Origin: Geosiphon pyriformis uo1
Lineage: Eukaryota > Fungi > Glomeromycota
Direction: 5' to 3'
Assembly: GCA_016748015.1 (NCBI GenBank)
Contig: JAAOMT010000557.1
Location: forward strand, 248,001 to 312,000
DNA: 64,000 nt
In this document: one piece after another, positions 1 through 64,000 of the stretch
How the letters are laid out: every line of letters begins with the position of its first letter
Position numbering within the stretch: the stretch's first letter is position 1
Made by a program: the position numbers and the translations under genes
Notes under the pieces: generated by a model
Told to the model about the DNA's origin: nothing
The model's input: the letters and a program-made list of their open reading frames with translations, nothing else
Databases searched by the model: none

Positions 1-343
1 GGCTACTAAGCCTTTTTTTTTAAGTGAGGATACTATTAAGCATATTATTGCTTTGTAGCAATTGTTTGGTGCTGAAACCAGGAGCAATATTGAGTCTATT
101 AGATTGTTTCTTAGTGAGTTTATTTTTGACTCTAAGAATCTAAATGGTATCATTGAGAGAATTCGTGAGTTGAGATTATTCTCACCTATTTTTGGTTCAG
201 CGTAGTAAGTCCTTGATTGGGCCGAGTGTCTGATTATGTGTAAAAAACGCATGATTTATGCCTATAATGTAATCCCTTCTGTGGTATTATAGTTTTAAGT
301 AGTGTTTGGGTCTTACTCATTAAATAATAATAATAATAATAAT
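1..343 (+). mobile_element. 3' end of an ORF1-only non-autonomous LINE derivative (copy H1), running in from the left edge
   Basis: Aligns base by base with 38736-39080. Encodes a decayed ...SEFIFDSKNLNGIIERIRELRLFSPIFGSA* (stop 203-205), then a ~120-nt 3' UTR and a (TAA)n tail. Confidence 0.85.
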
Positions 344-809
344 AAAATTTTTATATTTAAAACAACCAAAATTCTTAATCATATTAAATTTATATTAAAA
401 TTAAACAAAATTAACTTATTTTTTATAATATATTCTATTTTTAAACTTACTATTTTTTGTTTAATTTATCAACTATTTTATTAAAAATATTGTTTAATCT
501 AAAAAATTTTGTTTTTAAATATACTTTATATAAGTATATTATTTTTACAAAAATTAAAAAACAATAATTATAAAACTAACAGATTTAATAAATTAAATCA
601 AAACAATCAAATTAGTTAATTTAAATTTTAAAAAACCAAATAAAAACTGTCTATAAAATCAGTAATAGCAAAAAAAATTGGCAAAAATACAACAATAAAA
701 AAACTAATAAAATAAAAATCTTAATATAAAATTTAGTATTAATATAACAAGATTTAAAAACTTTGAAAAAATCACAATTTTAAATAAAAATTAAAAAATA
801 TATATATTA

Positions 810-3800
810 TTTTTATTTATTTATTAAAGTTTAATGAATGGAGTTCAAACGCCACTTAGTGCTATACATCATACAAATGATCTAAACTAGGTGCGAATCA
901 TGCTTTTGCTATATGTGACCAAACACTCAGACTAGTCAGAACAACACTACGCACTTATATGAACTGAAGCCATGTCACCAACACCTGCATAAAACAAACA
1001 ATGTTTATGATACCCAAAACTAATGCTGAGTGCATTAGCAACACCCAACAATCTAATCATCCCAGCCAAAAGCCACACAAAAAAACCAGAAACAGTGACA
1101 GGAATAAAACCATCACGTAGAATCAACTTATTCTTCTCCATAATGGCCCAGTGTTTTACATAGACCAGCCAGATATTATTACAAAATGCAAGACAAAACT
1201 CTCATACAAAATTTACAACATTGACCACTGCCACCTTAGGATCCTTGTAAACAAAAACAGACTTACAATACCAATTGCCGAAAACAAAACCCTTACACAG
1301 GGCCATACTGACAGTTACATCTGAAATGCAAGTCAACAACAACTGCGATATGCATGAAGAAAAACGAGACAGACCAGAACGCATCTCTCAGGCAGCTGCA
1401 TAAGTGTCCAACAAATTGGCACAACTATTAGCATCAGAAGAGCAAGAAAAGATATGGTCTGAGACTTCAACTTTACCACAGAACAAACAAACCACACTGG
1501 GATAACCCCTATTATACAGACGCTTTTGCACAGCAACAGGAAAGTGATGATGAAAGGCTTTCATGAAATATGTACGAAAGCCAGCTGTCCAAATACTAGT
1601 AAAACCAGTTGCCATATGGAAATCTGGGTGCCACACCAGAGAAAACCTCAACCAGTCAATATTAGCACGCAAACAACCTGGAACAACCTGGGAACCAGAA
1701 CCAACCTTCCAATGTGTGCGATGAATTGACCTGAATATGTCATGAACAAAATGCCTCAAATTACCAGAAACTGTATCAACACCAGCCTTCAAAAACCTCT
1801 TACTGATCAAGTGGGGCAGGTGCTAGGCAGAAAGGGCAGCATTTTTAGCCAGCACATCAGCATGCTTATTGCCTGAGACATCTGAATGGTTCTTAACCTT
1901 AATCTAATTAACATCCAAATTTTTGCGACAAATGACATTGGCAATATAATGATGCTCAATCCAACAACAATTCCTGAAATCAGGGCCAACCGATAAAGAC
2001 TTTGACCTGTAAGCATCAATAGCCACCTGGCTGTCTGAGAACAAGTCAACCAAACGAAAAGAAGAAACACACTCAAGAGCCAAAGCAATGGCCTGCAACT
2101 CTGCCAAAGTAGAAGAAACCAAACCAGAAATTCCCACACCCAGACCTGAATCAATGTCCTCAAAGAAAACCGTAGCACTAGCCAACATGTCAACAGTGCC
2201 CAAGTTACTCAGAGACCCATCTGTGTACACAAAGAGGTGGGTGGCACCTACACTCAACAGATCATTACAAATAACACCAAAACCAAGAGACTGACAAATG
2301 TCAGAAGAATCACCAATACCCTCATAAGGGGAACGACCAGAAGAAGAAACTACACCACCAAGAAAATGTACAGAGAGATCAAACCAAGAGAGGACCAGGC
2401 CACAGGGATCCAGTTTTTTCCAATACTTGAATGTCTTCCAATCAAAAACAATGCCATTCCAGTCACAAAGCTGTTCTACAAAAGCAATACCATAACACCT
2501 GAGGGAGGAGACACATTTGAAGAAAATTGTCTTACTGAGTACTAGAGACATAGAAGTACCACACCAAAGATGAAAAGCACTGGCCAGAGAGCCACCCAAA
2601 GACAAATTACACCCAGAAAAAATACGAACCACACCTGCCAAAAAGTTGTTTGAAGGGCTGACTTTAACACAAACAGGAAACAACAAAGGGTGACAAGGAC
2701 ACCAGCTGAGAACCTGGAGATCGTGAGACCTATGAAAAAACAAGTGACCCAAAACACCAACCGAATTCGCAAAAGCAATAATAGAAGCCAACTTGCTTTC
2801 AGCCTGAATCTGCTCAAAAGTCTTTAAATTGTACAAGAAAGAATAATAAAGTGCATTATTAGAAAAGTCCAGAGGCAGCCCAAATTTGGATTCCAGGTCC
2901 TTGTGTATCAAAGCATCCCATTTATTACACACACTGAGAAGAATAAAACGGAACTAAGTTCTGTAGCTGACGATAGAAAAGAGAACTAAAGACACCAAAT
3001 AAGCAAACTGTTTATCTGAAATAACTTTTCTCAGAATGAGATTAATGAAAAACTGAACATTCAAATGTGCCTTAACCAAGCTAGGCTTCGAAAAACCATC
3101 AGAAAATAAAAAAATACTCAGATAACGATGAGATTCACCTCTTTTAGCGATGAAAATTGGCATATCACTAATAGTTAGGTAAGAAGCAGTGATCTGACAG
3201 TTGATAAAAATAGCCACAGTTTTGTTATTGTTTATTAAAATGTCATTTAAACAAAAGAACTCACTAACAACATTAAGGATGTGTTGTGTAGCAGCTTGGC
3301 TGCTACTGACACAGATAGTATCATCAACAAAAGCACCAGCAGCCAGAAATGATGTCAGTCCAGCTTGAGATTCCACCTGGCCAGTTTTAGAAATGAAATG
3401 AGAAATCAACCTGTAACCACAAATGCTCTCCTGTCTCTTAACTTCACACAAAAGCAAGTCATAAAATATGCACCAGAGAAGTGGTAAAAAAACCTCCCCC
3501 TGATCCAATCCATCATGAACATAATATCCATTAGTCAAACCAAAATCTGTCATCACTCTGTTAGTGTGACCATTATGAATGCTACCAAAAAATCTAATAA
3601 ATTTGTCACACATTTTGATCCTGATCAAACTCCTCTTAAGATGCTCCCAACCAACAGAATCATAAGCTTTGCACATATCCTGTAAAACCAGCCACAACTC
3701 TCGGTTCTTTTTCAAAGCATCTTCGATTACCGAACCAATAGTGAAGATAGGCAATTGAGTAGATGTACTTTTCAGGACAAAAAAATTGTCCCTGCGGAGG

Positions 3801-4939
3801 ACATTAAAAGTGCTACAAGCCAGAAAGATCCAATTTGAAAGAATCTTGGAAAGGACCTTGTGAGCTGTCTCAATCAAAGCAATAGGGTGGGTATTTGTAA
3901 GAATCCCTTCCCACTTGTAAGGTTTAGGAATCATTGAGACCCAGGCTTCTCTCTAAAGTCTAGGCACTAACTCACAACCCAAACAAAAATTTAAGAGCAC
4001 CAAAAGCATATTCAAGACTGACTTGTCACAGTGTTTCCAAAGTTTATTAGAGATACCAGAAAGACCAGCCACTTTCCCATTGGACAAATTTGAAATAACA
4101 CCAAACATCTTATCAAAACCGATTGAATGCATTATATCAGAGAAAGCACCATCGAAGACATGATCCAAAGGCAGAAATTGCTTTGTCCAATCACCAGAGA
4201 TATCAGAAGCCATTACACATTTCTTAGTCCAACCCTCCATGATTCAATCCACCTTAGATTTAACCAACTTAGGCTCCAGGACTAACTCCCCACCATCCAT
4301 CAAATGATCCAACACTACTTTATAAAAAAGACACTCCAAAACACTTCTAATAGTGTGATCTTTATCCACCTCAAAACTCTCTATTCTCTTCTCAATAGCC
4401 TGCCTCACACTAGATTCTTCAGCATGCTTAGATTCTAACAACTTAGAAGAGCAATAAGACTTCCTTGTCTTAGCCAGTCCAGAACGGATTGCATCAAAAC
4501 TGGCACCAAAAAAAACAGAGATCTTACTGGCAAAGTGCCCACAGAATCAAGCCTGTTCCAAGTATCCAACAACAAGACAAAATTTCCGCTAGAAACCAAC
4601 CAAGAAGTCTTCACCAGTTTAAACACAAGTAGCTCCAGTTTATGAAACTGGGAAGATACCTTATTAAAAACACAATCAAAACTCTTAAACCATTTTTTCT
4701 TGAATGTTCCACCAGCCGAAAAAACCATAACCTTATGAACAATGTCCCATATCACATCCAGATCAGAAAACTGCTTAGCCACAACAAACTCATCCAAAAA
4801 CATAACAGCATTAACAGCTGTAGCATTCCTGAATTTTGACCACTTAATCTCACTGGTATTTTTGATATCATACTTCCAACAATCTTTATTAGCTTGTTTG
4901 TACAGTGAATTCAGCTGGACATCAAGCAGACCACCCAAC
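810..4939 (-). mobile_element. 5'-truncated L1-like non-LTR retrotransposon (LINE-A) with RT, RNase H and C-terminal Cys/His finger
   Basis: Minus-strand ORF fragments carry RT motifs (THPIALIET, QDMCKAYDSV, GLDQGEV, AFVDDT), RNase H motifs (VYTDGS, AELQAI, FSDSQ, NHSDVSGNKHAD) and CLFC..SDHIFSC. An (AATA)n tail lies at ~810-826. Homologous to 47750-51850. Confidence 0.93.
947..4938 (-). pseudogene. LINE-A ORF2 remnant (linker-RT-RNase H-zinc finger); endonuclease domain missing
   Basis: Consecutive ORF-track pieces 4435-4938, 4244-4441, 3953-4240, 2954-3934, 1904-2932, 1388-1810 and 947-1141, broken by stops and frameshifts. Confidence 0.9.
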
Positions 4940-5137
4940 TATATTAATCAATGATTAAGTACAAAAGGGAACTCTTATTGAGGACACTTGGAAATGAGCA
5001 CTCAATAGGCTGGACAGTTATCCACATGATAATTATAAAATCTGGAGAATGGCAAGTGCCAAAGCTGAAGGCACCATGCCTGAAGAAATACAAGAAATTA
5101 AGGACAACTCTTGGACACCTGAATATAATGGACCCAA
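4940..5137 (+). mobile_element. Left fragment of Gypsy-B pol (Cys-rich region), cut by the Gypsy-A insertion
   Basis: Translates to KGTLIEDTWK*ALNRLDSYPHD...EYNGP, homologous to RGTPFDAAYNSALNKLYHYPHD of Gypsy-A (~8970-9035). The frame resumes at ~14977 (DYSVDDFF). Confidence 0.85.
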
Positions 5138-6029
5138 TGTTATCAGTAGAATTTTAGCTATTAATTAGTATAACAAAAAGTAAGATGATTAAATTACACA
5201 ATATCCTGAACTTTGTAACATTTAAAAATTTGCCGAAATTTACAGAAATTCGCCGAAATTTATAAAAAATTTGCCGAAATTTAAAGAAATTCACCGAAAT
5301 TATGAATAGTTCACCCAAATTAATCAATAGTTCAGCAAAATAACTTGTAGTCTATCAAAATGTATCTTTAGTTCACCGAAATTTGAGCAGAGAAAAAGTG
5401 CAAGTTTATAGACTAGTACTACAACAAGTTGTATAAAAGAAGAGCTTTTCTCTTCAAGAAAATGTATCTTACTTTAGATTTATTACTTAGAATCATTCTT
5501 ATACACACAAAAAGAAATAAATATTAAATAATTTGAAAAACCAAATTCTTTAATTATTGCACTTGGAAAATCCCCAAAACCCAACTAATGTTTTAAAATT
5601 GATTAGCTACCAATTTCAGTAAACTGTTAATGACTCCAGGCCTGGATAGAAAACGTTTCTCTTGACAGAATTCAATTTCTTTTACATTTCTTTTACATTT
5701 CTTTTATTTTCTTATTATAATCATTAAAATAGCCTACAGACAAGATTCCTATAGAAGAGTTGACTTTTACAGCAAAGTAACTACACATTTTTAGTGAGCT
5801 TTTAGACGAGCAATTTCTGGGAAAGAGTTGATATTTACTACAATGTAACTACATAAAGTAACTGGCAAGGAATTGGCATTCTACTTATAAGCCCAGCAAT
5901 TCAAATTATAGGAGATAATTTGAAGATAAATTCAGTTATTGGAAGTTCATCTACTTTTAGAAAATGTAAATTTGCAACCAACAGACATTTACAACATTCA
6001 AAAAAAGAAACCAAAAATCTCTGGTAACA
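5138..6029 (+). repeat. Gypsy-A 5' LTR (892 bp)
   Basis: Direct repeat of 13984-14974 and inverted copy of 45219-46231. Termini tgttatcag / ctggtaaca. Confidence 0.96.
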
Positions 6030-6031
6030 TT

Positions 6032-6043
6032 TGGTGCTCTCCC
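6032..6043 (+). promoter_or_regulatory. Primer-binding site of Gypsy-A
   Basis: TGGTGCTCTCCC starts 2 nt after the LTR end; TGG is complementary to the tRNA CCA end. The tRNA species was not determined. Confidence 0.75.
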
Positions 6044-9000
6044 ATGGAAATAACACAGCAACAACAAATTCAAAGTTGCAACCACACCAGACACAATAAC
6101 TCTAGAGTATCATCAGTCAATTTACACCCACTGCAAGCAAAGATTCAACATCCCAGACGGAATTGAAGTTGTCAAGAAATAAGTATACCAATATATTAAA
6201 AATTGCATCAACAATTATCTTTTTGGAAACTACAACATTTCAGAAGTTAGAAGCAACCTCTACAATAATTTAGTGCACTATTCACAATTGGGAACAGAAA
6301 ACCTGAACAGTAAAACACTTGCTACCTACTTCCAAGAACTTAATTTTAATATTATTGAGTACTGTGAAGAAAAATACCCAGTACAGCCCAAATATTTTTT
6401 TAACTTTGAATCAGAAACAGAGACAAGCAACAAAAGCAAACAAAAAATAAAACAATACTCAAGAACCACTCCAAACACTCCAATACTACCAAAGACAACT
6501 GCCAAACACTTGCAAACACCTGAACAAGAAACCAATGTCAAATTACCACTTTCTATTACACCATTTCTAATTTCACTTGTTCAACCACAAACACCAAGTT
6601 CACTACTTAACCATTTCTCCAGACCAGAAGATTTTCAGTCACCTAGAAATCCTACTCAACAACAAGAACCAATATCAACAAGTGCCAATATCATTGATTA
6701 CTTACAAGAAAACGAAAGTAATTATTCAGAAAGCTTGGAAAGTGAAGAAACTGAACAAAAACCAGAAGAAGCCACAGAAAACAAAGAAGAAATGGCAACT
6801 GCTTATATTGCAAAGATTTCAGAATTCATGGGTAAAGATAATGATACTAGTCCTCAAGAATGGCTTAACAAAGTTCAAAAAGCAGGAGATGCAAATGGTT
6901 GGAATGCAGCAAGAATGCTCAAAGCAATTCCATACTTTCTCCAAAGAATTGCAGAAGAATGATTTGAAAACTTAGAAGAACTATTTGAAAACTGGCAAGC
7001 ATTCAAAGATGCTTTTCTACAACAATTCACTGACAACAACACTTCTATCACTCTCAAAAACTGCTTTCACAATATCAAGCAAGAAACATCTGAAACTGTT
7101 ATGACCTATCTTGAAAGATTCAACAAACTTCTCAGATGAATTCGCCAATTAGAAACCAATGACTACTATTCCGATGCTCAAATTCTGGATCAGTTTATAG
7201 TAGGGTTAAAAGACAAACTGATTAAGAAAGTCTGTTCACATGTTTTAGCAGATTTAGCAACTGCCATTAGACATGCAAAGAATTATGAAATGGCTATGGA
7301 AGAAGCAAACCACACCAAACTTGTTAATTTGGCTATTAGAGAAACCAGCTCAGTAGCTGAAAAAAAGATAGACCAACTCACAAAGAAAATTGAAAGCTAT
7401 TTTACAAACCAGCAACAACAGTAACAACAACCACAAAAATATCAATCACCACAGCGACACAACCAAAACAACTTTGGACCACCATTCAACAACCAATCTC
7501 AAAATTGTTACTATTGTGGAATTCCAGGACACTGGAAACAAGATTGCAGAAAACTACAAAAAGACCAACAAAACAAGAGTAATCAACATTATTCTTCATC
7601 ACAACAATCTTATTACCAACTCCTACCACCAACTTATTATTCACTAAGACCACAAATTCAAAACAGCTATTATCAACCAGCTCCACAACTAATTCAACAA
7701 CAATATTAGCAACCTTTACCAATTCAGCAATATCAGACACCACCCATTCAACAATATCAAGTACCAGCAAGAAAATTGGTTCAACATAACCAATTTACAC
7801 CCCAAAATCAATTTCAGAATAACAACAACAGAATTAATCCAAATAACCAGTTGGTTCTCCGAAATTCTGGTCAGCAAAAACCCAATCACTATCACACTCA
7901 ATCCAGTTATCTTATAATACCAGAGGAATCAGATTTTCAACAATCTGCACTTTCTGAAGGTAAAGTTGTAGCACTCAGATCAAATCCTTCCAACAACACT
8001 ATTCCACTGGCTCAAATTGCCCAAAATGCCAACCTTTCAGATATATTCCCATTCGAATTTGAAGCAAATGAATCACCATTCTTGCTTAGTAATGCAGCAG
8101 CTAATGAACAAAAAGCTATCACTGTCATGTACACTGAAGCTACAGTAGAAAAAAAACCCATCCGACTAATTCTAGACAGTGGATCAGCTGGAAGTATTAT
8201 CACTTACCAGTTAATACAATAGCTTCAAAGAACTGTTGACAGACCAGCCCAAACTGTAATTGTTATAGCAGATGGTATGAAAAAGACACCAGTAGGAGAA
8301 ATTGACAATTTTTCATTTACCATTGATAGAATCACCATTCCAGTCAAAGTTCTAATTATGAATACACCCCAATACCAAGCTCTGATCAGAAATAATTGGC
8401 TTCTTAAGGCCAATGCAAACTTGGACTGGAAAACTCAGGAATTAAAAATCTTATACCAAGGACAATACACCATAGTACCTGCTACTTGTGATACTTTTAA
8501 CAAATGATCAGAAAAAGTCCCAGTATTTGAATTTGAAGAGGAGAAAGAAATGCCACTTACTGAAACCTACATGGCTCTTGGATCAACATCCAATTGGTCT
8601 GAAAAAACAGAACAGGAGATTTTTGAAGAATCAAGAGGATGGAAAAAAGTTAGATATTCTTCACCAGAACCATGGAAACAACCACCCTATATTCCACTCA
8701 AATGCAAAGATTGCAACAAGAAACTTTCATCAATGAGAGCATGTATTTTTTTAGAAGAGAAATATGAAACTTGTACCTGTTACTTTTGCAAAGCATACCA
8801 TAAAGAACGATTTGGATCTCCAAAAAAAAGTGGAAAATGAGACAACACATCTTGCCTTACATGTAAAGATATGTTACCAGAAGAATGCAACTGGATTGAT
8901 GTTGCAATGAGAAGAGGAGTATGTAATCAAATTTGTCAATATGCTCTATCAATTTCGGAAAAAGTCAGAAGAGGAACACCATTTGATGCAGCATACAACA

Positions 9001-11698
9001 GTGCTCTCAATAAACTTTACCACTACCCTCATGATGCTGAAATGATTTTTAACCTAACAATGACATTGATTAATAGAGCCACTCAAGAAGATGTCCATCA
9101 AATGAAAGAAGCTGAATACATTGAGTATACCATGGAATTAGCTGGATTTGATTATGAAAATGAAGCAGAAACATATTATCAAATTGCAAGCCACACATAT
9201 CCGACCAAAGAAGCTCAAATTCAACAATTAGAGCAAATAAACATTCAATTGTGTAAAGAATACATCATGTTTTGTGATGACCAATAGTGTTTAGAATACT
9301 ATGCTCTTAGCATTCCTCTGCCAAATAAGAATGATGAAAATGAAATCGAATTTGAAGTATCTGAACTAGTAGAAAAACTACCAACCACCCTCATCTATCT
9401 TCTTGAAAAGCAACCATCTCTACAACTTAAATATTTTGACAACCATAGCCAAGGAATCAGACCAGAAAAAGCACACAAAATTGATGCCGGATATGATCTA
9501 AGATACCCAGAAAAAGATACTTTGGTTCTCCAACCAAAGTTTTTGACAAAAATCAATCTCAAAATCGCTCTTGAAATTCCACCTGGAGCAATGGTTCAAA
9601 TTGCCTCCAGATTATCATTGGCAAGCAAAGGAATCAATATTAGAGAAGGAGTTATAGATGCAGGATACACTGGAGACATTACTATCATGTTGTAGAATGA
9701 AACAGACAAACCATTCAAGATTGAACATGCTGAAAAAATTGCTCAAGCAATTTACCTACCCTTAATCAATATTTCAGGTCTACAATCAGTTAACAACAGA
9801 GAACAATTGGGAAAAAGTGAAAAAAGAACTCAAGGTTTTGGTTCAACTGGACAATTTACACTTCCAGTAAACATAGTCCTTAAAATACAAAATGAATCTT
9901 ACCAGATTCTTCAACTTCCCCAACCAATTACCATTTCACCTTTTGAAGAACATCACAAAATTTACACTTGCTCAAAACCCACTACTACCCAACAAATCTT
10001 TGAATCCAATGAACAAATCTGTTTGAAGCATAAAATCTTAATTCCAAACATTTATATTCCCAAAAGAATGAAAAAATTTCAAGTTACATTCTACAATCCC
10101 AATAATTACCCTATTGTCTTATTAAACAAATTAGAGATTGGAATCATATGCAGCAATATTTTTCAAGATAAAAACCCTCAAATTGTCTCTAATTTTATCA
10201 AAATTGTAAGGCACACTCTACTCCCAAATCCAAATATCATTCTCACCACTGAAAACTACCATCTTTTAAAAGAAAAACTCTCTTATATCAACATGGGTCC
10301 CTTAGAACCTCAACAACAAAGACAATTGAAACAATTGATAGCTGAATTTGCAGATATATTTGCAAAAGACAACAATAACTTGGGAAAAACGGATATTGTT
10401 CAACATCAAATCCATACAGGAGATACTTCACCAAAACATTAGCAAGCTTACAGAATACCACCTGCCAGTCACCAATTCATCAGAGAAGAAGTCCAGAGAA
10501 TGCTTAATAACGGATTGATTCAACTATTAAGAAGTCCTTGGGCCTCACCAGTAGTCCTTATCAAAAAGAAAAATAGAAAAATCAGTTTTGTGTTGACTAT
10601 CGCCAATTGAATAGTGTAACAATTGAAGATGCCTACCCTTTTCCAAGAATTGATGACATGTTAGATGCTTTAGGAAAAGCCAAGTTCTTCTCAATTTTGG
10701 ACTTGGAAAGTGGATACTGACAAGTCGAAATGGACCCAAAAGACTGACTCAAAACAGCATTTACCACCCAAGAAGGAAACTATGAGTTCAATGTTATGTT
10801 TTTTGGACTCTGCAATGCACCAACAACATTTCAGTGACTCATGGTTGTTGTATATAAAGGGCTCTTGTGGCAATCAGTAGTTGTTTATCTTGATAACACT
10901 GATGTATACTCACCAAGCTTTGAAGCCCACCTCATTCACCTGTGAAAAGTTTTTCAATGATTACAAAAAGCAGAATTAAAGTTAAACATTGAAAAATGTC
11001 ACTTTGGAAAAACAAGCTTGATTTTTCTTGGACACATAGTTAGTAAAGATAGAGTCAAACCAAACCCAGGAACAATTAGTGCTGTTAAAAACTTTCAAAC
11101 TTTCAGAAATACCACAAAACTACAAAGATTTGTAGGATTAATCTCTTACTATTAAAAATTCATAAAAAGATTCTTAGAAATTGCCAAACCACTCAATTAT
11201 CTTACCAACAAAAATGTGTTATACAAATGGACTGAAGAACAACAAAAAGCTTTTGAAACTCTCAAAACAAAATTGACAACAGCCCCAGTTCCTGCTTACC
11301 CAGACTTCAACAAACGGTTCCAATTAGCCACTGATGCTTCACACATAGCATTTGGTGCCATTTTATCACAATTAAATGAAAATGGACAAGAACAAGTCAT
11401 CGTCTATGCTAGTAGAACACTCAAACCAACAGAACTAAAATATGGCTCAACTGAATTAGAAACTGCCACAGTCATCTGGGCTCTTAAATATTTTCAACAA
11501 TATCTGAAGAATGAAAAAGAATTTGACATCATAATTGACAATATTGGTCTCAAATGGCTCAATAAAAAGAAAACTGAACAAAGTGCCAAACAGTCTCAAT
11601 GGAATGACTTCTTAGCAGACTACAAATATATTGTATATCACAAACCAGGAAAAATACACACTAATGTTGACAGTCTCTCAAGGATGAGACAATATTAA
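6044..11698 (+). pseudogene. Gypsy-A gag-pol (capsid, CCHC knuckle, aspartic protease, Cys-rich region, dUTPase, RT, RNase H)
   Basis: Essentially one frame with nonsense codons. Motifs: CYYCGIPGHWKQDC (~7506), LILDSGSAGS (~8167), SPWASPVVL, DL.SGY*Q, YLDN (YLDD, ~10885), LATDAS, TELE, NVDSLSR. A 1-nt deletion lies near 10585. Confidence 0.93.
9420..9851 (+). pseudogene. Trimeric dUTPase domain within Gypsy-A pol
   Basis: All five motifs are readable: DAGYDL, ASRLS, GVIDAGYTG, KIAQ, RTQGFGSTG. Confidence 0.93.
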
Positions 11699-11765
11699 TA
11701 CCAACATTAATACCAACAAAACACCAACAAACTTAACAGCAAAACAAACAACAAAATCAACAACA

Positions 11766-13151
11766 ATAGATCCAGAAAACTACAACAACATCAAAAACTA
11801 TTTGGAGACTCTCACCATGCCAGAAAATTGGTCCCCAAGTAAAAAACATTGATTACAACACCAATTTAAACAATATTTTATACACCACAACAAAATCTAT
11901 TACAAAAATTGTAAAAATCCAAACCAACTACTTAGATTAGTACAGGAAAATAAAAAAGAAACAATTTTATATAACATGCACACAGATCCATCTTCAGCAC
12001 ACTTGGGAAGAGATGGAACAATTCAAAGAACTCTTGAACATTATTTTTGGTCTCACATGCAAAAAAACATTTGACAATATGTAGAATCTTATGATAGTTG
12101 TCAAAGAAGAGGAGGAACTCGTCTCACAGAACCTTTAAATCCAATCAAAGTTGGACAACTGTTTGACAGAGTTGGAATTGATTTAATCAGACCATTACTT
12201 ATCACAACCCAAGAAAATCAGTATATTGCAGTAGCAGTAGATTATCTTACCAAATGGCCTAAAGCTAGAGCCATCCGAAGAGCAGATGCAAAATCAGTAG
12301 CAAATTTCATCTATGAAGACATTATTTGTAGACATGGATGTCTAATTGAACTTTTATCTGATCAAAGAACACATTTTGTGAACAACTTGATACAAAAAAT
12401 TTGTGAACAATTCAATGTCAAAAGACATCTATCATCACTTTATTACCCTCAAACAAATGGACTTGTAGAACAGTTCAACAAAACATTGTGTGAATTGTTG
12501 GCCAAAATCTCAACAGATTTTGAGCAGAAATGGGATATCTTTATTTTATCAGTGTTACTAGCATACAGAACACTAAAACAAGATACTACAAAACACACAC
12601 TATTTGACCTTACTTATGGAAGGACAGCAACATTACCAATTAATTTCACAGTAGAAACATATTCTGTGCAACCAATTAATGAAGAAAACTTTCAAGAAAC
12701 ATTCCAAAGAAGGGCCTACACTCTTTTTAGTACACTGGAAGGAAAAAGAAGAATAGCAGCAACTCATATTGAACATTCCCAAGCTCAACAAAAAGAAAGA
12801 CATGACAACAAATTACCACCCATAACCAACGAATTTAAAGTTAGAAATAAAGTTCTCTTACACAGAACTAAGGCTAAAAAACAATAGAGTAGAAAATTTG
12901 AACATAAATGGGATGGACTATTTTATATTTACGAAATTCTAGGCAATAGATTATACAAGTTAAAACTTGATGACAAAATACTAGCAAAAATTGCACATGG
13001 AAACAGATTAAAACACTATTATTCCAGAAACAATCCTGAACTATTAATTCCACAAATTGGTACACATTCCCCTTTAATTAATCCTAAAGATATTCCCCAA
13101 AATTTAGAACCAATAATTATAATAAAACAACAACCAAACTTGAACACTTAA
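11766..13151 (+). pseudogene. Gypsy-A integrase (separate ORF; HHCC-DDE-GPY/F, no chromodomain)
   Basis: MHTDPSSAHLG, VGIDL, LLSDQRTHF, QTNGLVE, KWDGLF. The putative start ATG reads ATA at 11766. Confidence 0.9.
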
Positions 13152-13295
13152 ATTTTACAATATTTTTTAATAAAAACACAAAGACAAAAAATAGTAAATA
13201 ATTACAAAAAACACCCAAACCCAAAAACAAATAAAAACCCCATATCCAAAAATAATTTTCTTTATTCTTTCTTTTTATAATTAGTCAATTTTATC

Positions 13296-13972
13296 ATGAT
13301 TATTCCCCGAAATATTCAACAAATATCCCAAAAGTTAATGTTAGCCTTGAAAACACTTCCTGACTTATTCATAACGATTAATGGAAGTCAAATTAATTAC
13401 ATTCAGAAAGAAACCACAGCCCCAGTAGTAAATTATTTACAGAACTATCACCTCTATAGAAGAAAAACAAGAAATCACTCTGAAAATAGGTTACCAAGAC
13501 TTTTGAAGCAAGCACTGGAAGAAAATCTTTTAATTGCCCTTATTGACATTCCACCAAATGCTACAATACAACAAAAACTTCTACTACTTCTCAATAAACG
13601 GAACAATGAACACACCCCTATCTATAAATACTTTCACATTGGAAAGACACTTTATGAACGAAAACTGAAACTTAAAACAACAAATCTCACTTCTGAAGCT
13701 ATACAAAAACAAATTTATAATGAATTCAAAACAGCAGCTGGACCAACAAACACTTGCTACAAACTTAGAGCAGCTTTTAGACTCTATGATTTGTTTAATA
13801 CTTGTGAAAATGTTTTACAAAATCTAATACTGCAACCAATGAAAGTCTAATATATTGGCAAACTCACAGAACTGAAATTTCAATAATTTTCAGACCAGAT
13901 TACTTCAATTATTTTGGATTACTATTTCAATATCACAGATAGTGCTTGGACTTTAATGGAGCTCAGTCTTGA
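13296..13972 (+). pseudogene. Gypsy-A ORF3, unknown function
   Basis: 184 open codons, then two TAA codons and a late frameshift. Ends at the PPT. Homologous to 19025-19759. Confidence 0.8.
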
Positions 13973-13980
13973 GGAGGAGA
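13971..13980 (+). promoter_or_regulatory. Polypurine tract of Gypsy-A
   Basis: GAGGAGGAGA ends 3 nt before the 3' LTR. Confidence 0.85.
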
Positions 13981-13983
13981 TTA

Positions 13984-14974
13984 TGTTACCAGTAGAATTT
14001 TAGCTATTAATTAGTATGAAATTACTCTTATAATTCCTATAATTAATTAGTATATTAATATTATTTCAAATTATCATTTATTATTTAATCAATTATCACA
14101 TATCACGATTCAATTAAATAATCCAATTAGTATAACAAAAAGTAGAATGATCAAATTACACAATACCCTGAACTTTGTAACATTCAAAAATTCGCCGAAA
14201 TTTACAGAAATTCGCCGAAATTTATAGAAATTCACCGAAATTATGAATAGTTCACCCAAATTAATCAATAGTTCAGCAAAATAACTTGTAGTCCATCAAA
14301 ATGTATCTTTAGTTTGCCGAAATTTGAACAAAGAGAAAAAGTGCAAGTTTATAGACTAGTACTACAACAAGTTGTATAAAAGAAGAGCTTTTCTCTTCAA
14401 GAAAATGTATCTTACTTTAGATTTATCACTTAGAACCATTCCTATACACACAAAAAGAAATAAATATCAAATAATTTGAAAAACCAAATTTTTTAATTAT
14501 TGCACTTGGAAAATTCCCAAAACCCAACTAATGTTTTGAAATTGATTAGCTACCAATTTCAGTAAACTATTAGTGACTCCAGGCCTGGATAGAAAACGTT
14601 TCCCTTGACAGAATTCAATTTCTTTTATATTTCTTTTATATTTCTTTTATTTTCTTATTACAATTATTAGGGTAGTCTACAGACGAGATTCTTATAGAAG
14701 AGTTGACTTTTACAGCAAAGTAACTACATATTTTTAGTGAGCTTTTAGACGAGCAATTTCTGAGAAAGAGTTGATATTTACTACAACATAACTACATAAA
14801 GTAACTGGCAAGGAATTGGCCATTCCACTTATAAGCCCAGCAAGTTCAAATTATAGAAGATAATTTGAAGATAAATTCAGTTATTAGAGGTTCAATTACT
14901 TCTAAAAAACGTGAATTTGCAACCAACAGACATTTACAACATTCAAGAAAAGAGACCAAAAACCTCCAGTAACA
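13984..14974 (+). repeat. Gypsy-A 3' LTR (991 bp)
   Basis: tgttaccag...ccagtaaca; matches the 5' LTR. Confidence 0.96.
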
Positions 14975-14978
14975 CTGA

Positions 14979-17562
14979 CTACTCTGTGGATGATTTCTTC
15001 ACAAATGACCCTGACACATTTTAGAACTGATATCAAGAATTAGCCCTGACCCAAAAAGAGCAAGAACAGTGGTTAGTTGATCTAAATACCAAACTATGCA
15101 ATTACTGCTTAATTCTTTGCCACTTTCAATATTGTGATCTCATATTCAACCCGCCTTTTAGAATCCTATATCCGATCACCAAATTACCTGAGCCTGAGAA
15201 AAAAGAGGAATTATTCACCAAGGACATGTTATTTTAAGAGCCAAATCAGACTACCAAAATAAAACAATATCTTCTGTATTCTAATCTCTTCAAAGAATTA
15301 AAATTAAAATTAAAATGGTACAGTAATAATGACAAAAGAATATGCCCAGAAAGAGCACATAAAACTGACACAGGTTTTGACTTAAGATACCCTGGACAAT
15401 CACCCATAGTTATAGTCTCATATTCTCTGGTAAAAATAGATCTCAAAATAGCACTAGAAATTTCTGTTAACATCATAGTACAAGTAGCATTTAGATTAAG
15501 CCTTGCAAAGAAAGAAATTGATGTAAAAAAAGAAATTATCAATGCCAGATATATGGGAAACATTATCGTAATGTTATAGAACAATTTAAACAAATCCTAT
15601 AAGATCGAATCTCACAAAAAGATTGTCCAAGCCATTTTCCTATCTTTAGTCAAAATACTCCAACTAGCCCCAGTTATCACCTGAGAAGAATTAGGCTTTA
15701 CTGCCTAAGGAATCAATGGGTTTGGCTCAAGTGAAAGAGGAAACGTAATGGTCAATTTTACAAAAGAAGATAGTGACCAGATAGAACTTATCTACACTGA
15801 CATCATCATTTTCATTTCTCTTTATTGGTAATACATTTTCAAAGTTAACTGGAAAATTCAGAACTAAGAATTAGTCTTCAAGGCCAATCCCAAAATCTGC
15901 TCACTAGCTGACATTGCTAATCTGTACTTACCAGTTAAAGCTCATAAACACTTCAAAATTCCCATCCACAATCTGATTGAAAATGTTATCAAAATCTTTG
16001 AGAGAACCTTAGTTGGTTCTATATCTTCAGATATTCAGAATCCAGAAAAACCCTAGCTCATTCCAGATTTTGCTTAATTGTTCTTGTTTTGTGATATTAC
16101 CTCACAAGTATGGAACCTGCCAAAGGAAAATTATTTGTTTATGCCAAAAGAAATCAATAAACTCAATCTGGAAAACCTGAGCACTTTACAGCAAATGCAA
16201 CTTAAGATTCTATTAAACCAATATACTGATGTCTTTGTCAGTGAAAATAAGTTCAAATGTACTGACATCATGAAACACCAAATTAATACTGGAAATGCTT
16301 GACCTATTAAGCAGCAAGCTTATTGAGTACTTCTATCTGATAATAATCTGATTAAGCAGAAAGTACAATGAATGCTTGACAACAGACTGATTAAAGAATT
16401 ATTAAGCTTTTGGTTCTCTCCAGTGGTCTTAGTCACAAAAAAGAATGGAAAGATACAATTCTGTGTAAATTACCAGAAATTAAATAGTATTATCTGAAAA
16501 GATAGCTATTCTACTCTTTTTATCTAAGAAATCCTAGACAACTTAAGAAAGAAAAAATGGTTTTTGTTATTAGATCTAACCAGTGGATATTGACAAGTCG
16601 AAATGGATCCAAAAGACAAAGAGAAAATGGCATTCACCACATAAAACAGAAATTTTGAATTCAACATAATGTCTTTCAGACTGTGCAATACTTCTGCTAC
16701 TTTCCAACATCTTATAAATGTTGTGTATAAAGGAATCTTATAGAAATCAGTTGTAGTATACTTGGATGACACCAATGTCTTCTCAGAAACATTTGACAAA
16801 TATTTGCTCCATCTGCAACAAGTCTTCAAACATCTTCAAGAAGCTGGATTAAAACTCAACCCTGATAAATGCTTCTTCAGGAAAACCAAACTGAAATTTT
16901 TAAGACACATGATTGGCAAGAATAAAGTAAAACCTGATCCAGACAAAATTCAAAAAGTCAAGGATTTTCTAGCCCCAATCAACCTACAAAAGCTATGAGG
17001 ATTTTTAGGATTGGCTGGATACTACTGCCAATTTGTCAAAGAATTTTCAACTATCACAAAACCCTTTTATCACTTGTTGTCCAAATATGTGCCATACTTG
17101 TGAAATAAAGAGCAACAAAAAATCTTCGACTATCTTAAATAGTGACTAATCACATCTCCAATACTGATCTATCTTAACTTCACCAAACAATTCATTGTCA
17201 CTACAGATGCATCAAAAAATACATTAGGAGCTGTATTATCATAAATAGAACCAGACAGAAGAGAATATTTAATTGCCTATGTCAATTACAGTACCAGTCC
17301 AGTAGAAAAAATATAAAGTGCAATCAATTTGGAATGTCTCACCATTTATTGGGCCATACAAACATGGAAATATTACCTTAGGCAACCATTTGACTTATAT
17401 ACCAATCATAAAGAACTTATTTGGTTACTTAATAATTTACAGCTGGAAAGAAAATATGCAAAATAGAATACTTATCTACAACAATTCCCACTCAAAGTTC
17501 ATTACAAAAAAAGATTCAAGAACACCAATGCCGACAGTTTGTTGAAGATACCACAAACCTAA
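14979..17562 (+). pseudogene. Gypsy-B pol remnant (Cys-rich tail, dUTPase, RT, RNase H)
   Basis: Collinear with Gypsy-A pol; many nonsense codons; ends NADSLLKIPQT*. Confidence 0.88.
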
Positions 17563-17572
17563 TCTCAGATCC

Positions 17573-18940
17573 ATAAACACACTTACTTATTAGTGATTAT
17601 ATTAGTACCTATCAACACTACGTTTTAAGAAGATATTATCTTAACAAAAACAAAATACCATATGGAAACAAGCACGAAATTACTTTATTCAAAATAACCA
17701 ACTCTATCATTGAGAATGATGAAACCACACCACTCCACAACAATTGATTAAGAACAGTGAAAAAGAAGCTATATTATATAGTATGTATTCTGATCCAATT
17801 GCAGAATACTTTAACAAAAATATGACTCTGGAAAAAACAACAAATCTATACTATTGGCCTACAATATATAAGGATATCTTCAAATATGTTCTCAATTGTG
17901 ACTCATGTCAGTAAAGAGGAAGAGCCAGGATAATGGAATCACTTTGATCCATTTCAGTTGGAAATTTATTTGATAGAATTAGGATTAATTTGGTTGGTTC
18001 CCTTTCGATTATATCTAAAGGAAATTGTTATATTACTGTAGTCATAGACTACCTTACAAAATGGCCAGAAGTCAGAGCAATCCAAGTAGTTGATGCCAAA
18101 ACAGTAGCCAAATTTGTATACCAAGATTTAATATGCAGACATAGATGCCCGAAAAAACTGTTATCAAACCAAAGAACACATTTTGTCAATACTATATTAA
18201 CTGAATTGAGTCAACATTTTGGTATAAAATGACCATTATCGTTATCATATCACCCACAAACAAATAAACTGGTAGAATGGTTTAACAGGACATTATATGA
18301 AGCATTAGCAAAAATAAGTTACAAAAACAAACAAGAATAGAACTTATTCATATCTTCTGTACTTTTTGCATATCAAACATTAAAGCAAAATATAACACAA
18401 TTTACATCATTCAAATTAGTCTATAGAAGAAAAGCAATGTTACCTATTGAATAAGAAATAGCATCCTACTTAACAAAAACTATCAACAAAAAAAATTTTA
18501 AAGATATCTTACGCCAAAAAACATACCAGTTAATAAAAACATTAGAAAACAATCATAGAATAGTGGCTGACAATATTAGTAATACTTGAAAATGACAAAA
18601 AGAAAAACATGATGATCACCTACTTGAACAACCAATGAAATTTAAGATTGAAGACCAAGTACTATTACATTGTACAAAAGCAAAAAAACAATGGAGTGAA
18701 AAGTTTGACCCAAAGTGGAATGGCCCATTCCACATACACAAAGCATTAGGAAATAAAGCTTACAAATTACAATTGAAAGACAGAATTTTAAAGAAAGTAG
18801 CTCATGAGAATTAATTAAAAATTTATTATGTAAAACAACAGTTATTATTATCAGTACATCAATTAGGAACACAAATTCCATTAATCAGACCAGAAAATAT
18901 ATTACAAAATCTGGAATTAATTATTGTCATTGAAACATAG
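17573..18940 (+). pseudogene. Gypsy-B integrase (separate ORF)
   Basis: CDSC, DYLTKWPE, YHPQTN, PKWNGPF. Lies in the +1 frame relative to RH; putative start ATG reads ATA at 17573. Confidence 0.87.
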
Positions 18941-19024
18941 ACAACATGTAGCAAATTAAATTGGGAAAGTCAAGTATATATACCATCCAGAAAACAATGA
19001 GAAAATGATAGAACTTTTTTTAAC

Positions 19025-19759
19025 ATGGACCTTTCAGATCAAATTCTACAACTTTTGAAACAACTGTTTGATGCAATTCAACAATTTTTTGCTCAAATAG
19101 AAATCACAATTGATAAAAAAAAGATATGATACAGGGATAGAAGCAAGAAAGGGGTGGACAAAAGTTCAACTAGAACTAAGCTGTCCCATCCTTACAAGCA
19201 AACTTCTCCCTATAAAAGAAAAAGAAAAAGAGATACAGCGGGGATAGGACCCAACACAGTTAAGGAGAAGGGGAAGATGACAGAAATGAAACTGTGTTAG
19301 GTGAAAATTGAGGAAATAAGGGAGGATCTGAACAAGCAAACACCAAAGCTGGTAACAAAAGAATAGACACCTGAAAATGTGAAGAAATAAAAAAAGAAAC
19401 TTCTATTTGTCTATTGGCTATTTAAAATTGGATTACAATTAGGATTAGATAATCCATATAAAGACTTCAACCATCAAACAATCAACAAAAAAGTCTGCAG
19501 ACAAGTAAAAAAATTTATGGAAAGAAACAATTTAAACCTATATTACAAAACAACATACTGACTATATTCAGCATTTAAACACTGTCCAATGGTACTACTA
19601 GACAAAACTCTAAAAACTATCACAGTTAACAACATAGGATGGATAACAAACACCCAATTTGAAGTTATACAAAAAGCAATACTGAGGACAACATTTGAGT
19701 TCTTTATAGAAAACACAAACTTGGCTAAAATAGATGATTTTGCAGAAGCTCAATTTTAA
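19025..19759 (+). pseudogene. Gypsy-B ORF3, unknown function
   Basis: 245 codons in a single frame from ATG 19025 to TAA 19757-19759, with about 5 internal stops. Homologous to Gypsy-A ORF3. Confidence 0.75.
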
Positions 19760-20261
19760 AAAAGAGAAATAATGTTACCTGAATAGAAAAACCAAAAAGC
19801 TGTGGAAAAATGTGACAAAAAAATGTGACAAGAAAAATGTGGTACAACTCGAGATAACATAGGACAAACACAAGCAATAGCTAGCAATAACAAGCAATAG
19901 TTAGCAATAGTAAAGCAATTGAAAACAATCCTGTAAAACCAAAAGAATATATAAAAACAAATAATTGTAGAAGTTGAAAAGACAAGTTATTTAAAAATCA
20001 ATTTTACTTTGTATTCTACTTATCAGATATCCATAATCCAAAATACAATAATTATCAAAAAAAAAACACAAAATCCAATTTACAAATTCATGTTCTCCAA
20101 TCTTATGGATTTTAATTGGAATTAAAATCAGTATTTTCTATCTTTGTTCTGAGACAGATGTCATTAGCATAAATGCCTCGAACCTTTAATGATTTAGACC
20201 AATTGTTCTTGATCATGGCAATTAACAGAAACTAATTTTTTTCTTTTTTTTTCTTTTTCTT

Positions 20262-20300
<39 letters not shown>

Positions 20301-21165
20301 GTGCANNNNNNNNNNNNNNNNNNNNCTTCAACCATCAAACAATCAACAAAAAAGTCTGCAGACAAGTAAAAAAATTTATGGAAAGAAACAATTTAAACCT
20401 ATATTACAAAACAACATACTGACTATATTCAGCATTTAAACACTGTCCAATGGTACTACTAGACAAAACTCTAAAAACTATCACAGTTAACAACATAGGA
20501 TGGATAACAAACACCCAATTTGAAGTTATACAAAAAGCAATACTGAGGACAACATTTGAGTTCTTTATAGAAAACACAAACTTGGCTAAAATAGATGATT
20601 TTGCAGAAGCTCAATTTTAAAAAAGAGAAATAATGTTACCTGAATAGAAAAACCAAAAAGCTGTGGAAAAATGTGACAAAAAAATGTGACAAGAAAAATG
20701 TGGTACAACTCGAGATAACATAGGACAAACACAAGCAATAGCTAGCAATAACAAGCAATAGTTAGCAATAGTAAAGCAATTGAAAACAATCCTGTAAAAC
20801 CAAAAGAATATATAAAAACAAATAATTGTAGAAGTTGAAAAGACAAGTTATTTAAAAATCAATTTTACTTTGTATTCTACTTATCAGATATCCATAATCC
20901 AAAATACAATAATTATCAAAAAAAAAACACAAAATCCAATTTACAAATTCATGTTCTCCAATCTTATGGATTTTAATTGGAATTAAAATCAGTATTTTCT
21001 ATCTTTGTTCTGAGACAGATGTCATTAGCATAAATGCCTCGAACCTTTAATGATTTAGACCAATTGTTCTTGATCATGGCAATTAACAGAAACTAATTTT
21101 TTTCTTTTTTTTTCTTTTTCTTTATTTTTTTTTTTTCTTTTTTTTTTCTTTTTTTCTTTTGGAGC
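19465..21165. other. Assembly gap (N 20306-20325) with duplicated contig overlap
   Basis: 19465-20300 is repeated, apparently identically, at 20326-21165 except in the poly-T tract. Confidence 0.9.
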
Positions 21166-21533
21166 AGCAACATAAGAAAATTGGCTGTTTTAAAATAGAC
21201 TTCATAATAGCTTGGTAAAAAAAGAAAGCTCCCCCTAAGTTTTGGATATTAATATTATCTTGGTAGTTTATCAAAAGGGCGAAAAGACAATACTGGACCC
21301 TAATAACTATGCTTATTAGCGAAAAGAAGAAAACTCACATTTACAGAAAATATTGTAATTGACAAAAAACAAACTCTGTGTCTTATAACCAAAAAACTCA
21401 ATGAGTAAATTCACATCCAAAAAAGACTTTTAGAGACTGATAAACATCAACCCTATGAAAAACATACAACCATAGAATACTAAATTAGAGCACTAAATAT
21501 TACTACCATACTCCACCAAGTTTACCCATAATA
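20634..21533 (+). repeat. Gypsy-B 3' LTR (partial duplicate at 19773-20305)
   Basis: Starts TGTTACC after a purine tract. Contains (AGCAATAG)-like tandem repeats, a TATA-like sequence and a pyrimidine tract. The end is inferred from cataata (~TAACA) and the start of hAT homology. Confidence 0.7.
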
Positions 21534-23378
21534 TTATGTAAAATAGCATATTAATATAAGTGCTAATAAAGGTGTTTAATGCTTATAAATTTACAGTTAA
21601 AATTTTTGTATTTAAAATATATGAAATCAAAAATAAATAACTTGCTAATTTAAAAAATAATCTATTTTTAATCATGTTATAAGTAGAATTCCACTGGATG
21701 GGACAATCCAGAATGAGTTTATAGTATTTAATTTGACATATATTACAGATGTATTTAAGATGTTCAAAACATTAGAACAAGATATAATTTTTAATTTATA
21801 CAAAATTTATATAAAGAAAATTTTAAGTAAATATATTTGGTTTGGGTTTTTAACAAATATTTTGAAAACATTATTTTTTATTTTATCTAATACTGCCTGT
21901 ATTACCAAATTTAGAATATGATCAAAGCATTAAAATTGAAGATTCTTCAAGTTTTATTGAATGTTTTTTTTTTCTAATTTTTTTATATAAGCATTATAAT
22001 AACTTTAAGTCTTAGATAATACAAATACTAAAAATTTAACTCTAAAACAAAAATAAAAACCAATTTAAGCCAATATTAAAAAAACACTATTTTTGATAAT
22101 ATAAACACTATAATAACTTTAAGTCTTAAATGATACTAATATATTATATAATATGCTAATTTTATTATTGGCTATTGACTAATACAAATTTATATAAGAA
22201 TATATATATGTATCTTTAATATAATTTTTTAATTTTCTAATACTTTAAAAAATTTATTGACAATATTTATTTTATTATATTGTTCACTCATTAATCTAAA
22301 ATTAATTATTATTTGTTGAAAGTTCTAATTATTATTAATATAATAAGCAGTAACAAAGACAAAAGATTTTATTATTAGGAAATATTCAAAAATTTAATGT
22401 AAAAAAAATTTTGGACTTAATAATATCTAAATATGTCTATTATATTATAAATATAGGTGAAAAAAAAATAATATTTCATAATAAAAGTAGTGTTTACTTT
22501 TAATTTTTGTCTACTTAAGACATAAAATTCTATGACTTTATTTTTAATTATATTACCACAAACAAATAAGAAATAAAGTTTAAATATTGAAATAATTTAA
22601 TTAATTTAGGGTTTTTCATTATAAAAAGTAGTTATTAATAATTAATAAACCAAATAGTAATCATATTACAAAGTTTTTTATTATTAATTTTAATAACAGT
22701 TATTATAGAAGACTAAAGCAGTTTTTTAGTTAGATTAGTTAAAAATCATAAAAAAAATAACAAATTTATTTATCAAAACATTTTTTCAATTAATTTGCAA
22801 TTTTTTTGGACATTTTGTCTTTTCTTATGATATTTTTCTATTATAATATATATTGTTTAGCAAAAAGCTTTTAAATAGTATTATAAAGATTTAGTAATGT
22901 CTGTAGTTTTACAAGAAAATGGTTTATACACACATTTTGAGACTGTATATTTAACTGTTTTTTTTATTTTGTCTACTCAAACTTATTAAAATAGTTTTAT
23001 ATTTTATTTTGAAAATTATATTTACTAAATATATTAATATTTAGACTATTTAGGTTATTAAATTTTATTATTTTGGATTTTGAATCTTAAGTAACATTGA
23101 ATAATTCTGACAATAAATTTATTTTGGTAAATTGAAGAATAGAATTGTTATATATATATAGTTTTATATATTTTTTTAACTGATTATAGTAATTAAACAA
23201 AATAATGATTAATAAACAAATAGTACAAATTATATTTTTTTTAATTTCATTGAACTTAAACAAGTTTGTAAACCTTGAACCAGACTTGAATTGAACTTAA
23301 ACTTGTCAAAAAGATTTAATGCCAAACTTGAATTGAATCTACTTTAAAAAATTAGTTTGGTTCAATTGAAATTCTAAA
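21534..23378 (-). mobile_element. Highly degenerate hAT-family DNA transposon (5' part)
   Basis: Minus strand 21720-21670 reads KLILDCPIQWNSTYNMI, the hAT DxxTRWNSTxxM motif. Clustered ttgaac/gttcaa subterminal-type repeats and a TAGAATTTCAA terminus-like sequence lie at 23245-23378. Confidence 0.7.
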
Positions 23379-23379
23379 T

Positions 23380-25073
23380 TATTTAAATAATAATTTGGTC
23401 TATTATATTTACAAAGTATTTAAAATAGTTAATTAGCTTTTGTTAATCGAATTATTGTTTAAAAATAAGTTTATTATTTTTTATTTTAAGTTTTTATATT
23501 AGTATTTTATCAATTATATATTTGAATTAAGTTAAATTTTTTATAATTAAATTAATAAATTAGAGTTTATTTATTATTAAAAGATAATTTTAATAAAAAT
23601 AGTTTTAAAAAAAATATTAGTTTTAAAAAATATTTAAATTTAGATTAATTAATTTTTCGATAAATAATTTTATAATTAAAATAACAACATAAAACAATTT
23701 AAAAAAAATAAAAAAGACAATTTATATTATTTATTAATATTATAATTAACAAAAAAATTTTAAATATAAGTAATTTTTTAATATTAATTATAATATTATT
23801 TCTATTTTAATAAATTTAAGTAATTTACCAAATATTTAATTAATTTTTCTGTAAAAATAAGCCAATAAAAATCATTAAAAATATAATTTTAAAAATACAA
23901 ATAATGTTAAAATAAATTTGTTTTATAAAATTTTTTAATTTAAAATAATAAATTTATTTAAAAATATTTTTATACATAAAAAAATCAAAAATATAAATTA
24001 AATATGTGATATTATTTAATTAATTATGTTTTTATTAGTTAAAACAGTTTTTAAAAAATCATGATTTTTAAATTTTAATAACAGTATTTTAAAAAAAAAT
24101 TTTAAATTTTAAAATTTTAAACTTTTGGATTTTAAAATTATAATTATATTTTGATAATTAAAATTATATATATTATAAATTTGTTAAATATTAATTTTAA
24201 TATAGATATTATTAAGTTTAAATTATATATTTCTGTATATTTTTAATTTAGTTATAAAAAAAATTATTATTTTAAATAATTTAATTTATTTAATAAATTT
24301 TTAAGAGATTTTTTAGTTTTTTAGTTATTATATAATGTTAAATATAATAAAAATATATATATAACTATTGTTAAAGAATTTATTTTAAGAATTTATTTGT
24401 AAAATTATTATTAATTTTTAGAAATAGTTTTAAAATTAATATAAATATTGTAAATTTTATTTATAAATTAATAATTTATTATAAATTAGATATCTAAATA
24501 CAAAATTTTAAATACAAAATTAAATATATAAAAAAGATTAGTAACTGGCCACATATAATAAGTACATAAGTTTTAATTTTATATATTAGATATTAATTGA
24601 TTCATTAAAAAATTAATAAAAAAAATAAAAAAAGATTAATTGTTGTTAATAATTTTGTTTTATTTAATATTGTTGATTTATTAATAATTAAAATTATGTT
24701 AAAAATATGTAAAATAAATTTTATCTATGATATTATAATTTGTTTTAATTTTAAATTTTTTTATTATTAATAGTTTTTTGCTAATTTTTGTTTATTTACA
24801 AAAAATATATTTAATATAAATCTGTAATATTGTTTTAATTAACTTAAATAACTGATTATATATAATAAAAACATAAGTTATATTTATTTTAAATTTTTAA
24901 ATAAATATTATTTATGTATTTATTTTTATATTTAATTGATTATTTAATTAATTTAAATAATAAAATTTAAAAACCATTTATTTATTGTATATATAAATAA
25001 TTTAATTATTGTATTTAAAGATTGTAATAATAATAATAAATTTGGTTTTAAATTCAATTGATTATAAGAATAA

Positions 25074-25126
<53 letters not shown>

Positions 25127-25227
25127 GAAAAATAATAATAATTAATATATAAAAATAATAAAAATCCGATTGGGCCACACTTATTAAACCGAATAAAAAA
25201 AAATCAACTTAAAATTTTTATTTTTAA

Positions 25228-25268
<41 letters not shown>

Positions 25269-26100
25269 GTATTTTTATTTTTAAATTATATTATTATTAT
25301 ATATAAAATATATTATAATAAAATAAAATAAATATTTATATAAAATAACTAATATATTTAAAATATTAATATAATATATAAATATTAAATTGTATTAATA
25401 AAAATATATAAAAATAAAATAATATAAACCTTTTTTTTATTTAAAAATTTATGTTAATTTTTATAATATATATTGTAATTTTTTATGTAATTTATTTTAT
25501 TTATATTAATTGTAAATATTTTATTATTATTTTTTATATATTTAAAAAAAAAAATTAAAATCAAGTTTTTTAAAATATCAAAGTATTTTTACTATTTTAA
25601 AGTCTGTTTTTTTTTTTAGTTTTTATTAATTTTGTTATATTAGTATTTATTATAATTATTAATTTTATTTTGGTTATAAATAATAATTTTTTTTTATCAT
25701 AAATAATAACAACAATAACAATAACAACAACAACAACAACAACAATAATAATAATAATATATTTATTAATTATATTTTTTAATATGTATAAATAATTATA
25801 ATAAAACAAGTTATATTTAAAAAAAATTTATAAAAAAAAGAATTTTTTATAAATATATATTTTAAATATTATTTTTTTAAGTCTTAATATTATTTTTTAT
25901 TGTTAAATAGTTTAGAATAATACATAATTAAATTTCTAAATTGTTATAAATTAACTAATTAATAATAATTGAATTATTAATGTAAAATATGAAACCAATA
26001 ATACAAATATTAAGATGATAATAAGAATCAAAAAAAAAAATTTATACTAAATCACAATTGATAATGAAACATTTAAATGTTCAAATATGTTTAAAATTAA
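23380..26100. other. AT desert (similar tracts at 345-810, 35500-36795, 39085-39935, 43110-44020, 51865-53190)
   Basis: Roughly 90% A+T by eye and almost no CpG. Residual G/C is mostly in aac/gtt, aca/tgt and cca/tgg. Confidence 0.9.
25166..25203 (+). mobile_element. Micro-insertion: extreme 3' terminus of the LINE family plus A tail
   Basis: attgggccacacttattaaa matches the LINE/H-element ends (ttgggcttcattcgttaaa, ttgagccatatttattaaa). It is followed by an A run and flanked by aaaaatc on both sides. Confidence 0.5.
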
Positions 26101-26361
26101 AATTCATGATAATTAGGTAAAAAGAAAAGATAGAATCTTTTGATTATTATTAAACTTTGGAAGTTTTTTTTTGCTAATATCACGTGAATAAGTTTTTACC
26201 AAAATCACAATTAGCCATAATTGGACAATTTATTTTTCTTCCAAAAAGAAAAGTTATGCGTGCAATCTAAAAAGCAAATTCAGATTGTTTTTTAATTTTG
26301 ATTTTTAAATTCTAATTTACCGTAATCTAGAATGATTGGACCCTGAATAAAAAGGTCATAT

Positions 26362-26417
<56 letters not shown>

Positions 26418-28397
26418 CAATCATTGGTTTTCACTTATTCATTCGATTCCTTGGAATATTATTATCGTATGTTATTTTTAATAATCATGATGAAGAATGG
26501 TTTGTTGATGAAAAAGGGGATGACAGATTTAATTTCCTTTTCCGGAATCTGCAAACTTATCAGTTATTCCGTATTAAGATTTTAGATTTCTGGGTTGGGA
26601 TTTTTCTTAATTATAATAATGTGGTCCAGCATTTTGTATCTTGGTAATATTGGATTAGAGATTTCTATGTTTTGATTCATTCAATTTTTTTTTATTCTTT
26701 GATATTTACGAATCCTGATTTAGGGAAATCAGTTAAATTCATTTTGGTAGAAAAAAAAAAATTTTAAAAGAACTTTGTTTGATGTACCAGAATCCGAAAT
26801 ATCAAATATCTAAAAGAGATGACATTTGAAAAAAAAATACGTTATTGCGATCATTGTTCTTTTTTACAGGTCGCTATAACGGTCTGAAAATGGTCATCAA
26901 GAATCATCCATCATGGTACGAATTCATAACGCGGGAAATCAACAAGGTTGGAAATTATAAACTTGTGGGGAAACCAAAAGAACAATCAAAAAAGCAAGCA
27001 AATAAGAAAACCAAACAATTTGAACAACAAATAATGATCATTTGTGTAGTAAATAAATAAAGAAAAGTAAACACAGAGTTTGATCAACAAAAAGGTCATC
27101 ATGCAAATATTTGCCAGGTCAAAATTCTGAAGTTTTTTTTTTTTGAAATATAGTTCTCTTAATAAAAAAAAAGTGCGTGAGTCCTTTGTGTTACATGTGT
27201 GGGTAATTTTTGATTGTTTGACTGTTGTTTAAGTAAATAAATAAATAAATAAATAAATAAATTTGAAAATGCAATATATTTTCTAAAAACCTTTTTTTTT
27301 TTTTTTTTAAATTAAAACAATCTAAACCATTAGATTCTTTGGCAAAAAGAAAAACTCGTTTTTCATCCCTAATTTTCCAAATTTAAATCTCTTTTGGATC
27401 CTGGGAGCAGCTGATCAGTTTTAAAGGTAGGATTTAATATGAAAGAAACGATTCATAATTATTCAGTATTTTTTTCACCCGTTCGCCAAGATCACTTTTT
27501 GGGCTTTCCCATCGAATTTTATCACGCCAACATAATGTCACTTACTTAATCGGTATAGCGCATTTACCAAATTTTTCATTGTGTATCTAAAAGGTCACGC
27601 GTGCCATTGTTTTACCATTCGTATATTAAAGCTGGTCAATAACCTAGTTCATTTTAAGAACATAACCAGGAGATCTTTAACGTCTTAAAGTAATAAAATT
27701 CCCGCGCATCAAAAACCATCACTGATCATCAAAATAGTCTTTTATCGTTAAAATTTTAAAATGAAAAATTTGTTCCTAGAGATATTTTGATCCAATGAAT
27801 GATTTTTCCGTTATTATTGTCAAGGCGTCGAGTTTCATTTTTTTAGTCGGTTATAATTTCAATATCTGATCGCGTCAGGGATAGAGTCTAGGCTCTAGAC
27901 CAAGTGAATAAAAAAAAAAAAAAAATGAAAATGAAAATGAAATAAAATAAAATAAAATAAAATAAAATAAAAAATAGAGATAAAATTAAAATCCCCGCCC
28001 ACCCAATTCTGATCATCGATCTTTCTAGAAAAAAAGTTTTTTAAAAATTTCCCGGTTTCAACCGATCATCATTTTTGGGATCGTTCTCACTTGTCACCAC
28101 GAAAAGACACACAAAACAAAAACGAAACTGCAGCAATTTCTGGTCACCAGGCCTCTAGTTAACTGTGGAAAATTTCCCAAGGGTGTACGATGACAGTTTT
28201 GGTAATTGCTAAAATTATTGTTTATTCTTTATCTTTTTCTTGTGTCAACAAAGGAGCAATGATAGCAAACAGTAATCAATCAACGAGATCTTTTATTAGA
28301 ATTTTTGATATTGGCGCGTGTCCAAGTTCGGAATTTGATTATACAACAAACACACAAAAAATTTGATTAAAAAAATTTAATCTCATTCTATCTCTTT

Positions 28398-28463
28398 TAA
28401 TATTTGGTCTTTTGACGATGATGATGATGATGATGATTAATATTTGGTCTTTTGACGATGATT

Positions 28464-28501
<38 letters not shown>
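28398..28501. repeat. (GAT)n microsatellite within a ~39-bp tandem duplication
   Basis: taatatttggtcttttgacgatgat occurs twice, each followed by (GAT)n. Confidence 0.85.
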
Positions 28502-28502
<1 letters not shown>

Positions 28503-29240
28503 GTGACGATGGCGACAGCGACAACTAAGACAAGACGGCGTGATCAAAAGAAAAAATGCTGCAAGATGATGACAAAATTGTTCGATGACACGAAAAAAAT
28601 CATTTGAGGAAAAGATATTTAAAAACGATTAATGGGATATGTAGTGTTCATGATTAGGAAAGCTAACTGTTGCCCCGGTTTCGCAATAATGGTATCATGC
28701 TTAGAAGGCAACTTGAAAATTAAACCTAAAATTCAAAGGTCGTTATTTATACCAGAATCCAGTTAGTTTTGCAATTCATTTCGCACGTTTCAAGTTTCGA
28801 TCTTCGATGACAACAGCCTCGAACATGCCCCGTGATGTGGTGAAACAAGCATTGATTTTTTTTTTTTTAAAAAAAAAAATCCACCGAAAATGACAAGCTT
28901 TCATCATATATTCACACACCTAAAAAAAAAACAACAATATCAATAAAAATTTTTTTTTTTTAAAAATCAATCATCAGATCAACAGAATTTCCTTTTGGAT
29001 TTTTGACATGCGATATTTTTGATAAATTACGATGTCTTATCACCTTTAGATATTTATGACATCGAATTATGTGAATACCGTCATTCATTGAGCTTTAGGC
29101 AATTAGGGTTATTTGTTTTATATAATCTCAAAAAAAAAAAAAAAAATTGAAAATAACGAGAACCTGTTAAAATTGTGATATGAAACTGTTTAATATAAAA
29201 AAATCGCTATAATAAAATAACGATAAAAATAATAAAAATA

Positions 29241-29272
<32 letters not shown>

Positions 29273-30254
29273 TAATAAATAATAACTTTTACCATCCTAA
29301 GCTATATCTATACTAATTAAAAATACTTATCATCCTATTTTGGTGTTCAAATAAAAGTCATGAAATCGACTTAATTACGATTTAAAAGGATTCAATTGGC
29401 TTAATTCAAAAATTTTTGTTATATATGAATTTAAAATTAATAAAAAATAATTTGAATTTTTAAAATTTGATTTGATTTGATTTGATTTGATTTGATTTGA
29501 TCACAAAAAAGTGTATTATAAGAATCAAAAATTTAAATTTAAATTTTTTTTTGTTACTTGAGACATCAATTAATTTTTGATTATAATTTACAAAAAATAT
29601 ATATATATATAATTTTTTCTCTGTTTATAATATTTAAAAATTTTTGAAAATGTAAAAAAAATAAATAAATAAATAACTAAATCTATTTTTCCAAGTAAAA
29701 AAGTTCTTTCCGATCGGACGATCAAATTTTAAAAATTGAATTATTTCCCTCTTTAATATTTTATATGAAAATGAAAAATAACCAAAAAATTAAATGAATT
29801 TCCATTTTTTCATTAAAAAGATCATCAAATTTTAAAAAAGAGAAAATCTTAACCCAAAAATCCAACTAAAAAAGTACTTGATATAGATTGGGTAAGTGAT
29901 GGTTTTTTTTTTTTTTTTACCACTTTCCAATATGAGAAAAAAAAAAATAAAAAAAAAAACTAGTTCCCTAATCCAAGTTCTGATAGATTCACTTTTTACA
30001 TTTGAACTTTAACAAAATTGGATAAATTTGAAGTTCGAACAATATCTAATTTTCTTTTTTTAATTAAATATATTTGTTCATAATAAAAAATATATCATAT
30101 TATATATATATTTTTGTACATACAGTGTAACGTTTGAAGTAATGGGAACACAAAAAAAATTGGATATTTCTTTCCATTTTTGATTATTGTCTGCGTTAAA
30201 GTATTAGTGTATTTATGTATATATATATATATGAATAAATGTATTTATGTATTT

Positions 30255-30335
30255 ATGTATGTATGTATGTATGTATGTATGTATGTATGTATGTATGTAT
30301 GTATGTATGTATGTATGTATGTATGTATGTATGTG
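30255..30335. repeat. (TATG)n microsatellite
   Basis: Direct reading. Confidence 0.95.
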
Positions 30336-31956
30336 TATATATGTATTTGTGTACATATGTATTTGTGTATTGTGTGTGCCCTGTGCTCACTACATCTGTA
30401 ACTCTTTTTATATTTTTATTTGGCGTCACAAAACAATTTCAACCTCCAAACTGTACATACACACAAATTCACTTAATACACATATATCCAAAAACAAAAA
30501 AAAAACCCTCCCCCCTCTCCCCATAATCATCTTACATCAATCAATGTTCGCGCTTTTTTTTCTTTTTCTTTTCCGCCTTTTCTATTGTACAATAATTTTT
30601 CAGTCTCCCTAATCTTGAAATTTTATTTTTCTTTTTGCTTCAAAAAAAAATTCATTATCATCATCATTATCATCATCATCATCATTATTCCCGTCATCAT
30701 CATTATCATTATCATCATCGTCATCCCCCAACATAATATTCTTATCACAAAAAACACACATACACACTTTCGAATTTAGGAAATTTTTTGACCATTATTT
30801 ATTTCTTTGGATTTAAAATATCACACCATCAATCGTATCAAATCAAATCAATTCAATTCAAAAATCCCTAAACCTCTTTCTCTCTGCTAATAGAAATCTC
30901 TCTTACCTTCTTTTACCCACCTTCTCTTGGTCGATTTTCCGATTTTCCCATTGAAACAACTTTATCCTTATCTACCACTTTTTTTTTATATATCAATAGA
31001 TTCTTTTTTTTAGACTTATCTTTGGTTTAATACTATACAATATATTTTCCTACATCATCACTAATATTTATTATTGGTGGTCTCGGTCAATTTTCACTTT
31101 TTGTCGTCGACTTTCCTGTTTATACCCGTCCTTTACATACGAATTGTCGTCGACCCTTTCGGTTCACCTCTAAAAATTTTCTCACTTACTAGACTAATTT
31201 CTAAATTTCTATTTGCAAAAGCTTAGGCTTTCCAATTTTTTTTTTAATTTTTTGCTTTGTGAAATAGTCAAAATTCCATTTTCATAACTCTCTATCCACT
31301 CAAGAGCCGCGCTTGACACGGTTCGAAACAATTTAACGATAAATACAATACAATCCAATCCAATCCAATCCAATCTAATAAAATCAAAATTCCTTTGTAC
31401 CGTGCTATTTCTCAAGTCTCGAGGTAAGAGTCAACGGACAATAAACCGCTTTCTCGGACAAAAAGAACACGCATAGTAGAAATACGACTTAAAAGATAAA
31501 CAACCATTTTGACGACTACTCATGTGTGTCATAAACAGCAAAGACAAATGTATTATTCTCCGCCTTTACTTGTCCCTAACCTCAAAACTGTCTTTGACAC
31601 CCGAGGCGAATATAATGGCTCGTCCAGTTGATTGAGGAGTATTTCGAGACCCCATTGAAAAGGTTTACTCCTCACCCATTGAACACAATTGAAATCACCA
31701 ACAAACAGTCAATCAATTGTTACCATCGATCTTAAAGATTTAGGTGTTTGTTTGAACGGAATTTCTTGATTCTTTTCGATACTAAGAGTTGTTGGCTCCT
31801 CACTCAATTGACATAGCCCCCCCTCCCCCTCAAAACTCTTGGAATTTCTTTGTGGCCTAGCTGATTTTTAAAATATCCACCTAACTTCTTTGAAATTACC
31901 TTTCTTCAAAATTCATCATGTTCCTTAGGTTAAAAAAAAAGGGAGATCTTTCAACC

Positions 31957-33640
31957 ATGAACTTATCCTTCTCAGAAGTGTCTTCACATTTTGGTATACC
32001 AACTCCACCACCGGCCTTCGATCACCCGGATATCAAAAGTCCTTTCTTTTCGTTAAGGAAGAATGATCAAATGTTATCTGCCCCTCCTTCTTCGAGCGGC
32101 ACAGAAGCTGGTTCACCGGAACCAAGTACTCCTATCAGTACAACTGCATCACGAATATCCAAATCTCGCTATGTAATCTCAGACATCACAGATCTATCAA
32201 CGCTTCTTCCCGCGATTGCAAAGGCTCATAATATTAGAACAGAAGTTTCCTTCGATTCCTGCAGTGAGTCAACCTCATCAAATGCTTATGAAACTATCTC
32301 TGCTTACTCGTGTGTCTCCTTGTCAAAGTCTAAGCGAAAACGAAAAGGAACCCCTAATCGCTCACCAGACCATGGTGAATATGATTTCGATCCTGGCATG
32401 GTTTTTCGCTTTCCTGTAGTCTTCTCTGAAAGTTCTGCTCCTGGTACACCGACTATTGCTATTTCGAGTGAATCGGATCTTGCTTCTAACGAGGGCAATT
32501 CTACCGATTCCATCTCTTTAAGATTCACAGCGGTCCCACCTCCAACAACAACAACAACAACAACAACAATAATAACAAGCATTGACTCTTCGTCTGCGAG
32601 TCAGCCCTCGTCCTTAGCAACTCTCATTCATCGTCCTGTTCTATTGCCCGACGTTGTTAGATCGATCGAGGAAGCAAGAATGTCTAAGCTTAGATCTCGA
32701 CCTACAACTCGTGCTAAAAATAAGAAGGTCGATGAATTTAATCTTTATGGATTGAATGGATTAGATTTGCTGATAGATGCTGCAAATCATGCCCACAATC
32801 AGAGTAGCAATACCCCCAAGAATAGTCACACAATTTACAATCACTTTCAAGAAGATCAAAATTTCCAAGCCCCACGTCGTACCTTGAGACCTGCCGCAGC
32901 AACAACAACAACAACAACGACGACGACGACAACAACAACAACAGCGTTTTCATCAGGAGCCAAATTTCTCACATTAAAATCGCGTTCTTCTTCTCAAACA
33001 ACGAGTGCCGCTTCAATCTCGTCTTATAAATCATCGGCGGGACGCTCTACTACTGAATACAGTAGCCCGTCTTCATACTATTATAATACGTCAAAAAGAC
33101 GATCGTCGATATCATTATCTTCATTTTCGTCAGACCTCAGTGATCCTGATGATGTAAATACTGATAATTATGGCGACGATGAAGATGATCCAGATTTCGC
33201 TCCAAGTCCCAAGCATGTTAAGCTGGGACCTGGTTTAGGTCTTGGAATTACTGTCCCTCCACCATCCTATACTAGAGAACGCAAGGATGCTCCCCACAGG
33301 ACAAAAGTTTGTGCTAGTTGTAGGACAAAAAGTACCCCATGCTGGAGACCTGGATGGCGATCTGATCTTTTTTTGTGCAATAGCTGTGGACTTAGGTAAT
33401 TTTTCTTCAGGGGAAATTTTGATTGATTTCTTGTTTTTTTTTTTTTTTGAATCCGATTTAAGTTTTACGATTAACTTAATTTTTCATGATAATAGATACA
33501 AAAAAACTAAATGTGTCTGTACAAACACCGAATGTCGATACATTCCACTCAAATCTGAATACAATGCGATGTTTAAAAAACCAAAAAATGGTGATTGGTC
33601 TGATGCCAAAAGATGTTGCAAATGCCATACCGCTTTATGA
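31957..33640 (+). CDS. Ash1-like GATA zinc-finger transcription factor (exons 31957-33395 and 33496-33640; alternative ATG at 31918)
   Basis: C-X2-C-X18-C-X2-C finger CASCRTKSTPCWRPGWRSDLFLCNSCGLR, GT-AG intron 33396-33495, then YKKTKCVCTNTECRYIPLKSE...RCCKC. Long Ser/Thr-rich N-terminus. Confidence 0.9.
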
Positions 33641-36600
33641 AATTGACCAATTCAACCCTTCAATATTATTTTTTTGGAAGAGAATCAACATGCCAAATAT
33701 TCTTCAAAGGTTTTCTCTTCCCCATTTCTAAAAACACCAATAAGAGTTAGGTTTTTGAACATGAATGGTGGATAAATTTGTTTATTAAGAAACGAAATTG
33801 GAATTTTTGATTTTTCCATATCATGCCTGTTCCTTTATGCATTTTTTTCAACCGGTTTTTTTGACAATTGTCTCAATTATTCTATTACCAACCCTTTTTT
33901 ATCCCACAAGTATAAAAAAACAAGAATTCATTTTTTTCATTTTGGGTGAGATTCGATAAAACTATATCCTATTTCATTTTATGAATTTTTTGAAATTTCC
34001 ACCACTAAGATTTTGAATTTCTACTATGTAATTTTTTATTCTTTGCATCCATCTCCTCTACTTTGATGTTTCTTTTGGTTTTCATCAACCATGTCCCAAA
34101 AAGTCACCCTTTTTTTCATCCCTTACCCCACTTTTTTTCTTCATGCCCTCACTTTCCCCTTTTTTTACCCTTATAAATAGTTCTTTTCTTTTGTTCCATG
34201 CTTTGCGCAGGGCGCCTTTATTGGTTTCGTCGTGTTCTCGCGGTGCTAGCGCCACGCAATTTTTCTGTTCTGTTTTTTTCTTGAAATATTCTCCCGACAC
34301 ATAACCCCCATTCAAACCCCAGATCCTTGGGCAATCATGAAGAAAAAAGTTGTTAAATTTCTTGTTATATTATGTATTATAAATTTTTCTTTTTTCTCGC
34401 TCAATATTTGAACATAAAAAAAATTTTATGTGTGATTGCGCGCTGACGGCGTCTTTATTGAGTTTTGAAATTTATGTCTGGACATTGTAGGAATTCTGGT
34501 GTTTTTACCTGAAGATTGGAAAAGAACCTATTGAGAAAAGATCTTGGGTGCAAAATGATGAATTTAAATTATGGGACGTGGCAATTAAATATCCAGAAAT
34601 CCTAATTCTCTACAATGGAATACCCAGATGTGCCATCATAATTTCTATAATTGGAGCAAGAAAGCTTGAAAATTTCAACTTTGCATTCAATGTGATTTTC
34701 TGTGTACGGCCTTTTTTTAAAAAAAAGATTAGGAAAAATCAGGTTATTAACAATGATGATATTAATAATTTCCCGATTTTCCAAATTTTGAGCTGTTTTT
34801 GTATTACATGTCAAACAATTTAGGGATTGTCCATTTTTTCAACGGAAAATTTTCGTGCCAAGGAAAATTTAAATAAATAAATAAAAAAAAAAAAAGAAGA
34901 GAACTTTGAACAGATAATAAATTAATTTAAGAACTTGGGACATTGTGCAAGATTCATTATCAACTTATTTATATTATCATAATATTTAGACCCAGATCCA
35001 ATCTTTACCTGATGAGTGGTACAAGGAACAGAACATGATTTAACGATCACCATATATGTTATTTCCTCATCTTTTGGATCACCATATTTTGTCTTCTTTC
35101 TTCCCAATACGTGTTCGTAAAAACTCTGCGTCTTTTTTTCTGTAATGAAAGAAAACCTTTGAAATAATTTTCCAATATCAATGAACTCGGTAAATTTGAT
35201 GTGTTCCAATAACTTGGTAAACATAATCTATTGAATGCATATATCTTTGGCATTTTTTGAATATAATGCGATTACGCAATTGGATGGACATGCCTCAAAA
35301 ATATAGTAATTACATTTTTTGAATAAAATGAGCCCTTCTGATTAAAGATCTAAATGCTAAAAAATTGATTTAGCAGTTTTTCAAAGGAAAGGCACCTGGT
35401 AAATTCTAGAAAAGTTCTTGGAATGTAACGTTCAACACCATTAAGTACTTTACCATTACTTTTTTTATTTTATTTTTTAGAAAAGTATTGTTTACTCAAT
35501 ATAATAATAATAATAATAATAATAATATATATGTTATGAATTTACCAAATTTGGAATTCAAAAAATATCAGATTCTTGATTATATTTATTGTGTTATGAT
35601 TAAGTAATAAACAAATTTATGTATTTTAAATTAAAAGTAATCAATAATTAATTTTAAATAAAGTGAACAATAATATAATTTTAAAAAATATATTAAATAC
35701 ATAAATTATAGTAATATTTATTTTAAATAATAATATGTTATTATTTTAATTTTTTAAAAAAAACAAATTAATAATATATTAATAATTTTAATATTATTAA
35801 GACAAATTTTAAATTTGTGTTTTTAATTAAACAAGTTTTTTTTGTTTTTTTATTTTATTAAACTTTGCGAAAATAATTATCAATAACATAACAAATTAAT
35901 TAATTAATTACTTAAACATATATTTGAAAATAATTTATTTAATTAAAATAATATTTTTTAAATTAAATGTTTTAATAACTAATTTTATAAATTAATATTA
36001 AATAATCAGTATTTTACTATTATAATAATATAAATAAATTTGTGTTTTTAATCAAATTTAGTTTTTTTTTAAATATTAATTTTAATAATTATAATATTAA
36101 ATTTTATAAATTAAAAATATATATATATAATAAATCAAAATCATGTTGATTAATATTTTTTCTTAGTTATATTATTTTTAAAATTAGTTAATTAATTTTT
36201 TAGATTTGTGGTTTTTTAATATTTTAAAAAAGTATTGAATTTAATAAAAAAATTTTGATTATTAATATTGTTTTAAATATTAAAATTTAAATTATTTGGC
36301 TGTAAATTACAAAATATTTTTATCTTTTTTTTCAAGATTTTTATATTTTATTTTATTAATATTACGTTTTAGATAAAATTTTTATCCTATTGGCTTTTTT
36401 TGTTATTGTTGTGTTTTTGGCTATAAAATTAATTAATATATTTTTTGTTTTATATACTAATTTAAATAAAAAATATATTAAAATTTAAAAAAATTGTTGT
36501 TTTTAAAAATAAATTGAACAAATTATATAAAATTAAAAATAATAAAAATATAAATACTTTTAATAATAAAGTTAATAAAAAATTTTTTACTTAAATAATA

Positions 36601-36796
36601 ATTTTTTAAAATTTTTAAAATTTTAAAATCAAGTTAAATATAAATAATACTATTAAGTATACAAATAAAAAAAAATAAAAATAATTGTATTTTAATTTTT
36701 TATATATATTAAATATTTTATTAAAATAATTTTTTTTATTAAATTTAATATAGTTTAATTAAAATTAAACTTATAAAAAAAAAAAAAAAAAAAAAA

Positions 36797-39082
36797 TCTT
36801 TGTCTTCTTAATTTTATGACCATAACCAGAGCAAAGAGTAAAAAAACTGTACCTGATATCTGTCCTAAAATATCTAATAAAATTTCGACCAAAGGAGATC
36901 TCTTTGTTGTAGAGGCAACTAGGCAAAACATTTTAGAAGCCTTTCCTTTACTCAGTAATCATGATAAGCTGCCTTTGGTGGCCACTGAAGCAATTTCCTC
37001 ATCTTTGGCTGGTTTCTCATCAGTCAAAGTTCCCTTAAAAAGACACACTTGGATTAGTCCCAGTGTTGCCTCCACCCTGACTAAAAGCCCTAAAGTTTTT
37101 AATAACAGACCAGTAAATAAGCTGGTCTTCTCTTCTATAGATTCAACACCTGGTGCTTTTAGCACCACTTCTTCAAAAAAATGGTCAAAAAGACCAAAAG
37201 CTCAGAAAAGTGGGGGCAGTCGCTTGCCTCTGCTATTGTTACACCAAACCCTTTTGTGATTCTCAATGAGATCTTAGATGAGATCTCCATAGCATTATCC
37301 AGCACATCATCTAAGATGGACCAAGATCAACCACTGGCTGTGTTGTCAAATGTGGTGTTTTCTGGCAGATTATTGCCAGTTTTAGAAGCAAAACAATTTC
37401 CTCCTGTTGGGTCACCTGTTTTTGGGAACTGGGCTGATCAAATGGAAACTAATTCATCTCCTCCTCTAGTTTTTGGTGCTACTTCTGGTGGTGCTTAGGA
37501 AATTATTACTAGTCATCAAAGATTTGCTGGGTGAGTGGCCTCTACTCTAGTGCCTGGTGCTACTTTTAAAATCAAATTGGCTCATGTTAAGGCTGTTTTT
37601 CAGTCTGTACATGGTTTTTTGGGTGCTAAATCTGTTTCAAAAAACAATGTGAAGCTTTTCTGTATGGAGTTTGCTTTTCAACAGTCTTTAAAAGCTGTGT
37701 TTCTGGTTGAGCTTACAAGCTCTGTTCATTTGGCCACTCTCAAAATTGCCAAGTCTTTGGTGGTTTCTAAATCTGGTTCCTCTCCTGCCACTGTTGTACT
37801 GTGTAATGTACCTTTGGGTGTGTCAACTGCTGATATTAAAACAGCTCTTGGTGTATTTGGTAAAGTTGTCCATGTTGTGCTGAAGCCTGTTGGTGTTTGG
37901 CAGTACATGGTTGTTTACTTTAAGGAATTGGATGCTGCTGCTGCTGCTCTCAATTATTGGTCGATTCTGGTGGGCAAAGATAGTGTTAAGATCCTTCCAG
38001 TTATTAATCAAAATGAGGCCATTCTGTCTCATGATAGGTTCAAGGCCAAGTTGGTCAATCTTCCTTCTGGCTGTACAGCTTTTAAAATTAGTGATATAAT
38101 TTCTCAAGTTGGTAGATAAACATGCTTCATTCCTCAGTCTTCTGATTCTGGTCATTGTTTCTGGTTTGCATTGGTTATATTTGACTTTCAAGACAATTTG
38201 AATTCTGCTGTAGTTAAGACTGGTACTCTAAGGAAATGCCATATCTGGTAGAAAACTTCTGGCTGCTGGTGCTGCTTTAGTTGTCAAGAAATAGACCATC
38301 TGGCTGTGGATTACAAGGTTTTCTCATCTCCCACATCTAAGGTTCCCAAGGTTTTCAAGTCTTATTTTGTGGGTTCTGCTTCATATGCCAAGACTGCTGC
38401 TCCTTTTAGTCTTTCTGAGTTTCCTTCTTTGGTGGCTCCTTCAGTTGCTTCTGCTGTTGATCCTGCTGTTGGTTCTAGATTGGACTCTTTGGAAAAGCAG
38501 ATTTCGGATTTGGCTGCTCTGGTTAAGTCTATTGTTGAGCTTGTTGGTTCTTTGGTTGCTTTGGTGTTTCATTTTCTTGATGATAATGCTGTTAAGACTG
38601 TTTAGATCAAGAAAGATATCATTTTTATGAAGAGTGCTGCTAACAATTTTGCTAACCTTATGATTGGAGTTTCTAAGGACATTGCTTGTCTTAGATCTGA
38701 AGTTGACTTTGGTGGTATGGATTATGATGGTATACTGGCTGCTAAGTCTTCTTTTTTAAGTGAGAACACTATTGAGCGTATTATTGTTTTGTGGCAAATG
38801 TCTGATGCTAAAACCAGGAGCAATATTGAATCTACTAGATTGTTTTTTAGTGAGTTTATTTTTGACTCTAGGAATCTGAATGGTATTATTGAGAGAATTC
38901 GTGGGTTGGGATTATTCTCACCTATTTTTGATTCAGTGTAGTGAGTTCTTGATTGGGCCAAATGTCTGATTACGTGTAGAAAACACATGATTTATGCTTA
39001 TAATGTAATTTCTTCTATAATATCATAGTTTTAGGTTGTATTTGGGTCTTGCTTATTAAATAAATAAATAAATAAATAAAAA
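36797..39082 (+). mobile_element. ORF1-only non-autonomous LINE derivative (copy H2, complete)
   Basis: One decayed ~700-codon ORF (36816-38941) with RRM-like segments, a CFSCQEIDHLAVDY knuckle and a coiled coil. It is followed directly by a LINE-type 3' UTR and (TAAA)n tail; there is no ORF2. Confidence 0.85.
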
Positions 39083-39937
39083 CTTATGTATTTAATTATA
39101 TATAAAAAATATATGAATATTTAATTTATTATATATAAATTATTATTATTAATACATATTTTTAAAGATTAAAATACCAAAAAAATACTTAAATTTATAT
39201 TAATTAATAAACTATTAAAGTAAAAAATACTTATTTAACAAATATTAATAAGTATTTAAGCTTATATTATATACAAAACTATAATTTAAAATTTCTATAT
39301 TATTATATTAAATATATAAAACTGTTTTATTATTATTATTAATAAAAAAATAAAAAAAATTTTTAATTTTTTAATTTTTTAATTTTTTGTAATTTATTAT
39401 TACTATTTATTTTTATTTTATTTATCTAATTATTATTATTATTATTATTTATTATAAAATTCAATTATTATTTAATAATATTAAACCAAATTAATATTGA
39501 TTTACAGAATTATAAACTCTAAATACAAGAATATTTTCAAGTAGTTTAAGCTAAAATTAAAAAAATTAAGCAATTTAAACTAAATTTATATATTTTAAAT
39601 ATATTTTAAATAATTTAAACAAAGTTTAATTATTTTAAGTTAAAAATTATTTAAAGTTTTTTAAAATAATAAATAATTTATTAAAATTTATATTTATTTA
39701 CAAAAATTAACAAATATTTTAATAAAAACAAAAAGATTAAAAATATAAAATAATATAATAAAAATTTGTAATAAAAAAAACTTTTTTTTTCGAAAATATA
39801 TTTATATTAAATATTTAACATAGTAATATTTTTTATATTTAAATAAAAATTTTTTTTAAAATTTATAATTACTTAATTATTAATTGTTAATTTTTAATTA
39901 ACTTAAAATATTAAACTTTAATATATATATATATATA

Positions 39938-42900
39938 TTTTTATTATGTTTAATAAATATGGCTCAATTATTATTTAAAAGTTAGAAACAAATTAAGTAT
40001 TTTAGTACCAAATATAGTTTACATGTTTTTTATATATAACCAGCGACTTAAGCCAGTTTAGACTATATTATATTAATATTTCAGAAGAAAACTTATCTAA
40101 AAATAACTTTTTTTGAATAATTTCAAACAATATAACACTATTATTAACTAATTCAAACAGTCATTTGGCTGTTTTTAAAGCATTAAACTTAATACTAATA
40201 AGTTTATGTTCTTATAGTAATATTAAATTAAAAAACATATTATTATTAATAGCAAATAAACTTACATAAGAGCCAAATATATCAATGTCTTTATAATTAT
40301 ACTTAGTTTTTAATATAATTATCTTTTGTTTTAACTTACCAACTACTTTGTTAAAAGTAATTATATATACCAAAACTTTATTAATTCTAAAACTAAGTAT
40401 ACTACTTAAAATCAAATTAGCATTAATAAATTATTTAAACACAACAACCAAAATCTGATTGGCTTAACAATAGATTTGACTAAAACAGAAAACTGGCCAA
40501 ATTAAATTTTAAAAAGACCAATAAAAAAAAACTGCAGAAATATTAGCCAATATATTAATAAAAAAAACAGAGCCAACTAAAAGACTAAAAACTAAAAAAA
40601 ACACAAAAGCAGCAGTCTTAACATAAGACTTGATATTAGCAAAATAAAACACAAAAGCTCTAAGATTTTTAAAAGAGAAAAGTAGAAACATCTTATAATT
40701 AACAGCCAAATAGTCTAAGTTTTGATACTTAAAATAACATCAACATCTAAAAGTTTTTTATCAAATATAATACTTTCTCAAAGTACTGGTTTTAATAATA
40801 ACAGCATTTAAATTATTTTAAAATAACAATTAAAATTAGGTAAATAAAAAATAAAACAAGTTTAACCATTGTTATAGGTGATTATTTGGGGTCTTAAAGC
40901 AAATAAAAAACCTATAACTTGGTGCTTAATAGCTGATTTGGTGTTGATATCTAAAGATTTTGATTGTTTGAAAGTTTTAGTTAAGTCCTTTGTATAATGA
41001 ACAGAAATTTATGTGTTGTTTTCTTTGTAGTTTTCCAGAATTACAATTCCATTGAATTTCTTTTTTAGTGTAGTGAGTAGTATTCCCTTGGTAAGCTATC
41101 CTTAATTTGATGATTTTTTATCCTTATTTTTAGGTCTTTTACCAGTTCTTTTGATATCAGTAACTTAGCACTTAATCCTTAATCAATTAGTATACAACAA
41201 TAAAAAAGAAAATAACAAAAGAAAGAAAATAAAAAAATAAGCCAAGACAATGAAAAGTTAGTATTCTGTTAATAGCTGTGATTAAAAGCTATTGTTCCAA
41301 TGTGGTTAAGTATTGGCAGCTATTAACATGAAGTGTTAATAGTTAGAATTGATGAATATTTTTTAATCAAATGGTAACAACATAAATTGGATTTTAAATA
41401 AGTATTTTATTGATAATTTAATGATTTTACTTCAACAAATATAAACTATTCTTGAAGTAATTAAAGAATAGGTAAGAAAGGAAGTCAAAAAACTTAAGAG
41501 ATATGTTTTTTTTGTTTCTAATACTACTGTTATATATACATATTTCTTTTTACATGAAAAATCTTTTTTTTTTGCTAGATTTCCTATAAAATCCTTGATT
41601 TCCTGAAACATCCAAGATTTCCTAAAAAATCTTCAACTTTTCTGAAATATCTTGAATTTCCTAAATAATCTTAAATTTCCCGAAAAATTCTTTTTTTTCT
41701 TCTTCTATTCTAATTGGCTAATTTATAATCATGTGTTTTTTTTTTTCTATTATGTATTATTTTTTTCTTTTCTAAGTGTAATACTATTAACTTAAGAAAT
41801 CATATTACTGATTTTATAAACAGTACAGCCAAAAAAAAAATTGACCAATTTGACTTTAAATTTATTATAAAACAGAATAGTTTTATTTTGATTTACAAAG
41901 AAAAAAATTTTAATATTATTTTTGCTTAACAAAACTAATCAATAATTTAAAACAGATACAGCAATATTTAAAGTTTTAAAATAAACTATTACATATTATC
42001 AAATACCAACTGGCTTCAACACAACATAAAAGATTTTATTAAACATATTAAAAACTATTTTAACATTAGTAACAGATATACATAAAGACATATTATATAA
42101 TATAATAATAACAAAAAAAAGATCAAACTCAAAAACTACCAAAAACTTGGCAATTTTAAAAGTGATCAAATAAACAAAACTTGTAAGCTCAACCAAATAT
42201 GCAGCTTTTAAAGATCTTTTTAAAGCAAATTTCACATAAAAGAGTTTTATATTGTTTTTTAATACTGATTTTGCATTTAAAAACCATGTATAGACTAGAA
42301 AACAGTCTTAATATAAGCTAATTTAATCTTAAAAGTGGTATTAAATACCAAAATAAAGACCACCTATTTAGTAAATTTTTGATAACTAATAATAGTTTTC
42401 CAAGTATTATTAATAGCAACACCAGAAACTAGAAAAAAAATTAAATCAGTTTCTATTTGATCAGCCTAGTTTTTAAGAACAAGTTATTCAACAAAAAACT
42501 GTTGTTTTATTTTTAAAATCAACAATAATTTACTAAAAAATATCATATTTAATGATATAGTCATTGATTAATTTTGGTTTATCTTGAATAATAAACCAGA
42601 TAATACAACAGAAATCTTATTTAAGATCTTATTAAGAACCACAAATAGATTTAGTATACAATAATAAAAGCAAGTAACTGTTTCTATTTTTTTAAGTTTT
42701 TGGTTTTTTAACCATTTTTTTTAAAGAAGTAGTACTAGAAACACTAGATATAAAAGTTATTAAAAAAAAAACTAACTTGTTAACTAGTTTGTTATTAAAA
42801 ACTTTTGTGCTTTTGGAAAAGGTAAAAACAATACTAGAACTAATTTAAGTGTATCTCTTTAAGAGAACTTTGACTGTTAAAAAATCAGCCAAAAATAAAA

Positions 42901-43110
42901 AAAATGTTTCAGTGGTCATCAAAGACAGCTTTTTACTATTATTAGCTAAGAAAAAAGCTTTTAAAACATTCTGTCTAGTTGCTTCCACAATAGAAAAAAT
43001 TTTTCTGGTTGAAACTTTATAAGATATCAAAGAAAAAATACCAGTTGCAGCTTTTTTACTCTTTGTTTTAATTGTAGTCATAAAATTAAGAAGACAAAAA
43101 GTCAAAACAT
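39938..43110 (-). mobile_element. ORF1-only LINE derivative (copy H3, heavily mutated, interrupted by a solo LTR)
   Basis: The 5' sequence ttgtcttcttaattttatgac is shared with H2. Peptides MTTIKTKSKK and LVELTSFVYLITFKIAK match H2. A LINE-type 3' UTR lies at ~40075-39948. Confidence 0.8.
40870..41783 (-). repeat. Solo LTR of a third family (C), 914 bp
   Basis: TGTTA...TAATA termini and a 4-bp TSD (ccat/ctat). Removing it restores collinearity with H2 at ~38105-38125. Confidence 0.8.
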
Positions 43111-44159
43111 TTTTTTAAATATATATTATTATTATTAATTAAAAAAAACAGTAATATTTTAAATTTATAAAACTAAAAAATAATTATTAAATTTTGTGTT
43201 TATAATAAAATAAAAATTTATTAAACAAATAGTCTTAAACAATTTTTTATAATTAAAACTAAATAATAATTATTTAAACAATTTGTATTTGAATATTAAT
43301 CTGTAATATTTTCAAAAAAATATTTTATAAACAATATATTACATTAATAAAATTAAGTTAAACTTTAAAAATTAAATTGGTTTATATTAAGTTTATTTTT
43401 TAATTTTTGTATGATTTTATTAATTTAAAATTGATTATTAATTATAATATTAAGTTTTTTTATATAAAGTTTACATTTTAATTTTTTTTAAATATTATTA
43501 TTTAAATTAAGCTTATTAATTTTTTTATTATTATTTTAAGATTGTAAAATTTTTTATAATATTTAGTTTTATTTTTGTTTTTGTTGTTAAAATTTTATAT
43601 AATGTTTTTTTAGTGTTTTTATTAATAGAATTAAGTATTTTAAATAAAATTTTTGGTATTAATCTTAAACCAATTGGTTTATAACAATAAATTAATTAAA
43701 AAAATTATTACTTTTTACAATACTTTTAAGACCAAATTGGTTATTTTTTTTTGGTTGTATGGTTTTTAAAATTAATAATTTGGATTTTTAAGTTAATAAT
43801 TATTAAAATAAGTATTTTACACAAAAATTAATTGATAAAAAACTTTTAAATATTAATATTATTATAAATATGTTTTTGTATTTATTATTTAGTTTTTAAT
43901 TATAAAACTGTTTTTTTAGTTTTATAAAACAGTTTTTTAAGTTTTTTATCATATTTAAAAGTTTTATTAATTAATTTATTAACTTAATATTTTATGTTAA
44001 AACTGCTATTTTTTTTATTGTTTATATTAATGGAAAAAATAAAAACTTCTTTTTCTCTTACTTCTAAAAATCCTCAAAAAGTGCATTTTCTGAAAAAGAA
44101 GTTTTCTATTTTTTCTTGTTAGTTTTTTCAACATTTCTTTAAATAATAATCCTTTCATC

Positions 44160-47051
44160 ATGAATTTAAAGACTGTTTTGGGCAGTGATATATTGAAAAA
44201 AAAAAGTGCCCAAAGGTGTTTTCCATGGTCCTGTTAGTGGTTTTTTTGCTCAGAAAAAAAAAGTGGTTCTTGAGAATGTTAAACACTCTGGTGATGAGAA
44301 GGATATTTCTTTGAGTAAATCTGGGTCTGATATTAATGTGTATTTTAATATTGATAGTCTGTTTGGTGATAATGAGGATATTGGCATGACTGGTGTAAAT
44401 GAAAGGTCTCTTTTGGATTCGGCTACAACCACTTTTAAGGCAAAACATATTAATACTGATACAATGTTTAGCTCTCTGCTTAGCTCTCCTAATTTTACTA
44501 TGGATGATGATGAAATTGTGCTTTCTTTTCACTTGCCTATTTTTTTGGAGAAAAAGTGGATTGATCCAAAAATCATTAAGACTCCTGTAGAAGTATCAAT
44601 TAAAAAATTATTTGCTTTGGATATTAATTTTTCAGCTGTGAAAAGTAAATTAGCAATGGCAAAAACTCAGTTAATTAAAAATTTTTTTTCTTCAGTCAAT
44701 GGTTTTGGGGGGGCCACTACCCTCTCAAAATTTGAAGGGATCATCCAATCAACATTTACTTCAGAAAAAAGCATGGAAGTGGTCATATTATTGGTCAAAG
44801 AAAAAGAGATTAACATAAACAGCAATCTTAAGAGACAAGAAATGAGGTCAGATTGGGCTGTGGTAATTAAGAAAATTCTCATGAATATATTTAAAGATAT
44901 GATCATCACCGCAGTATTCAAATTTGGGGAAATTAAGTCGATCAAAATTTAACTAATTGATATGTGGCAAAAAGCTGTAATAGAATTTGCTAAATTAGGC
45001 CAAGCTAATTTATTAGCCTCTAAGTGGTTATTTCTGATTGGTAAAAATTCTGTGTGCATAGCCAAAGCAGTAAAAGATTGTGAGACTTAGATGTCAAGAG
45101 ATCAGTTCAGAGCACTTTTGTTTACTTTGCCAGTAGAAATAACAGTGCATAATTTTGGGACTCTTCTGGACAGGGCTGGTGGGAAAACTTGCATTATAAA
45201 CAGATCTCTGGAAACTGGTGTTACCAAAGGTTTTTGGTCTCTTTTTTTGAATGTTGTTAATGTCTGTTGGTTGTAAATTCACGTTTTCTAGAAATAGTTG
45301 AACCTCCAATAACTGAATTTATCTTCAAATTATCTCCTATAATTTGAACTGCTGGGCTTATAAGTGGAATGGCCAATTTCTTGCCAGTTACTTTATGTAG
45401 TTATGTTGTAGTAAATGTCAACTCTTTCCCAGGAATTGCTCATCTGGAAGCTCACTAAAAATGTGTAGTTACTTTGCTGTAAAAGTCAACTCTTCTACAG
45501 AAATCTTGTCCATAGGCTACCCTAATGATTATAATAAGAAAAGAAAAGAAAAATAAAAGAAATGTAAAAGAAATAGAATTTTGTCAAGAAAAACGTTTTC
45601 TATTCAGGCCTGGAGTCACTAACAGTTTACTGAAATTGGTAGCTAATCAATTTCGAAATGTTAGTTGGGTTTTGGGAATTTTTCAAGTACAATAATTAAA
45701 GAATTTGGTTTTTTCAAATTATTTGATATTTATTTCTTTTTGTGTATATAGGAACGGTTTTAAGAGATAAATCTAAAGTAAGATACATTTTCCAGAAGAA
45801 AAAAACTCTTCTTTTATACAACTTGTTGTAGTATTAGTCTATGAACTTGCACTTTTTCTCTTTGCTCAAATTTTGGCGAACTAAAGATACATTTTGATGA
45901 ACTACAAGTTATTTTACTGAACTATTGATTAATTTGGGTAAACTATTCATAATTTCGGCGAATTTCTGTAAATTTTGGCAAATTTCTTATAAATTTTGGC
46001 GAATTTCTGTAAATTTTGGCGAATTTTAGAATGTTACAAAGTTCAGGGTATTGTGTAATTTGATCATCCTACTTTCTGTTATACTAATTAGATTATTTTA
46101 ATTGAATCGTGATATGTGATAATTGATTAAATAATAAATGATAATTTGAAATGATATTAATATACTAATGAATTATAGAAATTATAAGAGTAATTTCATG
46201 CTAATTAATAGCTAAAATTCTACTAGTAACACTGGTAATAGGATTCATTGTGCTGTAGTCAGTTTTGAATCTGACAATAATCTGGAATCTGCCTTTTGCA
46301 TGGAGCCAATTCTTGGTGGTATTAAACTTTCTTGGGCAAGAATAAATCTGGTTCAGTGTAAAAAATGCAGAAAGTTTGATCATTCTGTTCTAGAATGTGA
46401 TGCATTTATTGTGTCCCCATTTAAGCCTTCAAGAACATTTAAAAGAATTGTTTCTAATGGGCATTGTCTTCAGTTCACAAAGTTGTATGAAAAAAAAGGT
46501 GTTCCAATATCTTGCCTCGCTGCTTTTGGTGGCAAATTTTGGGCCCAGGTAGTCATACTTGCTGGTTTTTCTGGTGGTCCTTATTTCAGTTCTGGTTCTG
46601 GTTCTGGTCTCCCTTTTTCTGGTGCCTTAGATTCAAACAGTGGTTCTCCTCTCACTTCAGCCAACAACTCTTCTTTGAATACTTTGGAATACTTCTTGGA
46701 GCTCTTAACAGATCAAGTATCCAGTATTTTAAAAAAGTTAAGCAGCATAGAACTGATACCAACAGCAACATCTTTTAGTGTTCCTTCTCTGGCCACTCCC
46801 ACCTCTTTGGTGCCACATTTGGATGTAGATATGGCTTTGAATAATATGATATTGGCTTCCGCTTCTTTTCTCTCAGCTGTTGATGATGTGGTTTATAATT
46901 CTAGCTTGAGTTTTTCCAAGGTTCTGACCTCCAAGATGGCAGATTGAAATCAAAAATGATAGCTTTTGAGGTCTCAATTAGTTTGGTTTTGGAAAGGTTG
47001 GATTGTTTGTGTTCTGGTGTAGGTTTTTTAGCTTTCCTTCCTTCTTAATGA
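44160..47051 (+). pseudogene. LINE-B ORF1 (RRM-like, CCHC), split by a solo LTR
   Basis: CKKCRKFDHSVLEC at ~46357. The frame continues across the LTR as RSLETG|NRIHCAVV. Confidence 0.85.
45219..46231 (-). repeat. Solo LTR of the Gypsy-A family (1013 bp)
   Basis: Reverse complement of 13984-14974, with a perfect 4-bp TSD CTGG (45215-45218 / 46232-46235). Confidence 0.96.
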
Positions 47052-50000
47052 GTGGTTTGGTGTGAAAAGTGGCTACATATAATGTCAGAGACATAAACAA
47101 TCCTGCCAAACAAGAAAATATTGTTTGATAGCACAAAAATACAGGCAACATGATTTCAGTGGTTACTGAAACAAAGTTGAAAGACAAAGTTTGTTCTTGG
47201 ATTATGAATAAATTTGATGGTATTCAAGTGTTCACCTCTGGTTTAGAGTCTGGTTATTTGGGTGCAGACATTGCCATAATTATGGATGTTTCTCTAGCAA
47301 AGTATGTGTGCAAAGTTTCTAAGGTGTCTGGTCGACTTATCTCTGTAAAATTGCTCTTCAAAAACAAACTTTTAGTGACAGTTTTGGGCTTGTATGTGGG
47401 TGCCACCTTGGAGAAAAGGCTGGCTCACTTCCACATTGTCAATTCAATAGTGGCTGAGGCTTTAAATGACAGTATATTTATTGTTCTTGGTGGTGACTTT
47501 AACAAAAATGATTCTGGTTGCAGTGCAAGCTTCAAGAAATGTCTGAATCTGAGTTTGTTTGATTCTTTATATGGTTTTTTTTTGTACAAACTTCCCATAT
47601 GGTCCAATTTGAGGGGTGTTCAAAAGTGCATAGATTTTATATTAGTTAATGATAGTCTTCACAGTTCTTTTTTTAACCAAAAAGTTTACTGTTCAGGTGA
47701 ATTTTTTGATTCTGACCACTTGGTCATGTTAATAGATATTGGTTTGGGGGGCTTTCTCAATTCTTAGCTTAATTTGATATGCAGACAGGCCACAAAAAAA
47801 AAATGGAAATACAAAGTCAATAATGTCAATAGAGAGGTTTGGAAAAAGTTTGGGAATGCATCATTGGTTGCTGTTTTAAAAACTGCTGGTGATTTTGAAT
47901 ACCATAACACTAAAGATGATATCAATAGAATGTGAACACTTCTTTGTCAAATAGTGCACTCTGCAGTGGAAGCTACTTTTGTGAAAACATGGTCCTGGAA
48001 TAGTGGGTTGGTCAAGACTGCTGCATTTTCTAGATTTCACAAGTTAGAACTTTTGGTGGCAAAAATTTTGAATACATACAAATCAAGAAATTTGGAAAGA
48101 CTTCAGACTTTAGTTGATAAATAGGTTAACTTGGACTTTGACCAAGCTATAAAGTTCAAGAGTTCCTTGGACAATGGTTAAGACAGAGTATTGGTTGAAT
48201 AATTATTGGCACATTTTAGGAAATTGTATAGGTTCTGCAAGTTTTTGGACTCTAAGGCTACTAAAGACTCATGGATCTGGGTGGCCATCAATAAGTACAT
48301 GGAAGTTTTTGTGGACAACAAAGGTCAAATGATCAGAAGTGTGTTAGAGAAGTCTTTTAGGAAAGTTACATTGGATCATCTGGTTAATAATAAAGATTTG
48401 GTTTTAGAGCCTGATTTGGTCAAAGGCAGAGTGGATTCAATTATGGAGAATTCGACCAGGAAATGCACAGTCAAATCTTTAGTGTCTTCCTGTTGGCAAG
48501 TACAATTTTTTCCTCTCAATCATGTCAGTGATAATGCATTCTGTGGTGTAATAAAGCAAATTGATCTTGATGAGTTTTTATTGGTGGTCAAAAATCTTCC
48601 TGACGGCAAAGCTACTGGTTTGTCTGGTATCTTAATGAAATGTAGAAGCACTATGATGAGTCTGTTCTGGTTTTTCTTTTGCATTTGCTCAACTTGTGCT
48701 TGGTATGTGAATCTGTTTCAGATATCTGGAGAGAAGCCTAGGTATCTATGATTCTAAAATCATATAAGTGAGAAGGAGTTCTAATGAACACCAGACCTAT
48801 TGCTCTCATTGAAACCTCTAAGAAAATTTTTTCAAAAATTCTATTTGATCACATTTCAAGAGTCTGCAGCACACACAATGTTCTGTGTGGAGATAATTTT
48901 TTGGTATTGAAAGACATTTCTACTTAGTCCCCTATCTTTGTTGTAGGATTTGTTGTAGAAAATGCTTTGAAAAAGGGCAGAAAACTCTGGTTGGTATATT
49001 AGGACATGTGCAAAGCTTACAATTTAGTAGGCTGATTGCACTTGAAAAGTAGTCTAGAGAAAATCAAAATATGTAAGAGATTTGTCAGGTTTTTTGGTAA
49101 TATTCACAATGGTTGTATAAATAGAGTTATAATAGACTTTGGTTTGTCTGAAGGTTACAAAATTCATGATGGTCTGGACCAGAGAGAAGTTTTTTCTCCT
49201 TTTTTATGGAGAATTTTTTATGATTCTCTGTTGTGCAAAGTGAAGAAACATAAGTCATTTTTTGAGTATTGGATTGATTCTAAATTTGTGGCCAGAATGA
49301 GCAGAATTGAGTCAAATGCTGGTTTGATTTTTTATTTGGCTGCTGGTGTTTTCATAAATGACACCATTTGGGTTGACAATTGTCATACAATGACACAGAA
49401 TATTTTGAACATTGCTAATGAGTTCTTTGAATTAATGGATATATTGATTAACATGGAGAAAACAATTGCCATTTCTATTAACCCAAGGACCAGTAACATC
49501 TTCTTAAAAGTGAGTGGGTCTCCAATTTCAATCACAAAAACTGGTGAGGCTCATTGGTATCTAGGTATTTTTCTGTCAACTAAAAGTTTTTCTGGTCTAA
49601 GTTTAAAGAAAGTGAATTCAGATGTCAAGTTTTTTTCATTCATGGTTTTGCACAAAGCTATTACAGACAAACAGTTTTCTTATTTGGTATTAGCCATTTT
49701 ACAGCCCATAGTAGAATATAGAACTCAATTTAGCTTTGTCAATAGAGGCACGTGCAAGAAATAGGACCATATGATTAGAAAGGGGTTGAAGTCTAAAGCC
49801 AGTTTGCCTAAAGACTTTCTTAATGAGGCAGTACACCATCCTTCTTTTTACAATTTGAAGCCCTTTGAACAAGTTCAGGCAGAAGCAAAAGTCTTATCGG
49901 TGTTATAGTTTGCTAATAATAGTGAGTTAATGGGTTGACTATTTGGGCATAGGTCAATAGACTTGCAGGTTTTGGGCTGGGTTCCTCAGAACCCTCTTCA

Positions 50001-51732
50001 ATTTCCTGTTAAGTTGATGGTCAATTCAATGAACAATTTTCTGGTTGGTGTTACTAAAATTTTTTTGTGTAATAAAATTTTCTTAGCTAATAGCTTGCCC
50101 AATGCTTTTTGTCTTAAACAAAGTTTTCCTGTTCTGGATGTTTTGGACCAGGCAATATATCTCTGGGTTTGCAAACCACTAAAGTGTTTTGGGATCATTT
50201 TTGCAGACCAGTTGTTGAACAGTCATGGAAAATGTTTCAATTGGAAGAATTTTCACTGTTGGAAATGATTGGATCCCAAAGGCCCAGTTCCCTTATAGTT
50301 CATAATGGTTTTAGATTTTGTCAAGAGTGGTGATTTGGCTAAAGGTTCCTCTTCTGTTTTTGAGTCTCCTTCTAAGTTAGATGTTTCTAATACAGACCAC
50401 TTTGGTTTCATCCATTCTAGTTTAAAAGATGCTTCTTTGCTAGTGATCTCAGTTTATACTAATGGTTTTGTTAAAGACTTTGATACTTCTGATACTGTCG
50501 GAGGGGCTGTCACTTATTTTTCTGATCTAGGTTTGTATATAGGTGTGGAGATTTATAATTTGCTATCATCTACCTTAACTAAAATACAGGCTGTTGCACT
50601 GGCTCTTGAGTGCATTCTGGCTTCCTTAAATGTTACAGTTTTCTTTGACAGTCAGGCTTCTTTGGATGCTTGTCAGGCTGAGTTGAAGTTGGTGGCTCCA
50701 GATTTTCACAACAGGTACTGGATGGAGCACTGTCATATTAGCAATTTGGTCAAATATAAAAACATTTCTGTTACCTGGACAAAGGTGAAAGATCACTCTG
50801 GTGTGTTGGGCAATGAATGTACTGATTGGTTGGCTGATCTAGCCATATTATCAGTGCTTGTTTTTTTAGCAAATATCAAAAAAAAATTTTTAATGACAGA
50901 TGATAAAGTGATTTCTGGCAATGCATGCTGTTTTATTAGAATAACAAATGATATTGTTAGACGTTTTTAATAAAAATTTGGACCTGGTTTAAGCATTGTG
51001 GATCCTTTATGAGTTGGGGACATAAATTGGGTTTGTACTGCTTTAGTCTGGCACTCTGATTCCCATATGTCTGCAGGATATACAAGCAGAATCACCACTG
51101 GTTTGCACACTTATTTGATAAAAGCTTTACACAAAAGGCTGCCTGTTGCTATTAGAAAGCATTTATATAATTAAAGTTATCTTAATGTATTATGTGTATA
51201 TTGTAGAGAGATAGAATTTTCAGATCATAGTTTTGTTTGTTGCTTAGACTTTTTAATGTATTAGAGCTTGTTAAATAAACATTCCTCTTTTTGAAAATCT
51301 CTTACTGGGACAATCTTGTCATCATCTGTAGTTTTGCAGTCTCTGGCTTCTTCTGTTTCTAATGATAGTTTTTACACAATTTTGTGTAAGGGTCTCATAT
51401 TTGAAGATTGGTTGGCAGATACTAAAGCATCTTTTGTGGATACTAAGCTTACAATGTCTAATCTGGTTGAGTTTGTTTGGGATATGGTTGTTGGCCATAG
51501 AGAGCAAATTTGGGTGCCTAATTCAAAAATTTGAGCTGAAATAAAGTGTCATGGGTCATTATATGCAGATGGGTCTTTATATAATATTATTCGGAGTCTT
51601 CTTGCTAAGATTTCAGATGTTGCTTATTTACTAGGGATTGAAAGGAATCATGTGACCAACTTTGGCCTGAGTATTGGCCATTTGTTTTTTGCTGGTACTA
51701 CTGGTGAAGTTACAGTAAATATAGTTGCATAG
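47048..51732 (+). pseudogene. LINE-B ORF2 (APE endonuclease, RT, RNase H, zinc finger)
   Basis: ATYNVR, TETK, LGGDFN, IDFIL, SDH; RPIALIE, GLDQRE, FINDT; YTNG, FFDSQ, DHSGVLGNECTD. Confidence 0.92.
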
Positions 51733-53974
51733 TATAGCCTTGATTGGCCGAGTGATTAGTTACATATAGCAATAGTATAAATCATATTTAATTTAGAACT
51801 TTAGATAATTGTATTGTATTAGATAATAATTGGGCTTCATTCGTTAAATTAATAAAAAAAAATATTAATGTTAATTATAATTTTAAAATTGTTTTACTTT
51901 TAAAATTTATTAATTTTAATTGAATTTATTGTTAAAAAAACAATTTTTTTAATAAATTTAATTGTTTTTTTGTGTTAATTTAAATAAATTTTACTATAAA
52001 TATTAAAACCAAATTTATTTTATTAAAATTTTCAATTAAAAACATATTTAAAATAGTTATATATTTGTTTAAAAATTTTTAATTAGTTAAAAAAACAAAA
52101 AAACCACTTATTTTTTTAATATATATAATTTTAAAAATTTGTTTACAATTATAGTTAATTAAAATAAACTTTATAATATATCATATATAATTAAAAATAA
52201 ATAATATATTATAAAAAAAACCAATAATAAATACAAAAACATTATTTATAATAAAAAAATATTTGCACATTATTTTTAAAAAATAAAAACATATATATTT
52301 GTTTTAAAAAAACAATTAAGTATTTATTTTAGATTTAAATAATTAATTACATATAATTAATATGTAAATTAAATTTATAATTTAATTTTTTAGAAATAAA
52401 ATAACATAAAAATTAGTAAAATTATATTTAGTTAAAATAAATAAATAAATTTTTCTTTTTTGCATTTTAAATTATATTTAAAATAAAAATTTTATTATTT
52501 AAAAAATTTTCAATAATAAAAGTAATTAAAATAATACATAAAAATATTATTAAAGTTATTATTATTAATTATAAAAATTTTAAAAATTATTGTTTTTTAA
52601 TCTTTTTATTATTATTGCTTATATAACTAAAAAAAACAAAATAATAAAAAAATAATTTTTTTAAACAAATTTAAAGTTTTTTTTTAAAATATTAAAAACA
52701 ATATTTTTTGTGGTTTTTAAAGTCTTTTTTTAACAAATAAAATGTTGGCTTTTTTTAGTTTTCTTAATGTTTTTGCTAATTCTATAATATTAATACCAAT
52801 AATAGCACTTAATAAATAATAACTTTTTTTTATTTTAAAAAATAATAACAACAACATATTTGCTAAATTTAATTTAAATTAAAATTTAATTAATTGTTTA
52901 ATATAATTAATTAGAAGTAATTAATTTTATATTTTTCATATATAATTTTATTTAATTATATTGTTGTTTTATTTAATTATAAAATTTGGATTAATAAAAT
53001 AAAAATTAAAGCTGTTTGTTATTTTAATGTTTAATATTATTGCTAAAATTAAAATAGCTTATATAAAAACTGTTTTCTAATTTTTATATAATTTTATTAA
53101 TATTAAATTAATTACCAAAAACAGTATTAAGCTTTTTTATAATTCAGATTTGTTATTAAAATTAAGTCTATTAAGATTACAATTTTATTTAATGTGTGCA
53201 GTTCGACCACTACCTATTACAATATATTCACTGTGGACCTTTTAACATTTTAAATATAATTGTTATTTTGATTAATAATTATAAGATTTAATTGAAAATA
53301 GAAATATTGCGAATAATTTGTTTTCAATTTAAATTAATATATTAATATAGATTATTATTAATAATGTAAAACGGTGATCCAAAGAATATATCACATGACT
53401 TCAAATTTCATATATAAAGAGAATTTTTTCAATCCGAAGAATGTAAAATAAATCTCAGTTGAAAGGAATTTTTGCGGAGGTAAATTTTATGTTTAATAAA
53501 ATTCGATATTAAGTTGTTGATGATTAAAAAATAGCACGTATTATCTTAGTTTTCTACAAAGATAACTTTGATGAGAATATACTTCTTTCTTTTCTGAGAC
53601 TTTATTTAAGAGCTTTCAAGCGTTACATGCTTTCCAATCCATGTAAAACAATCTAATTAAGTTTACTCATTCCTTTTTTGCTTTTATCCTCTTACAACAG
53701 AAACTTTAAAACAATATATCTGAAAATGCCAGAACTCTCTCAATAAAACTTAATCAAAAAAAAAGTTGACCAAAAGATTTTTTCATAATTAGACTGTTGA
53801 AAAATATCAAAATAATATGCTTACACAATAGACTATTTTTTACCACAGCTAATTTGTGAAAATTAAAAGCTTCTAGTATCTTAAACAATTTAGCAACCAA
53901 CCTTTAGACTCAACTGAAGAATGAAATAAAAATGCCAAAAAGCCCAAAATTGACAACAAAATTAAAGTAAAGCA

Positions 53975-53998
53975 AGTATAAAAATTACGGAGGGAGTA
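53975..53998. mobile_element. Tc1/mariner (Stowaway-type) terminal inverted repeat remnant
   Basis: ACGGAGGGAG+TA (53987-53998) is the canonical Stowaway/mariner end. A possible C>T-decayed partner TA+CTTCTTTC lies at 53580. Confidence 0.45.
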
Positions 53999-54142
53999 AT
54001 TAATGATGTTACCAACCCTGAAATGCTTTGTCGCACATTCAATCAGGTACTATAGTTTGATTATCGATCATTATTAAAGAGGTTTTTGGTAGTTTGTCCA
54101 TTTAATTTTTTTTTTTTTACCACGGAAAAATAAGTTCTCAAG

Positions 54143-55434
54143 ATGTCTCAAATAAGTGCTCTGAACGATGACGAAGTTCGCGCTGAAATGAATAAAATGG
54201 TTTGTTTTTTGTAAAAGTCAAAAGAGATATATTCTAGCTATCTTGTTCTTTTTCGTTGATAATTTTATCGTTGCGATGTATATATGAAAACTTATAGGTG
54301 GAATTTATCAAGCAAGAAGCCAGAGAAAAGGCTCGCGAGATAACAGTTAAGGTATTTATTTGTTCAAAGGTCAACTGCTTTATCAATGTTCTTCGGATTA
54401 AACTCATTTTGAATCAAAAGGCGAATGAAGAGTTTAACATTGAAAAGGTATTTTCACGTTTTTTACAAATAATTTGAATTTTTCGAATGTCTGACGCACC
54501 TTGATTTTCGTTGACCTTGTAGGCCAAGCTCGTACGTCAGGAATCGATAAATATTGAGGCCGCCTTTCAACGAAAAATCAAACAAGCTCAAATCCAAAAA
54601 AAAATGTTGGCATATTTTATACAAAATAAATCATATAAATTGTGTAACAGTTGAAAAATTTTAAGTTTTTTGTTTCTCCTCTCTCCTTTATCAGTGCACA
54701 ATCAAATTATATAAACAAGTCACGTCTCAAAGTTCTTCAGGCGCGCCATCAAAAATTGGAAGACTTATTCGCAGAGGCTAGAAGCAAACTTCATGATGTT
54801 GGGAATGATCAAGAACGCTATCGAAAATTATTGAGTGGCTTGATATTACAGGTTTAATTAGTTCTTTTGTTTATATTTCAAAAAAAGATACAAAATTCAA
54901 TCTATTTTTCCCATTTTTAGGGACTTTTTCAAGTTATGGATGAAAACGTTTCGTTAATTGTCAAGAAATCGGAAGTACATCTTGTAGAATCAGTCCTCGC
55001 TGAAGTGGTTGAGGAGTATAAAAAATCCACACATCTGCCCGTTAAGATAGTAGTTGATCCAAAGGAACATTTACCCGAGTCGAAGTATGAATGTTTACAA
55101 GATTACTTAATTTAGTTTTCGGTACTTTGACTTTTTTAACTGTAACTTTCTTTTCAATATAAAATTGAGAATAGTGCTGGGGGTGTTATTCTTACGTCAC
55201 ATTTTGGCCGCATAATAGTCAATAATACGCTCGAGGAAAGGTTGAGCATAGCAGAGGAAGAGGTAAGCCAAGAATGAGAGTTTCCATGAGCATTTTGTTT
55301 CAGTTATCTCTGCCTTTCTTGAAATATTAAATTGTCTTAAATTATCAAATGTCAATTCTTAAATCCAACAGATGCTTCCTGAAATTCGTGTATTGCTCTT
55401 TGGTCATTCTCCCAATCGAAATTTCTTTAATTAA
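54143..55434 (+). CDS. VMA4: V-type proton ATPase subunit E (8 exons)
   Basis: MSQISALNDDEVRAEMNKM|VEFIKQEAREKAREITVK|ANEEFNIEK|AKLVRQE...INKSRLKVLQAR...AGGVIL...NNTLEERL...MLPEIRVLLFGHSPNRNFFN*, with GT-AG introns. Confidence 0.96.
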
Positions 55435-55658
55435 AGTTAGCTTATTCTAATTTTATTACAGCTAAATGTATGTATACACATTTATGCTCTCATTGAAACT
55501 CTGAACATCAATTCATTGATTATTTTTGCTATGTATATTAATTAATTTTAACGTATCAATATATTTAAATAAACATTTGGTAAGCATTTATTCATAAAGA
55601 CCAGTTCTTATCAATGATTTTATCTAATGAAGGATCAGCGAATCCCTTGTCTCAACCC

Positions 55659-57251
55659 TTATAAATTCTCGATTAGTAGATTGGAGATATCAACCACTTG
55701 TTCGATGCCGGGATAAGCTGGGATATGAAGCCCAAACTTTTTCTCCAATTCTCTGTCGATTTCCAAATACCAAGATCAATGTCCGTAAATACCAGGATAC
55801 CGAGTTTCAAAGCGAAGAAAACATCGAAAGAAATAAAATATCGCACAAAAATACAAAGCAATAAAGAAAAAAAAAAGTTGACGTACGGTGTTACGAATCT
55901 TCCCCCAAGGTAGTGGATTCCTTTGAAATGTTGTGCACAAAGCTTTGGAGCTGTCAATGAAATCAGCATTACCGGAGTAAAGCTACGATTGTTGATGTTG
56001 CCTTCAAAAAAAAAAGGTTTAAAATGATCATTTGTATAGTGCGGTCAGAATCAACCCCACTTCTGATCAATAAAATGGTTTATGGAAAATACCTTTCTCT
56101 AAATCCCAGCCCGAAGGTATATCGACTATTGTTGAATAGTTTAATACCACTTATTGTAATAAATTCTATAATCACACAAATGTATTGAGGAATTAGTTGA
56201 AACCTGATACTATCGGCACTTTGGTTTCTTTTAAAACCTTTGATCAGGAGATATTGTAAGTGGATGATTGAGATCTTTTTTTAGTTTAAACATCATCGGT
56301 TTTAATATTTACCTGAATCACTTCCCCAAACGGAGGACGTATTTCTCCTGAAAAACTAAATCCTTTTGGAAGGACATATTAACCAACTAGACTTAAATAT
56401 CAAATTATCATAAACATACTAAGGAGACATACCAAAAATCGCATCCAAAATCAGATTTGTCTGACTCAATACTGGAGTCAATTCGTTAACGAAGGGGATA
56501 TTCAAGTTATTGCATTGCGTAACTAGACGCTTTTTTTTTCGAAAAAATATTTATATGAAATCTCAATCATCAATTTCGATTTTTAATTCTGAAACCGAAG
56601 AAGATTTACCGAACCTCGTAAAGATCCTTTTTGGCTTGCTTTGGATAAAAAATACTGGGATTGTATCCGAAGTGAGAGAGATGTCTTGCGGCTACTAGAC
56701 CTATATCAAATCAAATCAAATCAAATTACTTTGTTAGCGAATTTAAGACTCAAGAAACTAGCATGAAGTCTAGAAATTATGCATAGATGATCGGGTGAAA
56801 TCACAAAGATACCAACCATCACCACCATTATTTCCAGGTCCACAACACACAAGAATCTGTGAATGTGTTTGCTTGCTATATACTTTTGCCACAGCTTGTG
56901 CAACACTTAGGCCAGCAAGCTCCATTAGCTGTTTTCCAAAATCGGATTACAAAAATGGAAAAGCCTAATTCGCAAAATTAATAAGTGGTCAAATATAACG
57001 GGCCTGATCTATAGAAAATCCACCAGCTTGCGACATCAATTCCTCATCAATTTTTTGGGCGACACGTTGAGTGAGATACTTTAATCCCAAAAAGAATGGT
57101 AATAAATGAAAGATATTAGAATCATGTTTATTAAATGCAACTTAGGAAACTCCGATATTCTCATGATAAATGAAAAAGATAGCTGATAAACATAAATGAA
57201 TAGGCAGTTTTTTTTTTGAAACCTTGATTTGAACTTTACCTTCAAAGCCAT
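55659..57251 (-). CDS. NNR1: NAD(P)H-hydrate epimerase (YjeF_N / NAXE family), multi-exon
   Basis: MALK|[15 protein letters not shown]...FSIDQ|[12 protein letters not shown]...[10 protein letters not shown]...ILDAIFG|FSFSG...DIPSGWD...MLISLTAPK...HYLGGRF. Confidence 0.94.
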
Positions 57252-57537
57252 TCTTACGAGGTTTCAAAGTTGCAAGTTGGGAGAAAATTCAAAATGACAT
57301 TTGATGATCCCTTTTTTTGATAATCTCAGTTTTCTTCAAATGATGTTCTACAAAATATTTTGTACTAGTTACAAACCTGTCCCACTGCGCAAACCAGCAA
57401 ACGCATATAAATTCCCATCTTAATTTCTATTTTACTTTTCCCTCCACACATTTTCTTTTACGTATGGAACTTTTGACAATACAAGGAATTTCGGGTAATA
57501 CTTGAACCAACTTACAAACTTTGCAACACTTTCAAAA

Positions 57538-58477
57538 ATGACCCTAATGCATACAGCTGGAGAAAAAAAGCATTACGTTGCAGGCATTCAACAAAAAAGG
57601 CCAAGCAACCTTAATCATTCGTTGCTTTTTCTGATCTTAATGGTGGCATTACTCTTTTATAATTTGTCAAATTCAACAACAATGACGGCGGCGCCGAGTG
57701 TGAACGAGACGAAGCCACGCAAAACGCTTGTTGTCTGGGTAAAACACCCACAGCACTCTGACGCCGTGAAACTTCACGTTCCACCCGACGCCGACGTGCA
57801 CGATGTAAAAAAATATATTCGTCTTGAACTCACTCCTGCTCTTGATCAAGAAAGTTTGGGCAAGGTTTTGTTGTTAAGTCCCACACGTGGCAAGTTGAGT
57901 CCTGACACCCCTATCAAAAAAGTAATTGATAGAAGAGAGCCATTAATAGTTTTTGTCGATAATACTGGTAAGTGGATATTGTTTCATGAAGTCATTAGAA
58001 TTTTCCTCGGCCTCTTTAATTTTTTGCTTTCTTCCAATTACCTGTTTCAATAACATTTTAGATTCCCGACTTTATCTTAAAAAACTCACTACTGAGCAAG
58101 TTCCTTTGCAAGTTAATGCACCATTGTGTGTAAAATCAGAAGAAGCTTACATTGTTATCGCCAAAATACTCTTAAGACGAAATTCACCTAAAGATCTCAC
58201 AGTGTTGAAAAATAACTTATGTGATGCAAGTGTTGAAAGTTGGAGCTCACGACACTCTTATACACATAGGGATGGGCGGTAAGTAAAGGCTAAGTTTCAT
58301 ATAATACTTCCATTCAATGCTTTGTTTTCGTCTTGGAATAAAGCTGTTAGAGCAGGTACAGAAAAGTTAAGAGAGAAAGAAATCGACTACAAAAAAAGAA
58401 GAGGCAGGACAGCCAGCACCAATATAGGAGCAAATATTGGAAGAAATGGTTTTAAATTTATTCATTTACAAGGTTAA
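57538..58477 (+). CDS. Hypothetical protein with N-terminal hydrophobic segment and Crinkler-type ubiquitin-like domain; 3' end uncertain
   Basis: LLFLILMVALLF, then VWVKH..AVKLHV..ADVHDVKKYI..LSPDTPI..PLIV. An in-frame GT-AG intron (57968-58061) joins the next ORF; a second donor lies at 58279. Confidence 0.55.
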
Positions 58478-59149
58478 TTTACGAACGGTAATACTGCTGC
58501 TCGTTAGAATTACATAGAAAAAATGCTAGAAATATTGGACCAGATTTTTTCGTAAGTGAGAAAATGGAGTTTTGAGAATGGGAGTGATTTTCCAATCCAT
58601 TTTCTGCTTAATATCTATCCAATTTTCATGGTTGTTCTCACTTGTATTATCATTACTGAGAAGGTGAAACCTCAAAATTTGGTGATCTATTTTATATCAA
58701 TAAAATATTGGAAATTATAAAATCTTTATTCATGAAGATTAATTACTTCCGTTCGATTCTTAATGCTAATTCAAAACTTAAGGCTTTATTTTTAAATTTT
58801 CATTCTGTTTGAGAAAGTTAGGAAATCAGATAAATAAAAAATCCTTCATTAGCTTCTCAATCTATTAGATGATTTTGCTTTTTATAATAAATTTGCAGTG
58901 GCAAGCAAGCATTTGAAAATAAATCTCTATAAATTAGGATCGAGCAATTAACCAGATCCATTCTATTTCTGAATTAGAATTTTTTAAAATAGAAATATAA
59001 CAATGAAAGTATCATTCGAAAATTTATAGTTTCTCACCCTTATTAAAAATAATTTGACATATTATAAGCTCTTGGCCAGCATTTGCTAAACAATCAAATA
59101 CCTCATGGATAACCCCAAATATAAATTTATAAAGATAGAGAGCATTTCC

Positions 59150-59997
59150 CTAACGTTCTGCTAGGAATTTTTGTAAATCTTGTTCTGTTAATCAAGGAGA
59201 TGACGTCAGATATTTGCATAATTCAAAACTTGAAAATAAGAATTGAACTCACCAATACTCCAAACATGGGCTTTCAATTCAAGATGTTGTATATTCAAAG
59301 AATCCTTCAAATGTCAACATATAAAATGAATCAATTTCTTTATAAAACTTAACAAAAAAGCAGAATCAAGGTTGAAAATATTCGAACAACTTACATATAT
59401 TTTTTTTCCCTCATTCCTTAATTCCAACAATTGATCTTCGCTTGCAGCATAACTCTGCAACAATTTTAAATCTTCTTCAATCTTTTCAATCTTCTTAGCA
59501 TAATCCCTCACCTTAAAATATCGGTCCAGCTTAACTGATCAATCACTCAATCACTCTTTTTAAAATGAAATGCGGAAGAGAAAGGTTTGATCTAAAATAC
59601 CTTATTGGTAGATTGTTGTAGCTCTTCAACAGAACCCAGCAAAAGGTTGGATGCTGCATGATACTCGTCTAAAAGATAAATGTACCCGGCACCACTTGCA
59701 ACTGTAAAACCGAGAAGAAATCCAATGATACTGTGTCAAAAAAAGATAAATTTTAGCACGAAATGAACCCAGTTCCCATACAAGAGAGACAAGAGTTATT
59801 GGAGTGCTTCAACGGAGTTACTCCAAGGCTCCCAACACTCACCCTCCTCGAAACCCACCTACTGGCTTTTTCGGAGTGGGTACTTGGTTTTCAGAGGTAA
59901 TAGCTTGTGAGCGGTACGGCGTATTCGAGAATAGTCGTAAATTGCTTCGTGCGAGAATTCCAAGTTGACGAAACAAAGGACGAGGGAGGTTTTGCAT
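59150..59997 (-). CDS. Small conserved fungal protein with mitochondrial presequence, one TM helix and a coiled coil (5 exons)
   Basis: MQNLPRPLFRQLGILARSNLRLFSNTPYRSQ...KKPVGGFRGG|IIGFLLGFTVASGAGYIYLLDEY...|VRDYAKKIEKIE...HLELKAHVW|EQDLQKFLAER*. Confidence 0.8.
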
Positions 59998-60219
59998 AGC
60001 GGCCAAGGTGAAATTTTTGTTGACATCAGAAGCTCGGAGATCCTGACTGCCATCTGTAACTTAGTCTAACATAACAACAATGGATTTGGGTACCCAATCA
60101 TATTTTGTACAATAACTGATGTACTTTCTTAACACATGCAACGTCTATCACCATAATAAATCTTAACTTTTTAAGGGTTAAGCATTCTAATTTCATACCT
60201 TTCAAACGAAGATTGCACA

Positions 60220-61682
60220 ATGAGCGACAAACCTTCCACCTCCAAACCACCAGAGGATGTATTACAGTTTCTTGACAGCCTTGACACATATAATCAAAAG
60301 AATAATTCTGCTGCTAATTTAACAGTTGGAAAAACAGCGAGCGGAAACGAAGCGCCAAAGACAGTAGACGATCGAGCGACGGACACTCAATCTGTACTCG
60401 ACTTTCTTGACCAATTTACACAAACTACTTCGTCCTCCACCGCAGACCCAACTACTATTACAACTTCTCAAGTTTCCCCAGTGACCAACAAAATCATAAA
60501 CGATGGTGGGCTAGTAAACGAGTCTTTAGAGAGCAAAGATCAAGCAACTACTGGGGACCACGCAACAGAGCAACCTTCTCAGTCGCAGCAGCGATCTGGT
60601 TCTTGGTCCTGGGGTGGACTTCTTGCAACCGCCTCTACTGCTTATAAAACTGCTACGACAGTCGTTGATACCTCTGTTAAAGGAGCGTTAGCCACTGTCG
60701 AAACAGTTCGAGTTAATGAGAGCACCAAAAAATTTGAGGAAAGAGTTCGTGGATACGTAAATAAAGAAACAATTGGCAAAATTGGTAGATTTATCTTTTT
60801 TTTTTCTCAAGAAATGCTGCTTAGCAAAAAGCCTTCACTTCGAGTAATATAAATTGAAACACACAAAATAGGTGCTGATCTGAAAACGCTCAGTTTAAGC
60901 ACTATAAATACAGTAGTTAATGCTGTAGCTCCACCAATTGCTGAGCATGAGGTGGTGGAAGTATGGTTGGCCCATGATATGGTTGGTTATATTGGCGTGG
61001 AATCTCTTGTATATCGTGCATTTATGAAAGTCATGGAACAAGTGGAAGGTGGGGATATTGTCATGCGAAAAGGCAATGAATCGAAAAGAAGAGACTCAGA
61101 TGCTGGTACCTATCGAGACCTAAATTTTTGTGAAGGCTTTGTTGAGGCAGTAGGACTTGCGACGGTAAATCGATGAAATTTAATAATGTATAAAGAAATA
61201 TTTGCTTATACAACTTCTCATTTTAGGCTACAATAGAACAAATTATCAAAGAAAATTATACTCCATCACAAAAAGAAAAAGAAAAGAGAAATGACTCAGA
61301 AGCGTCCTCTTTGGATAATGTGGTGACCACATGTCCTGTGTTTATGTCAATTCAACCAACCAAAGCAAATCCATATAATTTACCGTCTATATCCGATGAG
61401 CCAGGGACTGCTAATCATAATCTTGATCCCGACAAATATTTGTTCTATGTGATTGTTCTCGCTGATCCAACTCACAAACTTAATTTTAAAACGTTCTCAC
61501 AATCACTTCCGATTAGTTGGCTAGATATTCCATATGAGGAGAATGAATGGGTTGAAGAAAAAATGGTGGAATCATTAAAACTAGCGGTGCAAGCAATCGC
61601 CCAGGATTATGTTTGGGCTCGGATGACTGGGGACGGAAAACATCCTCCACCACGAGTTGAAGTACCCATTATTCATGTATGA
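60220..61682 (+). CDS. MTC1: Maintenance of telomere capping protein 1 family (exons ~60220-60784, 60872-61164, 61228-61682)
   Basis: EDVLQFLDSL, SWSWGG, APPIAEHEVVEVWLAHDMVGY..VYRAFMKVMEQVEGG, SQSLP..W, EWVEE..AQDYVW.RM. Confidence 0.85.
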
Positions 61683-62236
61683 AGAAAGAACGGCTTGCGC
61701 ATAAGAATTTGCAGAAACTGTTTTTTTTTCGATTTGACAAAATTTACATTATATATTAGTTTTATATTAAAATAATTTAAGTATTTTCATTAAATAAATA
61801 TTTTATATTACAGAAATTTTAATAGAAAAAGTACAAGACTATATATCTATCTATTCACTTTTTATAAATACACGGGCAGATTCAAAGAATTGGTGAAGTG
61901 ACAAAATGAAAATCATGACCGTTCAAGTTTTTATCTAATCAATTCTGGTGTGAAGGGAAGTTTTTGATGAATTTGATTTCTTCACAGTTTGACGCTTGGG
62001 TTCATCTTAATTACTGGATTTAGTGCGAAAGAACAGGGTTCGTTTCGATTTTGATAAAAATGCTAAATTAGTTGCAATTTTGTTTTATGATTGTGACTAA
62101 GCGGGGATGACGACCAACTTTGGCGTGTAGTTGAATTATTTTAAAACAAAGTTCTTATATCCATCGTTTGCGTTGAAACATGTTCACATTTTAGGAAGCA
62201 AAATTCGACCTTGGGTTTGAGCTTGATATCAACCAG

Positions 62237-64000
62237 CTATTGATTCTTTTTCCCTTCCCGTCTTTGAAGATCTTCGTAAGCTGCTAAAGCGACAGCCTTC
62301 TCATATTCATCAACACATAACAAATCTTTTGCACTATAAGTCAACCCGTATCCAGTTTCCGGAGGACAATCAGAAACTCGAAATTGTAATTCTTGACCAC
62401 GTTCAACTAATATCTCGCCAGTTACCAATTTGCCCCACAAGTCGAGCACTGGCAAATCATTATAATCTGCCAATCTTTCATTAGGTAACTCTTTAACAAT
62501 AATATAACTGTCAATAAGTGGTATTTCGAAAGGGTGAGGTGATTTTTGTCTTTGCTGATGAATATGCATTCCGTATTCTGCATGATTTGTTGACAGACTT
62601 GCAAAATTATTAAAATTCGGATATAGCATGACGTATCCACGGAGGTAAACAAGTTCGATAAAAAATCGTTTCCATGAATTCTTCCAACGATTTGATCGAC
62701 TATCGGGAACAGTGATATTTTGTAACTTGATAGTTTTTATGTCTTGCATACGTCCTGTCAAGTATTCATGAAATTCGCGCCAGATCTCCGGAAAATAAAC
62801 AGCACCCCAACTGCACGGCACTTGGGTGAGATATGGAGAATGTTCGTGAATTTGGGCCATTTTAAGTATCGATGACGGATCAAATTTTTTGCGACCAGTA
62901 ATATTTAGTTCCAAATGATTAGGACTATATAAGCTTACGCCAAACATTCGTTTGCTTGATGAACGATCGGAGCCGTATCGATATTTCAATACGTTATATT
63001 TTATCCAAATATAAAAAAATGGTGAAACCTCGACATCATCCTCTAAAAGGACGGCATATTCATCTTCATTAGCAGGATAAAAAGATTCTACAATAGCAGG
63101 TAACAGACCACCCTGTTGTACCCGATGTCGAAGAGTCACTGGGCCAAAACGCCATTTAAATTTCTGAGCGTAGTCAATCGTGATAGGATCAGCACCTTGA
63201 TCCATATTTATCGTGAGTGGTATTTCATCACCAAGAGAATAGGAAGATTCAAGCGACCGTAGTAAACGTGAAAAAGAATCAGGTCGATCCTGGGTGATAA
63301 TTTGGATATAGATTTTTGGTGTATTCCAGTCTATAAATATTGAAGATAATGTTAAAAAATTAGCCAAAGTAGACTAATTTTCATTAAAAAAAAAAAAAAA
63401 AAGAGCCTACATTTCAACGTGTCTATTGTAAGATTTGGTAACCAATCTAAATATTCAATTTCGTTCAAATGCACTCCTATTCCAGTTACATCTACAGAAT
63501 CAGATATTGCAGCAACTAAACCACGTGTTGCAGAATTTCGAAAATCTTTGACGTAAAAGACAATTTCTGGTTTTAATCGACCTAATATTAGGAGCATTTC
63601 CTGGAAAACTTTTGATAAAGTATTCACGTAATCTTCGGATGACCAAGTAAATCTGCTAGAATGACCGACGTCCAAGTCAAAAATAGTAAGAGAACAATTA
63701 TGAAATTGACTTTGATTAATCAATTCTGTCATTTCTGTTCCACTCATTCCTCGTTGACTGCCAGTAACGACAACATTAAGGGAAAGAGAACGGTCCGACT
63801 GTTTTGCAAATTTGCAAAAAATTGGGTGCAAAAGTTTTGCTTGTTGACTTCCGTCAACAAACACTAGAAATTTTTGTGTAGTGCTAGATGCGTCGAATTC
63901 GTGACTGGCTCGAGATTTTAAGGGTTGAAGGGTACTTTGACCTCCAAATATATAAAAAGTTGTCGAGAAGATGAGGAAAATAGTGAGCAGTGCCGAAAGG
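62237..64000 (-). CDS. Glycosyltransferase family 2-like (GT-A fold) protein; 5' end beyond the window
   Basis: IQIITQDRPDSFSRLL.SL, LLEDDVEVSPFFY (DxD-type), QVPCSWGAVYFP, SWKRFF..VMLYPN. Intron at ~63330-63408. Confidence 0.85.

What the first reader, a model, noticed from the sequence alone, without database searches (positions are those of the whole stretch)
13296..19759. Conserved non-env third ORF in two diverged Gypsy families
Seen: both elements carry a ~225-245-codon ORF between integrase and the PPT (13296-13972 and 19025-19759). Their LTRs are dissimilar, yet the proteins align. YKYFHIGKTL matches YWLFKIGLQL; KQIYNEFK matches KKVCRQVK; AAFRLYDLFNTC matches TTY*LYSAFKHC; MKV*YIGKLTELKF matches ITVNNIGWITNTQF; both end DFxxAQx* at the PPT. 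There is no signal peptide or TM segment, and both have basic NLS-like runs (RRKTR, KRKRKR). Inference: a selected nuclear accessory protein, such as a trans-activator, anti-silencing factor or targeting factor. From memory the pattern resembles helical DNA-binding families (DUF1016 N-terminus, DUF3102) and an expanded hypothetical family in AM fungi; this is unverified.
Basis: partly seen in the sequence, partly recalled or inferred. Interest (0 to 1): 0.78.

Follow-up and report, generated by a model that had tools for sequence, protein, structure and literature searches.

The report
Nuclear accessory gene of fungal retrotransposons
Two nested fungal jumping genes each carry a decayed copy of the same old extra gene behind their integrase; it is not an envelope gene, matches no named protein family, and likely encodes a nuclear protein that binds the element's own terminal repeats to switch it on or keep it from being silenced.

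Summary
The extra ORF is real. Both elements are Ty3/Gypsy-type. Both ORFs are broken here (2 and 5 stops), as decayed as Pol in the same element. They are homologous: blastp E=1e-6, 0 of 3000 shuffles; profile-profile E=6e-14. Ten lineages share the gene at 11-75% identity: seven among Geosiphon pyriformis gene models, three from metagenomes. One metagenome contig holds an open copy between integrase and PPT. There is no hydrophobic segment, so it is not env. It has a PY-type nuclear-import motif in a disordered linker and a confidently predicted seven-helix domain (pLDDT 90) with conserved basic residues on one helix-turn-helix. Two corrections: the shared 'DFxxAQx*' end is a DNA motif that family A reads in another frame, running into the LTR; and the DUF1016/DUF3102/ParB likeness did not beat reversed controls. 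The best reading is an LTR-binding activator or anti-silencer (about 0.4, inferred); binding, expression and function are untested. Extra 3' ORFs are a known class. I found no description of this family in 7 targeted literature searches. The scan noted extra ORFs in fungal Gypsy elements on other DNA; I did not test kinship.

The parts
5138..6029 (+). Element A 5' LTR
   Evidence: 91% identical to the 3' LTR; 51 of 57 substitutions are transitions
6030..6047 (+). Element A primer-binding-site-like stretch (TGG after the LTR end)
   Evidence: sequence; the tRNA was not identified
6183..11698 (+). Element A gag / protease / dUTPase / RT / RNase H region, decayed, ending in a stop after RNase H
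   Evidence: ORF pieces; dUTPase PF00692 E=7e-9; tblastx to B; junction. The gag and protease labels are read from the sequence; Pfam gave no hit on those two pieces.
11766..13151 (+). Element A integrase, a separate frame after the RNase H stop
   Evidence: rve PF00665 E=2e-8; junction translation
13296..14003 (+). ORF3 of element A: 235 codons, two in-frame TAA (13848, 13884), reads through the PPT into the LTR
   Evidence: 209 close relatives
13557..13919 (+). Conserved helical domain of A's ORF3 (about residues 88-208)
   Evidence: models of relatives P0005 and L001; alignment
13951..13983 (+). Conserved pre-PPT nucleotide motif and the PPT of A
   Evidence: same DNA motif in A, B and L001, read in different frames
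13984..14974 (+). Element A 3' LTR, with a 10/20-bp-period CCGAAATT repeat array at about 14188-14265
4950..5137 (+). Left remnant of element B; its reading continues at 14975, so A is nested in B
   Evidence: flank translations, and flanking 4-mers CCAA / CTGA that fit a CpG-decayed CCGA duplication; the nesting is inferred
14975..18940 (+). Element B dUTPase-RT-RNase H and separate integrase, decayed
   Evidence: tblastx to A 46-49%; junction
19025..19759 (+). ORF3 of element B: 244 codons, five in-frame stops, ends DFAEAQF* at the PPT
   Evidence: relatives P0003, P0004
19775..20227 (+). Element B 3' LTR, with a 10-bp-period AAGCAATAG repeat array at 19872-19929
20326..21166 (+). 99.5% copy of 19465-20305 (end of B's ORF3 plus LTR) across an N gap, likely an assembly overlap
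   Evidence: the artefact reading is inferred

Best explanation
ORF3 is an old, selected third gene of a clade of fungal Ty3/Gypsy retrotransposons, and its product is likely a nuclear DNA-binding regulator that would bind short repeats in the element's own LTR to raise transcription or to counter methylation silencing. Shown: the gene, its position, its spread over ten lineages, signs of selection, and the lack of a membrane segment. Predicted: a small N-terminal helix-two-strand module, a disordered linker with a PY-type import signal, and a seven-helix domain with a basic helix-turn-helix. Inferred steps: (1) it is translated apart from Pol, from a shorter RNA or by reinitiation, as integrase is also a separate frame in these elements; (2) it is imported through the PY motif; (3) helices 3-4 read DNA; (4) the target is the family-specific, roughly 10-bp-period LTR array, which would explain why both the LTRs and ORF3 diverge faster than Pol.
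For: Homology: A vs B E=1e-6; A-like vs B-like profiles probability 98.2, E=6e-14 over 196 columns.
Spread: 63 profile hits among 1.84 billion representatives, sorted into 10 lineages at 11-75% identity. Seven of 10 looked-up clusters are named G. pyriformis and 3 are unnamed metagenome proteins.
Position: an open 230-codon copy between integrase and PPT in L001. 21 of 23 gene models that carry both parts put integrase before ORF3, in lineages A1, A2, B1, B2 and D.
Selection: stops per frame are 2, 5 and 0 in frame against 10-27 in the other five frames. Stop density equals that of Pol in the same element (A 2/235 vs 7/1269; B 5/244 vs 6/312). Second codon positions are the most conserved in 5 of 5 pairs. 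A1/A2 differences are more conservative than rare within-family changes (BLOSUM 0.39 vs -0.30, p=0.003) and rarer in the helical domain (14/108 vs 30/104, p=0.006).
Nuclear import: an R/H/K-X2-5-PY motif (definition: PMC2408616, abstract start in the search listing) in 8 of 11 proteins inspected, inside the segment with pLDDT under 50.
DNA binding: domain pLDDT 90, pTM 0.83. The recurrent basic and polar positions 60, 72, 74, 78, 80 and 84 fall on helix 3-turn-helix 4, and no Asp/Glu/His set is invariant.
Target: short-period arrays of different sequence in the LTRs of A, B and L001. A's LTRs keep CpG at O/E 0.48-0.60 against 0.13 inside the element.
Against: No fold or family match is significant. 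The best VIA Z is 5.6 and none of 48,161 chains reaches Z 8; the ParB/Spo0J DNA-binding domain (Z 5.1, rmsd 4.5, 96 aligned) is tied with unrelated helical proteins. Profile-profile scores against DUF1016_N, DUF3102 and ParB-HTH are no better than reversed controls. Whole-protein net charge is near zero in most intact relatives (-3 to +8). The Atlas feature search also ranks a filamentous-virus coat protein (0.92-0.94) and a phage translation repressor (0.88-0.92) high; both bind RNA (recalled). LTR repeats are common and may be host-factor sites; CCG triplets are typical of fungal zinc-cluster factors (recalled). The A repeat is not enriched in interior non-coding spacers, and the solo LTR lost that CpG in 4 of 5 repeats. 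B's LTR is not CpG-rich (O/E 0.24). The PY motif is mutated in the window's A copy and absent from two of the 11 gene models. The codon-position pattern partly follows from aligning on protein, and the A-family copies were pre-selected as open gene models.
Confidence: 0.42

Rival explanations
1. ORF3 is a nuclear RNA-binding factor (Rev-like or packaging aid). It would bind the element's RNA, perhaps at the conserved pre-PPT motif, and steer export, translation of the downstream frames, or packaging.
For: The element needs several separately made proteins, since there is a stop after RNase H in A, B and L001. The pre-PPT motif is conserved as nucleotides in two frames. Atlas feature neighbours include a filamentous-virus coat protein and a translation repressor. 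Many PY-signal cargoes bind RNA (recalled).
Against: No known RNA-binding fold was matched. The Atlas scores lie in the range that shuffled proteins reach 4-10 times in 100. The motif may simply serve plus-strand priming or integration.
Confidence: 0.22
2. ORF3 is an integration cofactor that would carry the pre-integration complex into the nucleus or tether it to target chromatin.
For: It stays next to a stand-alone integrase and carries import signals. Both target duplications seen here fit CpG-centred sites.
Against: CCGG/CCGT targeting is reported for Ginger1 transposons, which encode a Gypsy-like integrase (PMC2836005, passages), so integrase alone may explain the target choice. ORF3 diverges much faster than integrase (25% in the domain vs 56% for A against L001).
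Confidence: 0.15
3. ORF3 acts on the host or on rival elements (for example as a suppressor of small-RNA silencing or a copy-number control factor) through protein contacts, not through nucleic acid.
For: The domain is all-helical, has modest net charge and no catalytic set. CG methylation and small RNAs at TE loci are reported for Rhizophagus irregularis (10.1101/2021.03.30.436303, passages).
Against: The recurrent surface-type residues are basic and clustered on one helix pair.
Confidence: 0.15
4. ORF3 is a hitch-hiking host fragment, an env remnant, or a chance open frame.
For: It sits in the env position. The top Atlas cluster is an unnamed Mucoromycota family of unknown context. The context of P0181 is unknown.
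Against: The frame and length are kept across 10 lineages at down to 11-25% identity. The other five frames are full of stops. There is no hydrophobic segment and no env family in Pfam.
Confidence: 0.06

Closest known systems
Sense additional ORFs between pol and the 3' LTR (aORF-3S, env-like ORFs of Athila and Bagy2; Vicient and Casacuberta 2020, PMC7264820, main text read)
   Same: Same position and strand; kept across many copies of a family; function unknown.
   Different: Those are called env-like because some have transmembrane segments. This protein has none and carries nuclear-import motifs; no sequence link was found.
Maize Grande gene23 and other antisense aORFs (as reviewed in PMC7264820)
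   Same: An accessory ORF 3' of pol whose product is nuclear, proposed to regulate transposition like retroviral accessory factors.
   Different: Those are antisense with their own promoter and occur mostly in plants. This one is sense, fungal, and abuts or overlaps the PPT and LTR.
VANC anti-silencing proteins of Arabidopsis VANDAL transposons (PMC5735166, abstract and outline seen)
   Same: A TE-encoded protein whose targets form tandem repeats that differ between related TEs. This is the working analogy for ORF3 and the family-specific LTR arrays.
   Different: VANDALs are DNA transposons (recalled). No sequence match was found, no loss of methylation is shown here, and the repeats here sit in the LTR only.
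DUF1016_N (PF17761), DUF3102 (PF11300) and ParB/Spo0J HTH (PF17762) helical domains
   Same: A similar helix order and a YxxIGxxL-type first helix in forced alignments; weak Pfam, Atlas and VIA hints.
   Different: Far below the Pfam cut-off, and profile-profile scores equal reversed controls. A resemblance, not membership.
Enzyme-encoding extra ORFs of Gypsy elements, such as the orchid AlkB demethylase (PMC12786077, passages; PMC9289625, search listing)
   Same: A fixed extra gene that is proposed to help the element against host control.
   Different: No enzyme family and no invariant catalytic residues here.

Membership tests
Ty3/Gypsy LTR retrotransposon | LTR pair, PBS, PPT, and the order RT-RNase H-integrase | tested here: met
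   B lacks its 5' LTR and gag in this window
Ty3/Gypsy LTR retrotransposon | Integrase made as part of the Pol polyprotein | tested here: not met
   stop after RNase H and a new start in A, B and L001
Ty3/Gypsy LTR retrotransposon | RT phylogeny places it in a named clade | not tested
   no RT tree was built
Sense additional ORF (aORF-3S) | Sense ORF between pol and the 3' LTR, kept across copies and families | tested here: met
env / env-like protein | Transmembrane segment | tested here: not met
   highest KD19 mean 0.27-1.29 in 11 of 11 proteins; soluble helical model
env / env-like protein | Signal peptide | tested here: inconclusive
   hydropathy only; the N-terminus is modelled as a helix followed by two strands
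env / env-like protein | Match to an env family profile | tested here: not met
   no env family in Pfam scans of 2, 26 and 16 proteins
env / env-like protein | Made from a spliced subgenomic RNA | not testable with these tools
   no RNA run was listed. A has a pyrimidine tract and an AG 11 nt before the ATG; L001 does not
DUF1016_N (PF17761) | Pfam gathering score of 32.8 bits | tested here: not met
   14.1 and 12.9 bits; 6 of 26 members hit, best E=0.0039
DUF1016_N (PF17761) | Profile-profile similarity above control | tested here: inconclusive
   E=0.06 vs reversed 0.08; best subset E=0.015 vs 0.035; profile from 72 of 80 loci
DUF3102 (PF11300) | Profile match | tested here: inconclusive
   no Pfam hit; Atlas 0.89; hhalign E=0.045-0.12 vs reversed 0.07-0.13
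ParB/Spo0J HTH domain | Shared fold | tested here: inconclusive
   1vz0_A Z 5.1, rmsd 4.5, 96 aligned; 6s6h_B Z 4.3, rmsd 3.0, 60 aligned; tied with unrelated rows; hhalign E=0.12-0.51
PY-type nuclear import signal | R/H/K-X2-5-PY in a disordered segment | tested here: met
   8 of 11 proteins inspected; pLDDT under 50 at residues 41-61. A motif match only; import itself was not tested.
VANC-type anti-silencer (works-like claim) | Family-specific tandem target repeats in the element | tested here: inconclusive
   arrays are present and differ between families, but nothing ties them to ORF3
VANC-type anti-silencer (works-like claim) | Sequence-specific binding and loss of methylation | not testable with these tools
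   needs bench work; LTR CpG retention is only indirect

The most novel reading that the evidence does not exclude
A clade of mycorrhizal-type fungal retrotransposons is built like a complex retrovirus, with three separately made units (Gag-Pol, integrase, regulator). Its third gene encodes a DNA-binding domain of a new family that recognises its own LTR repeats and shields them from CpG methylation, co-evolving with those repeats family by family: a VANC-like system in LTR retrotransposons.
Probability: 0.17. Interest if true: 0.85.

Novelty: new variant of a known kind. Interest (0 to 1): 0.52.

Why it matters
LTR sequences cover 41% of the G. pyriformis genome (PMC11952901, passage). CG methylation and small RNAs target TEs in the related R. 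irregularis. How such elements expand under silencing is open. A conserved, soluble accessory gene with natural intact copies and family-specific LTR repeats gives a direct cross-family test (protein x LTR matrix). It also explains well over a hundred 'hypothetical proteins' in that genome as transposon genes: 209 clusters for family A alone, of which the 120 listed are all G. pyriformis. If it proves to be an ordinary accessory factor, it is one more family among known extra ORFs.

Tried and rejected
No whole genome is held, so genome-wide copies and a true dN/dS were not possible; DNA pairs in hand are saturated at third positions. No RNA holder was listed. No complex prediction was obtained for integrase with ORF3: no verdict. 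Pfam on the two window proteins gave no family. PDB sequence searches gave one weak hit each, E about 0.9. PHROGs gave no consistent named family. Foldseek on PDB and BFVD gave no match at E<=0.001; the same uncharacterised phage protein A0A6J5P0G3 topped BFVD twice (E about 0.1, TM 0.28-0.40) and was not pursued. VIA on the full-length model was filled by the long C-terminal helix. VIA on the domain gave no Z>=8, which does not show that the fold is new. The Atlas structure search gave TM<=0.40. Viral contigs gave 0 of 114 candidates. One search was circular (P0002 was inside the alignment) and was not used. In the DUF1016/DUF3102/ParB test the method did see DUF1016_N vs ParB-HTH (E=1e-4) and DUF1016_N vs DUF3102 (E=0.003), but not ORF3; 18 further subset comparisons gave a best E=0.015. 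Dropped rows: 8 of 80 DUF1016 loci without a long open frame; 37 of 42 DUF3102 loci were used; 87 of 120 A-family models (200-245 aa) entered. I rejected the shared 'DFxxAQx*' protein end, and the reading of 20326-21166 as a third copy. PMID 38750926 on LTR elements of anaerobic fungi is not held. No supplements were read; the TE libraries of PMC11952901 may already contain these elements.
Full report
Setting. The window is AT-rich eukaryotic DNA. All 120 listed close relatives of A's ORF3 and both relatives of B's are gene models named Geosiphon pyriformis, so the host is likely that fungus or a close relative (inference). No whole genome is held.

Anatomy. Element A runs from 5138 to 14974 with LTRs 91% alike. 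It holds gag- and protease-like frames, dUTPase, RT, RNase H and integrase. A is nested in element B: the reading left of A continues right of it, and the flanking 4-mers CCAA and CTGA fit a CCGA duplication decayed at CpG (inferred). B shows dUTPase, RT, RNase H, integrase, ORF3 and a 453-bp LTR. Its Pol is 46-49% identical to A's and its LTR is unrelated. In A, B and the metagenome contig L001 a stop follows RNase H and integrase starts anew. Earlier notes on this genome report the same split.

The observation. A's ORF3 spans 13296-14003 with two stops; B's spans 19025-19759 with five. Their density matches Pol in the same element (A 2/235 vs 7/1269 codons; B 5/244 vs 6/312), so the frames decayed with the copies. 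The other five frames hold 10-27 stops each. A and B align with E=1e-6, and 0 of 3000 shuffles reach the score. One claim fails: A does not end in DFxxAQx*. That peptide is out of frame in A. Of 87 A-family models, 73 end in the ELSLE-type frame by my motif list and none in AQx, and L001 uses the same frame as A. The nucleotides before the PPT are conserved in A, B and L001, so the constraint there is likely on DNA or RNA.

Family. The A search found 209 clusters, in two subfamilies 64.5% alike. A profile search of 1.84 billion representatives gave 63 hits. They sort into ten lineages at 11-75% identity, in two well-supported groups, A-like and B-like. Profiles of the two groups, built without shared members, match over 196 columns (probability 98.2, E=6e-14). 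Three lineages come from unnamed metagenome records. L001 holds RT-RNase H, integrase, an open 230-codon ORF3, the PPT and an LTR start; L002 holds an integrase end and the first part of ORF3. In 21 of 23 gene models that contain both parts, integrase precedes ORF3. For lineages C and E and for P0152 and P0181 I saw no DNA; the C-terminal PPT-type ends of P0152 and of lineage E suggest the same position.

Selection. A proper dN/dS was not possible. Indirect tests agree. Frame and length are kept at about 20% identity. Second codon positions are the most conserved in 5 of 5 pairs, with third positions at the saturated level also seen in Pol (partly a result of aligning on protein). Differences between A1 and A2 are more conservative than rare copy-specific changes (p=0.003) and avoid the helical domain (p=0.006) (copies pre-selected as open models).

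Protein. The highest hydropathy window is 0.27-1.29 in 11 of 11 proteins, and no env family is hit. The full-length model of relative P0005 (pLDDT 78) shows an N-terminal helix with two strands, a disordered linker and a helical domain. The linker carries R/H/K-X2-5-PY in 8 of 11 proteins, the PY-NLS core as defined in PMC2408616 (abstract start). The window's A copy has Leu in place of that Pro. The domain alone, from L001, folds at pLDDT 90 and pTM 0.83 into seven helices. Conserved columns are mostly hydrophobic, plus Gly37, Asn74, Asn107 and Thr113, with basic residues recurring on helix 3-turn-helix 4; no Asp/Glu/His set is invariant.

Known folds. Foldseek found nothing at E<=0.001. VIA gave a best Z of 5.6; Spo0J/ParB scored Z 5.1 over the whole domain but tied with unrelated proteins. 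Pfam DUF1016_N hit 6 of 26 members weakly. The Atlas listed DUF6192 (0.92) and DUF3102 (0.89), but also a viral coat protein (0.94) and a translation repressor (0.92). I built profiles from natural members and compared them directly. ORF3 scored E=0.06, 0.079 and 0.51 against DUF1016_N, DUF3102 and ParB-HTH, like the reversed controls (0.08, 0.13, 0.49), while DUF1016_N matched ParB-HTH at E=1e-4. The best subset result was E=0.015 against a control of 0.035. The likeness remains a lead.

Mechanism. I favour a nuclear regulator acting on the LTR (0.42). The LTRs of A, B and L001 each carry a short-period array of different sequence. A's LTRs keep CpG four times better than the interior, mostly within that array. 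This matches the pattern described for VANC proteins, whose targets form tandem repeats that differ between related TEs (PMC5735166, abstract). Against it: B's LTR is not CpG-rich, the solo LTR lost most of one CpG, host factors could own these sites, and no binding is shown. An RNA-level role (0.22), an integration cofactor (0.15) and a protein-contact role (0.15) remain open. No expression or complex result was obtained.

Novelty. Extra ORFs 3' of pol are known in plants, animals and fungi (PMC7264820, main text; PMC12786077, passages). Seven searches showed no paper describing this family. The two AM-fungal TE papers I searched by term do not discuss it in the passages seen. The library lacks most subscription journals, and supplements were not read. 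Earlier notes of this scan describe third ORFs in fungal Gypsy elements of other genomes; sequence look-ups found no overlap, so kinship is untested. Verdict: a real, apparently undescribed family within a known class, function inferred; interest 0.52.

Noticed in passing
window 11696-11768, about 17560-17660; L001 772-801: Integrase is a separate frame behind a stop after RNase H in A, B and L001. Earlier notes on this genome report the same.
   Followed up: partly
window 5134-5137 and 14975-14978; solo LTR 45219-46231 (-): 4-bp target duplications (CCAA/CTGA and CCAG/CCAG) that fit CpG-centred sites decayed after insertion. Ginger1 uses CCGG/CCGT (PMC2836005).
   Followed up: partly
L002 398-811: A further 137-codon sense ORF lies between the integrase end and ORF3 in this relative; no Pfam hit. 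Some members may carry two accessory genes.
   Followed up: partly
window 13951-13972, 19740-19759; L001 about 3085-3105: A conserved nucleotide motif just before the PPT is read in frame by B-like lineages and out of frame by A-like lineages; likely a cis-acting signal.
   Followed up: partly
window 9462-9870 and about 15330-15730: Both elements carry a dUTPase upstream of RT.
   Followed up: partly
window 8508-9460: About 300 codons with several Cys pairs lie between the protease-like region and dUTPase in A; not identified.
   Followed up: no
window 20326-21166: 99.5% duplicate of 19465-20305 across an N gap; likely a scaffolding overlap.
   Followed up: partly
window about 1000-4950 (-), 36800-39100 and 44200-51000 (+): Decayed LINE-like elements, judged from the translations; one holds the solo LTR of family A.
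   Followed up: no
window 31894-33640: A host gene with Ser/Thr-rich low-complexity sequence and a C-terminal CxxC...CxxC motif that looks like a GATA-type zinc finger (label recalled).
   Followed up: no
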